In this document: positions 1 through 64,000 of the stretch, piece after piece
Layout of the letters: each line of letters begins with the position of its first letter
Position numbering within the stretch: position 1 is the first letter of the stretch
NCBI GenBank assembly: GCA_016929235.1
Contig: JAFGJD010000004.1
Coordinates: 171,164 to 235,163, forward strand
DNA length: 64,000 nt
Source of the DNA: Candidatus Babeliales bacterium
Lineage (GTDB): Bacteria > Babelota > Babeliae > Babelales > JABCYS01
Direction of reading: 5' to 3'
Notes under the pieces: model-generated
Seen by the model: the letters and a program-made list of their open reading frames with translations, nothing else
Databases searched by the model: none
Told to the model about the DNA's origin: nothing
Translations under genes and position numbers: made by a program

Positions 1-1613
1 CAATAGGTGATGCATATGATGCAACAACACAGTCGGGTGCTTTCTCATCGCATGCATTGTTTGATTCTCAGGGGAGAATCAAGGGATGGACGCCATGGGA
101 GAGGATTACAGGTACTGATGAAAAAATATTCGGTATCGAATCTGTTAACGGTGTGGGAACGTACTGGATGCTAACGGGAACAAATTCTGAACTTGTGTAT
201 ACCGCAAGTGTTACCCAGTGGAGCGGTAACGATAGCGATGGCCTTCTTGGAGGTACAGCAAGTGATGCAACTGTTGGGCTTTCTCAACAACTTGGAATTG
301 AGTGCCCTGTGGCAACTGGTGGAATTCATAATGTATTTGATTTTGCGCGAACAACATCTGGATTTGGTGATCTTGTTGGAACACCAAATAATCAACTTTC
401 TATGATTGCGGTTGTTGGTTTCGATAAAGTTGTGCTTGCGGAAACAGGTCGTAATTCAGCGGCGAATGTTTTTAGGGCAAATACTGGTGATTTTTATACC
501 GCTAAGCAATCGTTTACTGATGGCACATTGACAGGATTTGTTGTCGATGATGATACACATATGCTCTCTATTTCAGGCGGAATTTTAGATTCTATTGGTC
601 CACTTACATCGGCAGAAGTATCACGCACGCCATTGAGCGGCATAACCAGTAGTGGCTATTTGTTTGTTGGTGGTGCTGGTGGCGTTGCTGTGTTATCAAA
701 GGCGGATAATAGCGGTTGGGATACCTCTGCGGCTGGCGGTGGTTTACATGCGCGGTTCTCGGGTCTTACTTCTGGCATGTCATTTAAGCAACTCGGTTCA
801 TATTCCTTTGTGCAAAAATTAATCAGTGATGGGACTTACTTGTATGTGCTTATGCACAACAAGTTAGATCGCATCACACTGTCAACAATTGCATCTGGAT
901 CTCCAACGATTGTGACACTAGCTGATGCATCGGGAATCCATAATCCTGACTATGTTGTGTTTACTGACTTTGGTGTCTCAAATAAATTGGGTTTGTTGGC
1001 AACAAGTGTTGGATTATTCAGGGTGGGAAATGGGCTTGATATAACGGATTCAAGTGTTGCTGATTCTGATGATCTTAATTGGACGCGTGTGAATATTCCA
1101 GAAGGTCTTGGTGCGGTAAGTCGTTTACTGTTTTTTTCTCCGTCGGGGCATGAAACAGGGTTTGCACTTGGTGGCATGGTCTATGTGCTGAGTGGTTTTG
1201 TGGGTTATGATCAGGCGCGAATTAATAGATTCTCTGTAGCTGATATTAGTAGTTCTTCGATCAGTGATACAACTGTACAGCCACTACCAGATCGCTTCTT
1301 TACGGGTGTCGATTCTTTCTTGATTGAAATGGGAACGTACCGTAATTTCATTGCAACTGATGGTATCAATACATTTAATTCTCGTTCCAAATCCTACGAG
1401 AATCCTGACTCATTCTTATATTCATATTTTAATCTTAGAAGTGGCTCGAATTATCTGACCTCACTACCTTTGTTCGTGGTTCAAAATAACGCGGGAAATG
1501 CAATCGCCTCTTTTCCGAACACTAATGTGACAACCATTCGTCCTTTAGTGCTGAACTCAGCCGCAGGTGGATGGTTATTAAGTGGAAGTTTTGGGTGTAT
1601 GACCAATGAATAG
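1..1613 (+). CDS. C-terminal part of a large secreted/surface protein (5' end outside window); function unknown
   Basis: The frame is open from nt 3 with no stop upstream of the listed TTG at 57, so the gene probably begins left of the window. Composition is Gly/Ser/Thr-rich and beta-strand-like. The TAG stop (1611-1613) overlaps the ATG of the next gene (ATGAATAG). Confidence 0.6.
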   Translation, partial: IGDAYDATTQSGAFSSHALFDSQGRIKGWTPWERITGTDEKIFGIESVNGVGTYWMLTGTNSELVYTASVTQWSGNDSDGLLGGTASDATVGLSQQLGIECPVATGGIHNVFDFARTTSGFGDLVGTPNNQLSMIAVVGFDKVVLAETGRNSAANVFRANTGDFYTAKQSFTDGTLTGFVVDDDTHMLSISGGILDSIGPLTSAEVSRTPLSGITSSGYLFVGGAGGVAVLSKADNSGWDTSAAGGGLHARFSGLTSGMSFKQLGSYSFVQKLISDGTYLYVLMHNKLDRITLSTIASGSPTIVTLADASGIHNPDYVVFTDFGVSNKLGLLATSVGLFRVGNGLDITDSSVADSDDLNWTRVNIPEGLGAVSRLLFFSPSGHETGFALGGMVYVLSGFVGYDQARINRFSVADISSSSISDTTVQPLPDRFFTGVDSFLIEMGTYRNFIATDGINTFNSRSKSYENPDSFLYSYFNLRSGSNYLTSLPLFVVQNNAGNAIASFPNTNVTTIRPLVLNSAAGGWLLSGSFGCMTNE

Positions 1614-2913
1614 ACAATATGTTGCGAAGAGTACGAGTTTTGTTACAGCAGCGATTTTTTTACTTAGTTGTATGACAAGTACAGTATCTGCATTTTTCCC
1701 GATTAATATTTTTCAACCCTATGATCAGAATACATATCGGCAGTATCGTTGGAAAGATCTTAAATTTGCTACGGGCTTAACAGGAGAGTTTGGATATCAT
1801 ACGGTGGGCCGAAGTGAGGTAACAACATCTGACGATCGTACAAAATCCAGTTCTGAAACAGATGTTTTGCAGATTTGGGAATGCGAACAAAATGCGTTAG
1901 CTATGTTGAAAGGGTTGCCGTCATCGACAAATCTAGGGAGCTTTGCACAGCTTGCCAACATTGATGATGACGATGGAGTGCGGGGGCATATTGTCCTTAC
2001 CGGTGATCTGTCTATGCAGGCAAACGTTCCGTTTCATTTTCGTTGGTATCTGCCGCATGGATTTATTTTTGGAGCTTATCTTCCTGTGTTATCCATGAAG
2101 CTTGATGATATTTCTATTATTGATCGTACACAATCGATTACTGCGGAAGACCTGTTGGTTAAAAGTGTGCTTACCAATAACATTGTAGCTAATGTTCGTG
2201 CACTAACTGGAATCAAGTTGTGCGGGTGGGAGCAAGTTGGTATAGGTGATCTATCCTTTATGATGGATTGGCAGCGTAACTATCCACAAGCAAAAGAATT
2301 ACTCAAAAATGTTCGGCCTCGTTTACGAGTTGGACTTACATTGCCGACAGGAAAGAAAACTGATGAAGATGAACTTCTTTCAGTACCATTCGGGAATGAT
2401 GGCTCGTTTGGCGTTGTCTTTGGGGGGGGGCTCGATCTGACCCTTGGGTATAAACTCAAAGTTGGTGCTGATGCAGAGTTTCTCAACTTATTTAACAATA
2501 TGCGCGAGCGGCGAATTAAGACATATAACACACAAACTGAACACCTATTCCCAGTCAAGGTCGGTGTATTAAAGGATTATGGTTTTACTGAACGCTTCAA
2601 TCTCTATCTTGAATTTTTTGAAGTCGTTAAAGGGCTCACGCTCAGAGGGACTTACCAATACTATCAGCACCACGAGGATGAATTGAAGGTAATTGGCAAT
2701 CAGTATTCTAGTATTATTGCGAATACGTCACAGCGGTTTGAAGAGTGGACAATGCACAATGTCATTCTTAATCTGAATTACGACTTTCGCCACATTGTTT
2801 CAGATGACTCATGGTTTAAGCCGTACATTGCATTCTTTTATAAAAAAGGAACCAATGGCAAAAATTGTGTTCTTACCGATACTTTTGGATTTACGTTTAG
2901 CCTGAGTTTTTAG
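1606..2913 (+). CDS. predicted outer-membrane beta-barrel protein
   Basis: Has a signal peptide (..LLSCMTSTVSA/FF) and an alternating amphipathic strand pattern. The C-terminus ..GFTFSLSF ends in Phe, as in BAM-dependent barrels. Its N-terminal mature motif FFxIxxQ(P)Y is shared with the OMP at 40552-42108. Contains a G9 tract at 2422-2430. Confidence 0.6.
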   Translation: MNRQYVAKSTSFVTAAIFLLSCMTSTVSAFFPINIFQPYDQNTYRQYRWKDLKFATGLTGEFGYHTVGRSEVTTSDDRTKSSSETDVLQIWECEQNALAMLKGLPSSTNLGSFAQLANIDDDDGVRGHIVLTGDLSMQANVPFHFRWYLPHGFIFGAYLPVLSMKLDDISIIDRTQSITAEDLLVKSVLTNNIVANVRALTGIKLCGWEQVGIGDLSFMMDWQRNYPQAKELLKNVRPRLRVGLTLPTGKKTDEDELLSVPFGNDGSFGVVFGGGLDLTLGYKLKVGADAEFLNLFNNMRERRIKTYNTQTEHLFPVKVGVLKDYGFTERFNLYLEFFEVVKGLTLRGTYQYYQHHEDELKVIGNQYSSIIANTSQRFEEWTMHNVILNLNYDFRHIVSDDSWFKPYIAFFYKKGTNGKNCVLTDTFGFTFSLSF

Positions 2914-3866
2914 GTTGGGACCACGTCTGTAATCATGCCAGATTCAAATGCTTGTTTCTTTGCAAGACCCTCATACAGTGTGCGCTGCAGTGCTTGAGCC
3001 TTTGTTTCTAAGAGCTCTTCTTGCTCTTCGATGCTTGTTAAAGCTGAGTTGGTTTGTGTGGCGTAGAGAGCTTCTTCAAAGAAATCAAGATCAAGCATAC
3101 TTGCTGTTGTATCTACAAAGTATCTAATGCGATGTGTTAGTGACCATGCAAGCTCATTAAGATCATCGTAATCACCCACAATATGTGCATCTGCAAGTCG
3201 TGCGACATGCTCTGCAATGGAGTTCATGTTAGACCAGAGTTCGCGATCTTTTGGATCCCATACTAACTTGCTGAGCCCAATTTCTATGAAGCGGATTATG
3301 GATTGGCGGAGATACTCAAGAGGAATCTCTTGGTAGGCATCAGGATCTATAGTGACAAGCAATTTTTCTGATAACGTATCGATATGAGTGCGCGGATTGT
3401 CTTTAAATCCGCGCCACTGATTAATAAGGCCGTCAACCAAAATTTTGCGAATTTCTTCTTTACGTTCTTCAGGATCGCGGGGGCTTGCTTTAAACCAGTA
3501 CCCAACCCTGTCGGGAAGAAGTTCCAAAAATCCTGCGAAAGTATAAGCGTTTACGTGGGAACATCCCTTTAATTTTTGTCCGAATAAGGAGAAAGCTGCT
3601 TTCACGTATTCACGATCTTCACCGGACTCTTTTGCATGAATAAGGAACTGGTCAAGGTGACTCATGTTGTGTGGAAGAAAGTCTTCTGCATAATGCCTTG
3701 AGTTGTAAACTGATTCGAAAAAGAGTTCTAATCCTGAAGGAATTTTGAGAGGCAAAAGGAATAAGTCGAGATTGGGGTTATTCTCAAGTGTGTCATATGC
3801 TTGCAAACCTGATAGTATTACAGTAAAGATCAATAGTAAGACGCATTTTTTGATATTCATACCCAA
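2910..3866 (-). CDS. hypothetical secreted protein (helical)
   Basis: 318-aa ORF with an N-terminal signal-like segment (MNIKKCVLLLIFTVILSGLQA). Convergent with, and overlapping by 4 nt, the OMP gene. I recognise no motif. Confidence 0.55.
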   Translation of the reverse strand: MGMNIKKCVLLLIFTVILSGLQAYDTLENNPNLDLFLLPLKIPSGLELFFESVYNSRHYAEDFLPHNMSHLDQFLIHAKESGEDREYVKAAFSLFGQKLKGCSHVNAYTFAGFLELLPDRVGYWFKASPRDPEERKEEIRKILVDGLINQWRGFKDNPRTHIDTLSEKLLVTIDPDAYQEIPLEYLRQSIIRFIEIGLSKLVWDPKDRELWSNMNSIAEHVARLADAHIVGDYDDLNELAWSLTHRIRYFVDTTASMLDLDFFEEALYATQTNSALTSIEEQEELLETKAQALQRTLYEGLAKKQAFESGMITDVVPT

Positions 3867-3975
3867 CCCTTTTAGATGAATAGCGCTTGTACTGCTTTTT
3901 CATCTTCGATTGTAGCATGGCGTAAGGGCCAAGCGCAATGAGCATGACCGGTAGACGGGTAAAGTTGAGGTTTGT

Positions 3976-5196
3976 ATGGCATTATATTTGTATCAAGCGT
4001 TTAATAAGGCTGGTAAGAAAATTACCGGAACCTTAGATGCCTCTTCAGGAACTGCTGTACGCGATCAACTAGGTAAAAGGGGGCTGTATCCAATTTCTGT
4101 TATTCCTTCTTCACCTGAAAAAGAGCGTGGATTTCGGCTTGCAAGTCTCTTTGAGCGATCTGTGTCAATTAAAGACAAGATTATGTTTACTAAACAGTTT
4201 GCTGTCCTTCTCAAATCAGGAGTTGCTCTTGTAGATGCCCTTGAATTGCTTGTCGATCAATTTGAGGGACGGTTTAGATCAATATTGATTACCATCAAAG
4301 ATAATGTGCGTGAAGGTAAGTCATTAGCAGAGTCGCTTGGTGCGTATCCAAAGGTATTTGATACTACCTATGTCCAATTGGTTCGTGCGGGTGAGGCAAC
4401 GGGTAGACTTGAAATAATTCTAGAACGTTTAACAAGTTATTTAGAAAAGACTGATGACCTTAATAAGCGTGTTAAATCTGCCATGACCTATCCACTGATT
4501 CAGATTGGTATTATTGGTGTGATTATGATTTTTCTCATGACGTTCGTGGTCCCCAAATTGGCGGAAACATTTCAACGCCAAGGACAAGAACTTCCTGGCA
4601 TGACAAAAGCGCTTATGTCTATTTCTTATTTTCTTTCTCATTATTACCTTGTGCTCTTATTATTGCTGGTGGGTGTAGTTGCTTTGTTTGAGTACTGGCG
4701 TAGTACCGAGGCCGGAGGACGGTTGTTAGATCGCATTAAGTTGAAGCTTCCCATTGTGAAATATTTTACACGTATGAGTGCTGTAGTTCAGTTCAGCAGG
4801 ACCTTAGGTATGCTTGTTGAGGGTGGTGTGAATCTTGCAGAGTCTCTTGATATAGTTGTGAAGATTATTGATAACAAAATTTTAGCTCAAGAGCTTCGTG
4901 AGGCCCGTGACAAAATTATAAAACAGGGTAAGATTGCCCAGTTTCTCAAGCAGACGGATATTTTCCCACCAATAGCCGTCCATCTTATCAAAACAGGAGA
5001 GGAGAGTGGGAGTTTAGATACCATGTTGATGACCGTTGCAGAGAACTATGAGGTAGAGCTCAATGAGCTGGCTGATGGCTTATCGACAGCTCTGCAGCCG
5101 CTCATGCTTCTAATCATGGCAGTTGTCGTAGGATTTATTGTGTATTCAATTGCGCGGCCGCTTATGAGCCAAAGTGCTCTTGCGGGTATTATGTAG
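3976..5196 (+). CDS. gspF: type II secretion / type IV pilus platform protein (GspF/PilC family)
   Basis: 406 aa with two repeated T2SS-F-like halves (..FTKQFAVLLKSGVALVDALELL.. and ..FSRTLGMLVEGGVNLAESLDIV..) and three TM segments. First gene of the pseudopilin operon. Confidence 0.9.
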   Translation: MALYLYQAFNKAGKKITGTLDASSGTAVRDQLGKRGLYPISVIPSSPEKERGFRLASLFERSVSIKDKIMFTKQFAVLLKSGVALVDALELLVDQFEGRFRSILITIKDNVREGKSLAESLGAYPKVFDTTYVQLVRAGEATGRLEIILERLTSYLEKTDDLNKRVKSAMTYPLIQIGIIGVIMIFLMTFVVPKLAETFQRQGQELPGMTKALMSISYFLSHYYLVLLLLLVGVVALFEYWRSTEAGGRLLDRIKLKLPIVKYFTRMSAVVQFSRTLGMLVEGGVNLAESLDIVVKIIDNKILAQELREARDKIIKQGKIAQFLKQTDIFPPIAVHLIKTGEESGSLDTMLMTVAENYEVELNELADGLSTALQPLMLLIMAVVVGFIVYSIARPLMSQSALAGIM

Positions 5197-5206
5197 GAGG
5201 AATTGT

Positions 5207-5638
5207 ATGCAGATTCACAGTCGTCCCAAACATGTTAAGTCAGGATTTACGTTAATCGAAATTATTATTGCAATCGCAATAATGAGTTTCATGATGGCTG
5301 TTGTTGCACCAGGGGTGTATAAATGGCTTGGATTTGGAAAGGTTCGTCAAACAGAAGCAAATGTTAAGGTGCTTCAAACATCAATCTTGCATTTCAACTT
5401 GGATACTAATGGTTATCCACAGCGGTTGGAAGATCTTGTTCGTCGTCCCTCAGATGAGCGACTTTCTGCAAAATGGCGAGGTCCATATGTTGAAGGATCA
5501 AATATACCTGACGATGGTTGGGGTGAGCCATTTGTATATCGCGTAAAACCGGGGGCACAGCCGCCATATGAACTGTATTCATACGGTGAAAACGGTCCTG
5601 ACGCTCCTCGGGAGGAGTGGATAGGTGTCAAACACTAA
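5207..5638 (+). CDS. gspG: major pseudopilin (GspG family)
   Basis: ATG 5207 is preceded by AGGAGG (5195-5200). Prepilin leader and cleavage motif KSG/FTLIEIIIAIAI. C-terminal GspG-like ..WRGPYVEG..DGWGEPFVYR...YELYSYGENG. Confidence 0.9.
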   Translation: MQIHSRPKHVKSGFTLIEIIIAIAIMSFMMAVVAPGVYKWLGFGKVRQTEANVKVLQTSILHFNLDTNGYPQRLEDLVRRPSDERLSAKWRGPYVEGSNIPDDGWGEPFVYRVKPGAQPPYELYSYGENGPDAPREEWIGVKH

Positions 5639-6176
5639 GGGGTTTTCCCTCCTCGAGATTATCGTTGCCATAGCATTGCTTGCATTTGCAACGTCAATTG
5701 TTGTTCCTGCATTGCGCCAGCGACGTGTAACCTATCAACGTGATGATTTGGTGATTAATTTGAATGCACTTATGAAGCTTGGTTGGGAGCAAGCAATCAT
5801 TACAGGTAAGGTGCATCGTGTTTGGTTTAATTTGGGTAAGAATCTTATCGAAATCCAAGTTCAGCAAGATAAGAATTCTGGTCAGGATAAATCCTTTATC
5901 CGGATAGACTCGGAGTATTTGCGGCCTTCATATGAATGGGCACAATCGCTTCAGCTTAAAGACTTTTTCATCGAGGGCGAGGATGAGCTACATAAGCATC
6001 ACCAAACAGATGAAGTGTGGTTTTTTATCACTCCCGACGGGCTGACACAGAATGTATCGTTGAATATATTTGATACACAAGATACGCAACAGTCTGATGC
6101 AGGTGCTGGATTTAGTTTAATACTAAATCCGTTTACTGCGCAGTTTTCCGTACAATCATCGTTTTACTATCCATAA
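5625..6176 (+). CDS. minor pseudopilin (GspH-like)
   Basis: GTG start overlaps the gspG 3' end. N-terminus MSNTKG/FSLLEIIVAIALLAF is a prepilin-type cleavage/methylation motif. Size and operon position fit GspH. Confidence 0.7.
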   Translation: MSNTKGFSLLEIIVAIALLAFATSIVVPALRQRRVTYQRDDLVINLNALMKLGWEQAIITGKVHRVWFNLGKNLIEIQVQQDKNSGQDKSFIRIDSEYLRPSYEWAQSLQLKDFFIEGEDELHKHHQTDEVWFFITPDGLTQNVSLNIFDTQDTQQSDAGAGFSLILNPFTAQFSVQSSFYYP

Positions 6177-6189
6177 GGAAGGTACGGGT

Positions 6190-6600
6190 ATGCATTATCG
6201 TGGGTTCACGTTTGTTGAGGTTGTTCTGACTATTGCCTTAATTGGCTTTATTCTGACGCCATTGCTTGTAGTTCAGAATAACGTTCTACGTTTGGTGATG
6301 AAATCCAGTGATCGCGCACGACGTATCTTCATCCTTAAGAACGCGTTTTCTGAAGCAGCCATCAATGTAGATAATGAAGAAGATGTCACGAATCGTTCTT
6401 TTGAAAAACAGTATGAAGTTCCCCATATGTCATTAAAGTATACTGTTATGCCGATTGTGAAAGAGTCATCACTGAAAGGGTTTTCAGAAGTGTATCTTTT
6501 GAAAGCTTATGGTTCCTGGCAGCGCATGTATCAGGAACACTCTGAAACCATGATCAGTTTCTTATTTGTGCCTCCTAACGAGAAAAAGGAATCGTCATGA
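6190..6600 (+). CDS. minor pseudopilin (GspI-like)
   Basis: N-terminus MHYRG/FTFVEVVLTIALIGF is a prepilin motif. 136 aa, third pseudopilin in the operon. Confidence 0.65.
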   Translation: MHYRGFTFVEVVLTIALIGFILTPLLVVQNNVLRLVMKSSDRARRIFILKNAFSEAAINVDNEEDVTNRSFEKQYEVPHMSLKYTVMPIVKESSLKGFSEVYLLKAYGSWQRMYQEHSETMISFLFVPPNEKKESS

Positions 6601-7481
6601 GGCGCGGGTTCACTTTGATTGAAATTGTCATAGGACTGGCGCTATCCTCATTACTGGCAGCTGCGTTATATAGTTCATTATTTCAAACACAACGAACACA
6701 ATCATTAGTAGATTCATTTTCTGAATTGGATTCTTCATTGCTTTTGATAATGCATCAATTGGAACATGATTTTGCAGGAGCCGTAGTTTTTTGCGAGCCA
6801 AAGAAACAAACAAAGAAAGAAGCAGATAAAACAAAAACTCTCAAGCAACAGTTTTTTGGAGCTTGTCACGATGATACTTTTAGCATTGTGACGTTTCTTT
6901 CTACCAATCCATTGAGTCGTTATGCTGTGACAACACCGCGCCTTGTTCGTATTGCCTATCGTTTGAAAAAAAATCAAGGGAACGGCCTCTATTCGTTGAT
7001 GCGGCAAGAGTCAGACAATCTACATTGGTTTTCGCAGCGTGAAGAAGAACAACCAAAACCGATACTTTTATCCGGTGCTATTGAAGTATTGTCATTAGAC
7101 TATATCGTAACTGACACGAGTGGAGAAAAGTCGGAGGTCAAAACATATAGAGAATGGAATAGTGATGCAGAAAAGAAGGATAAGAAGCAGCCAGATGTCG
7201 CGACTCCATCGTATATAGGCATAACGTTGACCATGCGTGATAGTGTAACAAGCCGCTCAGAGACTGTTTCATGTAAATTTCCAATCTATTCAACAAAGCA
7301 GTGGTGTTATGAGTTGAAACCACAAGAGAAGCAAGTTGATCAGTCCAAGCAACAGGTTGAGCGACCGAAGAAAAATGCTTCGGTTCTTCCACAGGGACTT
7401 TCTTTTAAAAAACAAAGTGTACGTCCCAAAAAACGAACCATCACATTAGCGCGTCCTGCACGAGGAAAAAGGAAATCATGA
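6597..7481 (+). CDS. minor pseudopilin (GspJ-like) with Lys-rich C-terminal tail
   Basis: ATGA overlap with the upstream gene. N-terminus MRRG/FTLIEIVIGLALSSLL. Size and position fit GspJ. The basic tail (..KKRTITLARPARGKRKS) is unusual. Confidence 0.65.
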   Translation: MRRGFTLIEIVIGLALSSLLAAALYSSLFQTQRTQSLVDSFSELDSSLLLIMHQLEHDFAGAVVFCEPKKQTKKEADKTKTLKQQFFGACHDDTFSIVTFLSTNPLSRYAVTTPRLVRIAYRLKKNQGNGLYSLMRQESDNLHWFSQREEEQPKPILLSGAIEVLSLDYIVTDTSGEKSEVKTYREWNSDAEKKDKKQPDVATPSYIGITLTMRDSVTSRSETVSCKFPIYSTKQWCYELKPQEKQVDQSKQQVERPKKNASVLPQGLSFKKQSVRPKKRTITLARPARGKRKS

Positions 7482-8521
7482 AGACGCAGAGATCGGGTTA
7501 TATTCTCGTTTTGGCCCTTTTGTTGTTGACGTTAGGCATCGTGATCACAACAAATATTTTTAATACCGGATCAGTGTATAGTATGCAGACGCGAACACTT
7601 GTTGATCGTGAAAAGGCTCGTCAAGTGGCTGTAGGTGGCCTGGAGCTTGCTAAGCGTGAATTAACAATTACGCTCACTGATGAACAAAAAGAAAAGCAAA
7701 AAAATGATTCTGCGTTAGAGACTAAACTTCTTCTTGCACACCTGTTGCCTGTATTAAATCGTATGCAGCGTTTCGTGCTCAAAGAAGCGGTTGATGGACT
7801 TGATGGAGAAGTTGGGATTTGTATTAGTTCTGAGTTCGGGAAAATTAATCTAAATGTCTTGTATGATTTCAAAAATAAGAAATTTATTGGAGAAGGTAAT
7901 CCCCAGGGCGATATGAGAAAGGTTGCACAAGCGGTATTCAATAAACTTCCCAGGGCGGAACAGGATGGAATGTTTGCTGCATTTGAGCGCTTTTTAAAAA
8001 AACAGGAACAACCACTTAGTGACACGACCGAGCTGTTAAGTATTAAGGAATTTCAGCAATTTGGTAATGACCTTTTCTATCAACCGCCACTTTCTAAAGA
8101 GAGCAGGACCGTTGCATTGACTGATATATTTACCGTTGAAAGAACTACAGCAGAATTAAATCCATGGCTCTTGTCTAATTCATTGTGTATACTACTCGGA
8201 TTGCAAGCGGCAGAGGTAAATGATATTTCCAATAGGAAGTCTGAGGGTAAAAAATGGGCACAGAATTTTGTGAACAAATGGACCCTAGAAAATGATTGGA
8301 ATACTAGATTGCAACCGATTTATAAGAAAGATTTCGCAAGTCTTCCGAAGGAATTTGTTTCTCTTTTGAACACACAATTTGAATCCGGTACATTTTCTGT
8401 GCTAAGTTATGGGAAAGTTGGTAACATTACGCAACGAGTTTATGCCATTCTAGAGAAACAAACGGCGGTGCAAAAAGGGAGAGATCTCCCGTTTGTTGTA
8501 AAAAAAATGTATTGGTTTTGA
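7478..8521 (+). CDS. GspK-like minor pseudopilin
   Basis: ATGA overlap with the upstream gene. Hydrophobic N-terminus without the Glu5-type motif (MKTQRSGYILVLALLLLTLGIVI), as in GspK. 347 aa, last pseudopilin position. Confidence 0.6.
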   Translation: MKTQRSGYILVLALLLLTLGIVITTNIFNTGSVYSMQTRTLVDREKARQVAVGGLELAKRELTITLTDEQKEKQKNDSALETKLLLAHLLPVLNRMQRFVLKEAVDGLDGEVGICISSEFGKINLNVLYDFKNKKFIGEGNPQGDMRKVAQAVFNKLPRAEQDGMFAAFERFLKKQEQPLSDTTELLSIKEFQQFGNDLFYQPPLSKESRTVALTDIFTVERTTAELNPWLLSNSLCILLGLQAAEVNDISNRKSEGKKWAQNFVNKWTLENDWNTRLQPIYKKDFASLPKEFVSLLNTQFESGTFSVLSYGKVGNITQRVYAILEKQTAVQKGRDLPFVVKKMYWF

Positions 8522-8536
8522 TAAAGGGGATGAACG

Positions 8537-10174
8537 TTGCAAGTAAAAACCGAAACACGAGTTGGCGTTTTTATCATCATTGCCATCGGTATCTTCTTTT
8601 ATATGACGTTCCAGATTGGCGTCTTTCGGCTTGATCGTAGTAACTACGTCCAATACACGGTGTATTTTGAAGATGTTTCTGGATTACAGAAAAAATCGGA
8701 TATCAAAATTGCCGGCGTAAAAGTTGGGTGGGTTGAGTCGGTTGATCTTTTGCAAGATGAGATGCAGGCCAAAGCTCATATAATGGTTCAGAAGAAATAT
8801 CGTTTGCATCGTGATGCATATGCGATTGTCCGTCAGGATGGTCTGTTGGGTACTAAATACTTAGAAATTGTTCCAGGAGATCCCCTTTTGCCTGGACTTG
8901 GATCTGGTGAATCTTTGAGTAAGCCTGGTAAGTCGCCCGTTGATATCGATGAGTTACTTCAGCAGTTTAAGGATATTGCAACAAATGTAGAGGATGCGAC
9001 TGACTCTATCAGACATGCTATTGGTGGTGACGACGGAAAGACTAAGCTCAAAGAAACATTTGATGATCTTAATGCTGCCGCAGATCGCATGGCAGAATTC
9101 TCCTCAACCTTTAACAGAATTTTGACGAATAACGAAACAAATGTTGATTCCATCATGTCCGATTTCAAAAACTTTAGTCATGATTTGAAAGATGGATGGC
9201 CCACGATGCAACAAAGTATTGAACGTATTTCTGATGTAGTTGATCGTGACTTTCAACGTTTGACTGACAAGTTTGAATCAACAGCAGAATCTCTTGAGGA
9301 AGCGGCTATTCAAGCGCGCCAAGGATTACGGAGCTTTGGTGAAGTTGCAGATAAATTGAATGAGGGGCGGGGTCTACTTGGCAAACTTATCACCGAAGAT
9401 GAGACGTACCACGATATTAAGTATGCTGTTCAAGGCCTCAAAAATTATTTTGCCAAGATGGAGCGTGTTGGCATTGTCTTTGATGCGCACTCAGAAGCAA
9501 TGTGGGGTAAAGCAGAATATTTCTATGATCCGCTCGATGAAGATTTTTACATGCAGGATGCTAAGGGTTATTTTGGTGTAAGAATTCATCCAACAGAAGA
9601 TTATTTCTTTGTTATGCAAGGCGTTTCAAGTCGCAAAGGATGGATAGAGCGAGAACATATTGAACGGGTTGTTGAGCCAATTTTGATTGAACGCATTGAT
9701 GAGTCGCTTCGAATGGGTGATGAAGTGACAACAACATCTGTTCCGGTAACGATTATGGCGCCAGAACCTGGTGTAGAACATATTACGACACGTCACCAAC
9801 GAGACAGTCGTCTCAGATGGAACTTGCAACTTGCTAAGGCGTACAAGGATCTTGCGATTCGCTTCGGATTGTTTGAAAGTTCGGCAGGTGTAGCAATCGA
9901 TTATGACTTACCATTGCATTCTGATAGTTTCCGTTGGATTACCAGTATAGAATTGTATGACTTCCTTGGGGATTATCGTATTAATGATGGTAATCCTCAC
10001 CTCAAGTGGTTGAACAGGGTCTTTGTCTTCGATCATCTATACATGACCTTCGGTGCTGATGACTTTATCAGTAAACACAACGCCAATGCATTCTTTGGTG
10101 TCGGATTACGGTTTGGCGATGATGATATCAAGTATCTAGTGTCAAAAGCTGGAACTGGTTCGTTGCTGGAATAA
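8537..10174 (+). CDS. MCE/MlaD-domain protein with coiled-coil and beta-rich C-terminal extension
   Basis: TTG start 15 nt after the gspK-like stop, with a GGGGA SD-like upstream. N-terminal TM segment followed by an MCE signature (..YTVYFEDVSGLQKKSDIKIAGVKVGWVESVDL..AYAIVRQDGLLGTKYLEIVPG). A helical middle is followed by about 230 aa of alternating-strand sequence. Confidence 0.8.
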   Translation: MQVKTETRVGVFIIIAIGIFFYMTFQIGVFRLDRSNYVQYTVYFEDVSGLQKKSDIKIAGVKVGWVESVDLLQDEMQAKAHIMVQKKYRLHRDAYAIVRQDGLLGTKYLEIVPGDPLLPGLGSGESLSKPGKSPVDIDELLQQFKDIATNVEDATDSIRHAIGGDDGKTKLKETFDDLNAAADRMAEFSSTFNRILTNNETNVDSIMSDFKNFSHDLKDGWPTMQQSIERISDVVDRDFQRLTDKFESTAESLEEAAIQARQGLRSFGEVADKLNEGRGLLGKLITEDETYHDIKYAVQGLKNYFAKMERVGIVFDAHSEAMWGKAEYFYDPLDEDFYMQDAKGYFGVRIHPTEDYFFVMQGVSSRKGWIEREHIERVVEPILIERIDESLRMGDEVTTTSVPVTIMAPEPGVEHITTRHQRDSRLRWNLQLAKAYKDLAIRFGLFESSAGVAIDYDLPLHSDSFRWITSIELYDFLGDYRINDGNPHLKWLNRVFVFDHLYMTFGADDFISKHNANAFFGVGLRFGDDDIKYLVSKAGTGSLLE

Positions 10175-10206
10175 TCTGTCTCTACCATAGTCCGATAGGT
10201 TACGCG

Positions 10207-11637
10207 ATGACAATGCGGCTTATCTTCTTGTGTTATATAGGTACTTGTTGTGGGGCTCCCGTATCATTGTTGGAACAATCGGCTTATTGTCTGGGATGTA
10301 CAGTAACTATTCCTCTTACCAATGCAGGTGCGCCCGATCTTTCAAAGCTTGCATCGTACATTTACCATCTCTCGGATAGCAATGAACGAGCGCGCGCCAT
10401 AATTGTTGATGAAGTTCGTAAACGATACGGCTCTATGCTTGCTCAGATAGAACAACAATGGTTTCCAGATGATTGTTCAACAAGTGATTGTCTTGCCAGT
10501 CGCTGGTACCACGAGAAGGATGTTCCTGCGTGTGCAACGAGGCAGTATGTCTATAATTATCCAAACCCAACACAAGATAGTCTATGGTTTCTATTGCCGC
10601 ATGATGAGCATGATGTAGCCTTAGGCAACGATGCGAATTGTGCTGATCAGACTCTCAGAGCTTTAAAGTTGCTTGCATCGTATCATGCGCATGACCGTGG
10701 ACATCGTATTCGTATGTTTTCGTGCAATGTGCGTACGACTATGCAGGCCATCCATGCGTTTATCCAAGAAGAGTATGAAGATGGTATTGCGCCGCTTGTA
10801 TGTGTTACTCATCGAGAAAGCAGTCCTTTAGTACAGGAACTTGCTATGACCTATTCTGTTGATTTGTATCTTCATCTAGGAAATGGATATAATCCCGAAC
10901 ACGGTAGGGGTGTTCCGGTACTGAAAATTCCTTATCAAGAAGAACAGCATCGATCCTGGTGGTCACGCGCATTGCCAACGCTGCTTGTTGGTGGTGTGGA
11001 AAAGACAGCAACGTTTGTTAGCAAACAAGTGTTACTTGCAGCTCGTACACCGCAGGGATACACCAGAATTATGACAGCGGCGCGTTCAGTAGGTGGTGAT
11101 GTGGTAATGAATGGTCTTCATCAAACAACCCGTCTTGGTGCATATCTTATGAAGAATCCTGCCCTTGGTCATTATGCATATGCGGCGGCGGTTATTGTTC
11201 CTTTGGCATGGGATGCATACAAAGCATATAGCAATGACAGTGGTGCGATAGAGGCAGGAAGCAATAGATATTGCCACAGTGGAGGAATTACTCTGCAGAT
11301 GTCGGTTCTGAATCGGGAAAGTACATACGCAGAACTACCTAAAATGATCAAGGCATTACCCTATATTATGAGGGATATTATCGAGCATTTTCAATTTCAT
11401 GTAGTACGGGGAGGCACTTTTTGTGTTGATATAAATGAGGCATATGATCCACCATATGTGATTATGCTTGCGCCTCAACAGATGTTGCATGTTCCTGACT
11501 ATCCTGTTGTTCTATGGCCTTCTCAGATATTCTATGACCATAGAGATTCTGCTGGTTGCTATGACCAAGAAGTTGGAGAGAGTACGCGCCAATCAGAGTT
11601 ACTTGTGCGGCGTTACGCGGTTATTGTGCCAAAATAA
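10207..11637 (+). CDS. hypothetical Cys/His-rich secreted protein
   Basis: 476-aa ORF 32 nt after the MCE gene on the same strand. Hydrophobic N-terminus (MRLIFLCYIGTCCGAP). No motif recognised. Confidence 0.55.
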   Translation: MTMRLIFLCYIGTCCGAPVSLLEQSAYCLGCTVTIPLTNAGAPDLSKLASYIYHLSDSNERARAIIVDEVRKRYGSMLAQIEQQWFPDDCSTSDCLASRWYHEKDVPACATRQYVYNYPNPTQDSLWFLLPHDEHDVALGNDANCADQTLRALKLLASYHAHDRGHRIRMFSCNVRTTMQAIHAFIQEEYEDGIAPLVCVTHRESSPLVQELAMTYSVDLYLHLGNGYNPEHGRGVPVLKIPYQEEQHRSWWSRALPTLLVGGVEKTATFVSKQVLLAARTPQGYTRIMTAARSVGGDVVMNGLHQTTRLGAYLMKNPALGHYAYAAAVIVPLAWDAYKAYSNDSGAIEAGSNRYCHSGGITLQMSVLNRESTYAELPKMIKALPYIMRDIIEHFQFHVVRGGTFCVDINEAYDPPYVIMLAPQQMLHVPDYPVVLWPSQIFYDHRDSAGCYDQEVGESTRQSELLVRRYAVIVPK

Positions 11638-12185
11638 AGTAGTTGTTGTGATAATGTTTTGGCCTGTTCGTATTGTCGTTTGATTGTGAGATTTTCCAGT
11701 TCTTGGATAGTTTGCTGTTGTTGTTTAAGTGACTCAGCGGTTATTTGTAGTAGGCGGCCAAGGCAACAGTACCACAGTAATTGTGCATACCAATGTTGTC
11801 GTTGTAGAAGATGTAGTTGGTTTACAATTTGATCCAGAGGAGAGGAAGTGCTAGATGTAGGCGGTTGCGCGAGTACTACAATTATGAGCAAGAATAGAGA
11901 TTGAATCGTGTCATGATGTATAGTCTGTTTTGGTGCAGTAGATTCTTTCGGGAGATGGCTTTTGAGAAGGACAATAGCTGTTGTATTCTCGTGTTGTTGT
12001 GCGTGATCACAGAGTGTATCAATAAGTCTAGGCGTTAATCGGTGTAGTCCAAACAGTTGTAGTTGGCGTATGAGTGTTACATCTCCTCCACATTCTATGG
12101 TTTTTTTGAGTTGTGCAATATTTACTGCGTTGACATTCCAATGGGTGCTACTCAGGAGAACACATAACGTTATTATCTTTTTCAT
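11613..12185 (-). CDS. hypothetical secreted protein
   Basis: The listed ORF 11613-12380 is trimmed to internal ATG 12185, which gives a signal peptide (MKKIITLCVLLSSTHWNVNA). The longer version would overlap the upstream gene by more than 230 nt. Confidence 0.5.
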   Translation of the reverse strand: MKKIITLCVLLSSTHWNVNAVNIAQLKKTIECGGDVTLIRQLQLFGLHRLTPRLIDTLCDHAQQHENTTAIVLLKSHLPKESTAPKQTIHHDTIQSLFLLIIVVLAQPPTSSTSSPLDQIVNQLHLLQRQHWYAQLLWYCCLGRLLQITAESLKQQQQTIQELENLTIKRQYEQAKTLSQQLLYFGTITA

Positions 12186-12840
12186 AATAGTTCTTTTTTT
12201 TGAATACTTGTGTCCATGTAAGCATATAATGAGAAAGGGTGTTAAGTTGCTCAATACTAGTTTGTGCTTGCTCTTGCATAAGAATATGGTTACGAAAGAA
12301 CATGGTGAGAGGGGTCTTAGCAATGAACGAGCGCAGTGAAAGATAATTTTGTAACATTTCCTTTTCGCCAATGATATCATTGAGTGCCGCTATACACGGC
12401 TCGAGCTGGTTGTATTCATTTTCGCAATATTTTACGTGGACCTCGTACAAAAGATCTTCGTCATTGTAGGAATGGTATCGCAGCCATGTTGCCCAAGAGT
12501 CAGGAGATGAGAGAATGTGCTCTCCACGCTTTATAATCGCAATACAATAGAGAAAAACGAGACTACCCCCTGCGAGAAACAATGAGTGTATAGGGTTATA
12601 CCGTGATGTTGTCGCAGGAAGAGCTGTTGGTTCTTGAATTTGATGAATATGTGTTACGGCATGGGTTCCATGGATTAAGATTCCATGAGATCCTGAGTAA
12701 CTTTGTATAGGTTCTGATTGTTTGAAAGCGAGAGCCCCAAGTGTTGCTGAAAAAAGATAAGGTAGTGCTTTTGAAATAACAACACCGCCGGCGGCTACTA
12801 TGCCGCCTGCAATTGACCACATACGCATCCCTTCCCCCAA
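12148..12840 (-). CDS. hypothetical membrane protein
   Basis: 230-aa ORF with two hydrophobic segments (WSIAGGIVAAGGVVISKALPYLF; LFLAGGSLVFLYCIAII). No motif recognised. Confidence 0.5.
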   Translation of the reverse strand: MGEGMRMWSIAGGIVAAGGVVISKALPYLFSATLGALAFKQSEPIQSYSGSHGILIHGTHAVTHIHQIQEPTALPATTSRYNPIHSLFLAGGSLVFLYCIAIIKRGEHILSSPDSWATWLRYHSYNDEDLLYEVHVKYCENEYNQLEPCIAALNDIIGEKEMLQNYLSLRSFIAKTPLTMFFRNHILMQEQAQTSIEQLNTLSHYMLTWTQVFKKKNYYEKDNNVMCSPE

Positions 12841-12934
12841 AGAGCATCTCTTTTCTACACTAAGGGCCGTAAGTTATAAAAGGCAAGGGTTTGTCCGTAA
12901 GAATATCAAAAACTATCTATGTAAGGAGTCTGAT

Positions 12935-13420
12935 ATGAAGAGTATTTTATTTTTTATTCCTGGTGCAGTGGAATTATGTATACTTTACCTGGCTATTCTT
13001 ATTGCTTCGCTGATTTTTATGAAGCAAAGAGGTATTACAAATAAAGCATTGATTTGTATATCATTGTTCTTTGCATATCTACTTCAGATATTATTCTGGA
13101 CGTTGCTTATTGATCATTTTATTCCTTGGCTGATCTCCATGTATGGGGTTAACCCTCTTCGACAATTAAACCCATTTGTAGGGTACATTTCGTGGCCGGC
13201 AACGTTGATCAACCTCGGGGTGCAAATGGTATTTACCCTTGTCCTTAACGTACGTGTGATGCTTGGTCTATTTGCAGTTGTTGGCAAACCGATACAACCT
13301 CGTTTAACGCTAACTATTGCAATGATCTTGAGTACGGTCGTCGGTTATTTATTTAAGTATTCGATTGGAGCGGGATTGTTCAGATTATTGTTACGAGCTT
13401 CTGTTTTTAGCCTTCGATAA
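12935..13420 (+). CDS. hypothetical multi-pass membrane protein
   Basis: ATG 12935 is preceded by AAGGAG (12923-12928). Four hydrophobic helices. The listed start at 12800 would overlap the divergent gene. Confidence 0.55.
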   Translation: MKSILFFIPGAVELCILYLAILIASLIFMKQRGITNKALICISLFFAYLLQILFWTLLIDHFIPWLISMYGVNPLRQLNPFVGYISWPATLINLGVQMVFTLVLNVRVMLGLFAVVGKPIQPRLTLTIAMILSTVVGYLFKYSIGAGLFRLLLRASVFSLR

Positions 13421-13861
13421 TACCGAAAGTAGCTCATTCTCTTTGGCTTGCATTTGTTCGTATTCCTGATCTGTTTGATGATCGTATCCGAGCAAATGAC
13501 AGATACCATGCACAATCAATATGCGTAGATGATCCTGGAGTGTCCGTTGCAGCTCATGGGCGCCTTCACGAGCAAAGGCTGGTGCAATAATAATATCTCC
13601 GAGGTTTTTCTCATCGTCATTGTGTGGCTTTATACGTTTGCCAGGGCGCAGATCGTGGTGCATGGGAAACGAAAGAACATCAGTGACATAATCCTTGTCT
13701 CGGTATTGTTTATTGTATTGATGCATGCCAGCATCTGAGATAAAAAGAATGCCGATATCAAAATCGCCATAACCAAGAGATGTTAATAATTCTTGTATAT
13801 CTTTTTTGATGACAGCCTTATCAAGCGATATAAGTGATTGCTCATTCTTGATGGTAATCAT
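13391..13861 (-). CDS. ybeY: rRNA maturation endoribonuclease YbeY
   Basis: 156 aa with the zinc motif HGICHLLGYDH. 4-nt overlap with the upstream valS. Confidence 0.9.
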   Translation of the reverse strand: MITIKNEQSLISLDKAVIKKDIQELLTSLGYGDFDIGILFISDAGMHQYNKQYRDKDYVTDVLSFPMHHDLRPGKRIKPHNDDEKNLGDIIIAPAFAREGAHELQRTLQDHLRILIVHGICHLLGYDHQTDQEYEQMQAKENELLSVLSKAKNRSS

Positions 13862-16308
13862 GCATCCACCACAATGGTTGCAAATAATTGACCATCATGC
13901 TTTATCATTTCAGTAGTACCAGTAGATGCGTATGTAATAGTTTCCGCTTGAGTAACTCCGAAGAGCGTTGCTTCATTCTGTTGGAACACAGGGAGAACAT
14001 CTTGATTTTCTATTACTAAGGTTAATGTCTTGAGTGGAGTTTTTAATGAAAGTTGCTGTTCTGTTTTTAGCCGCCTGACCGCATCAATTACGGCAAGCAG
14101 ATGTAACATGTCATTAGCGCTATGCTGATAGTTGTATGAGATTTGTATGTCTTCAAACCGTGTTTGATGCAGGGATTTTGGCATGCCCAGGGTTCTATAA
14201 AGTTTTTGATAAATAGTTTCAGTAATGTGTGGTAAGTATGGCGCATACCATTGTAAAATTCTTAATCCAACATGATGGAGTGTCCATCTGGTTGCAGTAA
14301 CGATTGCGGCATCGTAGCTCGTTTCATTGAATAATTGGTGCTTGATAATCTCAAGATAGTTGTCGCAGAAATCATGCCAGAAAAATCTTTCAATGGTAGA
14401 TAACGCAAGTCCAAACTCATGTTTTTCAAGGTATGACTGGTAGCTTGTAAAAGTTGCACTCGCCTTGTGAAGCAGCCATTCATTTGTGGTGCCAAGAGAG
14501 TCAGGTTTTTTATTAGGTGTTTTTATGATGTGTTCTTTTGTAAATAAGAATGCGTTCCATAACTTGGTGACTAACTTGCCACCAATTTTCAATTGGTTAT
14601 CTGAGAATGGAACATCGTGACCTAAGCTTCCAGATGCGGTCCAATAGCGAATGGCATCAGCAGAATAGGTTGCCAGTAGATTTTCTGGGGTAAGCCGTAC
14701 ATTGCCACGTGACTTAGAGATTTTTTCTTTTGAATCACTCAACACATGTCCTGAAATAACAATATCATTCCAAGGTATAATTTGTTGGTGCATCCATGCC
14801 TTGACGATAGTATAGAATGCCCATGTGCGAATGATATCATGTGCTTGGGGCCGCATACTCATTGGCAAGAAAGACGTGGATTCAAAAACATCGCTATGAT
14901 TTTCATACAAACTTTTACATAAAAACGGTGTTAGTGAAGATGTGTTCCATGTGTCCATGATGTCAGTATCAGGAGTAATGTTGGAACCCTTACACTGAGG
15001 GCATGATGTCGGGGCATCGGTTTCTTGTGGGTCTACAGGCAGCTGTGAGCTATCTGCAAGAATCACTTCGTTGCATTTGGTGCAGTGCCAGGCTGGGAAT
15101 GGGATACCATAGAACCTTTGACGTGACAGACACCAATCCCAACTAATATTTTCTACCCAATTAATATAACGTGGCTTCATAAATGAAGGATACCAATTGA
15201 TGGTATCTGCGAGCTCAATAAACTTCTGTTTATGGTCTAAAATATTTAGGAACCATTGCGTGAGCATGACGTATTCGATTTCTTTTTTGCAGCGCTCGTG
15301 GACATTGACAGAATGAGTGATGGCTTTCTGTTGGACCAATGCCCCCGCTTCTTTGAGCACTTCAATTGTTTTTGCTCGAGCCGCCGCAACGCGAAGCCCT
15401 GCAAGAATGCCAGTATTTTGCGTCCATTTGCCATCAAGGCCAACAGATTTTTTGAATGGGAGGTTATATTTTTTGTACCAAGCAATGTCAGTCTTATCAC
15501 CAAAGGTGCAGACCATCACTAATCCTGTTCCTTTTTCTGGATCAACATCTTCATCTGTCATAATGGGGACGTCAAAATTGAACACCGGAACAATAGCTCG
15601 CTTTCCTTTTAGATGCTGATAGCGGCTGTCATGTGGATGATAGAGTAGCGCAACACATGATGGCAGCAATTCAGGCCGTGTAGTCCCTACAACCAATGGC
15701 TTACTGTCTGAGCTGGTAAACACTATATCATTGAAATGTGAAGCAACCTCTTTATCATCGAGTTCTGCTTGTGCAACTGATGTACAGCATGTAGTGCAAA
15801 ACAAGGCAGGTTCGTGTTTGCGGTAAATAAATCCTTTTTTATAGAGTCGTATAAAGGATTCTTGAGAAATTTTTCGCACTCGATCATCAATAGTGGAATA
15901 ACATGCGCTCCAATCGACTGAAAGACCCATGGCGCGCCATAGTTTTTCAAATGCCTGTTCGGCTTCCTTGGTTTCTGCTAGACAGAGCTTGATAAAATCT
16001 GATCGCTTCATATTGGGAGCGTATACGTCTTTTTTCTTTTCAACATATCGCTCAGTTGGAAGTCCATTATCATCGAAGCCAAATGGATAAAAAACTGAGT
16101 AACCCGACATTCGTTTATAACGTGCAATGATATCGGTTTGTGTGTAGGAGAAGATATGGCCGATATGCAGGGTTCCGGAGACTGTCGGAGGTGGGGTGTC
16201 TATGGTATAGGACATCCCTGGGTTATTGGCGCGGGAATAGGTCTGCTCCTGTTCCCACTGCTCCTGTATGGCACGCTCAGCTTGTAAATGGGTATATTTC
16301 TTATCCAT
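13858..16308 (-). CDS. valS: valine--tRNA ligase (short form without C-terminal coiled coil)
   Basis: Class I signature TPPPTVSGTLHIGH and KMSKS-type KISKSRGN. Editing-domain-sized insertion. 816 aa. Confidence 0.9.
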   Translation of the reverse strand: MDKKYTHLQAERAIQEQWEQEQTYSRANNPGMSYTIDTPPPTVSGTLHIGHIFSYTQTDIIARYKRMSGYSVFYPFGFDDNGLPTERYVEKKKDVYAPNMKRSDFIKLCLAETKEAEQAFEKLWRAMGLSVDWSACYSTIDDRVRKISQESFIRLYKKGFIYRKHEPALFCTTCCTSVAQAELDDKEVASHFNDIVFTSSDSKPLVVGTTRPELLPSCVALLYHPHDSRYQHLKGKRAIVPVFNFDVPIMTDEDVDPEKGTGLVMVCTFGDKTDIAWYKKYNLPFKKSVGLDGKWTQNTGILAGLRVAAARAKTIEVLKEAGALVQQKAITHSVNVHERCKKEIEYVMLTQWFLNILDHKQKFIELADTINWYPSFMKPRYINWVENISWDWCLSRQRFYGIPFPAWHCTKCNEVILADSSQLPVDPQETDAPTSCPQCKGSNITPDTDIMDTWNTSSLTPFLCKSLYENHSDVFESTSFLPMSMRPQAHDIIRTWAFYTIVKAWMHQQIIPWNDIVISGHVLSDSKEKISKSRGNVRLTPENLLATYSADAIRYWTASGSLGHDVPFSDNQLKIGGKLVTKLWNAFLFTKEHIIKTPNKKPDSLGTTNEWLLHKASATFTSYQSYLEKHEFGLALSTIERFFWHDFCDNYLEIIKHQLFNETSYDAAIVTATRWTLHHVGLRILQWYAPYLPHITETIYQKLYRTLGMPKSLHQTRFEDIQISYNYQHSANDMLHLLAVIDAVRRLKTEQQLSLKTPLKTLTLVIENQDVLPVFQQNEATLFGVTQAETITYASTGTTEMIKHDGQLFATIVVDA

Positions 16309-16389
16309 AGGTACTATCGATTATGGTTACAAGGCATAGAATTTTGATGTTTTATCAGGATACTTGCCCCGATACTGATAGTCAAAACT

Positions 16390-18675
16390 CTAGGCCATAC
16401 GATCTAGTTCTATTAAGGCATTCCGAGCAATTTGTTTAAGTTCTGCAGGTAATTCGCGATGATTCAATGCTCGGTTGAGAATAAATCGGGCTTGCTGGTA
16501 GTTACCAGTTTTGGTATGGCATGCTGCAATTCTTAGATCAATATGCTGGAGCTTTTCCTCCAAAGATTTCGCTTTCTCGAAGCATTCAAGCGCCTCAGTG
16601 ATTTCATTAAGATTAAAATGACATTCTGCAAGATTGTTGTATCCGAGCGCATGGTTTGGTTGTAACGATAAGAGCATTGCATAGCATTGTTTTGCTTCAA
16701 AATACTCCTGCTTTGAAAAGTGATAATTGCCAAGATTGAGAGCTGCTTGGGTTTTGATTGAAATGACGCCCTCATTCGCGGGAGCTTTGAATGTGAGAAT
16801 GTGACGTAAAATATGTGAGACTTCTTCTTTGCGATCAAGAATCATAGCCATGATAGCGTATTCATTCCATCCAAAAATATTTAGGTCAAAATCTGCTTCG
16901 GTACACGCTTTTCTGAATGAGTCATATGCTTTTTCAAAGAGCTCTTTTTGTTGGCCTTTGTCAGAGACGGTTTGTGCCCAAAATTTATATGCACGTCCCT
17001 GATTATAATAAGCCTTTCCATAATGTGGTCGAACTCTAAAGGCTCCTTCTAATGCATTAATTGCTTCAGGATATCGCTTTTGTTTAATGAAAAATGAACC
17101 GAGATTATTGTACCCTTCTGGGTAAGATGGATTTATTTCCAAGCTTTGCCGTAATGTGTCAATTGCTGCATCCATGCGTCCTAGATGAGAGTAGGAAACG
17201 GCAAGATTATTGAGTGGGTCAGAATATAAGTGATCCATTTTGTATGCTTTTTTGAAATAAGGAACTGCTTCTGCAAACTTATTCTGGTCTGCGAGGGCAA
17301 CTCCAAAATTATTATATGCACGGGCTCGTTTTGGCGCGACCTTCAAAATAGCTCCCCAAAATTCTTCTTTGGTTCGCCAGACTTTATTACGCTCTAATGT
17401 TGCAAAACTTAGCGGCAATGCAAGGCATGATGCGATGACGGCCAGGAACGATGGCTTTGCAAATTGTCTTTCTGAAAAGTGGCCAATTTTTTTGATAACG
17501 AATACAATTCCGGCTGCTATAAGTAAAAGCCAACCAACAGATCCAAGATATGTTTTATAATCGGCTAGAAGTTCTGGTGTTGGAATAATACTTGCGCGGG
17601 GTAGGATACTGATAAAGAACCAAATTAAGCCAAATGCAATAACATTCGCCTTATTGCGATAGAGAAGATAAAGAATAAAGGCCCCGATAATCAGCAGGAT
17701 TAAAAATGGTCCAATACAGTCTGGCGCAAAGAAGTTATCAACAAGCATCCAATCGTAATCAACACTAATATTGAATGGCCACACAAAGATCCAGAGATAA
17801 TGAAGGATTACTTTGAATTCTGAAATGAAATAATGCAGCGGATAGATTTTGTCTGTTCGCTCTGTGGTAATCATGTTTCCAACATTATTATCTGCATGTG
17901 TTTGAAGGGTTGCAATATCGGTAAAGAATTTCGGTCGTAGATAATAGACAAACCAATAGATTACGATGCTAAAGACAATGGCATGAATCCATAAACGTTT
18001 TTTGAATGACATCCAATTGCCTTGAGCAACAAAAAACCAATCAGTAGCGATGATCAGGAGCGGCGAAATGATGGTGGATTCCTTGGCGCCTGTTGAGAAT
18101 GCTGCAAGAGCAAATAAAAGGCCAGTTAATAACCACCTCATGATTCCATTTTGTACATAGCAACGTGCTAAAAATGTTACGGCCATTCCGACAACTAGTA
18201 GCCCTGCGACACCTTCCATGCGGCCTTGAATCACATATGAAACAGTTTGTGTTTGAGTAGGGTGCAAGAGAAATAAAATGCTTGTAACAAGTGCAATAAG
18301 GAATGCGTTTTTTTTGAAAAATGATGATGCTTTGAGATTAGAGAGCCCAAGGACTGCAAACAAAAATACGAGGATGGAACTTATGATATGGATGATAACA
18401 TTGAAGATCCTAAAGTAGTACGGGTTCTCTCCACCCATTCCAAAATTCACAGAGTTGAGCCATAGACCAATCCAGCGGGCACCAGCGAAAAATTGGTTAT
18501 AAAGATTGAGTTCACGTATTTGATAGAATTTTTTTATGTTTGCGTCATCATCAAATTGGAATGGATAGTGAAGTGATGGGTAATAAGTAATGATGCCTGC
18601 GATAACTAAACCTATGATAGGTACTAACCAGTGATAGAGTGTCAGTCTGGATGCCAATGATTCTTTTCTACTCAT
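16390..18675 (-). CDS. multi-pass membrane protein with C-terminal TPR repeats (TMTC/DUF1736-like putative glycosyltransferase)
   Basis: About 11 TM helices in the N-terminal 450 aa, then repeated TPR units (..AYNNFGVALADQNKFAEAVPYFKKA..). ATG 18675 is preceded by AAGGAG. The listed ORF extends to 18747. Confidence 0.75.
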   Translation of the reverse strand: MSRKESLASRLTLYHWLVPIIGLVIAGIITYYPSLHYPFQFDDDANIKKFYQIRELNLYNQFFAGARWIGLWLNSVNFGMGGENPYYFRIFNVIIHIISSILVFLFAVLGLSNLKASSFFKKNAFLIALVTSILFLLHPTQTQTVSYVIQGRMEGVAGLLVVGMAVTFLARCYVQNGIMRWLLTGLLFALAAFSTGAKESTIISPLLIIATDWFFVAQGNWMSFKKRLWIHAIVFSIVIYWFVYYLRPKFFTDIATLQTHADNNVGNMITTERTDKIYPLHYFISEFKVILHYLWIFVWPFNISVDYDWMLVDNFFAPDCIGPFLILLIIGAFILYLLYRNKANVIAFGLIWFFISILPRASIIPTPELLADYKTYLGSVGWLLLIAAGIVFVIKKIGHFSERQFAKPSFLAVIASCLALPLSFATLERNKVWRTKEEFWGAILKVAPKRARAYNNFGVALADQNKFAEAVPYFKKAYKMDHLYSDPLNNLAVSYSHLGRMDAAIDTLRQSLEINPSYPEGYNNLGSFFIKQKRYPEAINALEGAFRVRPHYGKAYYNQGRAYKFWAQTVSDKGQQKELFEKAYDSFRKACTEADFDLNIFGWNEYAIMAMILDRKEEVSHILRHILTFKAPANEGVISIKTQAALNLGNYHFSKQEYFEAKQCYAMLLSLQPNHALGYNNLAECHFNLNEITEALECFEKAKSLEEKLQHIDLRIAACHTKTGNYQQARFILNRALNHRELPAELKQIARNALIELDRMA

Positions 18676-18824
18676 CAGGAACTCCTTTGTCTGATTGACA
18701 TGAGGGTAGTCTACTGAGAGGGTTTTGTTTGTCGAGGATTGATTCATTGACCGGGTACACCGGATCTTATACGATATTTTTGATAGAATCCTTTCTCAAA
18801 GCTTATTTTAGAAATGGGTGATGT

Positions 18825-19532
18825 ATGAATTTAAAGACGGCAGGATTACTCAGTTCCTTTATTTCCTCAGCAATTGCTTATGTCGTTGCTGTTGTTGTGA
18901 GTGGTTATATCCAAGCATGGTTTTCAAAAAAACTTGGTGATGATACCGCAGAGCGCCATGGCTTTTTATCTTTGAATCCAATGATCCATATTGATGTTAT
19001 TGGGTTTATTGTCTTTATCTGGACGGGATATATTGGATGGGGAACAATCGTTCCTATTAATCCACAAAATTTTTCTGGAAAGTATAAACAGCTTGAGTTT
19101 GCGTTAGTGCATTTTAGTCGGCCATTAGCAAATTTGTTCTGTGCATTTATCGTGTTATTTATGACAGTTGTATTTTTTGGTGGGCTTACATTGCCTATTC
19201 CTCAACCTCACCTGGTGGCAACTATGACACCGCTTGCCAATGCTCTTAAATTGATACTAGCAAAGACGGCCTTACTCAATATTTCATTTGCAGCATATAG
19301 TGTACTTATGTCGTTGGTTTATATGGTGCTCCCTTGGTTTGCTCGTAAAACCACGGCGTCATGGATGTTTAGTGATGTGTTGTTCTTGATTGTAATGTTT
19401 TTTGCATTGATCGCGTTTTGGGAGCCGCTCATGCATATTTTTTGGATGATTATCATGGGTCTTGAAATTATGGTGTGGAAGATATGGTCGGGACTTCTTT
19501 CACTTTTTGGGCTTATGAAACTCTATCGATAA
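18825..19532 (+). CDS. M50 site-2-protease-like membrane protein lacking the HExxH motif
   Basis: The segment ..SGYIQAWFSKKLGDDTAERHGFLSLNPMIHIDVIGF..VPINPQNF matches the YwhC/M50 pattern HEFAHA...LGD.TA...GRLTLNP..HIDP.G...VPVNP. HExxH is replaced by SGYIQ. Confidence 0.65.
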   Translation: MNLKTAGLLSSFISSAIAYVVAVVVSGYIQAWFSKKLGDDTAERHGFLSLNPMIHIDVIGFIVFIWTGYIGWGTIVPINPQNFSGKYKQLEFALVHFSRPLANLFCAFIVLFMTVVFFGGLTLPIPQPHLVATMTPLANALKLILAKTALLNISFAAYSVLMSLVYMVLPWFARKTTASWMFSDVLFLIVMFFALIAFWEPLMHIFWMIIMGLEIMVWKIWSGLLSLFGLMKLYR

Positions 19533-19544
19533 CGAAAGTAATTC

Positions 19545-20729
19545 ATGAAGGCTTTAGAAATTATAAAAAAGAATGCAGTGCAGATTTTGCCTGAGCAGGA
19601 ATTAGAAAAAAAACTTAAAAGCCAAAAAAAGCTTAAAATTAAATTGGGTATGGATCCAACGGCTCCAGATCTTCATCTTGGACATGCGGTGGTATTGCGT
19701 AAGATGCGTGAATTTCAAGACCTTGGGCATGATGTGATTTTTTTGGTCGGCGACTTTACGGCACGGATTGGTGATCCAACCGGTCGTTCCAAAACACGTC
19801 CACCATTAACCGAAGAGGAGATCAAAAAAAATACACAAACATATTTTGAGCAGGTCAAAAAAATTCTTAATCCTAGTACGGTAACTATTCGTCATAATTC
19901 TGAATGGCTTGATCTTCTTCCAATAAAGGAAATGGTCAAACTATGTGCGAAAGTTACGCTTGCGCGACTTACCGAACGTGAAGATTTTGCGACACGTATC
20001 GTGAGCCAAACACCCATTGGATTTCACGAACTTTTATATCCACTTTTTCAGGGATATGACTCTGTTGCCTTAAAATCTGATGTTGAGTTGGGCGGCACGG
20101 ACCAAACGTTTAATCTACTGATGGGTCGGTTTTTACAAGAGCAATATGGGCAAGAGCCCCAGGTAATTCTTACTATGCCACTCCTTCGTGGGCTTGATGG
20201 TATAAATAAGATGTCTAAATCACTGGGGAATGCCGTGGGGATTGATGAACCTGCAGACCAGGCATATGGCAAATTAATGTCGATCTCAGATGAGCTTATG
20301 TGGCATTATTTTGGACTGCTGCTTAATAAAACATCTCAGGAGATCGAGAGTATGAAACATACAGTTGTGGATGGTTCACGTCATCCTATGGATCTCAAAA
20401 AACAGATGGCGCACGGTATCATTGAAGCGTTTTGGTCCAAAAAAGATGCCGATGCTGCACAAGAGCAGTTTGAGGCTGTCTTTCAAAAACGGGATTATTC
20501 AAAGGCGCAACAAGTGGCTTTTGCTCGAGGAACAGACAACCCCTTGTGGATTATTGATTTTCTCCGTCTTTTTGGCGCAATTACTACATCTTCAGAAGGG
20601 CGACGACTTATCCAAGCAGGTGCTGTTTCTATCGATGGTGAGGTGATCAAAGATTTCAAGGCACAGGTTTTCTGGAGATCTGGCATGCATGTGAAGGCTG
20701 GAAAACATAAGATTTATACGATCAAATAA
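19545..20729 (+). CDS. tyrS: tyrosine--tRNA ligase
   Basis: HIGH-type PDLHLGHAV, KMSKSLGN, and a C-terminal S4-like domain. 394 aa. Confidence 0.95.
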   Translation: MKALEIIKKNAVQILPEQELEKKLKSQKKLKIKLGMDPTAPDLHLGHAVVLRKMREFQDLGHDVIFLVGDFTARIGDPTGRSKTRPPLTEEEIKKNTQTYFEQVKKILNPSTVTIRHNSEWLDLLPIKEMVKLCAKVTLARLTEREDFATRIVSQTPIGFHELLYPLFQGYDSVALKSDVELGGTDQTFNLLMGRFLQEQYGQEPQVILTMPLLRGLDGINKMSKSLGNAVGIDEPADQAYGKLMSISDELMWHYFGLLLNKTSQEIESMKHTVVDGSRHPMDLKKQMAHGIIEAFWSKKDADAAQEQFEAVFQKRDYSKAQQVAFARGTDNPLWIIDFLRLFGAITTSSEGRRLIQAGAVSIDGEVIKDFKAQVFWRSGMHVKAGKHKIYTIK

Positions 20730-20821
20730 TGCCTCTCGTTGGAATGTCTTTCAGAAAAGTGCTACAGTAGGACTTACCTGACGTTTTCCTTTTAGAAATG
20801 TTGTGTTCGATGAGGCAGAGT

Positions 20822-21574
20822 ATGTCACAGGATTTTTTGCGTTTGCATAATCTCAAAAAGTATTACTACGCCAATGGGCGCGTTACTAAGGCACTTGATG
20901 GTGTATCATTTTCCATCGGAGCTGGCGAGATTATGTCGTTGCTCGGTGTAAACGGTGCGGGCAAAACAACGCTTTCTGCATTACTCATTACATTGACTCG
21001 ACCAACGGACGGGGATATAACGTGCAATGGGGTTTCTATCTACAAAGATATTCCCGCGTTTCGCAAACTAGTTGGTTTTTGTCCGCAAAAGCCCAATCTT
21101 AATGAAGACTTAACAATAGAACAGTTACTCTGGTTCTCCGGAAAATATTATGGACTTCCTGAGGCAAGGTTGAAGGAACGCATGGAGCATTTGCTTGATG
21201 CGTATTCGTTGCAACCATATCGCACATCAAAACCTGACGTATTGTCAGGGGGTTATGCGCGGCGGGTGCTTATTGCACGCGCCTTGATTCACGATCCCAA
21301 GCTTCTTGTTCTCGATGAGCCGACCGTTGGGCTTGATCCTCATATTCGACACCAGCTCTGGGAAAATATTCGTGATCTCAAAAAACAGGGAGTTTCTGTT
21401 TTGTTAACGACGCACTACCTAGATGAGGCAGATGTGCTTTCAGATCGTGTATGTATTTTGGATAAGGGCAAGTTAAAGCTTATTGACACCCCAAGTAACC
21501 TGAAAGCAATGCATAACAAGAGTACGCTTGAATCATTATTTATAACTCTCATGAATGAAGAACCTAAGGATTAG
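20822..21574 (+). CDS. ABC transporter ATP-binding protein
   Basis: Walker A GVNGAGKTT, signature LSGGYARRV, Walker B LLVLDEPT. Start chosen at the third ATG (MSQDFLRLHNLKKYY); the listed ORF starts at 20798. Confidence 0.9.
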   Translation: MSQDFLRLHNLKKYYYANGRVTKALDGVSFSIGAGEIMSLLGVNGAGKTTLSALLITLTRPTDGDITCNGVSIYKDIPAFRKLVGFCPQKPNLNEDLTIEQLLWFSGKYYGLPEARLKERMEHLLDAYSLQPYRTSKPDVLSGGYARRVLIARALIHDPKLLVLDEPTVGLDPHIRHQLWENIRDLKKQGVSVLLTTHYLDEADVLSDRVCILDKGKLKLIDTPSNLKAMHNKSTLESLFITLMNEEPKD

Positions 21575-21584
21575 TAGGAAGCTC

Positions 21585-22379
21585 ATGCAGAATCGCATTC
21601 AACAATATGCTGCTGTTATGTGGCAGCTTCTTAAAACGGACTTTGTGGTATTTCGACAGAATTTTCTAGATGATGTTATCAATATTTTTGTTTGGTTAGT
21701 AAGTTTCGTAGCGATTGTGGCACATATCTATCCTAAGATGGGACTTACCAGTTCCTTTGGTATGTTGTTTGCATTTTCTATGATGGCAGGCGAAAGTTAT
21801 TGGCGTATTTGGAATAGTAGCTTCTTACTTATTGATGATCTTGAGGGAAAGCGAATCATTGATTATTACTGTACATTGCCGATTCCATCTTGGATGGTCT
21901 TTCTTAAGGAAATTTTGGCATTTATGTACAAGAGTCTTATCTTTGGAGCCATAATGTTCCCAATCCTTCTTATACTTCTCGGGGACTATATGGTGTGGGA
22001 CTCCTTTTCTAGCATGAAACTTATTTTTATGTTTCTTGCTGCCACATGTTTTACTGCAACAATGTTTCTTTTCCTTTCGAGTTTTATCGTCGATCGCAAT
22101 AATCTCCGAAAGATTGGTATTCGTATTTTATTTCCATTATGGATGTCCGGCGCGGCTGAATTTCCATATAGGGTTATACAGGCAGCGCTTCCTACATGGG
22201 CTGGTTCATTACTCCTATTGAATCCAGTGATTTACCTTATGGAAGGAATGCATAATGCAACGCTTGGGCCTTCAGGCTTCTTCCCATTTTGGATCTGCAT
22301 GGTGGTTACTCTGTGCGTTTCAGTCGCATTTGGGATTGTTGGGATTATTCGATTTAAGCGACGGCTTGATCTTGTTTAA
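21585..22379 (+). CDS. ABC-2 type transporter permease
   Basis: Six hydrophobic helices directly after the ATPase gene. ATG 21585 follows AGGAAG. The alternative ATG 21555 overlaps the ATPase gene. Confidence 0.7.
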   Translation: MQNRIQQYAAVMWQLLKTDFVVFRQNFLDDVINIFVWLVSFVAIVAHIYPKMGLTSSFGMLFAFSMMAGESYWRIWNSSFLLIDDLEGKRIIDYYCTLPIPSWMVFLKEILAFMYKSLIFGAIMFPILLILLGDYMVWDSFSSMKLIFMFLAATCFTATMFLFLSSFIVDRNNLRKIGIRILFPLWMSGAAEFPYRVIQAALPTWAGSLLLLNPVIYLMEGMHNATLGPSGFFPFWICMVVTLCVSVAFGIVGIIRFKRRLDLV

Positions 22380-23595
22380 AGATGACCGAATTTTTCTCTG
22401 CGCAACTAGCAAGTTTTAAAAGCCTAAACGAATCAACTTTTCTATAAATTTCACCGTTAGCTTTCAGCAATTGTAGACTTGCGTTTTGACGATGTAATGC
22501 AACGAGTTCTTCTATTGAGTGAACTTTATACAAAACTTTATCCAGCGGTTGCTCAACGACCTTACCGTATCCAAGTGCATATCCACGCGCTCCAATTAGT
22601 GTGTTTTCTTCTGTATTAATAACAAAAAGCCCACCTGGGACCCAAAGAAGATCTCCGTTTTTAAGAAGTTCGTCTGGCTGTAGTGCGGTAAGATGCTGCG
22701 ATGCAATCAGAGTTGTTTTGAAAGGATAAGGTAATCCTGCTATTTGTGCCATGCGTAATATAAATGAAGACGCATCATAGCCAGAATGGGGTTGTTCTAT
22801 TTCATCCCTTGTCCATATTCCTGCCGTTTGATCCAAATAGGATACGTCTACGCATTGTGCTGGTTTATTGGCATACCAGTGACATAGGCTATTCCCACCC
22901 CAAGAAAATGGAATAACTTTATCTGGAGGGCAGCTTGTTAAGAGATTTTTAATTAATAGCATAAAGAGCTGTTGGGATTCTGGTAAGGTGCGAGCAAGTT
23001 GGGGTAAGCAGTGTCCTTTTGGAACGTGAATCATACGCACAGAGTTGGTTTTGAAATTGGGTACAACTAAGCAATATGTGATATCGGTATCCTCTGCTTC
23101 TTGTCGAATAAATTTGGTCCCTAAAGAATAGGTCTGGCCTACTTCTGTATCAGTGTAAGGCAAGGTTAGTGTAACTGTTTTTTTGGCAGCATCGCTAGAC
23201 GGGATTGCATCAATAACAATACCAGCTAATTGTGAAAGTGGCGTGAGATTTTTCTCGAGGACCCAATAACATTGTTCGAGGCCCCCTCCAGGATCTTGAT
23301 CATAATAAAGAGTTGGTATTCTGCACAATACTTGGCCATCTTTTCGTGTGACTATTTCAACCTGTTCATTATAGAGACCCTGATATCCACGAGGGCAATG
23401 ATAAGTTTGATGTTCTATTGATAATGGAAGAGCCGCTACCAATTCTTCAGCAGAAGTACTAGCGGCTACGGCTAGCTCGCTTGGTTCCCTAAATGTCATG
23501 TCTGCAACAGGAACAGTTATGACGGCCCACTCAGCACATAAAGAAGTTGTGACTAGAAAAGTTAGGCTTAACATTGTTTGAAATAACATTTTCAT
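22354..23595 (-). CDS. secreted NlpC/P60-like protein with substituted catalytic residues
   Basis: Signal peptide MKMLFQTMLSLTFLVTTSLCA. FSWGGNS matches the NlpC/P60 'YvWGG.s' motif. The expected GxDCSG is GYDASS and the expected His strand is GGLFVI. Confidence 0.55.
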   Translation of the reverse strand: MKMLFQTMLSLTFLVTTSLCAEWAVITVPVADMTFREPSELAVAASTSAEELVAALPLSIEHQTYHCPRGYQGLYNEQVEIVTRKDGQVLCRIPTLYYDQDPGGGLEQCYWVLEKNLTPLSQLAGIVIDAIPSSDAAKKTVTLTLPYTDTEVGQTYSLGTKFIRQEAEDTDITYCLVVPNFKTNSVRMIHVPKGHCLPQLARTLPESQQLFMLLIKNLLTSCPPDKVIPFSWGGNSLCHWYANKPAQCVDVSYLDQTAGIWTRDEIEQPHSGYDASSFILRMAQIAGLPYPFKTTLIASQHLTALQPDELLKNGDLLWVPGGLFVINTEENTLIGARGYALGYGKVVEQPLDKVLYKVHSIEELVALHRQNASLQLLKANGEIYRKVDSFRLLKLASCAEKNSVIFKQDQAVA

Positions 23596-23608
23596 GCTAT
23601 GACCTTTC

Positions 23609-24319
23609 TTACCAAACTGTACTAATTTGATGTTTTTGTTGGATTATTTTCTTGTGGAGTCTCTCAATTTCATCGATAAATGCAGCGACCTTTTTCGCGT
23701 GTGCCTTCATGATGGAAGGGTGCGCTTCGAATTCTTCGTTGCATTCCAAAACTAATACAGGGGTTTCTTTAAGCTCGGGAAGTACATTCTCTTTTTTAAT
23801 GAGAAATCGCTCATGGCAATCATGGATTTGTTCAAGGTATTTAAGCGGAATAGTTGTTTCTGAGCTTCGACCTCGTTTTGTTGTTCGCTCAAGTGATGTT
23901 GTGGGATCTGTCTTGAGGTAGATAAATCCTTGTGGAGTGGTGCACTTGTTCTTGACTAAAAAATGGAACCATTGATTATAGATATCCCATTCCATGCTGG
24001 TCATCAGTCCTGTTTCATAGCCATTGAGGGCAAAACAATAGTGCCCAGAATAGATTGAACGCTCTGCAATATGGTATGGGGATGGATGTACCTGTTCTTT
24101 CATGTGCTCTTGGACACGGCAGGCCATCGCAAAGGTTTCCATTGTATAAGCCCAACGGTGTGGATTTTTGTAGAAATATGCGAGAATCGATTCGCCGTGA
24201 GAGTCGCTTTGCCAGCTTTGTCGCGGTTCCAGTGTGACAGAGACGTACGGAAGATGCTCGGCAAGAAGATTTAAAAAGGTGGATTTTCCCGCTCCGATGT
24301 TACCTTCCACTATGTACAT
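23609..24319 (-). CDS. deoxynucleoside kinase
   Basis: N-terminal P-loop MYIVEGNIGAGKSTFLNLL, ERS-type motif (IAERSIYS) and a basic lid (..RTTKRGRSSE..), typical of dAK/dGK/dCK kinases. Confidence 0.85.
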   Translation of the reverse strand: MYIVEGNIGAGKSTFLNLLAEHLPYVSVTLEPRQSWQSDSHGESILAYFYKNPHRWAYTMETFAMACRVQEHMKEQVHPSPYHIAERSIYSGHYCFALNGYETGLMTSMEWDIYNQWFHFLVKNKCTTPQGFIYLKTDPTTSLERTTKRGRSSETTIPLKYLEQIHDCHERFLIKKENVLPELKETPVLVLECNEEFEAHPSIMKAHAKKVAAFIDEIERLHKKIIQQKHQISTVW

Positions 24320-24487
24320 ACATGCTCCTCTTCATCAAAAAACCACCGTAAACTTGGCGATCAGTATAGAGTAATGTCATAGTCATGACAAAAGAAAAAT
24401 CGAAGATAGTAAAGTCGGCTTGACAGGGGGGAGAAAGGTGTCAAACTTGCACCCATATTTTTCTGTTTTACCTCATAAAATCTAAGG

Positions 24488-25519
24488 ATGGCTATGAGAA
24501 AAATTGCAGTCTACATGCTTTATTTTGTGGCAGTATCTAGTCGGATTTTTCCCATACAAGAAACCCTTTTAACGATACCTTCAAGTGAAAACACATTGTG
24601 GCATATACAGAGGTCTGGAAACGAAAAGCAGACGATCTTTATGGAAAATTTTGAGCTTACGCGAGGTGCGACGCTTGCTATTGAGATTGAGGGAGATGGT
24701 CCGCTAGAAAAAGTGGTCTCACCCTTTCAGACCATTGAGGTGTACCAAACAAAGCCATTCGGGAAAATGCTCGTCAATGATGGCGTTATCATGCTGACCC
24801 AGTACGATAACTATGCCTACCATGAAATGATTGCGCACGTGCCGCTGATGTCACATCCTTACCCTAAAAGAGTATTGATTGTTGGTGGTGGAGACGGTGG
24901 AACATTGAAAGAGGTATTGAAGCATGGGTGTGTTGAAGAAGTTGTATTATGCGAGATTGATGAAGAAGTGATCAATATCTGTAAACGTCATTTTCCCGAA
25001 TTGACCAAAGCATATAATGATCCTCGAGTCACCATTGTTATCGATGATGCGGCTGCGTATGTTGCAACAAAAAAGGACTACTTTGATGTGATCTGTGTTG
25101 ATTCAACTGATCCGATTGGCCCAGGCATTGTTTTATTTGAAGTTCCTTTCTATGAAAACATGAGAGATGCCTTGACTGAAGATGGTATTGCTGTTGCACA
25201 GGGAGAATCAATGTATTATCACCGTGACGCCATTAAAGGCTGGGTAGATCGTAATAAATCTATTTTTCCCATATCACTGTACTACTACACTGTGATGCCG
25301 ACCTATCCAAGTGGTACCATTGGATTCCTGTTCTGTTCCAAGAAATATCGTCCATTGGAGTATACATGCGAAGATTGGTTTGAGCAGCGAGTTAAAGCAT
25401 TGCCTGATTTACATTACTATACAGAAGATGTGCATGCGGCATCGTTTATGCTTTTGAATGCTATGTCCAATGTCCAAAAAGTCGATGATCTTGATATCCT
25501 TGATATCGAATGGGATTAA
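24488..25519 (+). CDS. speE: spermidine synthase (polyamine aminopropyltransferase)
   Basis: Motifs ..SPFQTIEVYQT..FGKMLVNDGV..YHEMIAHVPL.., VLIVGGGDGGTLKEVLKH and DVICVDSTDPIGPG. The exact start is uncertain because of a hydrophobic N-terminal extension. Confidence 0.9.
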   Translation: MAMRKIAVYMLYFVAVSSRIFPIQETLLTIPSSENTLWHIQRSGNEKQTIFMENFELTRGATLAIEIEGDGPLEKVVSPFQTIEVYQTKPFGKMLVNDGVIMLTQYDNYAYHEMIAHVPLMSHPYPKRVLIVGGGDGGTLKEVLKHGCVEEVVLCEIDEEVINICKRHFPELTKAYNDPRVTIVIDDAAAYVATKKDYFDVICVDSTDPIGPGIVLFEVPFYENMRDALTEDGIAVAQGESMYYHRDAIKGWVDRNKSIFPISLYYYTVMPTYPSGTIGFLFCSKKYRPLEYTCEDWFEQRVKALPDLHYYTEDVHAASFMLLNAMSNVQKVDDLDILDIEWD

Positions 25520-25530
25520 CTAGGAAAGCA

Positions 25531-25560
25531 AAAGGAAGCGATTATTCGCTTCCTTTTTTA
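25531..25560. terminator. bidirectional stem-loop terminator between convergent genes
   Basis: AAAGGAAGCG (25531-25540) pairs perfectly with CGCTTCCTTT (25547-25556) around a 6-nt loop, followed by TTTA. Lies between the speE stop and the stop of the minus-strand gene. Confidence 0.7.
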
Positions 25561-25565
25561 GTGTG

Positions 25566-25979
25566 TTATTGTTGGACGTATTGCGCTTCTGGTTCAAAGG
25601 CAATGGCGAAATTTTTCCTACTGCGACGCAAAAACATATTCGTAAGTTTGTGAAGTGCATAGGTTGCTACGCCACATCCCAGTGTTATCAAGAACATATT
25701 TGTCGGAATATCGCCTAGACTGTTAAGCCGGCTACCAGTTAATGTGAGCGTTGCTCCAAGAAATGTGACTGAAGCAAACATCGCTTTAAATAAGGTTCCC
25801 ATGCCATATCCACTCAGATGCGCTGCTCCAAATAGCATAGCCCGGTCGCGCATACATTCTTCGTCCTCTGTTGGTCTGTGGACCACAACGATTTTTTCTG
25901 CGCGGGGTGAATGAATTCCGTAAGATAAGGATGACGCCAGAAGAGTCAGTGCAAGGCTGGAATATAAAGTAGATTTCAT
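25566..25979 (-). CDS. hypothetical membrane protein
   Basis: ATG 25979 is preceded by GGAGG. Signal/TM MKSTLYSSLALTLLASSLSYG plus three further hydrophobic segments. The listed ORF extends to 26054. Confidence 0.5.
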   Translation of the reverse strand: MKSTLYSSLALTLLASSLSYGIHSPRAEKIVVVHRPTEDEECMRDRAMLFGAAHLSGYGMGTLFKAMFASVTFLGATLTLTGSRLNSLGDIPTNMFLITLGCGVATYALHKLTNMFLRRSRKNFAIAFEPEAQYVQQ

Positions 25980-26052
25980 AATAACGACCTCCATGATGTT
26001 GATACATGCACATTGACGAAATTTCAGAATAGGTGCTCTGGAAGCGTTCGTC

Positions 26053-26081
26053 AAAAAATAGGGCCGGTATTGCCGGCCCTA
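26053..26081 (-). terminator. rho-independent terminator of the 26099-26620 gene
   Basis: 9-bp perfect stem TAGGGCCGG/CCGGCCCTA (26059-26081) with a 5-nt loop. The A6 run 26053-26058 is a U-tract on the minus strand. Lies 18 nt downstream of the stop. Confidence 0.7.
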
Positions 26082-26098
26082 TCGGTAAAATGGATATG

Positions 26099-26620
26099 TT
26101 AGTGCTCTGCTCGAAGGGCTGTGAGTGCTTCTTGTGCTTGTTTAGCCAAGGGCCTATTCCTCCGGGTCTGAGATTCGGAATCTCCACCAGCTCTAATAAG
26201 CCCGTCTTCTGCGAGTGCTCTCACGTCAAAGGCATTTGCCCAAGCGAATTTTCCCCACCAAGATTCTTTGACCAGATTAAGGTCATTACCAGTTCTACGT
26301 GCGTTCATATACAATCTAGCCAGTCTATCCGCGAGGAAGTTATGCATAGGTAGACGCGCAAGAAATGCAGTGATGAGTATGCCAGCTTCCTTAACATTGC
26401 TTTTGATTGCTTTATGTTTGAAAAGCCCTGTGTCCTGAAGAACCCTATTGGTCGATGGTATCGAGTGGCCTACAAACACTCCAACCATATAACCGCAGCC
26501 TATCATGATGGCAAGAGACCGAAGAACTTCGCCAGCTGTGGGGGGTACAGCAGCATGCAAGGGCTGCGAACTTGGTAGTGCAATGAGCAAGCCTGCTAAA
26601 GCAACTTTATAACGATTCAT
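26099..26620 (-). CDS. hypothetical secreted/membrane protein
   Basis: 173-aa ORF with signal peptide MNRYKVALAGLLIALPSSQPLHA and one further hydrophobic helix. No motif recognised. Confidence 0.55.
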   Translation of the reverse strand: MNRYKVALAGLLIALPSSQPLHAAVPPTAGEVLRSLAIMIGCGYMVGVFVGHSIPSTNRVLQDTGLFKHKAIKSNVKEAGILITAFLARLPMHNFLADRLARLYMNARRTGNDLNLVKESWWGKFAWANAFDVRALAEDGLIRAGGDSESQTRRNRPLAKQAQEALTALRAEH

Positions 26621-26694
26621 AAGGATGCTCCTAAAAAATGAAAGTGGTACAGAAAATTTAGTATTTAATGTATCAGGTTGTTTTTGTTGTGCAA

Positions 26695-26727
26695 GAAAAA
26701 AGGCCCGAATATATCGGACCTTTTTTG
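26695..26727 (-). terminator. probable terminator downstream of the Hsp20 gene
   Basis: GGCCCGA/TCGGACC stem (one mismatch) flanked by an A-run and a T-run (GAAAAAAGGCCCGAATATATCGGACCTTTTTT). Lies 20 nt past the stop on the minus strand. Confidence 0.5.
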
Positions 26728-26746
26728 ATAATCGCGTTAAGCTATT

Positions 26747-27340
26747 TTACAGTGGCAATTCTGTTTTGTCGCCTTGTATGAGTTCCTTTTCATACTCTTG
26801 CGTTACTGCCTTAGTTGCTTCATCTACTGCTGTCTTTGATTCCTCTGTAGCGATTGCGATGGTAGTTGGGCCTTGTTTGACCAGTGGCATTGTGATGATA
26901 AGGATACCATCCTTATACGAAGCAATTGTTCTGGCGGCATCAACTTCATGTGGAAGTGAGCGAATAAACTCGTACGCGCGCGCAGTTTCTGCATGGTCAT
27001 CACGCGCTGAACTACGGGCTGACAATTTTAACATGTTGCGCTCGATACTGAGTTTAAAATGATCAGGATCAAAGTTAGGAAGGACAAGGGAAGCTATTAG
27101 GCTTCCATCCTTTGTTTCCAGTTTCATTGTTGCTTGTGATTCATGATCTGAGAATGCATCAAAAAAACTATCCCAACGATTATCGAAAAAAACATCGAAG
27201 CGCTTATTGAGCTCTTCGAATTCGTGATGAACTCTATCGAACTCCTCTAAAAGTGCGTCGTGTATGGTAGCATTTTTTGCATTAAGCACTCCTAACTGAA
27301 CGATAAGTAACGTTGCTACAAAAGCGTGTCGTAGATTCAT
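26747..27340 (-). CDS. Hsp20/alpha-crystallin family protein with signal-peptide-like N-terminus
   Basis: Alpha-crystallin domain features: ..LVLPNFDPDHFKLSIERNMLKLSA.. and ..RSLPHEVDAARTIASYKDGILIITMP.. (the A-x-x-x-nGvL-x-i-x-P motif). N-terminus MNLRHAFVATLLIVQLGVLNA. Confidence 0.8.
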   Translation of the reverse strand: MNLRHAFVATLLIVQLGVLNAKNATIHDALLEEFDRVHHEFEELNKRFDVFFDNRWDSFFDAFSDHESQATMKLETKDGSLIASLVLPNFDPDHFKLSIERNMLKLSARSSARDDHAETARAYEFIRSLPHEVDAARTIASYKDGILIITMPLVKQGPTTIAIATEESKTAVDEATKAVTQEYEKELIQGDKTELPL

Positions 27341-27436
27341 AAAAGCCTCCTCTATTTACGTAATTTTGCGTTAACGCTACGCTTACCAAGCAGAAACACT
27401 ATAGCAAAAATACCCCTTGATTTAAATAGGATAGAT

Positions 27437-28168
27437 ATGACCAAAAAGCGAGTAGAGCTACAAACTGAGTTACTATATGGGCTCCATCCTGTTCATGAGG
27501 TGCTTCTTGCCAGGCGGCGCAAACTGGTCAGACTCTACACGACGAAACCTGAGCCAAAGGGCTTTGCTCAGATAAAAAAACTTATTCAAAATCAACGGGT
27601 TCCTATCCAATATGTCCCCCGAGCAACCTTAGCCTCGATGGCACAAACAACAGATCATCAAGGTGTAGTTGCATATGCTGCTCCATATCCATTTAGGAAA
27701 AAACCATTTGATACACAAAAGCATCCCTTTTTAATCATGCTTGATGGCATTCAAGATCCACGGAATCTTGGAGCGATTCTTCGTTCTGCGTATTGCATTG
27801 GAGTTGATGGTGCCATGGTAACACAAAAACAATCCGCGCCACTCAATGCGGTGGCCCTTAAATCATCAGCAGGGCTTGCTGAGCGTCTTGAGATTATGAT
27901 GGTGCCATCAGCGCAGGCGGCTGTGCATCTTTTAAAAGAATCTGGTTATTCATTGTACTTGGCGACGACGGATAAAGCTCACAATGCTCTTGAAGTTTCT
28001 TATGCAAAACCTTTGTGTGTTGTCATTGGAAGTGAGGGACAAGGAATAACGACCGCCATCTTACATGAAGGCGAGCGCATTCAGTTGCCTCAGGTCGCAG
28101 ACGATGTGTCATACAACGCATCAGTCGCTGCAGGGATCCTTCTCTTTCTTATTCGTCATCGCATATAG
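27437..28168 (+). CDS. rlmB: SpoU/TrmH-family 23S rRNA 2'-O-methyltransferase (RlmB-like)
   Basis: N-terminal substrate-binding-like segment (LYGLHPVHEVLLAR) and SpoU motifs GIQDPRNLGAILRSA, VIGSEGQGI and SYNASVAAGILLF. Confidence 0.85.
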   Translation: MTKKRVELQTELLYGLHPVHEVLLARRRKLVRLYTTKPEPKGFAQIKKLIQNQRVPIQYVPRATLASMAQTTDHQGVVAYAAPYPFRKKPFDTQKHPFLIMLDGIQDPRNLGAILRSAYCIGVDGAMVTQKQSAPLNAVALKSSAGLAERLEIMMVPSAQAAVHLLKESGYSLYLATTDKAHNALEVSYAKPLCVVIGSEGQGITTAILHEGERIQLPQVADDVSYNASVAAGILLFLIRHRI

Positions 28169-28313
28169 CAAAGCTGAATTGCGATATGCTATATGCCTTC
28201 TTTATTATGAGGCTCGCTATCAAAATATTGACTATCATAACGCAGAAACGTTATGAAGATAGGAGATCATTTGCATAAAAGGGATATGCAATGGTGGAAA
28301 GAGGAGAGTGGTA

Positions 28314-29060
28314 ATGAAGGCCGTACGAAGTGCCGTCATCTTGGGCATGGTAGTGCTCGCCGTGATGTGGAGCTTTGCACGTAAGTCCACACCGGTTCCG
28401 GCTGTGGTGCTCTTTTCTTTTGATGAATTTCTTTCACGTTCTGAACAGGACAAACTTATTATCTATTGTGCGGATCATATTCGATCGAAAGGGCTTGTGG
28501 GATTGCAAGCCGTTAAGGATGTATTTGCTTCGTTGGCAGATATATCAGCGAGACGAGCATCATCAAAAGCATTTACTGTTCATGTAACGTCTGCGCAGCC
28601 GAGATTATTTGTTAACAACACATATGTTCTTGCACAGGGTCCGGTATTATTGCCGTGTAGTGTCTATGCGCAAACAACACTGGAACAGCTGCCAAAAATG
28701 ACCGTTGCGCATGATGAGTTTCGGCGCACGACACTTCCCAGGGATATGGAGTCATTTATCGTTAATAACGGAAGCGATATGCTACATCAGTTTGATGTAA
28801 CGTGGCTAAGCCCAACATCTATTATTGCATATAACAGGGATGCTCGTGATTTTGCAATTTTGTGTGGCCAGGAGACGGTACCAAATCGAGAAGGTATTGC
28901 TACATGTCGCTCAATCTACACACAGCTCAAACCAAAGTTACAACAATGCGTTTGTGCTGATGTTCGCTTTGATAATCAAATTATTGCGTTTTATGAAAAA
29001 AAAGATCTGTTACAACAGGAACCATGTAGTGACATGATAATCAGGAAGGGGATCAGGTAA
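28314..29060 (+). CDS. ftsQ: FtsQ/DivIB-like cell division protein
   Basis: Short cytoplasmic N-terminus and a single TM (AVILGMVVLAVMWSF), followed by a periplasmic domain. Lies immediately upstream of ftsA with a TAATG overlap. Assignment rests mainly on position and topology. Confidence 0.6.
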   Translation: MKAVRSAVILGMVVLAVMWSFARKSTPVPAVVLFSFDEFLSRSEQDKLIIYCADHIRSKGLVGLQAVKDVFASLADISARRASSKAFTVHVTSAQPRLFVNNTYVLAQGPVLLPCSVYAQTTLEQLPKMTVAHDEFRRTTLPRDMESFIVNNGSDMLHQFDVTWLSPTSIIAYNRDARDFAILCGQETVPNREGIATCRSIYTQLKPKLQQCVCADVRFDNQIIAFYEKKDLLQQEPCSDMIIRKGIR

Positions 29061-30292
29061 TGGCACGAATAGCTCAGGATACGGTATGGACTGCAATTGA
29101 TATTGGAACAACGAAAATATGCGTGTTGATTGCACAACATCTGGGTGATAATACATTTGACGTTTTGGGCTTTGGAAAGACCCCTTCTGAGGGATTGAGC
29201 AAGGGTGTTGTAGTTGATATTGCTAAAACGGTGGGATCAATTAAACGAGCTGTTCAGGAAGCTGAGTTGATGGCCGGTATGACTATCGACGTTGCTCATA
29301 TTGGTGTTTCTGGTGCTCATATTAAGTCACTTAATTCACATGGCGTTGTGCCTATAAAACGTGGCGAAGTGCGGCATGAAGATATACAAAATGTTATTGC
29401 CTCAGCGCAGGCGGTACCTGTTCCTGAGGGGCAACAAATTCTTCATGTCTTACCGCAATATTTTGTTGTGGACGGTCAAGAAAAGGTTCAGGATCCTCTT
29501 GGAATGTACGGTATTCGCCTTGAAGCACAAGTTCATATTATTACTGGTTCGGTGGCGTCGGTACAAAATCTTATCAAATGTTGTGAAATGGCAGGCGTAA
29601 GAGCTGGAGATATTGTTTTGGAGCAGCTTGCATCTGCTGAGGCAGTATTAACAAACGATGAACGGGAGTTGGGTGTTGCCGTTCTTGATATTGGGGGCGG
29701 GACGTCTGATCTCGCCTTATATCAAAATGGAAGTATTCGACATACCATGGTCCTTCCGATTGCAGGGAATCACTTCACAAATGATCTGGCTATTGGATTA
29801 CATACTACACTCAGAGATGCCGAGCGGGTGAAACGAGAGCATGGTCTGGCCTTGCTTGAACTTTTAGAAGATGACGATGTACTCGAAGTAGAAATGGTAC
29901 AGGGAAATGAAAAGAAAATTATTTTCCTGAAGGACTTAGTGTCAATCATTCAGCCGCGTTCTTATGAGTTATTGTCATTGGTACATGAAGAAGTGATCAA
30001 ATATCATTTACAAGCATTTATGCGATCTGGGCTTGTTTTAACTGGTGGCGGATCGCTTTTGCGCGGCATGAAAGAGCTTGCAGAGGAGCTGTTTGAAGTT
30101 CCGGTTCGTATTGGTGTGCCGTCATCAAGTTATGCCTTGCCGGATGTATTGCAGTCTCCGGTTTACGCGACGGCATACGGATTATTGGTACATGTGGTCA
30201 AAAAAGAAGGGGGACGCGCGTTCACACGAGAAGGCTATGTTGTAGGTAGAATTTTGGATCGAATGAAATCTTGGGTATCAGATTTTTTTTAA
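29060..30292 (+). CDS. ftsA: cell division protein FtsA
   Basis: Actin-fold motifs AIDIGTTKICVLIA and VLDIGGGTSDLALY, and a C-terminal amphipathic tail (..MKSWVSDFF). Confidence 0.95.
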   Translation: MARIAQDTVWTAIDIGTTKICVLIAQHLGDNTFDVLGFGKTPSEGLSKGVVVDIAKTVGSIKRAVQEAELMAGMTIDVAHIGVSGAHIKSLNSHGVVPIKRGEVRHEDIQNVIASAQAVPVPEGQQILHVLPQYFVVDGQEKVQDPLGMYGIRLEAQVHIITGSVASVQNLIKCCEMAGVRAGDIVLEQLASAEAVLTNDERELGVAVLDIGGGTSDLALYQNGSIRHTMVLPIAGNHFTNDLAIGLHTTLRDAERVKREHGLALLELLEDDDVLEVEMVQGNEKKIIFLKDLVSIIQPRSYELLSLVHEEVIKYHLQAFMRSGLVLTGGGSLLRGMKELAEELFEVPVRIGVPSSSYALPDVLQSPVYATAYGLLVHVVKKEGGRAFTREGYVVGRILDRMKSWVSDFF

Positions 30293-30301
30293 GGAGTAGT
30301 G

Positions 30302-31510
30302 ATGATCGAATTTGAAAGGGAGAAAGAGAATTTATCGGTTGCAGTGGTAAAAGTAGTTGGTGTTGGTGGTGCAGGCGGCAATACGCTTAACAGCATGATA
30401 GAAGCTGGTTTTGAGGGCATTGAATTCATTGCAACCAATACTGATGCACAAGCATTACGGATGTCGAAAGCTTCGCATTGTATTCAACTCGGTGTGAAAT
30501 CTACCAAGGGGTTAGGGTCAGGGGCAAATCCAGAACTCGGTAGACGAGCGGCAGAAGAAGATCTTGATAAGGTGTTAGAAGCTGTAGGTGATGCTGACAT
30601 TGTATTCTTGTCTGCTGGTATGGGCGGTGGTACCGGATCAGGTGGTTTGCCTGTTATTGCGCGTGCACTCAAACAAAACGGCATTCTTACCGTTGCCATC
30701 GTAACGAAACCGTTTGTGTTTGAAGGGAAACGGAGAGCTCGTATTGCAGATGAAGCGATAGAGGCTTTGAAGTCTGATGTAGATACATTGATTGTGATCC
30801 CAAATCAGAAGCTTTTGGGCGTTGTTGACCAAAACGTTTCGATGATTGATGCGTTTTCTATGATCAATAATATTTTGAATCAATCGGTTAGAGCTATTTC
30901 AGACATTATTTCTAAGCCGGGACATATTAATGTTGATTTTGCAGATATGCGTGAGATCATGCAAGGCATGGGGCTTGCTGTTATGGGCACCGCTCGTGGA
31001 ACGGGCGAAAGCCGCGCACGTCGTGCTGCAGAAGAAGCAATCAGCTCACCATTGTTGGAGAATATGTCTATTGCTGGCGCACGCGGTGTTTTGCTGAATA
31101 TCTCGGGTGGTGTGGATCTTGGGCTTCATGAAATTAGTGAAGCTGCATCTGTTGTCTATGAACAAGCAGATGAAGATGCAAATATCATTCTTGGATCAGT
31201 GATTAACCATGACTTGCATGATGAGATTGTGGTGACCATTATCGCAACAGGGTTTAATACTGAGAAGAAACAAAAACCACAACTAGCAAAGAAGGAAGTC
31301 GATATTAAGCAAGCGGTATTAAGTGCAGCAGAGCTTCTTGATGAGCCAGAACATGAAATTGTTGCCGCACCGCAAGAGATTGCACCAAAAGAGCAGATTG
31401 CTGCTCCGGTGGAAGATCTTCCAGAAGCAGGAATGCTTGATATTGATGATCTTGATGTTCCAACGTTTTTGCGTAAGGAAATGAATCAAAAAACAGTTGA
31501 TAGTGAATAA
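30302..31510 (+). CDS. ftsZ: cell division GTPase FtsZ
   Basis: Motifs VVGVGGAGGNTLNSM, the tubulin signature GMGGGTGSG, and the C-terminal peptide DIDDLDVPTFLRK. ATG 30302 lies 5 nt after AAGGAG. Confidence 0.97.
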   Translation: MIEFEREKENLSVAVVKVVGVGGAGGNTLNSMIEAGFEGIEFIATNTDAQALRMSKASHCIQLGVKSTKGLGSGANPELGRRAAEEDLDKVLEAVGDADIVFLSAGMGGGTGSGGLPVIARALKQNGILTVAIVTKPFVFEGKRRARIADEAIEALKSDVDTLIVIPNQKLLGVVDQNVSMIDAFSMINNILNQSVRAISDIISKPGHINVDFADMREIMQGMGLAVMGTARGTGESRARRAAEEAISSPLLENMSIAGARGVLLNISGGVDLGLHEISEAASVVYEQADEDANIILGSVINHDLHDEIVVTIIATGFNTEKKQKPQLAKKEVDIKQAVLSAAELLDEPEHEIVAAPQEIAPKEQIAAPVEDLPEAGMLDIDDLDVPTFLRKEMNQKTVDSE

Positions 31511-31528
31511 TAACGAAGAACGATGCGG

Positions 31529-31563
31529 GCGGGTGGCACGGTTTCGTACACCCGCTTTGTTTT
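31529..31563 (+). terminator. rho-independent terminator after ftsZ
   Basis: GCGGGTG (31529-31535) pairs with CACCCGC (31549-31555), followed by TTTGTTTT. Confidence 0.65.
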
Positions 31564-31580
31564 GTAGAACCGTTACGTAA

Positions 31581-31610
31581 TACTCCTCCCGTTCAGACAC
31601 GGGAGGAGTA
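31581..31610 (-). terminator. stem-loop downstream of the AbrB-like gene
   Basis: 11-bp perfect stem TACTCCTCCCG/CGGGAGGAGTA with an 8-nt loop, 9 nt past the minus-strand stop. There is no clear U-tract. Confidence 0.5.
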
Positions 31611-31618
31611 TGGTATTG

Positions 31619-32212
31619 TTATTTTTTGGTTGTGATACTACCAGATGGAACTCCAAGTGATGCATTTACGTCTTGCATTTCCTTATCCATCTGAGCAAGC
31701 TTTGGGGCATACTTGAGACGAAGGGTCAAAAATTCTTTGAGCCAGTCTTTTGAGGAAGAATCACCGTCATACTTTTTAGAAAGCAGATCAAGCTCTCGCT
31801 TGAATTCCTCACTATTAAGCAGCTGGATTTCGCCCATATATTTCTTCATTATTTTCCCGTAGGCTTCTTGCAATTTCTTTGCATTTTCAGTTCCCGGTAG
31901 CCACTCTTCAAGTGCTTTCATGTAATGAGGATCGCTTTCCAAACCTTTGTAGGATGTGCGGAGATTAGCTTCTATCATGTCGAAGACAGGATTTCTTGGA
32001 GTGTTATATGATGCTGACCTTGTATGTATATTTTCAATGTCTAACATCATAGAATCGGTAGCTTTTGCTGCTTCTTCGGCTCTAACTATAAGGGTGTCGC
32101 CCTCTATTCTTAGTTTGACCACAGAATCTTCGTTGATATTCAGAAGGGCTAAGATGCTGCGATCGAGCACTAGAGCATTGCTGTTTCCATATTTAACAAG
32201 TTTTTTAAGCAT
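31619..32212 (-). CDS. AbrB/SpoVT/MazE-type DNA-binding domain protein with long helical C-terminal region
   Basis: N-terminus MLKKLVKYGNSNALVLDRSILALLNINEDSVVKLRIEGDTLIVRA is a swapped-hairpin (AbrB/MazE) signature. The remaining 150 aa are helical and charged. Confidence 0.7.
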   Translation of the reverse strand: MLKKLVKYGNSNALVLDRSILALLNINEDSVVKLRIEGDTLIVRAEEAAKATDSMMLDIENIHTRSASYNTPRNPVFDMIEANLRTSYKGLESDPHYMKALEEWLPGTENAKKLQEAYGKIMKKYMGEIQLLNSEEFKRELDLLSKKYDGDSSSKDWLKEFLTLRLKYAPKLAQMDKEMQDVNASLGVPSGSITTKK

Positions 32213-32296
32213 AGTATTTCTCCTGATAGTGAGGTGTTATTAATGTGCGGCCTAGTAATCATGAATAGTACGCAGTATTTACTAGGAATGATACAT

Positions 32297-32325
32297 AGTA
32301 TTGTATAATGTATCTACATTGTCAA
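32297..32325 (-). promoter_or_regulatory. possible sigma70-type promoter for the AbrB-like gene, overlapping a short palindrome
   Basis: On the minus strand TTGACA (32320-32325) is followed by a 17-nt spacer and AATACT (32297-32302). ATACAT/ATGTAT inverted repeats (32291-32296 / 32308-32313) flank it. Confidence 0.25.
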
Positions 32326-32508
32326 ATATTGTTAGAAAAAAGATTTGGGCATGGCTGGAATGAGGGGGTGCAGGCGTCTTTTTTATAGTATGTATCATCT
32401 CTGGTTGCGAAGGACTTAGGGGATGAGTGGGTTCACATATTGACATGTACCTCTCTTCAATGCATTCCTAAGGTAATGCCCAGAGAGGGCTATGCCCGAA
32501 GAGGTGGT

Positions 32509-33216
32509 ATGTATCCCGACCAGTTCCGTTACTCCTATATATTTAGCGATGCACGTTACGCATTCAGAACACAAGATTTTTCTGGCGAGACTGGCGCATC
32601 ACTCTTAAAGTGTGAGCCCTTTCAACAGATACATGAATGTGACGCTCTCATTTTTTTAAAACAAGTCCATGGGACCAATGGTGTGGCAATAGGATCACGT
32701 GATGAGGCGAAGAGATTTACAGTTTTTTCAACGCATGCAGATTATGCAATGACACATGTTCCACGTGTTGCTCTAGGTGTAATTACTGCCGATTGTGTTC
32801 CACTTTTATTCTATGATTCCAGAAATAGAGTGGTTGCCGCTGCACATGGTGGTTGGCGTGGAACGGTTGCTGGCATTGGGGGCATTGTTATTGATCATAT
32901 GAAGCGAGAGTATGGTACGCACCCAGCAGACCTTGAGGTTCGCATTGGTCCCTCGGCTGGACCATGCTGCTATGAAGTTGGTGATGAGGTTCTTGTACAT
33001 GTTCGGCGCTACTCCTGGGGACATCAGGTTATCTCGGGAAGGATTTTTGATTTGCCTGGATTTCATCATAGATACCTATCAGAATGTGGCGTTCTTCAGG
33101 GAAAAATTCAGATGGAGGACCATTGCTGCACGATCTGCAATAAGGCTTATTGCTCCGTGAGAAGACAGTCGGGAACACTTGATCGGCAATTTTCTCTTGT
33201 GATGTTATCGAGGTAA
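32509..33216 (+). CDS. pgeF: peptidoglycan editing factor PgeF (YfiH/laccase-domain family)
   Basis: Motifs ..YAFRTQDFSG.., ITADCVPLLFYD, AAAHGGWRG, GPCCYEVG and CTICN..YCSVRR. ATG 32509 follows GAGGTGG. The listed TTG 32440 adds 23 residues. Confidence 0.85.
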   Translation: MYPDQFRYSYIFSDARYAFRTQDFSGETGASLLKCEPFQQIHECDALIFLKQVHGTNGVAIGSRDEAKRFTVFSTHADYAMTHVPRVALGVITADCVPLLFYDSRNRVVAAAHGGWRGTVAGIGGIVIDHMKREYGTHPADLEVRIGPSAGPCCYEVGDEVLVHVRRYSWGHQVISGRIFDLPGFHHRYLSECGVLQGKIQMEDHCCTICNKAYCSVRRQSGTLDRQFSLVMLSR

Positions 33217-33304
33217 ATTGTTGATAGGTTGCTTTTTTGATACCCTGGAACCAACGAATATTAGTTTCTAGCCTTGGGGGTATTCCCCGATCGTAAGGAT
33301 CATA

Positions 33305-35854
33305 GTGAGTATTATTCAGAAGTTTTTGACTGTGATGATTGGTACTGCCAACGCCCGTCAATTAAAAAAACTCCAACCAACTATTGATACAATCAATGCA
33401 TTGGAACCTGAAATTAATGGTCTCAGTGATGATCAACTCAAAATAAAAACTGTCGAATTTCGTGAGCGACTTAAGGGGGGCGCAACTCTTGATGATCTGC
33501 TTCCTGAAGCCTACGCTGTTGTTCGTGAAGCCTCCAAGCGCGTGTTGGGACTACGTCATTTTGATGAGCAGCTTATGGGTGGTATTGTTCTGCATCAAGG
33601 TAAAATTGCAGAAATGAAAACCGGTGAAGGTAAGACGCTTACTGCGACTTTACCATTATACCTTAATGCGCTGTCTGGAAAGGGTGCACACCTAGTGACT
33701 GTGAACGATTACCTGGCACGTCGTGACGCTCGGCGCGAGGGTCAAATATATACATTTTTAGGATTGACGGTTGGGATTATTCAACATGGCCTGACGGATG
33801 TAGAACGTAAGACGGCATACAACTGTGATGTTGTCTATGGTACGAATAGTGAATTTGGATTTGACTACCTGCGCGATAATATGAAGTTTCGTTTGACGGA
33901 TTATGTGCAGCGTGATTTGAACTATGTCATTATTGACGAAGTTGACTCGATCTTGATTGATGAAGCACGAACTCCACTTATTATTTCTGGTCCAACAGAT
34001 GAGGGTAGCAAGCTTTATCTTCTTGCTGATAAAGTCGTGCGTCGTTTGCGTGAAAAGGATGACTATGAAATCGATATCAAAGATCGCAATGTCCAGCTGA
34101 CAGAAGCTGGTGTTGACAAGATAGAATCTGCGTTCAGCATCAAAAATCTTTATGCGGTTGAGCATCTCAATATTCTACATCACATTCAGCAAGCTCTTAG
34201 GGCTCATGCGATCTTTAAGTTGGATGTTGACTATGTAGTTCGTGACAATCAAGTGCTTATTGTCGATGAGTTTACGGGAAGGATTTTACCAGGTCGTCGA
34301 TACAGTGACGGGTTGCATCAAGCGTTAGAAGCAAAAGAAGGCGTAAAGATTGAGCGTGAAAGCCAAACGCTCGCATCGATTACTTTGCAAAACTTTTTCC
34401 GTATGTATAAAAAATTATCTGGTATGACTGGTACCGCTGCAACGGAAGCCGAAGAATTCCATAATATCTACAAGCTGGATGTGGTTTCTGTCCCTACACA
34501 TGAATTGATGATCCGTGATGATAAAGATGATCTTATTTTCTTAACAAAAAATGCCAAGTACAAGGCAATTGTTCAGGATATTCAAGAGCGTCATGCCAAG
34601 GGTCAACCGGTGTTGATAGGTACTGTTGCTATTGAGACCTCTGAATTTATTAGTCAGGTATTGTCGATGAGTGGCCTTCCGCATGAAGTATTGAATGCCA
34701 AGCAGCATGCACGTGAAGCAGAAATAATTGAATGTGCGGGTGAACCGGGACGCGTTACGATTGCTACAAACATGGCTGGTCGTGGTACTGACATTAAATT
34801 AACCCCAACATCAAAAGCGGCAGGTGGATTGTATATTCTTGGCACTGAACGCCATGAAAGTAGGCGTATCGATAACCAGCTTAGGGGGCGTTCTGGCAGA
34901 CAAGGTGATCCGGGTGAGTCTCGTTTCTATATTTCGTTAGAAGATGATCTTATCCGCCGGTTTGGCGGAGATCTAATGCAACGACGTATGACTATGGCTG
35001 GCATGACTGAGGATGAGGTAATCGAATCTCGCATGATCTCAAAGATGATAGAGAATGCTCAGGAGAAGGTAGAAAAAGATAACTTTGATAAACGTAAAAA
35101 TACGCTTGAGTATGATGACGTACTCAATCAACAACGTAAGGTTGTGTACCAATTTCGTCGAGATATTTTGGATGGCGAAGAACATATCTTTGACCTTGTT
35201 CGCGATATGATCATTGGTACAGTCCAAGATATATTACTTCGTATTGCTCCAAAGCGTTCATTGCAGCCAGAGCAAGTGACAGAAGCTTTTGATGTGATGA
35301 GTAAGCTAACGGGGCTTCCCGTTGAAGAGTTTCGTAACGCTGGTTTAAATACTGCCAATACCGATACACTCAAAACAGGTTTGGTGGAATTTCTTGTGAA
35401 CAAATATCAGATGTATCGTACTCAGTCAGATGCCCCTGCCCTTAAGGAAGCAGAAAAGTGGCTCATGCTTGAGACGCTTGATCATGCCTGGAAACAGCAT
35501 ATGTTGAACCTCGATTCGCTTCGTGATGGCATCGGGTTACGTGGGGTTGGGCAAAAGAATCCGCTTATTGAGTATAAGCTTGAAGCGTTTGATATGTTTA
35601 AGGAGATTATGGAGCAGATCAGATTTGATGTGGTGCATCATATCTTCCACCTCAATCTTGAACGCTTTAATAGTCATGATATTGAGCAGAAACGTGAGCG
35701 TGAGCTCGAGGCATTGAACTTCATTAGTTCAGGTGATTCTACTACTGGAGATGAAAGCTCGAAAACCTATGCGCGTGGCGAAGACAAGATCGGCCGCAAC
35801 GACCCGTGTCCTTGCGGCTCTGGAAAAAAATACAAAAAATGTTGTATGAAGTAA
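33305..35854 (+). CDS. secA: preprotein translocase ATPase SecA
   Basis: With the GTG start, the N-terminus IIQKFLTVMIGTANARQLKKL matches the SecA N-terminus. Walker A MKTGEGKT, DEVDSILIDEARTPLIISG, TNMAGRGTDIKL, and the C-terminal zinc finger CPCGSGKKYKKCC. Confidence 0.97.
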   Translation: MSIIQKFLTVMIGTANARQLKKLQPTIDTINALEPEINGLSDDQLKIKTVEFRERLKGGATLDDLLPEAYAVVREASKRVLGLRHFDEQLMGGIVLHQGKIAEMKTGEGKTLTATLPLYLNALSGKGAHLVTVNDYLARRDARREGQIYTFLGLTVGIIQHGLTDVERKTAYNCDVVYGTNSEFGFDYLRDNMKFRLTDYVQRDLNYVIIDEVDSILIDEARTPLIISGPTDEGSKLYLLADKVVRRLREKDDYEIDIKDRNVQLTEAGVDKIESAFSIKNLYAVEHLNILHHIQQALRAHAIFKLDVDYVVRDNQVLIVDEFTGRILPGRRYSDGLHQALEAKEGVKIERESQTLASITLQNFFRMYKKLSGMTGTAATEAEEFHNIYKLDVVSVPTHELMIRDDKDDLIFLTKNAKYKAIVQDIQERHAKGQPVLIGTVAIETSEFISQVLSMSGLPHEVLNAKQHAREAEIIECAGEPGRVTIATNMAGRGTDIKLTPTSKAAGGLYILGTERHESRRIDNQLRGRSGRQGDPGESRFYISLEDDLIRRFGGDLMQRRMTMAGMTEDEVIESRMISKMIENAQEKVEKDNFDKRKNTLEYDDVLNQQRKVVYQFRRDILDGEEHIFDLVRDMIIGTVQDILLRIAPKRSLQPEQVTEAFDVMSKLTGLPVEEFRNAGLNTANTDTLKTGLVEFLVNKYQMYRTQSDAPALKEAEKWLMLETLDHAWKQHMLNLDSLRDGIGLRGVGQKNPLIEYKLEAFDMFKEIMEQIRFDVVHHIFHLNLERFNSHDIEQKRERELEALNFISSGDSTTGDESSKTYARGEDKIGRNDPCPCGSGKKYKKCCMK

Positions 35855-35858
35855 GCGC

Positions 35859-36398
35859 CTACTTTACGATTTCCATAGCAGGTGTGTCCCCAAAATATTT
35901 TGTTCCTATGATAGCAACCTGATTATTGTTGTTGTCTCTAACATGAAACTTGAAGACTTCTGATGTTTTATCTTCAAATTTGGTGGATGAGGCAGGAAGT
36001 GATGCGTGGTAGCTTAGTGTAGATAGGTTTAATTGTGTGTTGCCATCATGGTTTGAGAGCCAGTCTACGCGATAGGCGAGGTTAAAGAAGAGTGGGGATT
36101 TTTTATCTTCAACGTATATAAAGAAGGCAGCAGTATTAGGCAAGAGCTTCTGAGCCCCGGGTGCTATTCTAAAATCGCCACTGAGCTGTGTAAAGTCGGT
36201 TCCCATTTGTCTACGCTTGCTTCCTGGTTCTGGAACAAATATTTTGGTCCACTCTTTTCCGCTGTTTGGATTAACAAGGTTACTAGCTGGACCGGGGACA
36301 ACAATTACATTGTTTTGATCATTAACGAGGGTAAAATTTACTGCAGCAGATGCTCCTAGTATTTGCAGTGATAACACTATAAGCGTCGTTCTTTTCAT
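35859..36398 (-). CDS. hypothetical small secreted beta-rich protein
   Basis: Signal peptide MKRTTLIVLSLQILGASAA. Last gene of the minus-strand operon, 9 nt after the previous gene. Confidence 0.55.
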   Translation of the reverse strand: MKRTTLIVLSLQILGASAAVNFTLVNDQNNVIVVPGPASNLVNPNSGKEWTKIFVPEPGSKRRQMGTDFTQLSGDFRIAPGAQKLLPNTAAFFIYVEDKKSPLFFNLAYRVDWLSNHDGNTQLNLSTLSYHASLPASSTKFEDKTSEVFKFHVRDNNNNQVAIIGTKYFGDTPAMEIVK

Positions 36399-36407
36399 TC
36401 TTTCTCC

Positions 36408-36881
36408 TTACATAGTGAACAACATATCATACCGAGTTTTTTGTGACACTTGAGCTTCTTTAGACTCTTTTGGCACGGGAATATTTGCTATGGCAAATGT
36501 GAATGTGAAAGATGTGTCTTGTATGACGATCAATCCATCTGTATCTGCGGCGGTAACAATAGAGTTAACATTTAAAATAATCTGCGGTTTGTTTAGGGTG
36601 GATTCTTGTGGATTGGGTGACTCCACAGATGAGAGAGAAAGGAGATAAGCTTTTTTTACCGCTAAACCTTGATGAATGTATATAACTATGGTTTGGCTAG
36701 GTTGCATGTCCCCAACCTTGTGGGATGATTCGGCTTCCAGGGCTATGGTTGCATTGCTAGCATTTTTTCCGCCGAGAGTAGATATTAACACTTGTGCGCC
36801 AAAATCATTTACGATAGTAACATGCACACCTTCTGAAGAACAGCCTAATGCAATTAGGGCTAGTAGATATCTATATGTCAT
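36408..36881 (-). CDS. hypothetical small secreted protein (possible lipoprotein)
   Basis: N-terminus MTYRYLLALIALGCSS is lipobox-like but not canonical. The first strand VHVTIVND resembles VNFTLVND of the downstream neighbour. Confidence 0.55.
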   Translation of the reverse strand: MTYRYLLALIALGCSSEGVHVTIVNDFGAQVLISTLGGKNASNATIALEAESSHKVGDMQPSQTIVIYIHQGLAVKKAYLLSLSSVESPNPQESTLNKPQIILNVNSIVTAADTDGLIVIQDTSFTFTFAIANIPVPKESKEAQVSQKTRYDMLFTM

Positions 36882-36948
36882 TTATTTTCCTTAAAGTTGT
36901 TATACGGCAGCATAGAAAAATCGATTATTTTTTTACAAGAGTTGTGTA

Positions 36949-37884
36949 TTAAAGTATTACGTTCGATTGTATCGTGTGGTATCCATATCGCTGGTAATAT
37001 GCAATAGAAGAACGGATGATAAATGGTATATCTGAGTAGCGTGGTTTCCATGCGAGAATGTCATATGTCCGTGATGCATCAATTGGTCTGCCAGGCATGC
37101 ATTGTTGTGCTGTGGTTATATAGGAAACTGGTCTTTTCGTAATTTGTTCTATACAGGCAACAATATCTTGTAATGAAGTATTTTTCCCAATACCCACATT
37201 AAATATGTCTGAATAGTTGGTTTGTTCTAAGTGAAAGAGTGCCTTTACATATGCGTCAGCAAGATCTTGTATATGAATATAGTCGTGAAATACATGAGTA
37301 TTGTTTAGGGATATCAGCTGTTGTGTGTGTGCTGCATGGATGAGCTCTGGAATGGGGTTGCCGATAGAGGACGATTGTGGTGCTAATGTAGCCTCAGGTA
37401 ATGCACCAGATGCAATATCATGTCGTAAAATAATGGTTGAAATGTTATGTGAAGAAGTTAGTTCTAAGAGCATTTGTTCTACAACGTCTTTGCTAATGCG
37501 GTATGCGTTGCTAGGGTAATGATGTTGTGTACATAGTGAAAAAGGCTGTTCTTCAAGGACAGAACTATGTGATTTGAAGAGGAGCTGTGTCACGTTATGT
37601 TCAATCATGGATTCGATGAGTCGTAGTGTTGAGGCGACGTTGGTGGTGTAGGGAAAGGCTGTATGTGTTTCTGCACAGTGTATAACTGCGGTGATACGAT
37701 AATGAGTAAAAAGATCATGGAGTACTTGCTTATCACAGAAGTCATCTTGCACTATGGTCGCCCATGGGTAAGCGAGAGTCTCTTTTGTATCTAGAAGCAC
37801 TACTTGGTAGCCATGTCTAGCTACGGCGTAAGCAATATGAGAACCACAGTATCCCAATCCTCCAGTGATCAGGATAGAGTTCAT
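36949..37884 (-). CDS. NAD-dependent epimerase/dehydratase (divergent GalE-like)
   Basis: Rossmann motif ILITGGLGYCGSH and catalytic YxxxK (NAYRISK). 311 aa. Confidence 0.8.
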   Translation of the reverse strand: MNSILITGGLGYCGSHIAYAVARHGYQVVLLDTKETLAYPWATIVQDDFCDKQVLHDLFTHYRITAVIHCAETHTAFPYTTNVASTLRLIESMIEHNVTQLLFKSHSSVLEEQPFSLCTQHHYPSNAYRISKDVVEQMLLELTSSHNISTIILRHDIASGALPEATLAPQSSSIGNPIPELIHAAHTQQLISLNNTHVFHDYIHIQDLADAYVKALFHLEQTNYSDIFNVGIGKNTSLQDIVACIEQITKRPVSYITTAQQCMPGRPIDASRTYDILAWKPRYSDIPFIIRSSIAYYQRYGYHTIQSNVIL

Positions 37885-37887
37885 AGG

Positions 37888-38400
37888 TTATTGTCCCTGT
37901 TGATTTGTGCAGTCTTCTAGAAGTTTGATGCCTTGTTCATCATACAGGCGCGCTTGTACGAGCTGTTGTGTTTGTTGATTAAGTTGATCTATTTGGAGTT
38001 TTTTTGTTTCTAGTTCGAGTATAAGTGCGTTGCGCTCTTCTGCGATTGGCCCTTGAATTCCTTCGATAACTTCAATAGTTAATTGGCGTTGTGTCTCCGA
38101 TTGTCCTATAACCATTGTATCTTGGACTTTATTTTTGATTTGTGCTTTTTCATTTTTATTTAAAGAACTTTGTTGTGCTGCGGCATCGAGAGCAAGGAGA
38201 GTTAAGTTTCTATTGCCAACAGAGTTGCCGAGTTCATATTCAATGGTATCTATTGCAGAAAAAAATGCGCTCAATGTCCCAGAACTTTTTGCAGAGTTTA
38301 ATGCCGCATATGCACGATCCATGGGTGTTGGTACAACGATGGGGCATAGCGCTACATTGGTATAAAAAATCATAATCACAATGATACTGTAGTGTTTCAT
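37888..38400 (-). CDS. hypothetical secreted coiled-coil protein
   Basis: Hydrophobic N-terminus and a Gln-rich heptad C-terminus (..LELETKKLQIDQLNQQTQQLVQARL..). The N-terminal module resembles that of the 39630-40535 product. Confidence 0.55.
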   Translation of the reverse strand: MKHYSIIVIMIFYTNVALCPIVVPTPMDRAYAALNSAKSSGTLSAFFSAIDTIEYELGNSVGNRNLTLLALDAAAQQSSLNKNEKAQIKNKVQDTMVIGQSETQRQLTIEVIEGIQGPIAEERNALILELETKKLQIDQLNQQTQQLVQARLYDEQGIKLLEDCTNQQGQ

Positions 38401-39377
38401 TCGGAATCCTTTTCGGATTGATTTCTTTCCGTTCGTTTGTTCATGAATGGACGAATTTCTATGAATGAAGGAATATCACGATTAAACAAGTTAGCTTTTA
38501 ATTGTTCGCAGCTATTTTCTTTTAAGAAGGAAAAGGCTTGACTTTTATATGCGCTATAAAGAGCGCCGAATTTTCCAGTAAATCCAATCGGTGTTTTCGT
38601 TACATCTAATACAAATGTTTCAATATCCGGGGATCCAAGCCCTCCCATAAAAGAGGTGCAATACTCTATGTAATCGCTAGAAGAAGTTGGCTGGATAGGA
38701 GTATCCGGGGTATTGCTATACAATACATTTATTGTCAGTACAAAGGCATCGAGTTGTGAAAAACAGGGATAATTTTGGGGCAAATCAGATGGCGTGATAT
38801 TGGATGTATCAAAGAACTGTCTGGTGAGACTGTTGGCAATTTCATGCTTCGTTATTTTTCCTTTTATTCCTTTGAGCGGAATGCCATCAATGATATTCTG
38901 CAATTCTTGTTTGCTGATATCGAAGTTGGCATGTTCCATGAACAGTGCTTTCTGATTTTTTATTTTTTCGTTGAACGGTTGAGCTTTTGATTCCTCTTCA
39001 AGAAGGAGTTCTTTGAGATCAGGTTCATTGTTTGGTGTTGATGTGGTGATGAGATGCCAATAAAGATCTTCTGCAGTACTAACTGCTGTTGGGTGGGGAC
39101 GTACAATTGGAAGAGGTATATATGTACCATTGTCATCATAAAATGGTGTGAAGAGACCATCATATTGACCATTTAAGAACCATGGATAACCATGATCTAG
39201 GTCTATCTGTGGTAATGCACGAGTTACTTTATCTTCGTCATATACTAGTGATTCTGGGAGGGGAAATGCCTGGAGATATATTTCTGGAACAAAATATGGT
39301 TCTCCATGAGGCATAATGGGTTCTTGGGCATTGAGCCCCCATATCGATACCAAAAGAATTAGCAATCTGTTGGTCAT
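38397..39377 (-). CDS. hypothetical secreted protein
   Basis: Signal peptide MTNRLLILLVSIWGLNA. 4-nt overlaps with both neighbours. No motif recognised. Confidence 0.55.
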   Translation of the reverse strand: MTNRLLILLVSIWGLNAQEPIMPHGEPYFVPEIYLQAFPLPESLVYDEDKVTRALPQIDLDHGYPWFLNGQYDGLFTPFYDDNGTYIPLPIVRPHPTAVSTAEDLYWHLITTSTPNNEPDLKELLLEEESKAQPFNEKIKNQKALFMEHANFDISKQELQNIIDGIPLKGIKGKITKHEIANSLTRQFFDTSNITPSDLPQNYPCFSQLDAFVLTINVLYSNTPDTPIQPTSSSDYIEYCTSFMGGLGSPDIETFVLDVTKTPIGFTGKFGALYSAYKSQAFSFLKENSCEQLKANLFNRDIPSFIEIRPFMNKRTERNQSEKDSE

Positions 39378-39610
39378 CCGTTTCCCCTTCCTTCTTGTTC
39401 ATGTCGGAGGCCTACAAGAACAAGATTAAAAAGAACTTCTTTTTGGATGATGGTATCGATATCTTCTTGGTTTTGTTTGAGTGTCGATCCAATGGTATCT
39501 CTAGTACAGTTATTTGCTGTTGTTTCTGTTATTGTTTTCCTATAGATGAAAAAAGGTGTCAGCGAAATGAGGCTAATAATCAGTGCCAGGCCGAAACGTT
39601 TATAATTCAC
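39374..39610 (-). CDS. hypothetical small membrane-anchored protein
   Basis: 78 aa with a single N-terminal TM (FGLALIISLISLTPFFIY). Overlaps the downstream gene by 4 nt. Confidence 0.45.
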   Translation of the reverse strand: MNYKRFGLALIISLISLTPFFIYRKTITETTANNCTRDTIGSTLKQNQEDIDTIIQKEVLFNLVLVGLRHEQEGRGNG

Positions 39611-39629
39611 GCAATTATTCCTTTTTTGA

Positions 39630-40535
39630 TTAACATGGAGGAAGTGTTCCTTGTACTATTTCCTTCAGTTGATTCAAATTAATTACGCACGATTTTTTCT
39701 CTGGAGAGAAACGGAGCCCATCTTGAAGATTGCTAAAAAGGTGGCTGTTCTCGTCTTTTAAAATAGTCAAATCAGTTAGGTATGTTTTTTGTTCCAATTG
39801 TGTAAGTAGTTGCGATGCATCACGCAGCGGCTTTCTTACTTTTTCTATAACATCAGAACATTCTGTATATGTTGAGTCAGTAATACTTGGAGTTGTTTCA
39901 TCTATATTGGATAGTGTAGTACAGATACTATTACGCAAGATGGTATTTTTACGTGATTCTTTAATGAGGGTCTGAAGGTCTGGGCAGGTTGTTGTTTTCC
40001 CCGCAATTTGTTGTTGCAGGCTATCGATAATACCTTCTTGTGTTTGAATAGTAGATTCAAGTTGTCTCATGGTTGCTTGGTCGGCTATGAGACTTGCACT
40101 ACAGGTTTCGAGATCTTGTTGTAAGTGAGAAGCATCGACATCTGTAGTTGGTACAGATCGCGGGACAGTCGCCATGAGCCGGTCGAGTGTGGTGTCAATG
40201 AATGCCTTTTGTTCAGTTGTTCCACCCGTATCGCGGGATTGTTCAATCTTAGCTTGAATTGTTTGATATTCAGTATCAGAAATTTGGCTAGCATTTTTTG
40301 TATTAGCAGCATCAAGGGAGACGGCCAATAGGTAGATTTGTTTCATAAAGAATCTACTACCTAAAAGACTGTTAAAATTGTTGCAGCCATTAGTATATGC
40401 CTGAACAATCTCCTGTGATGTTTGCGCATTTTGCACTGCAGCTCTAATCTCTTGCAATTTTATATCGGCCTGCTGGCTTAATGATGCATGTAGAAGTAAT
40501 GGCATGCATAAGAGAAGTGGGAGATATTTCTTCAT
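39630..40535 (-). CDS. hypothetical secreted coiled-coil protein
   Basis: ATG 40535 gives signal peptide MKKYLPLLLCMPLLLHA. The listed ORF to 40688 would overlap the OMP gene. The product is Gln/Thr-rich and helical. Confidence 0.55.
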   Translation of the reverse strand: MKKYLPLLLCMPLLLHASLSQQADIKLQEIRAAVQNAQTSQEIVQAYTNGCNNFNSLLGSRFFMKQIYLLAVSLDAANTKNASQISDTEYQTIQAKIEQSRDTGGTTEQKAFIDTTLDRLMATVPRSVPTTDVDASHLQQDLETCSASLIADQATMRQLESTIQTQEGIIDSLQQQIAGKTTTCPDLQTLIKESRKNTILRNSICTTLSNIDETTPSITDSTYTECSDVIEKVRKPLRDASQLLTQLEQKTYLTDLTILKDENSHLFSNLQDGLRFSPEKKSCVINLNQLKEIVQGTLPPC

Positions 40536-40551
40536 GACTGTTTTCCTTTTT

Positions 40552-42108
40552 TTAAATTGAGAATCCAGCTTTGAACCAAACTTCCCATCTGTCTGCGATT
40601 GGATTTGAGGAGCCAAATTCGTATAATCCACCAAACCCAAGGAATGGCGGAACTGCTTGATCATCCCAGTGGATTCCAATAGAACCATATAGCATGAAAC
40701 TAATCGAAGAAGGATGTAGTGCAGAGCTTAGGTCGAGATCGGATTCCTTTATTGGTTTATAGCGATCGGTATTGTTAGCTGTATCAACGGCTAGGACATT
40801 GAGATCTACATCGTTGAATATCAATCCGTAATTCCACATATGCATGTCAGCGTAACTCATGCTTTCTGCGGCGGTTCCTCCAGCTGCAGCATTGACGCCT
40901 GCAATAGCAGGGCCTTCCTCCCATTTGCATGCAAGCTCACCATCTTCTGTTTGGCTGTAGTATGAGTTGAATCCAACTTCTGCACGAAGTCGTCGATGGT
41001 TAACGACAAAGGCGGTATTGGTTTGGAAAAATCCGCCAGGTCTGATCTTCATTTTCTTGGTAAGATAGTTAATACCCGGTGATGTTGTGGTTGCTGCAGA
41101 ATCAGTAAAGACGTTGATATAGCGGCTCCATGATTTATCTTTGAGGTCAAAGGAGCGCATTTCGTCGCTTTCGAATAAATAATGACTGCGTTGATCGGTG
41201 CACCACCAGATAGATGTAGTATCATTGTTCCATATTTTGAATCCTACAGCACCGCCCCAGAGTACACCCCAGTGTTTGTTGTTTCCTATCATTGGCTCAA
41301 AAACATAGGTTGCTTGTGGTCTGTTTCCTGTTGGGAAAATAATACCAGCAAATGTAGTGCGGTAGCATTTTTGATCGCGTACAGAATCTTGTCCAACTCT
41401 AATTTCAAAATCAGAAATTCCTGTTTTATCAAGAGATCCAGGATAGATCTTGCCGTAGTTCCAGGAAGATTGATTCATGGCTGCGGCTACACTTGCAGGA
41501 TATCCTGAACGAATCGTGACATTGACTGTATTGGTTAACATTGTTTCTTGAAGGTTCATGGCATTAGAAACATGAATTATTGGAGCTGTTGTATCAATCC
41601 ACCAGCCTTTATCTTCATCATCCGAGAGCGACTGTTTGTAGTTGAGCGCCGTTCCAATAAAACTTTGTTTTGGGCTAAACGTAATGCGACTGGCAAAGTT
41701 ATAGTCTTCGGAGATGATATTAAAATTGTGTGCAAGGATATCGTAGTTATCATCTTTAAAATTTTGTGAGCCTCCTGCGTAATATGCTCCAACAGCCGCT
41801 GCAGTATCGGGATTTGGTCCTTCTGCAATAATAATTGAATTTTTATGCCATGGTAAAAAAAAGCGCGCTAAACGATCAGAGGCTGTTGTTTGTCCACCAA
41901 AAACGGTTGTCTGGAAGCATCCCCAGATCCCATTCTTTTTCCCCAACATGCGGTCGCGATATTGATTAAGATGTTCTGGGCTTCCTGTTGTATATTGCGG
42001 ACGTATAGAAAAGAAAGTATGGCTTGTTGCTTCATCAGCATGTGAATCTATGGATAATATGATTGAGGGACCTATGAGAGCAAGTGCCAAAAGTAATAAC
42101 TTCTTCAT
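40552..42108 (-). CDS. predicted major outer-membrane beta-barrel protein
   Basis: Signal peptide MKKLLLLALALIGPSIILS. 518 aa, rich in aromatic/Gly strand ends, with C-terminus ..WEVWFKAGFSI. N-terminal motif TFFSIRPQY resembles that of the 1606-2913 OMP. Confidence 0.65.
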   Translation of the reverse strand: MKKLLLLALALIGPSIILSIDSHADEATSHTFFSIRPQYTTGSPEHLNQYRDRMLGKKNGIWGCFQTTVFGGQTTASDRLARFFLPWHKNSIIIAEGPNPDTAAAVGAYYAGGSQNFKDDNYDILAHNFNIISEDYNFASRITFSPKQSFIGTALNYKQSLSDDEDKGWWIDTTAPIIHVSNAMNLQETMLTNTVNVTIRSGYPASVAAAMNQSSWNYGKIYPGSLDKTGISDFEIRVGQDSVRDQKCYRTTFAGIIFPTGNRPQATYVFEPMIGNNKHWGVLWGGAVGFKIWNNDTTSIWWCTDQRSHYLFESDEMRSFDLKDKSWSRYINVFTDSAATTTSPGINYLTKKMKIRPGGFFQTNTAFVVNHRRLRAEVGFNSYYSQTEDGELACKWEEGPAIAGVNAAAGGTAAESMSYADMHMWNYGLIFNDVDLNVLAVDTANNTDRYKPIKESDLDLSSALHPSSISFMLYGSIGIHWDDQAVPPFLGFGGLYEFGSSNPIADRWEVWFKAGFSI

Positions 42109-42272
42109 ATAAAACTCTCCTTATGAGTAGTCAATGCCCTTTTTTTCGGGAATCGATATGAGAGACATACCACGCGGTTATTATAGCTGTCAATCTATGT
42201 ACAAGCGGGTATTGTTTTCCTAGACTACTTTAAGAGAGTGATACAATTGTTCTTTAATCAGTGAGTGGATGT

Positions 42273-43517
42273 ATGATACGGCGTGTTAAAGGGACTCAGG
42301 ATTTTCTTGACCTAACTTTATTTAATTTTTTTATAGCACAATCAAAAGAACATCTCGCCCAATATCACTTTAATGAAATTGCGACTCCGATCATAGAACC
42401 CACTGAGCTTTTTAAACGGTCTCTCGGTTTGGAAACAGATATTGTTACCAAGGAGATGTATACTCTCAATACGGAGTCTGAATCAATCTGCTTGCGTCCA
42501 GAGGGCACCGCATCAACAGTTCGCGCATTTATTGAAAATGGTATTCAGACGGTGCCATGGAAGGTGTTTCTATGGGGGCCAATGTTTCGTCATGAGCGAC
42601 CACAAAAAGGTCGCTACCGACAATTTCATCAATTAAGCTTAGAAGTAATTGGTTCCGATTCTATAGCACAAGATGCGCATATGATCGCTATGCTTGACCG
42701 GCTCTTTTCAGATCGGTTTAAGCTTGATTCTTATGCTCTCCATATTAATTTTCTAGGGACCATGGAGGATCGTGCGGCGTTTAGAAAAATTCTTGAGAAA
42801 TTTCTTAATGAGCATGTTGATCAGATTTGTGCGACATGTAAGGTGCGTAAAGATAAGAACATCATGCGCGTGTATGACTGTAAAGAAGTGTCATGCCAGA
42901 CCCTATATAGAAAAGCGCCGGTGTTAACTGAATACCTCTCTAAAGCGTCTGCCGATGAATGGCAGCAGCTTCAGGAGTATCTTGATAGTACGAATGTAGC
43001 TTATACAGTTATGCCAACACTTGTCCGTGGCTTGGATTATTATAATAAAACAGTCTTTGAGTTTGTAAGTCCGCATCTTGGTGCACAAAGTGCGTTCTGC
43101 GGTGGTGGTCGTTATGATCATCTTGTATCTGCATTGGGAGGTAAAAAAGATCAACCTTCAGTTGGCGCAGCTATTGGCATCGAGCGCATGTTATTGTTAT
43201 TAGATCCTATCAAGGACGCATTGCCGATTTACAAAGAACCACGTCTCCATGTGATTATGCCACTTTCCACAGACCAACATACTCTTGCGTTGTTGATTGC
43301 ATATCAAACACTCCAACATGGACTATATACGGAAGTACTTCTCGAGGGTGATTCAGTTAAGAGTATGATGCGTAAAGCTAATAAGCTTGGCGCAACGTAC
43401 TGTCTATTGATTGGGTCTGAAGAGCAAGATAATAAGACTGTCAAAGTCAAACATATGACCACAGGGGAAGAAGCAACTGTTGCTCATGCAGATTTAATTG
43501 CCTATCTACAGCAATAA
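42273..43517 (+). CDS. hisS: histidine--tRNA ligase
   Basis: MIRRVKGTQDFL.., class II motifs ..LRPEGTASTVRAF.., ..FRHERPQKGRYRQFHQ.., ..GGGRYD.., and a C-terminal anticodon-binding domain. Confidence 0.95.
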   Translation: MIRRVKGTQDFLDLTLFNFFIAQSKEHLAQYHFNEIATPIIEPTELFKRSLGLETDIVTKEMYTLNTESESICLRPEGTASTVRAFIENGIQTVPWKVFLWGPMFRHERPQKGRYRQFHQLSLEVIGSDSIAQDAHMIAMLDRLFSDRFKLDSYALHINFLGTMEDRAAFRKILEKFLNEHVDQICATCKVRKDKNIMRVYDCKEVSCQTLYRKAPVLTEYLSKASADEWQQLQEYLDSTNVAYTVMPTLVRGLDYYNKTVFEFVSPHLGAQSAFCGGGRYDHLVSALGGKKDQPSVGAAIGIERMLLLLDPIKDALPIYKEPRLHVIMPLSTDQHTLALLIAYQTLQHGLYTEVLLEGDSVKSMMRKANKLGATYCLLIGSEEQDNKTVKVKHMTTGEEATVAHADLIAYLQQ

Positions 43518-44129
43518 ACGAGCCAGTTCGTTTCGTAAGACATAAAAAGTAAATGCGGTAAGTAGCACACTGTCAAAGCGGTCCAGGAGCCCGCCGTGTC
43601 CGGGAAGCAGTGATCCTGTATCTTTGATATTATTTTTTCGTTTAAGCCAGGAGACAAAAAGATCGCCAAGAAAAGCGGTGGCACAAAGCATAAGCCCATA
43701 TCCAATTCGTATAAACAAAGCTTCATGATGTGTGAGCAGTACAAACAGTGTCGTGGTAATAATTATTGCTCCTATAAGGCCTTCCCACGTTTTTTTTGGA
43801 CTAAGTCGTGGGACGAGTTTGTAGTGTCCGATTAATGTTCCAGTGATGTATGCACTTACATCAAAGGTAAAGACAAGAAGAAACAAGTATACAATTAGTG
43901 GACGATAATCAGTCCGATTGAGCGCAATGATTGTTATAAAGCCTAGTGTAGTATAGATGGTTGCGAGATTCTGGTAGCGTTTCAAGTATGGAAGCTCCCA
44001 GCCAACAATTACAATAAAGAGAGTAAATAGGAGTAGTGAAAAGATAAGTGGGCGTGGAAATATAAAAAATAGTAACAGGGCTACACCGAATGCGATTCCA
44101 GTGAGGCTGCGTTGTACGAAAGATTTCAC
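43506..44129 (-). CDS. cdsA: phosphatidate cytidylyltransferase
   Basis: CDS signature ..SWLKRKNNIKDTGSLLPGHGGLLDRFDS.. and a multi-pass membrane topology. Short at 207 aa. Confidence 0.85.
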   Translation of the reverse strand: MKSFVQRSLTGIAFGVALLLFFIFPRPLIFSLLLFTLFIVIVGWELPYLKRYQNLATIYTTLGFITIIALNRTDYRPLIVYLFLLVFTFDVSAYITGTLIGHYKLVPRLSPKKTWEGLIGAIIITTTLFVLLTHHEALFIRIGYGLMLCATAFLGDLFVSWLKRKNNIKDTGSLLPGHGGLLDRFDSVLLTAFTFYVLRNELARLLL

Positions 44130-44140
44130 GGTTTTCTTTC

Positions 44141-44983
44141 TTAGAACATGGCTGAGTAACGACGCTTATGACCAATGGCAAGCTGCTGATCCTTGTTGAT
44201 CAAGGGGAGAGCATGTGTAGCAATTTGCTCCTGAAGTTTTTGCGCTTTCTCGATGTCATTTTGCTTTTCAGCAAGCGCGCATTCAAGGCGTAAGGTTTTC
44301 ACCTCAATATTAGAGATGCTTGTTTTAAATTCATCCTTGATATGAGCAAGCCGTTGTTCGGCGGCTGTGAATTTGTTGTTGTTGAGATAGTATTCAAACA
44401 CATTAACCTCGCTCTCAAATAGCTTATTGTAGCATTGACGTCGAATTGATTTTACCTCTTTTAGATACTGAGTATTGGTTGGTTGTTCTAAGTAGGTTTG
44501 AGCAGTTTGAAGGGCTTCACGAGTCTTGGTTTGGTCTCGGTCTGGTTCTAATGTTTCGTAAAAACAGCATAGCAGCGTTTTATAGTTGACGTACTCAGTT
44601 TTATCGCTTCCTGGGTATAATGTAAGATATTCTCGATAGAATTCTTCTGCTTTGGCAAGATGTCCCAAGTCAAAACAAAGATCGGCACGTTCAAGCCGTA
44701 GTTGTTTCAGGAGATCAAGATCATCGCTATGCCCGAGCATGTACTCGATGTGTTCGAATGCCATGATCTTGTTGGTTGCTAATAACTTATTTTTTCGTTG
44801 TTCCAACTCTTCAATAGACAACTCTGTCATGAGCTTGCGTTTATGTGACGTCCGTTCCTTTTGTTGCGCACGTCGGGCGTAGTATTCTTCCTTGAGGGGA
44901 TTTGCTATTTGTGGTGGCGTGCTCTTCTTGCCATAGCATATGGCAAAAGTCAGGAGGAGTGGCACTAATAATCGTATGGACAT
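44141..44983 (-). CDS. bamD: BamD-like TPR outer-membrane lipoprotein
   Basis: ATG 44983 follows GGAGG. N-terminus ..LLLTFAICYGK is lipobox-like. ..EFYREYLTLYPGS.., ..PDRDQTKTREALQ.. and ..SEVNVFEYYLNNNKFTAAEQR.. parallel the BamD pattern (YP.S, DRD...T..A, E..VA.YY....Y.AA..R). Confidence 0.6.
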   Translation of the reverse strand: MSIRLLVPLLLTFAICYGKKSTPPQIANPLKEEYYARRAQQKERTSHKRKLMTELSIEELEQRKNKLLATNKIMAFEHIEYMLGHSDDLDLLKQLRLERADLCFDLGHLAKAEEFYREYLTLYPGSDKTEYVNYKTLLCCFYETLEPDRDQTKTREALQTAQTYLEQPTNTQYLKEVKSIRRQCYNKLFESEVNVFEYYLNNNKFTAAEQRLAHIKDEFKTSISNIEVKTLRLECALAEKQNDIEKAQKLQEQIATHALPLINKDQQLAIGHKRRYSAMF

Positions 44984-45162
44984 GGATAGCCTCCGCACAG
45001 GGGTTCATAATCATATGATCGAGAGTATAGAAAAGTTGCCGTAGTCGGTAAAGCTCGAGGCTTTTCTTGAGAAGCGTCTGCGAGTCATAGTAGGATCATT
45101 CTCGTGTGTATGGTATTCTGTGAAAAACAAAGAATCTGCCGCATGATTTGAGGTTGTGCTGA

Positions 45163-46875
45163 ATGAGAAATAAAGACCTAGAATCCCTGCTGATAACAAA
45201 AGGATTGGTGACTCAGGAACAGCTAGACGCATGTAAAAAAGAGGCTGTCGAGCAGGGGATATCTCTTGAAGAATGTTTGGTCAACAAAGGCCTGGTTAAT
45301 CCAGAGGCTCTTGCGCAGATCTATGCAGAACAAAGTGGTCTTCAATACTTTGAGGCTCTTACTGAAGATATGGCGGATCCACTTTTGCTTGCTCGTGTTC
45401 CACTGAAATTTTTACGTGATAATCATGTTATTCCTGTTAAGGTAGATGGGGATCTTGTTTTTGTTGCTGCAGTTCCCTATAACTTTCGGCCTCTTGATGA
45501 TCTTGCACTTATTTTTGGTTCGCCTAATCGTGTTGCGGTTGCGTCTTCCAAGGTGATTGTTGATAGTATTAATCGTTTTTATCCACTCGAGGGCACAAAG
45601 GAAATGCTTGAAGAGCTGGAAGAAGAACAATCAGTCGGCGACGAGGTTATCGATTTCGATGAGATTACCGAGACCGACATTCTTGGAATGGCAAGTGAGG
45701 CTCCTGTTATTAAATTGGTGAACCATATTTTGTATCAGGCAGTAAAACGGGGTGCGTCGGATATTCACGTTGAGCCATTCGAAAAAGAGGTACGTATTCG
45801 CTACCGTATAGATGGTGTTATGTATACGGTCGAAACGCCGCCAAAGCGTGTGCAAGCGGCATTAATTTCACGTATCAAAATCATGTCAAATCTTAACATT
45901 GCTGAAAAGCGAAAACCACAAGATGGTCGTATTCAAATTAAAGTAGCTGACAAATCCATTGATATTCGTGTGTCGATTATTCCGGTGACATTTGGCGAGC
46001 GCGTGGTCATGCGTTTGCTTGATAAAACGCGAGCATTCTTAGATATTGAACAGCTTGGTTTTTCTGAACGTGATCTTGGTATTGTCAAAAAGTGTATAGA
46101 GCGTTCCAATGGTATTTTCTTTGTGTCCGGTCCGACTGGTTCTGGTAAAACGTCGACTTTGTACTCGATCTTGAACCGATTGAATTCAACTGAGGTCAAT
46201 ATAATGACTGTTGAGGATCCAGTTGAATACCAGATGACAGGAGTTGCGCAGATCCAAGTTAAGGAAAAGATCGGTCTGACATTTGCAGCTGCGCTTCGTT
46301 CCATCTTGCGACAAGATCCGGATATAATCATGGTTGGTGAAACACGTGATCAAGAAACGGCACAGATTTCTATTCAGGCTGCGCTTACCGGTCACTTAGT
46401 GTTGAGTACGATTCATACCAATAATGCTCCCGCAACCATTACTCGTCTGCTCGATATGGGTATTGAACCATTCCTGATAGCGTCGACGGTTGTTGCCATT
46501 GTGGCGCAGCGATTAGTTCGCCAATTGTGTAATGACTGTAAGCAAGCATATAAACCAGAAGCTGCTCAAATTAAACAACTTAGACTTACCGATGCAGAAG
46601 CGGCTCAGATTACCTTCTACCAGCCTGTTGGTTGTCATGAATGCGAAGAAACAGGATATAAGGGCCGTTTTGCAATCTTCGAGGTTATGGAAATGACGCC
46701 AGCGGTTGCTCAATTGACGATGCAGCAAGCTGATGCGATTGCAATACGTAAGCAAGCATTGGCAGATGGCATGGTGCTTCTGATTACACATGGTCTTGAA
46801 AATATAAAAGAAGGCAAAACAACGATCGATGAAGTCTTGGCAGTTGCTAACATGGAAGGTGACATTGACGTCTAG
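45163..46875 (+). CDS. gspE: type II secretion / type IV pilus assembly ATPase (GspE/PilB family)
   Basis: N-terminal T2SS-E_N domain, Walker A GPTGSGKTS, Asp box, Walker B IIMVGETRD, His box LTGHLVLSTIHTN, and a tetracysteine CNDC...CHEC. Confidence 0.95.
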   Translation: MRNKDLESLLITKGLVTQEQLDACKKEAVEQGISLEECLVNKGLVNPEALAQIYAEQSGLQYFEALTEDMADPLLLARVPLKFLRDNHVIPVKVDGDLVFVAAVPYNFRPLDDLALIFGSPNRVAVASSKVIVDSINRFYPLEGTKEMLEELEEEQSVGDEVIDFDEITETDILGMASEAPVIKLVNHILYQAVKRGASDIHVEPFEKEVRIRYRIDGVMYTVETPPKRVQAALISRIKIMSNLNIAEKRKPQDGRIQIKVADKSIDIRVSIIPVTFGERVVMRLLDKTRAFLDIEQLGFSERDLGIVKKCIERSNGIFFVSGPTGSGKTSTLYSILNRLNSTEVNIMTVEDPVEYQMTGVAQIQVKEKIGLTFAAALRSILRQDPDIIMVGETRDQETAQISIQAALTGHLVLSTIHTNNAPATITRLLDMGIEPFLIASTVVAIVAQRLVRQLCNDCKQAYKPEAAQIKQLRLTDAEAAQITFYQPVGCHECEETGYKGRFAIFEVMEMTPAVAQLTMQQADAIAIRKQALADGMVLLITHGLENIKEGKTTIDEVLAVANMEGDIDV

Positions 46876-47374
46876 ATGTAGTAGCGGTGTTTCGCTTCTT
46901 GAGACTGTTGTTGTGTGTGCATTGCTTTCACTGATTGTTACGCTGAGTTTTCCGCATATTACTCCGTTTTTCTATGAGTCAAAGGTAAAAACCGAATTAC
47001 ACATGCTCATGAATGCATGTGAGTTGCAACAGCAGCGTGCTGTGATGGAGCAACGTTCATGTACTATCGTGCTGCATCCTGAATGTCATGCGTACTCATA
47101 TGATGATATGACCGTGACGTTCCCACCAGAGGTGCGATTTCATCTTGGTGATGGAATCAAAGGTCCTCCAGCGGCACCGAGAAATTTCCCCTCCGATGTG
47201 GTAACCTTTGAGCGGCATACGATTACCTTCTATGCAGAAGGAACAATACAAGCAGGGAGTATCTACTGTAGTGATCCAGCGCATCGATGTCAGTATGCGT
47301 TGACAATTCCAGTTGAAGGTCCTCCGCGGGTGTGTCTATATCGGTATAATGGGCGCTGGATTGCGATAACATGA
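46829..47374 (+). CDS. additional pseudopilin (GspH/FimT-like)
   Basis: Prepilin motif ..SSG/VSLLETVVVCALLSLIV. The start is uncertain: ATG 46829, or GTG 46859 / TTG 46865 inside the gspE 3' end. The stop overlaps the next ATG (ATGA at 47371-47374). Confidence 0.65.
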   Translation: MKSWQLLTWKVTLTSRCSSGVSLLETVVVCALLSLIVTLSFPHITPFFYESKVKTELHMLMNACELQQQRAVMEQRSCTIVLHPECHAYSYDDMTVTFPPEVRFHLGDGIKGPPAAPRNFPSDVVTFERHTITFYAEGTIQAGSIYCSDPAHRCQYALTIPVEGPPRVCLYRYNGRWIAIT

Positions 47375-50076
47375 GTTACATAAAAACAATCATTAAAAGT
47401 TTTAATGCCATTGCGCTTGGTATGTGTGTGGCGTTGTATCTTTTGCAGTTTAACGGCACGATTTATTCAGTGGTGCAGCAGCGATTGCAAGAGTATTTGA
47501 GCTCTGCCTTTGATTGCTCATTTTCATGTCAGGTATCTGAGATTAATTTTTTTACGCCACATCTTGTTCTAGATAATCTTTCTGTGGTTCCTCGTTCAGG
47601 AGCTAGAACATGGTCATGGAGGAGTAAAAGAGCAGTAGTTACAGCTCCATGGTGGAAGATAATAACGAAGCGCATCGGAGAGTTAGATATTACGCTGTAT
47701 GGCTATACGGCTTTTTCTGAAATGGATCTTGGTTCTCTTGCAATTTTGCCACATTATCAAAAAATTTTTGGCGCAGAAGGTATTGATGTCCCTGTATTTT
47801 TGAAGCGTTTATCTATACCTAATGGGACCTTTGAATGTGCTGAGTTGCGAACTGGTATCACTTTGAATACATCCGTTCATAGCACGTTTGCAAGCGTTGG
47901 TGATTTTATGAAAGTAACAATATACCCAACGGGTGGAACAATCACGCGCCTTGGGACAACATATGCACATACGCTTTTGGGTTCAATTCGATATATTGGG
48001 GAGCTAGAGCCAAAAATTGACTGCTCTTTAACTGTTGAACTTCCACAGTTACAAGGAGAACAACGATGTTTTGTGGTTGGATCATATGCACATAATGATC
48101 TGGAATTCCGTGTGTATACCAGTGACCGTGACTTACTTATCGAGCCGCTTAGTATTGATCGGCATGGTCATTATATGTGTCGTGCAAAGCTTCCATGGAG
48201 TTATGTTAGTTCAGTGGTATTTGATCAGTCTGTTGGCGATGGAGCTGGATCATGTGTGCTACAACTTCAAGGGTCTATGTCAGATCCTCTCCATACAGCG
48301 CATGGTATGTGTTCGTTGTCTGATGTGCTAATGGGTTTTGTACCTATTACTAAAGCGTGGTGTTCTATTTCAGCATGCGAGCAGTCGTGGAAGGGTATGA
48401 TCGAATGTTCCTGTACGGGCAACAACGAAATAATCGGGTCGTGGGAGTTGAGCCAGGAAGGCAATGGGCTTGTATCCTTGACAAATAAAACTGTATTAGG
48501 GCTACCGAGTTTGTTCCATTATAGGATTCAACCTCGTGATCTTATGGTACAACTTTCGTGTAATACTCAAGGAGATGGGGAGCTCGTTGGTATCGGTCAT
48601 ATCACGGATGCGGTGTTGGATACCGTTTCTTCTGCAACTATTCAGGGCAAAAAAAATGGGAGGGAAGTCGCTGGTGAAGTGGAATGGCTAGATCGACATC
48701 TTGCTGTACGGGCAAGTGTGACTGATACAGTGCACATTAAGCATGCCAGCTATGCAGAGGGGAATAAATTACTTGCACTACTGTCATCAGACGATACGAG
48801 TTGCCGTTTAAGTGGTGATGTTGATTATGCATTATTGCGTTCCTGTGTACCTCGTTTAGTGCGAGATGATGTTGTTGGTGAAGGCCGATTTCATGTCGAG
48901 ATTGAACCGTATGATACTGTGATCTCAGGCTCTGTTACGTTACAAGACGGGATGATCAAAGTTCCACGTATGTACAATGTGGTTGACGGGTTCTCCATGA
49001 ACTTCCAATTTGATCCTGTTCATCGTAGCGCAAAAATAAATGATTTGGTGTGTTCTCTCCATCGTGGTAATGTTGCTATATCATCTGCACGTGTACTGTT
49101 TGATACTTCGTATACCCCAACATTTTTTCATGTTCCACTAAGCTTTGACCAGTGCTTTGTGAGCTGGCAGCGTGATTTATTTGCGGTAACATCGGGTCAT
49201 CTGATGATACGTGATCATCCGATTTCAAGTATGGAGATTGACGGCACCATTGTGTTAGATCGCTCGCAATCAAAAGGTAATATCATGTCGGGTGATATGT
49301 CGTATTCATTCTTTATGTCTCCCGGCAGCGCATTAGGATTCAATCCGTTTATGAATGTATTTATTGAGACACGGCATCCATTGATCGTTGGAACGTCATT
49401 ATGGGATGCGGAAGCTATGATGCGTGTATCTTTACATGGGCCATTAGAAAAGTTAGCGGTATTAGGAACGATAGAGCTGCTTTCTGGTAAGATCAAGTTT
49501 CCGTATAAACCGCTTACCGTGACGCATGGACGCTTAGAGTTGGTGCCATATCGTCTAGAAAATCCTGGCATTGAGCTGACGGCCAAGGGTCGTATTAAAA
49601 AATACGCAGTAACGATGCGTGTTGTGGGGACATTGGAAGATCCGCATATTATGTTTGAATCAAGCCCTGCGCTTACTGAAGAACAAATTATAGCATTACT
49701 GCTTGCGGGATCTGAAGAGAGCTCTTTGAGCATCTTGATGCCGGCATTGATCATGCAGAATCTTCAATATATTTTGTTTGGACCGGCACAGTCGCAGGAA
49801 AAGCTTGAAGAATATTTTAGGGGATTACTGAAGCCGTTAAGTTATGTTCGGTTTATTCCAAAGTTTTCTGATCAGTCGGGGCGTGGGGGATTAAAGGGTA
49901 TTATAGAAGTAGATGTGAGTGATCATTTGACTGGTCGCATCGAGCAAGGATTTTCATTGTCCGAAGATACGAGGTTTGAGGTTGACTATCAGTTGTCAGA
50001 TGATATTAGTCTCCGAGGGATAAAGGATGAGCGTGGAAACCTTGGTGGTGAAGTAGAAATGAAATGGAAATTTTAG
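47371..50076 (+). CDS. tamB: TamB/AsmA-like translocation and assembly module protein (DUF490-type C-terminus)
   Basis: N-terminal TM anchor (AIALGMCVALYLL) and a long beta-rich body. C-terminal ..GTLEDPHIMFESSPALTEEQIIALLLAGS.. and the terminal strand pattern are typical of the TamB DUF490 region. Confidence 0.7.
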   Translation: MSYIKTIIKSFNAIALGMCVALYLLQFNGTIYSVVQQRLQEYLSSAFDCSFSCQVSEINFFTPHLVLDNLSVVPRSGARTWSWRSKRAVVTAPWWKIITKRIGELDITLYGYTAFSEMDLGSLAILPHYQKIFGAEGIDVPVFLKRLSIPNGTFECAELRTGITLNTSVHSTFASVGDFMKVTIYPTGGTITRLGTTYAHTLLGSIRYIGELEPKIDCSLTVELPQLQGEQRCFVVGSYAHNDLEFRVYTSDRDLLIEPLSIDRHGHYMCRAKLPWSYVSSVVFDQSVGDGAGSCVLQLQGSMSDPLHTAHGMCSLSDVLMGFVPITKAWCSISACEQSWKGMIECSCTGNNEIIGSWELSQEGNGLVSLTNKTVLGLPSLFHYRIQPRDLMVQLSCNTQGDGELVGIGHITDAVLDTVSSATIQGKKNGREVAGEVEWLDRHLAVRASVTDTVHIKHASYAEGNKLLALLSSDDTSCRLSGDVDYALLRSCVPRLVRDDVVGEGRFHVEIEPYDTVISGSVTLQDGMIKVPRMYNVVDGFSMNFQFDPVHRSAKINDLVCSLHRGNVAISSARVLFDTSYTPTFFHVPLSFDQCFVSWQRDLFAVTSGHLMIRDHPISSMEIDGTIVLDRSQSKGNIMSGDMSYSFFMSPGSALGFNPFMNVFIETRHPLIVGTSLWDAEAMMRVSLHGPLEKLAVLGTIELLSGKIKFPYKPLTVTHGRLELVPYRLENPGIELTAKGRIKKYAVTMRVVGTLEDPHIMFESSPALTEEQIIALLLAGSEESSLSILMPALIMQNLQYILFGPAQSQEKLEEYFRGLLKPLSYVRFIPKFSDQSGRGGLKGIIEVDVSDHLTGRIEQGFSLSEDTRFEVDYQLSDDISLRGIKDERGNLGGEVEMKWKF

Positions 50077-50550
50077 CGCATATACACAATATGGGAGCTT
50101 ACATGCGCGCGAATGACTTTCCCTTGGTCTTTTGTTGCTTTTCAATGTTGTGTGGACGTGGATATTCAACCAGATTCACCATTACAGTACGTTACACATA
50201 TACCATGTTGTAGATGTTAACGATGTGATGAAACGAGAAGCGATGTTGTTCCGTCTATTTTCGAAAATCGTATTTGCTATGATCTGGCGAGCTTAGAGGA
50301 GGACGTAAGGAGGGGGGCATAGTTTATCTGCTCGCGCGATCCGGCGCTTGTTTGATCTTGAGACAAATGAGTTTCTTGCTGAGCGTGCCCGCGAGCGCCT
50401 AGGCGCTTTGCTGCAGCAGGACTTTGAGAATAAATTTAAAGGACAATCTCTTGAATCATGTCGACAATTGGTGGTCTTTAGTATAGGAGTTGTGGGAGCA
50501 TTGTTTTTTATGAACAATTTTTTGTAGTGCATAAGAGAGGAAAGGACGGT

Positions 50551-51147
50551 ATGAAATGCTGGTATGTATGTGTAGTTCTTTGTACTATTTATGCTCAGGC
50601 AGTTGATGTGCATTTTACATCATCAACTAAGCTTAGAAACGAACTGTGCCGCTATATCGACCGTGAACAAAAAAGTATCAATGCCGCGCTTTATTGTTTT
50701 ACCGATGTCCATGTTGCAAGGTCATTAGTCCGCGCGCACAAACGGGGTGTCTCTATTACGTTGCTTGTATGCAAGACGGCGCTCGAAGGGGAATGGACCA
50801 AGGTTCCTGATATTGCTACTTATGATATCCCGGTATTGGTATATTATGGTGATGGGATTATGCACCATAAGTTTTTTATATTTGGATCCAATGATCGACA
50901 TAAATCATGTGTATGGACAGGGTCATACAATCCTACACATGCTGCTACGTCAAAAAACTGTGAGAATGTGATCATCGAAGATGATATCAAAGTTGTCCAT
51001 GCATACGAGCGTGAATTTAAGCGTTTGTGTAGGCACAAAAATACTAAACAGTATCGTCAAAAAGTAGTGCAAGCATCTCGGATTGATACTTCGTTTGTAA
51101 TTCCTCGTGAGATAGAGGGAAGGTTACTCATGAGACCGGCTGCTTAA
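50551..51147 (+). CDS. secreted phospholipase D/Nuc-like (single HKD) protein
   Basis: ATG 50551 follows AGAGGAAAGGA. Signal peptide MKCWYVCVVLCTIYAQA. HKD region IMHHKFFIFGSND...VWTGSYNPT...NCENVI parallels Nuc 'MHNKFMVVD...GSFNWT...N.EN'. Confidence 0.75.
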   Translation: MKCWYVCVVLCTIYAQAVDVHFTSSTKLRNELCRYIDREQKSINAALYCFTDVHVARSLVRAHKRGVSITLLVCKTALEGEWTKVPDIATYDIPVLVYYGDGIMHHKFFIFGSNDRHKSCVWTGSYNPTHAATSKNCENVIIEDDIKVVHAYEREFKRLCRHKNTKQYRQKVVQASRIDTSFVIPREIEGRLLMRPAA

Positions 51148-52090
51148 GTCGCTTGATTGCTGTCTCAAAATCTTTTGGCACTGGGCATTCAAATGAATAT
51201 TCTTTCTCATTAAATGTAAATGCAAGTGTATGCGCATGAAGTGCATGTCGCTTAATGAGTTTGGATCCGGTTCCGTAGGTGGTGTCTCCTAGTAGGGGAT
51301 GCCCAAGCGCGGCTAGGTGGACACGAATTTGATGGGTGCGTCCTGTGGCAGGGACACATTCTATGAGGGCTGCGTTTTCAAAGTATTGTATTACCTTGTA
51401 AAAGGTTTGGGCAAAGCGAGCTGTTTTACGCGCTTTCTCTGGAACAACGTGAGTCATTTTATGTTTATAGACACGGTGTCGATCAATCCACCACGAGATT
51501 GTTCCTGATTCATCTGGATGTCCCTGAACTAATGCGAGATATGTTTTTCTGATTTTACGCTCTTTAAACAATTCTCCAAATATCATATGTGCATAATTTG
51601 TGCGTGTGATCACCATAATCCCCGAGGTGTTCTTATCAAGGCGATGTACGATGCCAGGACGAGCAGTATCACCTATCTCGCGTATATCTTCGAACTTAGT
51701 TAGGAGCCAGTCTACTAGAGTTGCATCATGGGGTTTGGTTGTGGACGCGTGTGTGATCAGGCCGGCTGGTTTACAGATAATTAAAAAATGCCCATCTATA
51801 TGGAGTATTGGAATGTCTAGATTTTTGGGAAGTTCCTGGGGAGTAATAATGCTTTTTTCCTGCGGGAAAGTGACCGTTATCACATCATTCATTTTCACTA
51901 GTGTGCTGATCTTTGTGATGATTTTGTCATTGAGTTTGATGAGGCCACGTGTAAAACATGACTTAAAAAAGCTTCTTGAATGACTAGGAAACCGCTTAGA
52001 GACTACGATGTCTATGCGGTGCTGGTCATCATCATATGTCGCGGTAAAGCTATGAACTGATTCTGGCGTTGGGATCTCGTTTTTCTTCAT
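51128..52090 (-). CDS. rluD: RluA-family pseudouridine synthase (RluD-like, with S4 domain)
   Basis: S4-like ..SRSFFKSCFTRGLIKLNDKII.., catalytic HRLDKNTSGIMVI and ..GRTHQIRVHLAALGHPLLGD.. Start set at ATG 52090 (320 aa). The listed ORF to 52294 would overlap mgtE. Confidence 0.85.
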   Translation of the reverse strand: MKKNEIPTPESVHSFTATYDDDQHRIDIVVSKRFPSHSRSFFKSCFTRGLIKLNDKIITKISTLVKMNDVITVTFPQEKSIITPQELPKNLDIPILHIDGHFLIICKPAGLITHASTTKPHDATLVDWLLTKFEDIREIGDTARPGIVHRLDKNTSGIMVITRTNYAHMIFGELFKERKIRKTYLALVQGHPDESGTISWWIDRHRVYKHKMTHVVPEKARKTARFAQTFYKVIQYFENAALIECVPATGRTHQIRVHLAALGHPLLGDTTYGTGSKLIKRHALHAHTLAFTFNEKEYSFECPVPKDFETAIKRLKQPVS

Positions 52091-52250
52091 AAGCTTCAAG
52101 CTAAAATAATTACCTGTAAAGTCAAATGGACAATCAGAGGGCATTGGATTACGATGAGGTCGTACCATGTGTCTTGCTGATCGGTGATCAGAAACTCTTG
52201 ATCCCTCTAAGAAAGGCATGTCATCCTGAACCAAGAAAAAGTATGCAAGG

Positions 52251-53624
52251 ATGGGAAGAGTTATGATACCAGGAAGCATTTTTAGTGGCGTCAAGGAAAA
52301 TATAGAGGTGGTCCTTGAAAAAAAAGAGCCTATTGGCCTCGCTCTTTGGGATTCCCTAGTCGTACTTCATCCAGCTGATATCGCAACCTTTTTGGGTGAT
52401 CTTGATAGGGCCCACGCCAAAAAATTGTTTCTCACATTTCCCAAGACATTGCAGGCATCGGTGTTTCAGGATTTATCTGAATCGCTCAAGGTTTTTGTGC
52501 TCTCGTTTCTTTCAGATAAGGATAGAGCGGAGATCCTTGGGGCTACGCCTCTTGATGAGCTAACAGATTTGTTTGAGGATCTTTCTGACGATGATCTTAA
52601 GCGGTATCTTAAACTTCTTCATAAAAAAGATCGGGACACGGTCATTTCATTGTTGCAATTCGACCCGGAATCTGCGGGTGGGATTATGGCGACGGATGTT
52701 GTGACCCTAATCGAAGATTTCACCGTAGAAAACAGTATTCATGTTCTTCAGCGCTTACAACCAGATCAGGATCTTCATCGTCGTATTTTTGTAACGAATC
52801 AAGAACAGAACTTGGTGGGGTACGTAAACCTCGAGGATTTAGTGATACATTCACCATCAACGCGGATCTCTGCCTTTATGAGGAAGAATGAGCTTGTGGT
52901 TCAGGTAACGGAAGATCAGGAGTCTGTGGCGCATCAGATGGTTCACTATGGCCTTGTCACGGTGCCTGTTGTAGATCAACGCGGTATTTTTCTGGGAGTG
53001 ATTACGACCGATAAACTTGTGGATATTATCGAGCAAGAGGCAAGTGAAAATGTCTATAAGATGTCTGCAATGGCACCAATCAAAGAGCGCTATTTTGAGA
53101 CGCCATTTTTTAAAATGGCATATGAGCGAGGATCAATCCTTGGTGTTCTTCTCGTGGCGCAAACCTTATCCTCGATTATTGTTGAACATTATGAAGCAGT
53201 GCTTACTGGGTTTCTAACCTACTTCATCACGATGTTAGTCAGTACGGGTGGCAACGCAAGTAGCCAAACGTCTGCGATCGTTATTCAGGGGATGGCATCT
53301 GGTGAGATTACCCCGAATAATATGATGCGTTTTGTCAAGCGAGAACTCCTTATGGCGGTCTTTCTTGGCGGGGTGCTTGGTCTCTTTTCATTCATTAGAA
53401 TTTTAATTACCCATGGCACAGGACGGTTGCTTAGTGGTATAGCGGTTAGTTCGTCACTAGCGCTCCTTGTCTTAGTGTCGGTTGTGCTGGGTAGTTCTAT
53501 TCCTCTCCTTCTCAAGAAATTACGTCTTGATCCAGCTCTTTCCGCTGGTCCTGGGTTAGCTACGCTTATGGATATTCTTGGGCTCTTTATTTACTGCTAT
53601 GTAAGTTATTTAATCCTGGGTTAA
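52251..53624 (+). CDS. mgtE: magnesium transporter MgtE
   Basis: N-domain, tandem CBS domains and a TM domain with ..VSTGGNASSQTSAIVIQGMASGEI... 457 aa. A second ATG at 52263 is an alternative start. Confidence 0.93.
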   Translation: MGRVMIPGSIFSGVKENIEVVLEKKEPIGLALWDSLVVLHPADIATFLGDLDRAHAKKLFLTFPKTLQASVFQDLSESLKVFVLSFLSDKDRAEILGATPLDELTDLFEDLSDDDLKRYLKLLHKKDRDTVISLLQFDPESAGGIMATDVVTLIEDFTVENSIHVLQRLQPDQDLHRRIFVTNQEQNLVGYVNLEDLVIHSPSTRISAFMRKNELVVQVTEDQESVAHQMVHYGLVTVPVVDQRGIFLGVITTDKLVDIIEQEASENVYKMSAMAPIKERYFETPFFKMAYERGSILGVLLVAQTLSSIIVEHYEAVLTGFLTYFITMLVSTGGNASSQTSAIVIQGMASGEITPNNMMRFVKRELLMAVFLGGVLGLFSFIRILITHGTGRLLSGIAVSSSLALLVLVSVVLGSSIPLLLKKLRLDPALSAGPGLATLMDILGLFIYCYVSYLILG

Positions 53625-53640
53625 ACCAGCGTTGCCAATC

Positions 53641-53669
53641 TTGACAAAGAATAGCCTGAACTATAGCTT
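53641..53669 (+). promoter_or_regulatory. possible sigma70-type promoter of the tRNA pair
   Basis: TTGACA (53641-53646), a 17-nt spacer, then TAGCTT (53664-53669), or TATAGC with a 15-nt spacer. Lies about 35 nt upstream of tRNA-Lys. Confidence 0.3.
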
Positions 53670-53702
53670 TAAAGCACGTATCGTATACAATGCGAATACC
53701 GT

Positions 53703-53778
53703 GAGCCGCTAGCTCAGTTGGTAGAGCACCAGCCTTTTAAGCTGAGGGTCGATGGTTCGAGTCCATCGCGGCTCACCA
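53703..53778 (+). tRNA. tRNA-Lys (anticodon UUU), CCA encoded
   Basis: 76 nt. Acceptor GAGCCGC/GCGGCTC, D arm GCTC-AGTTGGTA-GAGC, anticodon loop CTTTTAA, T arm GATGG-TTCGAGT-CCATC, discriminator A and CCA. Confidence 0.9.
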
Positions 53779-53793
53779 GTTTTCTTGAAATGC

Positions 53794-53871
53794 GTCCCTA
53801 TCGTCTAGCCTGGTCTAGGACATCGCCCTTTCACGGCGAAAACAAGGGTTCGAATCCCTTTGGGGACGCCA
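53794..53871 (+). tRNA. tRNA-Glu (anticodon UUC), CCA encoded
   Basis: 78 nt, closely parallel to E. coli tRNA-Glu (GTCCC..TCGTCTAG...CGCCCTTTCACGGCG...GGGTTCGAATCCC..GGGGACGCCA). Anticodon loop CTTTCAC. Confidence 0.9.
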
Positions 53872-53916
53872 AATTTTATCTGCTCTCTTTCTCCTATCTA
53901 ACTGGCTGGTTTTAAG

Positions 53917-54573
53917 GTGGGTGTTGGAATGATGAACTATTTCTTTTATAGCCTCGTAGTTATTGCTATCTCGCTGTTTCTATTTTTTATCATTTGGCGG
54001 TTTGTTTCTCAAAAACGGAATATCCCTTGTCCGTCATGGCTAGGATGGATGATTGAGAGAGATAATCCCTTTACTAGACTTAATCAATCTGCAGAAATCA
54101 TTAAGTCGTTAAGGCTACAGAGTGGGATGTATGTACTGGATGCAGGGTGTGGTCCCGGTAGAATTACTATACCTGTGGCTAAACAAGTGACGGCCGCAGG
54201 AAACGTGACGGCCATAGATGTTCAAAAAGAAATGCTGGATCTGACAAAAGAAAAAGCACAACAGGCGGGACTTGATAATATTGATTTTGTGCATGCAGCA
54301 TTAGGTGATGGAATGCTTGAGCATAATATCTACGATAGGGCCTTATTAGTAACGGTTTTAGGAGAAATTCCTCAGCAAAAAAGAGCATTGGAAGAAGTTT
54401 TTAATGCGCTAAAGCCAGGAGGTATTCTTTCGATAACGGAAACTATTTTTGATCCACATTATCAAAGAATTAAGAATGTTAGGGCTCTTGCCAAAAAAGT
54501 GGGCTTTACGCAGAAGAGAATCGTCTCTGATTTTTTTTCATATAATCTCATGTTAGAAAAACCGCTATCATGA
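53917..54573 (+). CDS. membrane-anchored class I SAM-dependent methyltransferase
   Basis: N-terminal TM (FFYSLVVIAISLFLFFIIW), SAM motif I VLDAGCGPGRITIPVA, and post-I/II motifs (..VTAIDV.., ..LKPGGILSI..). ATG 53929 is an alternative to GTG 53917. Confidence 0.8.
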   Translation: MGVGMMNYFFYSLVVIAISLFLFFIIWRFVSQKRNIPCPSWLGWMIERDNPFTRLNQSAEIIKSLRLQSGMYVLDAGCGPGRITIPVAKQVTAAGNVTAIDVQKEMLDLTKEKAQQAGLDNIDFVHAALGDGMLEHNIYDRALLVTVLGEIPQQKRALEEVFNALKPGGILSITETIFDPHYQRIKNVRALAKKVGFTQKRIVSDFFSYNLMLEKPLS

Positions 54574-54580
54574 TAGCGGT
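54561..54580. terminator. perfect 20-nt palindrome spanning the methyltransferase stop codon
   Basis: ACCGCTATCA/TGATAGCGGT. There is no strong U-tract, so terminator function is uncertain. Confidence 0.3.
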
Positions 54581-54724
54581 TTGGCAAGAAAAAGTTCAAT
54601 CAGCAGAAGAATAAAGCTCTTTCAGGAGGTGGTAATTTTTTTCTTAAAGCTTTGAGCTTTATGCGCAATATCGGCCGATTTTTCAGTGATTTCTCCATGA
54701 TGGTTCTTTCGGATCATGTGCTTG

Positions 54725-55966
54725 TTAATTCCTGCAGAGTTGTTGTAGTAACGATAACCAATATGATGTTTGCGCAAACAAGGTCATTGGGTACGAGCTG
54801 TCTATATGTGAGTATGGGAAGTAAATTGACATTCCATGCACCTGTTTCATATTGTGTCCCGTTGTATTGCCGAGTACGGCATCTTTAATGGCCAAGTGTG
54901 CTTGTGTAATTTCCTCTACAAGTTCTGGATAGATAGCCTGGTTTTCAAGCTCTTGCTTGAGTAGATTGAAAACTTGCCATAAGTCTGTGTATACGGGAAC
55001 GAAGCAAAAATTAACGCTGTTGCTTCGTATTTTTCCTAAGATTGATACCATTTCAGGATCGTGTTCAATGATGTCGAGTAACATAAGACAGACACGATCG
55101 AGTTGTTCACGCACAGCATAAGCCTTCTTACAATTGATGACCGATAGGGTGTAGTTGCCAAGCTCAGCACGAGATTCATAGTAGGTGCCATAATCTGTGA
55201 GCATTTCTTTCGTGAGCTCTGTTGGTGAATTTAATGTCGCAAGTGCACATGCTAATCCATGATATTCAAATCCATCTGATAGTTCACAATTTTGGCATGC
55301 TACAAGATAGTTGGTATATGGCGCAATTTGATATGCATGCTCTAAAGATGCTCCTAAACAAACATCCATGCCAACGAGATCAAGATGTCGGCCTCCAAGA
55401 ATGTCGGTGATATTTTCGAGCACAGCTATCATCTGGTGATTATCTAAGCATTTTTGCGTTGTTTCATTGAGCAGAATAGCTTTAGAGTGTTCCTCTTGTA
55501 GAAGAGGAACGGGTAACGATTCGCAGAGCTCACACGCCTGAAACGCATCATCATCTTCTACCTCCCATTTTTTTGTTTCGGGATTATATGTTGGTGTAAG
55601 AATCCCATGGCCATGGCCCCAGAATATCAATGCATGGTAGGTTGAGGAGCCTGCATATGCCCATTGTGCGGCATCGGTTATATCGTGCACATAATTATTA
55701 GTAAGTTCTACACACGAATCTTGGATGAAGATTCCCTGTTTGATGCGGTATCTCCATGCAATATTGTCATATGAATGAAGTTGAACGCGAATATCAACCT
55801 GATCATTGAGCTGTGTGCAGCGTGCTAAATCATTGAGATTGCGCCATGCTGCATCATGAAGATCTTGCATTGGTTCCATATAGATGAGAACTGACCAGAC
55901 TGATTCTTGCGCGATAGATATATGTGCTAGTGCACATAATACAATGACACGAAGCAGAAGATTCAT
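54725..55966 (-). CDS. secreted clostripain-like (peptidase C11 family) cysteine protease
   Basis: Signal peptide MNLLLRVIVLCALAHISIA. His motif LIFWGHGHGIL and Cys motif LVGMDVCLGASLEHAYQ match the C11 dyad context (..HG.G.. / ..FDACLM...E.AY). Confidence 0.7.
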   Translation of the reverse strand: MNLLLRVIVLCALAHISIAQESVWSVLIYMEPMQDLHDAAWRNLNDLARCTQLNDQVDIRVQLHSYDNIAWRYRIKQGIFIQDSCVELTNNYVHDITDAAQWAYAGSSTYHALIFWGHGHGILTPTYNPETKKWEVEDDDAFQACELCESLPVPLLQEEHSKAILLNETTQKCLDNHQMIAVLENITDILGGRHLDLVGMDVCLGASLEHAYQIAPYTNYLVACQNCELSDGFEYHGLACALATLNSPTELTKEMLTDYGTYYESRAELGNYTLSVINCKKAYAVREQLDRVCLMLLDIIEHDPEMVSILGKIRSNSVNFCFVPVYTDLWQVFNLLKQELENQAIYPELVEEITQAHLAIKDAVLGNTTGHNMKQVHGMSIYFPYSHIDSSYPMTLFAQTSYWLSLLQQLCRN

Positions 55967-56118
55967 TCTTATCCTTTTTATCTCAAGAGAGTTTTTTATT
56001 ATATTTCATTCGTTATCGTTTTGCAGTAGTGTTAATCGATTTGAATTCTATAAGGTAGTTGAATGGGCTGCAAGGCTATGTCTTTTTTGAAGGTATAGTG
56101 TAAGGGAAGAAGTAAAAT

Positions 56119-56571
56119 ATGGTTAATATCACTATTAATCGTCTGTTGTTTGGGCTGTTTGTGGTTGGAATATTTCAACCACTATGTGGTTTAGGTGTCA
56201 ATGATGGAAGTTTAACACCGTGTGATAGCCAATGGCATTGTGTTATTACTCAAAATGTTAATGGCGAAAAACCAAATGCTGAGCCATTAACATATCACTG
56301 CTCTCGACAAGAGGCGCAACAAACTCTGAAAGATATTCTTTCAAAGTTTACACGTACTACTGTTGTCGAAGAGCGACCGGGATATATTCATGCTATTTGT
56401 GAGAGTAGATTGTGGAAATTTATTGATGATGTTGAGTTTTATCTTCCTCCTGACCTGTCTGTGATTCATATTCGTTCTGCGTCTAGAACCGGAATATATG
56501 ATTTTGGTGTTAATAAGAGACGTGTTAAGCGGTTGAAAAGACTATTTTCTGAGATATTAGTTGCAGAGTGA
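56119..56571 (+). CDS. DUF1499 family protein
   Basis: N-terminal hydrophobic segment. ..LTPCDSQWHCV.. and ..FIDDVEFYLPPDLSVIHIRSASRTGIYDFGVNKRRVKRLK.. match the conserved DUF1499 pattern (PC...PNCV; FvDDvEf...i.vRSaSR.G..DfGvNr.R). Confidence 0.75.
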   Translation: MVNITINRLLFGLFVVGIFQPLCGLGVNDGSLTPCDSQWHCVITQNVNGEKPNAEPLTYHCSRQEAQQTLKDILSKFTRTTVVEERPGYIHAICESRLWKFIDDVEFYLPPDLSVIHIRSASRTGIYDFGVNKRRVKRLKRLFSEILVAE

Positions 56572-56773
56572 ACTTGTGGATGCTCTACACTGTTTCCGCT
56601 TTTAAGATAAAAGACTCGCTATAGATTTATGTATAGTCATGGCTACTTTGTTTCTAATGTGATGCATAGGGATCACACAAAAATATTCCCCAGATAAACT
56701 TCATAACCTCCATAAGGTAAAAGATATATCTGGAGAATATAATTTTTTACAGATATGTGTTCAAGATAAGCGC

Positions 56774-56977
56774 TTATTTCTTTTTCCGGAGCATTGGGAG
56801 GCCTGTGCGCTTATTCTCCATAACCTCATATCCAGCAGGAAGTGCGTCGATTGCATTTGATCCTGCCTTACCAGCAAAGTAATAAATCGTTTGCTTGCGA
56901 CCACCAGCTAGCTTTACAAGTTTTGAGTGGAGATAGTACATTTTCCCACTCTTTTTTGATTTTACGCTATATGCCAT
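56774..56977 (-). CDS. small basic hypothetical protein
   Basis: 67 aa from ATG 56977 (AAAGGTGA upstream): MAYSVKSKKSGKMYYLH...TGLPMLRKKK. No function recognised. Confidence 0.45.
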   Translation of the reverse strand: MAYSVKSKKSGKMYYLHSKLVKLAGGRKQTIYYFAGKAGSNAIDALPAGYEVMENKRTGLPMLRKKK

Positions 56978-57145
56978 AGTTTCACCTTTATGAAAATATG
57001 TGAGATACAACCGTTTCAACCGTACTATAATCTTCTACAAAAAATCTAGATCAAACAGCAAGAGATTTGGACTCTTGAGTTTTACGTGTGTGCTTTCTTA
57101 AACTAACATGCAAGGGAAAATAATTCATATAAGAAGGATGACCTA

Positions 57146-57910
57146 ATGGAGCGGATTGAAATTCTCAGTGCCATGAGGCATGCGCAGTCCACGGCATGGA
57201 AATATAAGAAAATATTGCTGAATCTTTACCTGATTTTGTTTATTGTTGAGATTGCAAATTTTTTCTTGCCTCTCTCGTTAGTTGCATCAATCATGTTTGG
57301 ATTGTTTGGCATTTATTGGACGCTTGTCAAGACAAAATTGCTGTTGTCGCTCCATGACCGTACCTCATATGCATGGAAGAGCGTGAGGCCTTCCTTCGAT
57401 AATTTTATCAGTTATTTTTCACTTTTGCTTGGAGTTGTGATTTTGGTTCTGCCACTCATCATATTTCCTGGTGCATTTATCGCCACGCATATGAAGATAC
57501 TAACTTTTAAAAATGTTCTTGCCATAGATGTTATTTTGGGCATGGTTCTCCTTGTGTTGTATCTTCGTTACATGTTTGTCCTGCCACTTGTAGTTGATAA
57601 AAATTATGGACCAATGAAGGCGCTTCGACAGAGTGCTTTGATAACCAAAGGCAGATTACTACATTTGTTTTTCTTAATGTTTATTTTTGAGTTTCCGTTT
57701 TTCTTGCGTATGCTCGTGAGCTACGCCTACATGAGTACATTTTTCCAGGAGAAATTAGCTCGCGCAGTAGGTGTGCAACCACTATATGTTTCCTTGGGAA
57801 TACAAAAAGTGGTAACGTTGGGAGCAGTAGTAGCGTGGTTTACCATTGTTCCAGTTGCTGCGCTAACATTTATTCACGTGTATAGGTTGTTGGAACCAAA
57901 GAAACGATGA
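57146..57910 (+). CDS. multi-pass membrane protein (DUF975-like architecture)
   Basis: Six hydrophobic helices. The segment ..PLVVDKNYGPMKALRQSALITKGRLLHLF.. is shared with the next gene. Confidence 0.6.
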   Translation: MERIEILSAMRHAQSTAWKYKKILLNLYLILFIVEIANFFLPLSLVASIMFGLFGIYWTLVKTKLLLSLHDRTSYAWKSVRPSFDNFISYFSLLLGVVILVLPLIIFPGAFIATHMKILTFKNVLAIDVILGMVLLVLYLRYMFVLPLVVDKNYGPMKALRQSALITKGRLLHLFFLMFIFEFPFFLRMLVSYAYMSTFFQEKLARAVGVQPLYVSLGIQKVVTLGAVVAWFTIVPVAALTFIHVYRLLEPKKR

Positions 57911-58584
57911 AAGGAGTCGTTATGCAAGCGATCAATGTTATTGATCTCGTGAAGCGCGGATTTAACCGCGCAATAGAAAACATCGGTCTTTTTCTTGGTG
58001 CAGAGCTTTCTGCGGCAGGCCTGTTTTTTGTAGTAATTTCAATATTGGGAATTCTTTCTGTATTAATCTCTAGGACTTTCGGAATAACTTTTCCCTTAAA
58101 ATCAGCCCCTCCTGTTTGGGGATGGCTTTTTATGGCAGTTATATTTGTTGGTTTCCTTGTCCTCATTGATATAATGGCAATGGGCTTTATAAGGCTTAGT
58201 TTGAGAATTGAAGATGGCCAAGCTGCTGGTATAAGGACACTTTTTGAAGCAAAACATCTAGTATGGCGCTATATTGGCGTATCCTTCTTGTATAAAATGA
58301 TTATGCTTGGCGGATCCATGCTCTTTGTTGTCCCAGGAATTATTTGGGGCATTCAGTTTAGTTTTGCAACAAGAGTGTTGGTTGATAGAGAGGTGGGCAT
58401 TATAGATGCGCTTCGCGCATCGTCTCGTCTTACCGAAGGGCACAAGCTTAACCTCTTTGCTATTTATCTCATACTCTTCATCTTGAATGGAATCGGATCG
58501 GCCCTCTATGGAATTGGTATGCTCTTTGTGTTCCCTATAGGACTTATGATTTCGACGGCAGCTTATCGCAGGCTGGCTTCCTAA
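57907..58584 (+). CDS. multi-pass membrane protein, paralogue of the upstream gene
   Basis: ATGA overlap with the upstream gene. ..RVLVDREVGIIDALRASSRLTEGHKLNLF.. aligns with the upstream protein. Confidence 0.6.
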   Translation: MKGVVMQAINVIDLVKRGFNRAIENIGLFLGAELSAAGLFFVVISILGILSVLISRTFGITFPLKSAPPVWGWLFMAVIFVGFLVLIDIMAMGFIRLSLRIEDGQAAGIRTLFEAKHLVWRYIGVSFLYKMIMLGGSMLFVVPGIIWGIQFSFATRVLVDREVGIIDALRASSRLTEGHKLNLFAIYLILFILNGIGSALYGIGMLFVFPIGLMISTAAYRRLAS

Positions 58585-58683
58585 GGTAGATTTGGATGCT
58601 TTAACTCTTGATTTTGTGCTCTGTGATTATGTACTCTGATAATTGAAGAGTCTGTTGCTTGAAATACTAGGTCAGGGGATTCC

Positions 58684-59187
58684 ATGAATCGGATAAACAC
58701 TTTGGGTTTATTCCTCATGATCATAGTAGGGGGGGGGCTGGAAGCAGCCAGCTACCAGCGCTCGAAAAGGTATAGCCATGATTATGGTTGGAGACGGCCG
58801 TGTCGTGGCTGGTATGTCTATAAAGCTCCTGAATCATACCGAGCTCAAGAGCCTCAACGCCAGCGTGTCTGGTGGGGTGAACGATGGTGGGGTCTTGGAT
58901 GGTCCCAATATCCTCATTACTGGACGTATGGTCGTGCGGTTAAGCTTGGCTTGCCTGTGCTTGCCGAAGAAGGCCGCTGGGACGAAATAGAACAAAAATT
59001 AGAGACAGAGATTGCATTTTTACAGGACAAGGTTGAGACCTTCCGACAACACAACGCATCTCGACATGGTGTTATGATTGCATCTTTGAACAAACAAATC
59101 GATCAGCTTCAGGGGTATCTCAAGGACGCTCGAAACTACCGAGCTACACCGTTAGAGCATAGCGAGTTTGAACGGACCACTAAGTAA
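58684..59187 (+). CDS. hypothetical secreted Trp/Arg/Tyr-rich protein with coiled-coil C-terminus
   Basis: Signal peptide MNRINTLGLFLMIIVGGGLEA containing a G9 tract. Mature region ..RVWWGERWWGLGWSQYPHYWTYG... Convergent with mutL with no spacer. Confidence 0.55.
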   Translation: MNRINTLGLFLMIIVGGGLEAASYQRSKRYSHDYGWRRPCRGWYVYKAPESYRAQEPQRQRVWWGERWWGLGWSQYPHYWTYGRAVKLGLPVLAEEGRWDEIEQKLETEIAFLQDKVETFRQHNASRHGVMIASLNKQIDQLQGYLKDARNYRATPLEHSEFERTTK

Positions 59188-60960
59188 TTAGAGTCTGCGT
59201 TTGAATTTCTTTTCTATATCGTGTGTGGTGAGGAGCCATCCTGTCGGACGGCCGTGCGGACAAGAGAACCTGTTGCTGGTCTTATTAAGATCATTTACGA
59301 GTTGCTGCATGTGGTTATGCGTCAACTCATCTCCTGCTTTTATCGCAGCCTTGCATGCCATTTGAGCATGCAATTTTTCATTGATGATCTTATTTAAACC
59401 TTCAGGATCAAGATCCTTATGCTCGTGAATCCAACTTACAAATATTTTAAGTAATTCAGTATAGTTGAGCGATTTTGCGTGTACTGGTGTTGCTGTTACC
59501 ACAATCTGATTACTACTTAGATGATCAATGATAATGCCGTGATGATGTAATAATGATTGATAAGTCATCAGTAGGATGCAATCGTCTGGTGGCAGGGTGA
59601 CATGTGTCGGAAATAGCAACTGTACCGTTGCTACGGATCCAAAGCGTTGTGCGAACTGTTCATATAAAATGCGTTCGTGTGCAGCATGCTGGTCCAAAAG
59701 ATAGATTCCCTCTTCGTGTTCCAGGATGATGTATGTTTTGTGCGCTTGGCCGAGTACCTGCCATGTTGGCTCTGTATCAATTTTTTGTTGTGGTTGTTCG
59801 CTAATTGTCTGAATGTGTGTCTGTGATACTCGTGGTACATGACGGAATGTGAGGGGTGGTGGTGTATGTTCTGATCCAGCAGTGTAGTTTATGTGAGGGC
59901 GAAATGGATGCTCATCAAAGTTAAATGTGACCTTTGCAACTGTTGTGGTTTTTTTAAGTTGTTCTGAAAGCTGCATCTCTAAAGCTTGTGTAACTGCATG
60001 CGTGACCATGGATTCGATGCGTTTTGGATGAAGCAATTTGATTTCTTCCTTACGTGGGTGGATGTTAACATCAATAGTTTGTGGCGGAAGATCTAAGCAA
60101 ATGCATGCTGCAGGATAACGCCCAGGCTGAAGAACATTCAGATAGCCTTTTAATAATGCACGTGAGATGCCCAGATTTTTGATCCATCGTTTGTTCACAA
60201 ACAGATAGATAGCATTGCGATCATATCGTGCGTAGTGATGTGATGAAATGACACCCGTTAGTGTTCCATCTTGGTTCGTTGTTGGCTGAAGCGGAATAAG
60301 GTGTGGTGCAATCGATGTATCAAGTACCTGCTGTGCGCGCTCTTGTATGGATGTTGTAGCAGGACAAATATTGATGACCGTTCCATTGTGGGTAAGTTTG
60401 AAACTTAATGGTGGATGTGCTAATGCGTATGCCTGAAAGAGTGTTAGCATATGTCGCCACTCGGTTGCGTCTATCTTCAGAAATTTGTGTCGCGCTGGAA
60501 CATTATAAAAAAGCTTCTGTACGGCAATGTCGGTTCCTGTTTCACATGCGCCGATGGTAACATTATCAACTACTCCTGCATTCAGATTAACATGGGTGCC
60601 TTCATGTGTATCAGGTTCTTTTGTTTTCAGAATGATAGTGCTAACAGCGGCAATACTTGAAAGCGCTTCACCACGAAAACCGTAAGTAGCGATAGTGGGT
60701 AAATCGGCAATCGACATTATTTTACTGGTTGCATGGTGTTTGAAGCATTCCTGCGCATCGTCACGGTGCATGCCATGGCCGTTATCTACGACGCGAATGA
60801 GTTTTTTCCCAGCCTCTTCTATATGCACTGTGATGCTGGTCGCTTTTGCATCGAGAGCATTCTCAAGTAATTCTTTTAGGACATTGGCAGGGCGTTCTGC
60901 GACTTCGCCAGCCGCAATTTTATGTGCTTCGTGTGGTGGAAGTTGTCGTATTCGTGCCAT
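59188..60960 (-). CDS. mutL: DNA mismatch repair protein MutL
   Basis: GHKL ATPase motifs IAAGEVAERPANVLKELLENALDA, VVDNGHGM and FRGEAL. C-terminal dimerisation domain with ..FSCPHGRP... Confidence 0.95.
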   Translation of the reverse strand: MARIRQLPPHEAHKIAAGEVAERPANVLKELLENALDAKATSITVHIEEAGKKLIRVVDNGHGMHRDDAQECFKHHATSKIMSIADLPTIATYGFRGEALSSIAAVSTIILKTKEPDTHEGTHVNLNAGVVDNVTIGACETGTDIAVQKLFYNVPARHKFLKIDATEWRHMLTLFQAYALAHPPLSFKLTHNGTVINICPATTSIQERAQQVLDTSIAPHLIPLQPTTNQDGTLTGVISSHHYARYDRNAIYLFVNKRWIKNLGISRALLKGYLNVLQPGRYPAACICLDLPPQTIDVNIHPRKEEIKLLHPKRIESMVTHAVTQALEMQLSEQLKKTTTVAKVTFNFDEHPFRPHINYTAGSEHTPPPLTFRHVPRVSQTHIQTISEQPQQKIDTEPTWQVLGQAHKTYIILEHEEGIYLLDQHAAHERILYEQFAQRFGSVATVQLLFPTHVTLPPDDCILLMTYQSLLHHHGIIIDHLSSNQIVVTATPVHAKSLNYTELLKIFVSWIHEHKDLDPEGLNKIINEKLHAQMACKAAIKAGDELTHNHMQQLVNDLNKTSNRFSCPHGRPTGWLLTTHDIEKKFKRRL

Positions 60961-61090
60961 AATCTTTTTGCTTTTTAAAATAAGATATGTGCATAAATGA
61001 TAGCATGCTTAGTTTTAAATGGGGAGTCAGTAGTCTTGTTTTTCGCTCGTTTCATTTTTTACACTGTAGAAAACAAGAAAGGAGTTGCAT

Positions 61091-61582
61091 ATGAAACGCA
61101 TACTATGGATTGTAGGATTATTATGTGTGGGTACCATTGTATCAAAGAATGAATCTCAAAAAGTTGTGAATGTTTTAAAAATAAAAAACAACACAGGCCT
61201 CACGCTCCAGGTGCAAGTGTATTTTTTGCATGCTAATCCAGATACAGGTAATCAAGATCGAGTATTCCCTTGCCTCCATGAAGTGCAGTTGAACGAACAG
61301 ATGCAAGAATGGGTATGCAGAACTACATACATGTTCCCCGCGCTACCTAACCTAGATAAATTGAAAAACAAATTGCAGGGTCTCGAATTGACGAAAGCAG
61401 AGCGTACGGTTGGGCCGTATCTTGATGTTGAAGTTCTTGATAAAGCTGTTCGTGTTAAACCAATTTCACAAAAACGTATTCTCCCAGCGGGTATCTATTC
61501 TATTGAAAAAGTGTCAGAGCAGAAGGTACAAGTTAAAGAGAGTCCTATAACTGAGATTACCATTGAAGCTGTGCTTCAGTAG
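61091..61582 (+). CDS. hypothetical small secreted beta-rich protein
   Basis: ATG 61091 lies 6 nt after AAAGGAG. Signal peptide MKRILWIVGLLCVGTIVS. 3' end overlaps the convergent pilN-like gene by 26 nt. Confidence 0.5.
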   Translation: MKRILWIVGLLCVGTIVSKNESQKVVNVLKIKNNTGLTLQVQVYFLHANPDTGNQDRVFPCLHEVQLNEQMQEWVCRTTYMFPALPNLDKLKNKLQGLELTKAERTVGPYLDVEVLDKAVRVKPISQKRILPAGIYSIEKVSEQKVQVKESPITEITIEAVLQ

Positions 61583-62153
61583 GCTCGACGATTGCTTTAA
61601 CACAAAATTGTGTTGTTAGGTCGCCAGTATCGGTCTCACGTGATGCTAGTGAGGCAAGGTGTGCTTTTTTCACCGAGGGAATAGTATCCAATTTTTCGGT
61701 AAATGCGTTGAGTGCATAGACGTCGCGGGAAATGCCTTCAATACTGAGTGATGTTTCTGTAATGCTCACTTGAGTGAGCCTGACATCATGGGGCAAGATC
61801 GGAGCGAGGCCGTATACAACCGTAAAAGGAATCCACGATCGCATAACTTGTTTTAGTTCAGCAAACTCTTTGGTGAGCGATTCTTTTTGTTCGATTAACG
61901 TGCGCTTATTTTGTGCGCTATCCTCGAACCCAGATACTTGTTGTTTAAGAACGGTAATATCTGCGTGTAATCTACGTACATCTCGTTGTTTCTCAAGATA
62001 GGTGTGTGACATAACTGCAAGAATTCCAAAGAGAGAAATCATTGAGGTATACATCCATACAACAATAGCCCTTTGTTTTTTTGGTGGAACTGGATTAATG
62101 AAATTAATTGAGTTTTCTAGCTTCTTTTTTTGCGTCATGGTTCCGTACATCAT
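61557..62153 (-). CDS. PilN/GspL-periplasmic-like bitopic protein
   Basis: Short basic N-terminus and a single TM (AIVVWMYTSMISLFGILAVM), followed by a coiled coil (..LHADITVLKQQVSGFEDS..) and a ~90-aa alpha/beta domain (..VRLTQVSITETSLSIEGIS..ALNAFTEKL..). This is the PilN architecture. Confidence 0.5.
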   Translation of the reverse strand: MMYGTMTQKKKLENSINFINPVPPKKQRAIVVWMYTSMISLFGILAVMSHTYLEKQRDVRRLHADITVLKQQVSGFEDSAQNKRTLIEQKESLTKEFAELKQVMRSWIPFTVVYGLAPILPHDVRLTQVSITETSLSIEGISRDVYALNAFTEKLDTIPSVKKAHLASLASRETDTGDLTTQFCVKAIVEPTEAQLQW

Positions 62154-62189
62154 AACAAGACCTTCCCCTACAATACTACACCCGACATA

Positions 62190-62903
62190 TTAATGCATCT
62201 CGTATGTTTGTTTCCCTAAAAGATATAGGCCAAATCCTTCTGCAAGCGCAGCATGATCATGCTGCGTAGTGGTGCGCTTGTGGCCATTCATATTCAAGTT
62301 TCCTAAGATGGTTATTTTTTGTGCCTCAGGATTTCCTTTTCTTAATTCCTTCAAGTGCAAATGTGCTTGTAGAAGTGCCATGGTTGATGTGGTTATATGA
62401 ATCAAGTTAAGTTTGCAGCGAATTGCAAGCAACTGATACTGAAATAACAACTCCTGTGACATGCCACAAAAGTACCATGGGGCCTCATGATGTTCCTTGG
62501 TATCCTGTAAGCAGTAATAATTCCATACCATCTGATTAGAATGCGTGTCAGCAAATCCTGGTTCATTGAAGAGTTTTTGCTCAAAGGCTTCTAAGTCAGC
62601 GACCGGTTTTTTCATCATGGCTTGTTTTTCAATGACTCCTTTGCCAGATAGAGCAAAGATAATACATGCGTTTTTTAGGTTATGTTTCTCAAGGAAGGTG
62701 GTGATAAGTGTATCGAGTCTCGTGGGGTTAAAGATGCGCAAAGTTGCTTCTGGGCGAGTTTCGATAAGAAGTTGTTTCAACGCCTTAATATCATACGGTG
62801 CGGGCCCCTGTTTACTTGGCGCTATCCAACTGAGTGTGATAGTCCTTGGTGTAATATTGACCCCGACAATATCTTTAGTAACTCGTGGAATAAAATTAAG
62901 CAC
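62190..62903 (-). CDS. truncated PilM/GspL-cytoplasmic-like (actin-fold) protein
   Basis: IVGVNITPRTITLSWI (cf. PilM 'iGlDiGs.siK.v.l'), ..IIFALSGKGVIEKQAMM.. and ..ELLFQYQLLAIRCKLNLIHITTSTMALLQA.. follow the PilM order. Only 237 aa, against about 350 for PilM. Confidence 0.45.
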   Translation of the reverse strand: MLNFIPRVTKDIVGVNITPRTITLSWIAPSKQGPAPYDIKALKQLLIETRPEATLRIFNPTRLDTLITTFLEKHNLKNACIIFALSGKGVIEKQAMMKKPVADLEAFEQKLFNEPGFADTHSNQMVWNYYCLQDTKEHHEAPWYFCGMSQELLFQYQLLAIRCKLNLIHITTSTMALLQAHLHLKELRKGNPEAQKITILGNLNMNGHKRTTTQHDHAALAEGFGLYLLGKQTYEMH

Positions 62904-62906
62904 GGT

Positions 62907-63791
62907 TTATAACTCCGCATACACGATTCTATCGTTCCCTGACATATCCTTATACAAGCGCACATTATGAAAGCCTGCCTGCTGAGCTAGTTGGTGTACA
63001 GCAGGTCCTTGTTTGTACCCAAATTCAATAACCATTTGCGGTATTCCTCGCTGTTTCATTTCGTCATTTGGTTTGAGGTGTGCGTGTGCTCCATTAATGA
63101 TTTCTTTAATAATTTTTAAACCTTTATCATCGGCGCGTAATGCTTTATGATCCTCCCATTCAGTGACTGACGGATCAAGAGTGCTCCACTCTTGTTCAGA
63201 AATGTATGGAGGATTAGAAACGATCAGGTCAAATTTTTGTCCTTTAGGAATGGATGAAAAGGTATCTGAGTGGATAAGTTGTATATTATTGACATGATTA
63301 TGTCGTGCATTTTTTTTACTGAGGGCAAGAGCCTGTGACGAGATATCGGATGCCCATATGGTGGCTTCAGGTAATGCATGTGCTAGGCTGACGCTGATAC
63401 ATCCTGTACCAGTGCCGATATCTAGAATAGCAAGATGTTTCTGCTCAAGGGTGAGTAATTGTTCTACTAAGCCAATGACCCATTCTTCAGTTTCTGGTCG
63501 TGGGATGAGGATTGGTGGCTCTACATAGATTTCAAGCTCCCAAAATGGAACGGTTCCCATGATGTACTGTAGTGGTCTATGGAGCTCAACATGATCATGA
63601 ATAAGTTGTTTTAATAGGTTATGTTGTTCTGGTAAGAGCGTAACAGTGGCATTAACCAACAGCTCCCCTTTGGTTTTTCCAGTAACGCGTGCCAGAAGCC
63701 ACCACGCAGCTTGTTGCCGTGATGCCGTATCTTTGTATCGTTCTTGCAATTGTCTCTCGATAGTTTTGACGAGATCGTGCAGACATTCCAT
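62907..63791 (-). CDS. prmC: release factor glutamine N5-methyltransferase PrmC (HemK)
   Basis: SAM motif ILDIGTGTGCISVSLA and catalytic IVSNPPYI. 294 aa. Confidence 0.9.
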   Translation of the reverse strand: MECLHDLVKTIERQLQERYKDTASRQQAAWWLLARVTGKTKGELLVNATVTLLPEQHNLLKQLIHDHVELHRPLQYIMGTVPFWELEIYVEPPILIPRPETEEWVIGLVEQLLTLEQKHLAILDIGTGTGCISVSLAHALPEATIWASDISSQALALSKKNARHNHVNNIQLIHSDTFSSIPKGQKFDLIVSNPPYISEQEWSTLDPSVTEWEDHKALRADDKGLKIIKEIINGAHAHLKPNDEMKQRGIPQMVIEFGYKQGPAVHQLAQQAGFHNVRLYKDMSGNDRIVYAEL

Positions 63792-64000
63792 GAAGCCTCC
63801 CCACAGTTTGATATTGTAATAGTGTATAGATGTTCGGCATGTGAAGGGAAGATTTTTTGTGACACGTAAGATGATTAGAGCTGCTGGGGCAGTAATGATT
63901 GTGCGCGATGTGCAAAGAGTTTCGTTCTGCGATAATCATTCCCGGTTAATAGTGAAAATTGATCGAAGAATGAACTAATATGAGCGGGTGTTAGTAAGTG

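Follow-up and report, generated by a model that had tools for sequence, protein, structure and literature searches.

Throughout Dependentiae, the type II secretion pseudopilus operon ends in a long mlaD gene

Introduction

Why should a gene for an MCE protein stand at the end of a secretion operon? Seven packed genes occupy positions 3976-10174 of the window, the whole 64-kb stretch of Candidatus Babeliales DNA analysed here: gspF, gspG, the genes of three N-methyl minor pseudopilins, a divergent gspK and an MCE gene, with an open reading frame (ORF) of 476 aa next. In a preliminary description, the locus was read as a secretin-less pseudopilus operon running on into an orphan MCE gene and a Cys-rich secreted protein, and the MCE protein was proposed as a functional partner of the pseudopilus. 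The machines encoded here are of known kinds; their gene linkage is what the literature search did not turn up. Does this linkage reflect one apparatus, or only one transcript?

Gene identities and operon layout

The operon and its immediate flanks comprise the following features (arrows mark prepilin cleavage).

2910-3866, minus strand: u3, helical secreted protein of 318 aa (signal peptide by eye) of no known family, divergent neighbour of gspF
3867-3975, no strand: divergent u3/gspF intergenic region of 109 nt, putative operon promoter region; the sole sizeable non-coding gap 5' of the seven genes
3976-5196, plus strand: gspF, inner-membrane platform protein, 406 aa (Pfam T2SSF 2e-54, in two stretches)
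5207-5638, plus strand: gspG, major pseudopilin (Pfam T2SSG 1.6e-18, N_methyl 1.1e-07; cleavage motif G↓FTLIE)
5625-6176, plus strand: GspH-like minor pseudopilin, 183 aa (N_methyl 9.2e-06; GspH/ComGE weak, below cutoff; G↓FSLLE)
6190-6600, plus strand: GspI-like minor pseudopilin, 136 aa (N_methyl 1.1e-04; XpsI/GspI weak; G↓FTFVE)
6597-7481, plus strand: GspJ-like minor pseudopilin, 294 aa (N_methyl 9.3e-07; NCBIfam gspJ 1e-07, below cutoff)
7478-8521, plus strand: probable divergent GspK, pseudopilus tip subunit, 347 aa, without Glu5 (NCBIfam T2SS_GspK 1.1e-06)
8537-10174, plus strand: long mlaD, 545 aa (Pfam MlaD at aa 37-114, 1.3e-18; TIGR04430 1.8e-26, below cutoff)
10207-11637, plus strand: ORFan of 476 aa with 14 Cys and a hydrophobic N-terminus (no family match in Pfam or NCBIfam)

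Coordinates, Pfam matches and overlaps bore out the earlier account of six secretion-type genes packed on one strand with an MCE gene close behind. The junctions were read directly. The GTG start at 5625 lies 14 nt within gspG, ATGA overlaps occur at 6597 and 7478, and the MCE gene starts with TTG 15 nt past gspK. From gspF to mlaD all junctions overlap or measure at most 15 nt, and a Shine-Dalgarno-like motif accompanies each of them. For gspG, whose ORF opens at GTG 5174, the junction sequence makes ATG 5207, with AGGAGG ahead of it, the probable start. The terminator scan returned three weak hairpins, every one within coding sequence, against 8.0±3.0 in shuffled sequences, in agreement with the initial impression that no terminator separates the genes. 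The promoter scan found no plus-strand promoter-like site within 7478-8536, and a sigma-70 scan of 3867-3975 scored no better than shuffles. Short or overlapping junctions with Shine-Dalgarno motifs, no excess of terminators or promoters and the conserved adjacency of gspK and mlaD (below) together argue for an operon: a single mRNA that starts in the u3/gspF intergenic region most likely covers all seven genes, with coupled translation.

GspF is 45-59% identical across 80 loci. The four minor pseudopilins (H, I, J and K) all have the expected N-termini, and N_methyl is matched above cutoff in H, I and J; the specific GspH, GspI, GspJ and GspK models match only below their curated cutoffs. The 347-aa product of 7478-8521 has no Pfam match, and GspK was not recovered by a profile search against PDB sequences. 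NCBIfam T2SS_GspK nevertheless matches 27 of 30 orthologues (best 2.3e-11, all below the curated cutoff), and an E-x-G-K-x-x-x-N motif is invariant. Judged by its sequence, this protein is probably a real but divergent GspK. Its partial correlation is 0.50 with the H- and J-like pseudopilins and 0.38 with MlaD; the stronger covariation with the pseudopilins is as expected of a genuine tip subunit.

The two flanking genes differ in their conservation. u3 matches nothing in Pfam or NCBIfam; in about 70 Dependentiae loci, tblastn finds it as the gene next to gspF on the 5' side, divergently oriented. The distances between u3 proteins follow those between the MCE proteins (partial r 0.64). The 476-aa ORF begins 32 nt past the MCE gene, at a junction with no Shine-Dalgarno motif. 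Among 1.84 billion representatives its product matches only itself and two fragments, both of which lie behind an MCE gene 90% identical on contig L082, the nearest relative, and the ORF is absent from all 80 genome loci. By these sequence comparisons, the gene is a recent lineage-specific addition outside the conserved unit. Of the continuation first proposed, the MCE gene thus belongs to the module and the 476-aa gene does not; its Cys content is also merely moderate (2.9%).

A long MlaD with a predicted barrel of its own

What kind of MCE protein closes the operon? In this MlaD, a transmembrane anchor and one MCE domain are predicted to be followed by a helical stalk (about aa 137-309), with a β-barrel at the C-terminus (about aa 312-526). 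The AF2 model has a helix at residues 5-32 and the MCE strands at the N-terminus, and helices over aa 137-309, where the monomer pLDDT stays under 50, which is to be expected if the stalk is oligomeric. Modeled alone, aa 305-545 form 12-13 antiparallel strands (pLDDT 67.6, pTM 0.59). With Foldseek, the N-terminal part matches MlaD and Mce1 structures, including 5uw2, 6xbd (TM 0.6-0.8 relative to target), 8fed and 8fef. For the C-terminal part, all 50 PDB matches listed are transmembrane β-barrels (probability 0.8-1.0, with TM-scores of merely 0.2-0.4); they comprise natural porins, autotransporter domains, FadL and OmpG, plus engineered or designed barrels. More than 700 full-length homologues were found.

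The same plan has been described in Veillonella parvula, whose long MlaD has an anchor, a single MCE domain, elongated helices and a C-terminal β-barrel, in a genome likewise without MlaA, MlaB and MlaC (Grasekamp et al., 2023; PMC10665443). In Supplementary Data 1 of that study, the Dependentiae MlaDs are flagged BetaBarrel: ten of 11 genomes have one MlaD and one has two, all so flagged, with an unlinked MlaE in 10 of 11 and MlaA, MlaB and MlaC in none (PMC10665443). The MCE protein is modeled here as the phylum's single-copy long MlaD of the V. parvula type, with moderate confidence in the β-barrel. Two other MCE types were rejected. A PqiB/LetB multi-MCE tunnel, encoded with PqiA/LetA, has at least three tandem MCE domains in its polypeptide against one here, where the PqiB model reaches only 9.5e-04 over 44 residues; an actinobacterial Mce transporter has an operon of six paralogous MCE genes and two YrbE permease genes, whereas the MCE gene here is the only one, and neither paralogues nor permease genes lie near it.

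Partners elsewhere

Where are the missing partners of the two machines? Further components lie elsewhere in the window.

45163-46875, plus strand: gspE/MshE-type secretion ATPase, unlinked from gspF (Pfam T2SSE 3.2e-141, MshEN 8.7e-14)
46829-47374, plus strand: extra pseudopilin, GspH/ComGD-like, 181 aa (NCBIfam ComGD 1.1e-08 and GspH 5.5e-03, both below cutoff; G↓VSLLE)
47371-50076, plus strand: tamB, AsmA-like, envelope-spanning, 901 aa (Pfam TamB 1.6e-23; ATGA overlap with the pseudopilin gene)
61557-62153, minus strand: PilN-like assembly-platform protein, 198 aa (Pfam PilN 1.6e-07; score 31.7 bits, cutoff 22.8)
62190-62903, minus strand: ORF of 237 aa upstream of pilN, possible PilM/GspL-like partner, judged solely from where it lies and from its N-terminus (no Pfam match)

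The suggestion that the theme of the operon recurs at 45163-50076 is supported: the gspE-pseudopilin-tamB order is kept in 8 of 13 loci, the tamB linkage being missing in the other 5. The extra pseudopilin comes next after gspE in most Dependentiae gspE loci, and pseudopilin-tamB junctions are often ATGA or short overlaps. This coupling of a pseudopilin to a second envelope lipid transporter makes a purely regulatory account less comfortable.

The scanned ORFs of at least 120 aa in the 64-kb window (part of a contig of 321 kb), including every ORF above 400 aa, contain no secretin (GspD/PilQ), and neither GspC nor a Peptidase_A24 match (prepilin peptidase GspO/PilD) was found among them. The absence of GspL and GspM from the window, as first stated, was not quite right, given the PilN-family gene. 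The term secretin-less fits the locus and the window but not the organism, as two gspD copies have been reported in all TM6 genomes (PMC4776705). A derived pulD is also reported in Chromulinavorax.

The MCE gene is likewise an orphan only locally. The 64-kb window contains no mlaE, and in 80 genomes none was found in the 10 kb on either side of mlaD. An unlinked mlaE has been reported (PMC10665443), and on the Dependentiae contig L094 mlaE (Pfam 1e-75) adjoins an ABC ATPase gene whose product shares 34% identity with E. coli MlaF. The window's own ABC pair (20798-22379) was rejected as MlaFE: it is DrrA/ABC-2-like, ABC-2 being the type originally noted, and its permease matches nothing.

Conservation of the linkage

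Is the adjacency incidental? Upstream DNA is included in 78 of the Dependentiae genome loci, and in every one of these gspK is directly followed by mlaD (median gap 16 nt; 8-27 nt in 70 of 77 loci). mlaD is thus always the last gene of the Dependentiae (TM6) pseudopilus operon, and the synteny comparison proposed at the outset shows that the adjacency is not incidental evolutionarily. No report of it was found in the literature searched. In 45 of 74 loci the gene after mlaD is transcribed toward it, and there is no conserved same-strand follower. The junction is unbroken across loci of 38-57% protein identity, in which flanking gene order is highly fluid. Such a tight linkage in a fluid phylum argues for more than shared regulation.

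At least two rearrangements, in which gspF-J were inverted or moved off, left gspK and mlaD paired (L029; L045/L050), and both independent breaks came at the gspJ/gspK boundary. Unrelated genes of the same strand precede the pair in L029. In L050 the upstream gene is on the opposite strand, so that the pair, once separated, evidently gained a promoter of its own. The linkage was seen in one phylum only, apart from an adjacency in the non-Dependentiae locus L104, where mlaD-mlaC-mlaA are followed after 3 nt by a T2SSE ATPase gene.

Discussion

The best explanation, given a probability of about 0.58, is a conserved co-expression operon that unites two ordinary envelope machines, with the MCE protein no substitute for a secretin. 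Under this explanation, gspF-G-H-I-J-K would represent a type II secretion (T2SS)/type IV filament pseudopilus operon in its Dependentiae form, with the phylum's single mlaD fixed as last gene. The pseudopilus would find its partners in the gspE product and the PilN-like protein encoded elsewhere in the window, and in the secretins that the literature places elsewhere in the genome. The N-terminal helix of MlaD would anchor it in the inner membrane, where the MCE domain is presumably a hexamer on an MlaE/MlaF ABC transporter from an unlinked locus; the helical stalk of about 170 residues would span the periplasm and the C-terminal β-barrel insert in the outer membrane. Anchor, MCE domain, stalk and barrel could thereby form a phospholipid conduit between both membranes. 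Selection may have kept the linkage because the cell has to produce its only secretion system and the lipid bridge at the same time, both being wall-spanning machines of a host-dependent cell unable to make fatty acids. That the two machines form one apparatus is not inferred.

A physical or functional coupling is a possible but doubtful alternative. The GspK-capped machine and long MlaD, perhaps with TamB and its own pseudopilin, would share an envelope-spanning complex in which, for example, GspK docks on the stalk or the β-barrel of MlaD, or lipid exchange with host membranes is gated by the cycling of the pseudopilus. The invariant adjacency with its short gaps and the gspK-mlaD bicistron left by each break speak for it, but only two or three breaks were seen, and two events would both fall at this position by chance about once in 36 under uniform breakpoints; translational coupling by itself might also hold the pair together. 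The parallel linkage of pseudopilin and tamB is suggestive, yet over a third of the loci lack it. The MCE protein correlates more strongly with GspK than with GspG (0.19) or the GspJ-like pseudopilin (0.21), whereas GspK itself covaries more with the pseudopilins. The separation of mlaD from mlaEF throughout the phylum and the gene order of L104 are in favor; against them, the architecture of MlaD is self-complete and matches a type that in V. parvula needs no partner but MlaEF. We know of no precedent for a coupling of pseudopilus and MlaD.

Neutral hitch-hiking is unlikely. It would require a single insertion of mlaD behind gspK in the Dependentiae ancestor and the loss of its own promoter, after which any break would silence mlaD and the linkage would have no adaptive meaning. 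No promoter of its own is detectable for mlaD, its TTG start is weak, though preceded by a Shine-Dalgarno motif close behind gspK, and the linkage was seen in a single phylum apart from the adjacency in L104, which fits a single event. Reduced genomes also have few regulators. However, the junction has stayed unbroken despite its sequence divergence and fluid surroundings, and new promoters can arise (L050, and the new context in L029), yet gspK stayed with mlaD.

That the MCE protein replaces a missing secretin or GspC/L/M as outer-membrane or periplasmic partner, as the preliminary description had offered, is hardly credible: the operon and window do lack a secretin, GspC and mlaEF, but gspD or pulD are reported from the phylum, which also has mlaE with mlaF, the window itself has a PilN-like gene, the protein has a predicted β-barrel of its own and matches the known long-MlaD type, and a barrel of about 12 strands on a narrow MCE/helical tube, as in known MlaD and Mce structures, is too tight for a pseudopilus.

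How do these machines compare with known systems? The order gspF-G-H-I-J-K is that of the classical proteobacterial T2SS (gspC-M; Klebsiella pul, Vibrio eps, E. coli gsp), which shares the G↓F-x-x-x-E prepilin motifs, a GspK without Glu5 and a GspE-type ATPase. In contrast, the Dependentiae operon is without gspC, D, E, L and M and has mlaD appended, gspE lies 36 kb off with another pseudopilin gene and tamB, a PilN-like protein appears to stand in for GspL/M, and the minor pseudopilins fall under curated cutoffs. In V. parvula, mlaD belongs to an mlaEFD operon beside tolC and tamB. The separation of mlaD from mlaEF is a difference of gene organisation, the protein architecture being alike. 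E. coli MlaD has a homologous MCE domain, and a partner of the MlaE/MlaF type is present in Dependentiae, but the E. coli protein (183 aa) has no stalk or barrel and passes lipid to soluble MlaC and outer-membrane MlaA, and its genes are contiguous (mlaFEDCB).

Direction and substrate of lipid transport are inferred from the biology of the group. Chromulinavorax is reportedly without LPS synthesis (PMC6561590) and Babela without fatty-acid synthesis (PMC4378268), so that MlaD may serve lipid acquisition or bulk exchange rather than the upkeep of LPS/phospholipid asymmetry. Mycobacterial Mce1/Mce4 and chloroplast TGD1-2-3 are likewise MCE conduits with long helical extensions, and transport lipid inward; they offer a plausible functional analogy for a parasite unable to make fatty acids. 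The Mce systems differ in having six different MCE subunits encoded with YrbE permeases, and TGD2 needs the separate barrel protein TGD4, where a single Dependentiae gene supplies MCE domain and barrel.

A more far-reaching proposal, quite unlikely on present evidence, is that the pseudopilus apparatus, long MlaD and TamB are integrated physically or mechanistically, with pseudopilins serving the lipid bridges either structurally or as gates. If true, secretion and lipid trafficking would be combined in a single apparatus, by which a fatty-acid-auxotrophic intracellular parasite would exchange lipid with its host.

Gene Content and Junctions of the Operon

Orf calling recovered the same genes as those in the preliminary description. 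The operon (gspF to mlaD) and the open reading frame that follows it are listed here with their family matches.

3976-5196 (+): GspF platform protein; Pfam T2SSF in two stretches (2e-54)
5174-5638 (+): GspG major pseudopilin; Pfam T2SSG (1.6e-18) and N_methyl (1.1e-07)
5625-6176 (+): minor pseudopilin; Pfam N_methyl only
6190-6600 (+): minor pseudopilin; Pfam N_methyl only
6597-7481 (+): third minor pseudopilin; Pfam N_methyl only; NCBIfam gspJ (1e-07; weak, sub-cutoff, consistent with position)
7478-8521 (+): 347-aa product; no Pfam match; NCBIfam T2SS_GspK (1.1e-06; weak, sub-cutoff, consistent with position)
8537-10174 (+): MCE protein (MlaD); one Pfam MlaD domain at aa 37-114 (1.3e-18), then weak coiled-coil-like matches
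10207-11637 (+): 476-aa product; no Pfam match

Direct reading of the sequence bore out the tight junctions described earlier, namely a GTG at 5625 within gspG, ATGA overlaps at 6597 and 7478, and spacings of 15 nt ahead of the MCE gene (TTG start) and 32 nt ahead of the 476-aa ORF. The likely start of gspG is ATG 5207 rather than GTG 5174. All junctions between gspF and the MCE gene carry a Shine-Dalgarno motif (GGAGG or AAGGA type); none was found at the junction ahead of the 476-aa ORF. Consensus scans for promoters and terminators, whose performance was not above that on shuffles, located no operon promoter and no promoter-like site on the + strand inside gspK. The claim that no terminator separates the operon genes agrees with the same scans, in which terminator-like hairpins were fewer than in shuffles (3 vs. 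8.0±3.0) and all three lay within coding sequence. Transcript data in the Babela paper (PMC4378268) comprise RT-PCR of ftsZ, ftsA and groEL only.

The gene ahead of mlaD encodes the 347-aa protein, and 30 of its orthologues were aligned. NCBIfam T2SS_GspK was matched by 27 of them (best 2.3e-11). Its members share a GspK-type N-terminus (G-Y/F-I-L-V) that lacks Glu5, and an E-x-G-K-x-x-x-N motif is invariant in the alignment. Because a profile of these orthologues searched against PDB sequences returned nothing meaningful and missed the GspK structures, the identification rests on the sub-threshold NCBIfam matches and the motifs; on this sequence evidence the protein is accepted as a divergent GspK.

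Several neighboring genes lack a family match. Upstream, two large proteins (57-1613 and 1606-2913, +) recur ahead of the operon in about a third of the loci; of these, the 435-aa second protein carries a signal peptide and terminates in FGFTFSLSF, a typical outer-membrane β-barrel C-terminus. The divergent neighbor of gspF, here called u3 (2910-3866, -), is a 318-aa helical protein with a signal peptide that holds this position in ~70 Dependentiae genomes. Farther along the window, ftsA and ftsZ are adjacent with secA nearby (29060-31510 and 33305-35854), and two tRNA genes (53703-53775 and 53794-53868) and a clostripain-family (C11) peptidase (54725-55966, -) are found.

Conservation of the gspK-mlaD Linkage

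A one-genome-per-species scan yielded 80 loci with mlaD, most titled Dependentiae, Babeliales or candidate division TM6 and the rest carrying generic or evidently wrong bin labels. On this basis, together with the names of its MCE homologues, the window is assigned to a Dependentiae (TM6) bacterium. When the window's proteins were searched against these loci by tblastn, the GspK gene immediately preceded the MCE gene in each of the 78 loci having upstream DNA. Median spacing between the two is 16 nt, with 70 of 77 loci falling between 8 and 27 nt, and the complete order u3(-)/gspF-G-H-I-J-K-mlaD is kept in ~70 loci. Two loci (L029 and L050) have no gspF-J within the surrounding 20 kb and still carry the gspK-mlaD pair. 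In a third, L045, a simple inversion of u3-gspF-J split the operon exactly at gspJ/gspK. L045 and L050 are mutually nearest relatives and the nearest relative of L029 (L008) has an intact operon, so at least two independent breaks have occurred, both between gspJ and gspK and none between gspK and mlaD.

No conserved same-strand gene lies downstream of mlaD; in 45 of 74 loci the gene that comes next runs convergently. In 27 loci a related convergent gene (~250-330 aa, no Pfam match) lies directly past mlaD (~0-1 kb); the window's own convergent ORF (11613-12380) falls outside this cluster. The 476-aa protein was absent from all 80 genome loci (tblastn), and on conservation it was rejected as a member of the module. 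When 1.84 billion representatives were searched exhaustively, only itself and two fragments were returned, both on a single contig of 2 kb, where they immediately follow an MCE C-terminus 90% identical to that of the window. Identity between the fragments and the 476-aa protein is just 61-66%, and the matching sequence is divided over two ORFs. This split homologue (619-2032 of L082, a short Logan contig from the nearest relative) reflects a frameshift, a pseudogene or an assembly error. Judged from these searches, the 476-aa gene is a fast-evolving, lineage-specific addition.

The MCE Protein as a Long MlaD

More than 700 full-length homologues (525-560 aa) of the MCE protein were found. Among the 119 matches listed (query excluded), identity was 47-74%, and the few that are named are called "MlaD family protein [Candidatus Dependentiae bacterium]" or similar; the closest species-level genome has a protein just 57% identical. 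In a full-length AF2 model (12 sequences, mean pLDDT 56.5), a TM helix at 5-32 precedes an MCE β-domain (37-112); the long helices that come next (137-309) have low confidence in this monomer model, and the C-terminus is rich in β-structure. The N-terminal part groups with MlaD and mycobacterial Mce1 subunits in Foldseek. Since the full-length model was weak and Foldseek recognized its MCE part alone, the C-terminal 241 residues were modeled separately, giving 12-13 antiparallel strands (pLDDT 67.6, pTM 0.59). All 50 PDB matches listed for this domain are transmembrane β-barrels, with high probabilities but low TM-scores (0.2-0.4); they include porins such as V. parvula OmpM1, autotransporter β-domains, FadL, OmpG, KdgM and engineered or designed barrels.

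In Veillonella parvula, a long MlaD has been described as a transenvelope phospholipid bridge (Grasekamp et al., PMC10665443). Its architecture matches that predicted for the window's protein, which is thus classed as a long MlaD of this type. Supplementary Data 1 of the same study covers 11 Dependentiae genomes, ten with one MlaD and one with two, and every MlaD is flagged as having a β-barrel. MlaE occupies a separate position in 10 of the 11; MlaA, MlaB, MlaC and MlaF in a recognized cluster are each recorded in none.

Partners Probably Encoded Elsewhere

The MCE gene had been described as an orphan. This holds at the locus: with E. coli or Dependentiae queries, no MlaE turned up, whether in the window itself or in the 10 kb on either side of mlaD in the 80 genomes. 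It fails for the phylum, in which MlaE is recorded (PMC10665443) and a Dependentiae metagenome contig reached via gspE (L094) carries mlaE (Pfam 1e-75) and, directly after it, a gene for an ABC ATPase that shares 34% identity with E. coli MlaF. The order there is secG-mlaE-mlaF-like ATPase-hisS (1040-2621), and bamD/gspE-pilin-tamB follows ~6 kb downstream; on this contig mlaE and mlaF are thus neighbors, though the published dataset gives Dependentiae no MlaF cluster. The ABC pair in the window (20798-22379) is DrrA/ABC-2-like, as first reported. It was rejected as MlaFE, since its ATPase is just 26% identical to Dependentiae MlaF and its permease matches nothing.

The label "secretin-less" is likewise correct only locally. 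Two gspD copies have been reported in all TM6 genomes (Yeoh et al., PMC4776705) and a derived pulD in Chromulinavorax (Deeg et al., PMC6561590). The window also encodes GspE (T2SSE 3.2e-141), a further pseudopilin and a PilN-family protein above the Pfam cutoff (61557-62153, -). With gspD in TM6 genomes and a PilN-family gene in the window, the proposal that the MCE protein stands in for a secretin is not supported. A 237-aa ORF without a match precedes the pilN gene, and both are downstream of prmC (61557-62903, -); this ORF could encode a truncated PilM/GspL-like cytoplasmic partner.

A Second Cluster Linking gspE, a Pseudopilin and tamB

The same theme had been said to recur at 45163-50076. 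A word-indexed search for TamB homologues gave one relative (28% identity, on a contig ending upstream), and a metagenome scan anchored on gspE was used instead; its 19 loci (59-69% identity) were taken as Dependentiae. Among the 11 with enough downstream DNA, eight keep the order hisS/cdsA(-) bamD(-)/gspE-pseudopilin-tamB-pld, with short or overlapping pilin-tamB junctions. No tamB follows gspE in two genome loci (L017 and L050). The recurrence is therefore real, with the order kept in 8 of 13 loci, and is less universal than gspK-mlaD.

In the window, the block at 43506-51147 (cdsA(-) bamD(-)/gspE-pseudopilin-tamB-PLD-like phospholipid enzyme), whose order is kept in many Dependentiae, unites genes for outer-membrane assembly, phospholipid metabolism and secretion. 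One non-Dependentiae metagenome contig (L104, 6108-9740) carries a short mlaD, mlaC and mlaA, then 3 nt on a T2SSE/MshE-type ATPase gene and a gene for a 1994-aa FG-GAP/glycosyl-hydrolase protein. It is alone among ~60 non-Dependentiae gspE loci in having mla genes directly before the ATPase gene.

Discussion

In Dependentiae the sole mlaD invariably closes the gspF-K operon as its final cistron and is never linked to mlaEF, and in many of these bacteria tamB is coupled likewise to gspE and another pseudopilin. In the best-supported reading, the conserved operon would provide joint expression of an ordinary pseudopilus module and the only MlaD of the phylum; working with the unlinked MlaEF, this MlaD would serve as a lipid bridge across the envelope.

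A physical coupling of the pseudopilus machine to MlaD would account for the invariant gspK-mlaD junction, for operon breaks that spare it and for the parallel pilin-tamB coupling. Mirror-tree analysis over 52 loci, which is suggestive only, ties GspK chiefly to the H- and J-like pseudopilins (partial r 0.50) and more moderately to MlaD (0.38), a pattern that fits a genuine tip subunit. Physical coupling is considered unlikely. The highest correlation of all pairs was between u3 and the MCE protein (raw r 0.76, partial 0.64). u3 could be an unrecognized periplasmic partner; because the correlation could be an artefact of clock effects or saturation, it is given no weight as evidence of interaction. 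It is also possible that mlaD has simply hitch-hiked, neutrally, behind gspK.

Co-expression of the two systems, the favored reading, involves machines of known kinds. What is new is that they are genetically coupled in a fixed way throughout an entire, deeply divergent phylum of obligate intracellular parasites. A full-text search of the literature found no description of gsp-mlaD or gspE-pilin-tamB operons in Dependentiae, and the two clusters represent a new organizational arrangement of known systems. The impression of a secretin-less or orphan system is also corrected. Should the coupling be purely regulatory, it would provide a useful annotation rule and a hint of how reduced genomes coordinate their envelope machines. 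If it is physical, protein secretion would be joined to intermembrane lipid transport in an unprecedented way. Babela lacks fatty-acid synthesis and has the T2SS as its sole detected secretion system (PMC4378268), and Chromulinavorax lacks LPS genes (PMC6561590); a role of MlaD in moving bulk or host-derived lipids is therefore plausible. The operon also pinpoints the probable lipid route across the envelope of bacteria without fatty-acid synthesis.

Follow-up and report, generated by a model that had tools for sequence, protein, structure and literature searches.

Overlapping gspE, pseudopilin and tamB genes form a conserved block in Dependentiae

The window is a stretch of 64,000 nucleotides from a Candidatus Babeliales bacterium, a member of the parasitic phylum Dependentiae (TM6/Babeliales). 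It contains three head-to-tail open reading frames encoding a GspE/PilB-type ATPase, a prepilin-type protein and a TamB-family protein (Table 1), all present where an earlier, sequence-only reading had placed them. The gspE and pseudopilin genes overlap by 47 nt and the pseudopilin and tamB genes by 4 nt; the pseudopilin TGA (47372–47374) shares bases with the tamB ATG (47371–47373) in an ATGA stop/start arrangement, as that reading had described. It had also placed the candidate prepilin starts inside gspE, correctly, but 10–47 nt from its end: the only four in-frame candidates (ATG 46829, TTG 46844, GTG 46859 and TTG 46865) lie 11–47 nt before the last base of gspE (stop TAG 46873–46875). 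Translation may in fact begin as far downstream as TTG 46865. Such overlaps are ordinary for this window, in which 12 of the 34 co-directional neighbour pairs (35%) overlap. Since the three genes overlap, they are likely to be co-transcribed. The sole non-coding gap ahead of them, between the divergent bamD-like gene and gspE, is likely the promoter region; it contains one sigma-70-like match (45067–45096), from a scan that yielded no more matches than chance.

Table 1. Features of the gspE locus, its neighbours and the main pseudopilus operon.
Feature	Position	Strand	Evidence or remark
Main pseudopilus operon gspF-G-H-I-J-K	3976–8521	+	Pfam T2SSF, T2SSG, N_methyl
gspF	3976–5196	+	main pseudopilus operon
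gspG	5174–5638	+	main pseudopilus operon; NCBIfam GspG above cut-off
GspH-like	5625–6176	+	main pseudopilus operon
GspI-like	6190–6600	+	main pseudopilus operon
GspJ-like	6597–7481	+	main pseudopilus operon; NCBIfam GspJ below cut-off
GspK-like	7478–8521	+	main pseudopilus operon; NCBIfam GspK below cut-off
MlaD/MCE-domain protein, directly 3′ of gspK-like gene	8537–10174	+	Pfam MlaD 1.3e-18
cdsA (phosphatidate cytidylyltransferase)	43506–44129	-	Pfam CTP_transf_1 E=2.4e-42
BamD/YfiO-like TPR lipoprotein, divergent from gspE	44141–44998	-	Pfam YfiO E=4.1e-13 and TPR repeats
Divergent intergenic region, 164 nt	44999–45162	.	sole non-coding gap ahead of the three overlapping genes
gspE, GspE/PilB-type assembly ATPase with N-terminal MshEN domain	45163–46875	+	Pfam T2SSE, MshEN
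Extra GspH/FimU-class minor pseudopilin, 181 aa	46829–47374	+	class III signal, AlphaFold fold
TamB-family (AsmA-like) protein, 901 aa, N-terminal membrane anchor, C-terminal DUF490/TamB	47371–50076	+	Pfam PF04357
Single-domain PLD-superfamily protein (Nuc/NucT-like)	50527–51147	+	Pfam PLDc_2 2.5e-19

The gspE product matches Pfam T2SSE (E=3.2e-141), which confirms the proposed GspE/PilB-type identity, and MshEN (8.7e-14). It scores 628.2 bits against NCBIfam GspE (cut-off 630.25) and 620.4 bits against PilB (cut-off 675.65), and is 62–68% identical to GspE of Dependentiae/Babeliales. The 181-aa ORF carries the motif SSG/VSLLE followed by a hydrophobic helix, with cleavage predicted after G20. 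This class III signal is conserved in the family, with G20 and E25 (Gly-1 and Glu+5) retained by ≥90% of the 80 sequences; the canonical Glu5 is lost in some members (SLLLN in L021 and SLLIN in L031). Among the relatives, 24 of 42 match N_methyl and 8 of 42 match GspH (PF12019). The 12 best PDB matches of the AlphaFold model (pLDDT 93) are all EpsH, XcpH, FimU or GspH, led by EpsH 2qv8, XcpH 9a1f, FimU 4ipu and GspH 2knq. Alignment of this family with the GspH-like family of the main operon (locus 1) by hhalign gave a probability of 98.4% over 135 columns. We identify the protein as a second minor pseudopilin of the GspH/FimU class and a paralogue of the GspH-like protein of the gspF-G-H-I-J-K operon; its signal, fold and PDB matches support the earlier call of an extra GspH/FimT-class prepilin.

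The 901-aa protein has a hydrophobic N-terminal anchor, and its residues 570–900 match Pfam TamB (PF04357) with 84.1 bits (cut-off 22.4; E=1.6e-23). The TM anchor and DUF490-like C-terminus read from the letters are thus upheld. It falls far under the NCBIfam TamB equivalog cut-off (10.6 versus 825 bits), and no Pfam T2SSN/GspN match was found; it is most likely, from its sequence, a TamB orthologue and not a GspN. The premise that tamB normally comes with tamA applies chiefly to Proteobacteria: TamB has a far wider distribution than TamA, and many phyla possess TamB and BamA only (PMC4494059), so the lack of tamA is to be expected. In Borrelia, TamB binds BamA (PMC5582053, PMC11361582). The operon has no Omp85 gene, nor do three relatives have one within ±8 kb.

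Profile matches of the divergent bamD-like gene and cdsA (Table 1) agree with the envelope-biogenesis setting that had been proposed. The BamD-like protein has a lipobox-like FAIC close to its N-terminus, and the best NCBIfam match of the PLD-superfamily protein is the nuclease NucT, under its cut-off. The main pseudopilus operon lies ~40 kb from the gspE locus in the same window. Its gene order is kept in those of the 80 metagenome loci fetched that are long enough to show it. An MCE gene directly follows the gspK-like gene in 26 of the 31 loci with downstream sequence; the NCBIfam MlaD and MCE scores of the protein in the window are below their cut-offs.

TamB orthologues with 26–41% identity were found at 51 Dependentiae loci, across which the block is conserved as cdsA and bamD on one strand and, divergently, gspE, pseudopilin, tamB and PLD on the other. 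In 41 of 45 other species representatives of Dependentiae, tamB is immediately preceded by the pseudopilin gene, so the arrangement is not the chance property of one genome; together with the gspK-MCE junction, this also sustains the observation that the last gene of either pseudopilin locus belongs to a lipid-transport superfamily. The distance between the pseudopilin and tamB genes is -4 or -1 nt in 13 loci, counting the window, and <60 nt in most of the rest. Adjacency of gspE and the pseudopilin gene is seen in 31 of 38 loci, within 150 nt in 27 of 36, and many loci have the pseudopilin start within gspE. Flanking pairs are also adjacent (cdsA-bamD, 26/33; tamB-PLD, 36/48), and conservation is equally high for functionally unrelated neighbours in this region (rluD-mgtE, 29/30; bamD-gspE, 30/34). 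Where gspE and tamB are parted, either with three genes of the opposite strand between them (L038, L040) or with an upstream context that differs (L015, L019, L029, L044), the pseudopilin always stays with tamB, often as a two-gene unit behind opposite-strand genes (e.g. L015, L029, L038, L040). None of the Dependentiae loci surveyed keeps the pseudopilin beside gspE with tamB moved away. Four lineages have lost the pseudopilin and a fifth carries a frameshifted copy; all five retain tamB, so the core role of TamB does not need it. The best 150 of 318 family representatives (E<=1e-10) include no fusion of the pseudopilin to TamB or to GspE.

We consider it somewhat more probable than otherwise that this is a conserved Dependentiae operon of standard parts, read from the divergent bamD-gspE region, whose products are co-expressed and do not form a new conduit. 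GspE would serve as assembly ATPase for the T2SS/type IV pilus-like machine of this phylum, with gspF-G-H-I-J-K as the other genes of the machine. Prepilin peptidase would cut the pseudopilin after G20, its N-terminal helix anchoring in the inner membrane, and the protein would be built into or onto the pseudopilus. TamB would act independently rather than jointly with it, as an inner-membrane-anchored groove protein that crosses the periplasm, carries phospholipid and/or helps to assemble outer-membrane proteins, and has BamA, not TamA, as its docking site. The ATGA overlap would couple translation of the pseudopilin and TamB, and the link would be one of co-expression and stoichiometry between two machines that span the envelope of a bacterium with a small, compact genome. 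Conserved gene order hints that secretion and the building of the outer membrane may work together, and from it one might also infer that pseudopilus and lipid bridge are physically or functionally linked. Against the standard-parts operon count the constancy of the pseudopilin-tamB pair, the second link of the same kind at gspK-MCE, and the extra GspH paralogue, which needs explanation because the main operon already has a complete G-H-I-J-K set.

A further point against it is that a genuine T2SS component can be AsmA-like: GspN/PulN, with an AsmA-like beta-taco, is encoded in T2SS clusters and required for T2SS-dependent surface lipoproteins (PMC12802150). By analogy, the TamB-family protein might double as a type II secretion accessory, its groove shielding acyl chains of lipoprotein cargo or hydrophobic segments between inner membrane and secretin, with the GspH-class pseudopilin as the adaptor that ties the pseudopilus or assembly platform to TamB, and the MCE protein as a parallel. 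We regard this as possible though rather unlikely. The operon has no recognisable gspL, gspM, gspC or gspN, which makes unconventional partners plausible; pseudopilin and tamB are operonic in most species and translationally coupled in many, and the two pseudopilin/lipid-transporter junctions are independent and both phylum-conserved. However, the argument is one of gene order in a region where background conservation is equally high, and the absence of fusions, the TamB orthology and the five lineages that keep tamB with the pseudopilin lost or broken all speak against it.

Still less likely is that a pilin-fold protein was recruited as an inner-membrane-anchored subunit of the TamB bridge, much like the YnbE and YdbL partners of AsmA-like YdbH, and no longer works in the pseudopilus, gspE adjacency being a historical leftover. 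Its fidelity to tamB in every rearranged lineage, the GspH-like gene of the main operon and the occasional loss of Glu5 fit this proposal, but the fold is an ordinary GspH/FimU fold, gspE is usually close by, and the widely kept class III signal speaks for a protein that is still processed by prepilin peptidase and assembled in the manner of a pilus. The suggestion of the sequence-only reading that TamB and/or the MCE protein replaces a secretin as the outer conduit is very improbable. Neither pseudopilin locus has gspD, and no secretin gene was found in the window, but this is only a portion of a contig that measures at least 321 kb. The idea fails because all TM6 genomes studied are reported to have two gspD copies, which are core in TM6, as are the T2SS genes (PMC4776705); moreover, proteins of the TamB and MCE families span the periplasm as lipid conduits and do not form pores in the outer membrane (PMC11014939).

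Parts of the locus resemble several known systems. GspN is ~250 aa, far smaller than the 901-aa protein, while E. coli TamB has ~1,260 aa and E. coli YdbH ~880 aa. As with GspN/PulN/EpsN (PMC12802150), an inner-membrane-anchored member of the AsmA-like groove superfamily would share one transcription unit with T2SS core genes. In contrast to GspN, which matches its own Pfam family T2SSN, the protein has a TamB DUF490 C-terminus, and its gene follows gspE and a GspH-like pseudopilin, not gspM. The DUF490/TamB domain and N-terminal anchor are shared with TAM (TamA-TamB) and Borrelia TamB-BamA, and, as in Borrelia and many non-proteobacterial phyla, TamA is missing, with BamA presumed to be the partner (PMC4494059, PMC5582053). 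Unlike TAM, the upstream partners are gspE and a pseudopilin, and the protein has ~900 aa against 1,240 positions in the NCBIfam TamB model. The pseudopilin shares its class III signal peptide, long N-terminal helix and GspH-type beta-sheet domain with GspH/EpsH/XcpH and FimU/FimT, and, like the FimU/FimT pair, is one of two paralogues in a genome. It differs in its 10–18% identity to the GspH/FimU structures and in scoring below every NCBIfam equivalog cut-off, and its gene is apart from other pseudopilin genes, overlapping gspE and coupled to tamB. Finally, the E. coli YdbH-YnbE-YdbL system likewise encodes an AsmA-like bridge protein of comparable length together with small envelope proteins, but these are a lipoprotein and a periplasmic protein whose genes lie downstream, whereas here the candidate partner is prepilin-type and its gene lies upstream.

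The 181-aa protein encoded between gspE and tamB is a real, additional GspH-class pseudopilin, and its gene overlaps both neighbours. The three open reading frames and their overlaps are as the sequence-only reading had described them, with coordinates and start and stop codons verified in the sequence. The only in-frame pseudopilin starts before the conserved glycine are ATG 46829, TTG 46844, GTG 46859 and TTG 46865, with GGAAGGTG ahead of the last of them; gspE, which ends at its stop codon TAG 46873-46875, contains all four. At the other end, the pseudopilin TGA (47372-47374) overlaps the tamB ATG (47371-47373). A promoter and terminator scan of 44800-51300 yielded sites no more numerous than in shuffled sequence and is therefore uninformative on operon structure. 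The content of the window is ordinary for a Dependentiae chromosome (ftsA, ftsZ, secA, tRNA synthetase genes, mutL). Across 1-64000, all 2-kb bins show positive GC skew and the cumulative skew climbs steadily; thus, the window contains neither an origin nor a terminus and belongs in its entirety to one replichore.

Features of the two pseudopilus loci and their flanks in the window
Feature	Coordinates	Strand	Description
~950-aa gene	57-1613 (cut by window start)		no Pfam match
~430-aa gene	1606-2913		no Pfam match
~320-aa gene	2910-3866	divergent	no Pfam match
gspF-G-H-I-J-K (locus 1)	3976-8521	+	main pseudopilus operon
GspH-position gene	5625-6176		within locus 1
MCE gene	8537-10174		545 aa
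Gene after MCE gene	10207-11637		476 aa; no Pfam match
Two genes upstream of hisS	39630-42108		352 aa and 518 aa; no Pfam match
cdsA	43506-44129	-	upstream of gspE, divergent
BamD/YfiO-like lipoprotein gene	44141-44998	-	upstream of gspE, divergent
gspE	45163-46875	+	570 aa; Pfam T2SSE E=3e-141, N-terminal MshEN
Pseudopilin ORF	46829-47374	+	181 aa; SSG↓VSLLETVVVCALLSLIVTL
tamB ORF	47371-50076	+	901 aa; Pfam TamB/PF04357, hydrophobic N-terminus
PLD-superfamily gene	50527-51147	+	single-domain; downstream of tamB

The identities proposed for the three genes also proved right. GspE contains the ATPase domain (T2SSE, 470.7 bits) and the N-terminal MshEN/GspE-N domain (51.7 bits). NCBIfam cannot distinguish GspE from PilB here, since the two scores are nearly equal and both are below cut-off (628.2 bits against 630.25 for GspE; 620.4 bits against 675.65 for PilB). 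The best named relatives, at 62-68% identity, are all Candidatus Dependentiae/Babeliales. Residues 1-57 (45163-45340) contain two tandem MshEN-type motifs, LESLLITKGLVTQEQL... and LEECLVNKGLVNPEAL..., and this N-terminus scores 33.7 bits against the NCBIfam cyclic-di-GMP-binding motif (cut-off 38). Regulation of the ATPase by c-di-GMP is a possibility.

The pseudopilin carries a class III (prepilin) signal, defined as a short leader ending in Gly, a Glu at +5 and a hydrophobic helix of ~20 residues. Gly-1 (G20) and Glu+5 (E25) are kept in at least 90% of the 80 family members aligned, and the signal of most orthologues from the 41 other loci reads G↓F(T/S)L(I/L)E. Of the profile checks that had been proposed, those for T2SSE and TamB succeeded. 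Pfam N_methyl (PF07963) reaches 15.7 bits on the window pseudopilin against a cut-off of 21.2 but matches 24 of 42 orthologues at E≤0.01, and Pfam GspH matches 8 of the 42. The AlphaFold model based on the 80-sequence alignment (pLDDT 93, pTM 0.80), used in place of a discarded one from a 2-sequence alignment (pLDDT 36), has a β-sheet domain behind a long N-terminal helix. In the PDB, Foldseek ranks 12 entries of GspH-class minor (pseudo)pilins highest for it, namely EpsH of V. cholerae, XcpH and FimU of P. aeruginosa and GspH of E. coli, with probabilities of 0.57-1.0 and target-normalised TM-scores of up to 0.63; past these, the ranking drops sharply to unrelated noise.

Profile-profile comparison (hhalign) of this family with that of the GspH-position gene of locus 1 gave a probability of 98.4% (E=7e-15, 135 columns), and the likeness to the GspG, GspI and GspJ families ends after the N-terminal helix of ~50 residues. 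Dependentiae thus possess a full G-H-I-J-K set and, in this protein, a sixth pseudopilin. Equivalog-level assignment was reached neither for GspH (TIGR01708: 16.7 bits, cut-off 80) nor for ComGD (NF040982: 35.6 bits, cut-off 70). A competence function was considered, as the closest matches resemble ComGD and the PLD protein encoded downstream resembles NucT, and was set aside, both matches being far below cut-offs. In a profile search of PDB sequences, only matches to the N-terminal pilin helix (geopilin, PilA) are meaningful; the top-ranked designed ‘Pizza’ propeller proteins are spurious because a repeated 20-residue motif produces these matches and no single stretch is significant. At 50% identity and E≤1e-10, a library of 1.84 billion proteins yields 318 representatives of the family; the best 150 of these, 115-223 aa long, all stand alone, with no pseudopilin-TamB or GspE-pseudopilin fusion among them. 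No prepilin peptidase gene was found among the window ORFs scanned, which were a part of all ORFs.

The 901-aa protein matches PF04357/DUF490 with 84.1 bits (cut-off 22.4) over residues 570-900 and profile positions 14-378 of 381. This is its sole Pfam match at E≤1, and the domain is matched in all 5 aligned Dependentiae orthologues. A hydrophobic segment, AIALGMCVALYLL (residues 13-25), is kept in the alignment consensus and is predicted to be an N-terminal anchor. No solved relative was found when the TamB profile was searched against PDB sequences. The absence of a tamA pairing at this locus was borne out, as no Omp85-family gene (TamA, TamL, BamA) adjoins tamB in the window, and none lies within ±8 kb of tamB in three relatives with precomputed Pfam hits. 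A same-operon Omp85 partner is typical of the family and not obligatory; TamB is found in almost all outer-membrane phyla, far more widely than TamA, and many have only TamB and BamA (PMC4494059). Borrelia TamB binds BamA (PMC5582053, PMC11361582). Thus, a missing tamA is to be expected. The small PLD-superfamily protein encoded downstream probably has a signal peptide. It matches the nuclease NucT best, not phospholipid enzymes, with every such score under its cut-off.

A word-based homologue search with the TamB and pseudopilin queries returned only one relative at 28% and one at 68% identity, so the gene-order survey was anchored on GspE matches and on the TamB alignment. The 68% relative, a 1.1-kb metagenome contig, carries the end of gspE, the pseudopilin gene and the start of tamB, with identical 47-nt and 4-nt overlaps. 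Look-ups of GspE homologues gave two genomes with bamD divergent from gspE, which is followed by a gene for 168-169 aa, tamB and PLD, and a third (Noda2021) with three opposite-strand genes between gspE and the pseudopilin. Scanning with the TamB alignment, one genome per species, gave 51 loci, all from Dependentiae, whose TamB proteins are 26-41% identical to that of the window over most of its length (a few short partial matches score higher). Six-frame ORFs of these loci were searched with the window proteins and the pseudopilin profile.

The gene order recurs in this survey. The pseudopilin gene lies directly upstream of tamB in 41 of 45 loci with at least 700 nt of upstream sequence. Thirteen loci, window included, have a spacing of -4 or -1 nt, and most others one of less than 60 nt. 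In 36 loci the sequence extends 2 kb or more upstream of the pseudopilin; of these, gspE is within 150 nt in 27, at 150-800 nt in three and at 3.6 kb or more in two, and is not seen upstream in four. In all rearranged lineages the pseudopilin keeps company with tamB; four loci (L015, L029, L038, L040) have the pair alone, behind opposite-strand genes. Four lineages lack the pseudopilin (L022, L036, L041, L046), and in L036 tamB begins 46 nt after gspE. In the closed Noda2021 genome (AP025250; L038/L004), the pseudopilin is split between two frames (L038 7369-7943; profile positions 1-96 and 113-169) and is a pseudogene or an assembly error. Reading frames are also broken in some ‘MFD’ metagenome-assembled genomes, namely tamB of L052 (3236-5919) and L051 and gspE of L012 (5546-7263), probably by sequencing or assembly frameshifts rather than as real pseudogenes. 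Many metagenome-assembled genomes in the species collection are titled ‘uncultured Pseudomonadota bacterium’ (L007, L011, L016, L018, L019, L020, L032, L033, L034, L041, L047, L048, L053); on their gspE-pseudopilin-tamB block and protein identities, these loci group with Dependentiae.

Locus 1 consists of gspF, gspG and four more prepilin-type genes in H-I-J-K order, and 15 nt beyond the gspK-like gene comes an MlaD/MCE gene. With GspF as the anchor, a metagenome survey gave 80 loci, and the MCE gene directly follows the gspK-like gene in 26 of the 31 Dependentiae loci with downstream sequence. The junction (7478-10174 in the window) is present in L058, L062, L063, L065, L069 and others; the exceptions are L060, L061, L067, L105 and L135. 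Both pseudopilus loci therefore do end in a gene of a lipid-transport family, as had been noted. The MCE protein has a membrane anchor, one MCE domain, a long helical region and a C-terminal domain. No MlaE or MlaF gene adjoins its gene, and no gspL, gspM, gspC, gspN, gspD or gspO is recognisable in 3976-11637. The 476-aa gene after the MCE gene has no homologue in the other loci. The three genes beside gspF (57-3866) are conserved across Dependentiae, for example at 2037-10006 of L058. Elsewhere in the window, the two genes upstream of hisS encode proteins with signal peptides, the 518-aa one ending, as a β-barrel outer-membrane protein would, in ...WFKAGFSI; L004 and L005 have unannotated proteins of similar size at the same place.

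How much weight gene order can bear depends on its background. With adjacency taken as a gap of at most 800 nt, the pseudopilin and tamB are adjacent in 40 of 45 loci (41 with the frameshifted tamB of L052 counted) and gspE and the pseudopilin in 31/38. The corresponding counts are 29/30 for rluD-mgtE, 30/34 for bamD-gspE, 26/33 for cdsA-bamD, 36/48 for tamB-PLD and 30/42 for PLD-rluD, and 12 of the 34 co-directional neighbour pairs within the window overlap. Since the whole neighbourhood is conserved and overlaps are frequent, neither adjacency nor stop/start overlap is exceptional in this phylum, and what they show is an operon, not a joint mechanism. Three things exceed this background: the pseudopilin regularly goes with tamB, the GspH-like gene of gspF-G-H-I-J-K makes it redundant, and the second pseudopilin/lipid-transporter junction, gspK-MCE, is also conserved.

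We consider it somewhat better than an even chance, and the likeliest reading, that this is a conserved operon co-expressing a type II secretion system (T2SS) ATPase, an extra GspH-class pseudopilin and the TamB of the phylum, each in its standard job. True physical coupling, in line with the functional link proposed earlier between a pilus-like motor and lipid transport, could be GspN-like or could have the pilin-fold protein as the partner of TamB; gene order is all that speaks for it, and together such possibilities are tentative and appreciably less probable. That the pseudopilus machine of Dependentiae is physically wired to the two intermembrane lipid-transport systems is unlikely. In that case, a dedicated GspH-class pseudopilin would bind the TamB groove or supply it, an MCE tunnel would connect with the GspK end of the operon, and a single ATPase-driven piston would both serve protein secretion and carry hydrophobic cargo (lipid, lipoprotein or other) through the periplasm. 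The further suggestion that TamB or MCE replaces a secretin as the outer conduit is effectively excluded. A comparative study of TM6 reports that every genome has two gspD copies and that the core genes include T2SS components (PMC4776705), so a substitute is not needed. The window itself showed no secretin, nor did the conserved genes upstream of gspF (~950 aa and ~430 aa).

The co-expressed operon with standard functions, if correct, warns that genes of compact genomes can overlap in a conserved order without acting jointly. If coupling is real, the bulk traffic of envelope lipids would be linked to a pilus-type motor in bacteria that depend on hosts and have reduced envelopes. The coupling is specific enough to test, as a defined 160-aa mature pseudopilin against TamB, and it touches on two active questions, the route of phospholipids and lipoproteins to the outer membrane and the partners of AsmA-like bridge proteins. 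We found no prior description of the Dependentiae operon in the literature on Dependentiae and TamB or on TamB and pseudopilins. The main precedent is recent: GspN/PulN, the product of a T2SS gene that had long been an orphan, is predicted to be an AsmA-like β-taco protein and is needed for T2SS-dependent surface localisation of lipoproteins; both properties of this accessory protein were recognised in 2025 (PMC12802150). The 901-aa protein is not a GspN, differing in its length, its DUF490 end and the lack of a T2SSN match. It is alike in belonging to the AsmA-like superfamily, and its gene overlaps that of a pseudopilin which itself overlaps gspE. The phylum-wide, translationally coupled pseudopilin-tamB pair and the gspK-MCE junction offer a natural second case after GspN, and physical wiring, if true, would extend the GspN principle to TamB itself.
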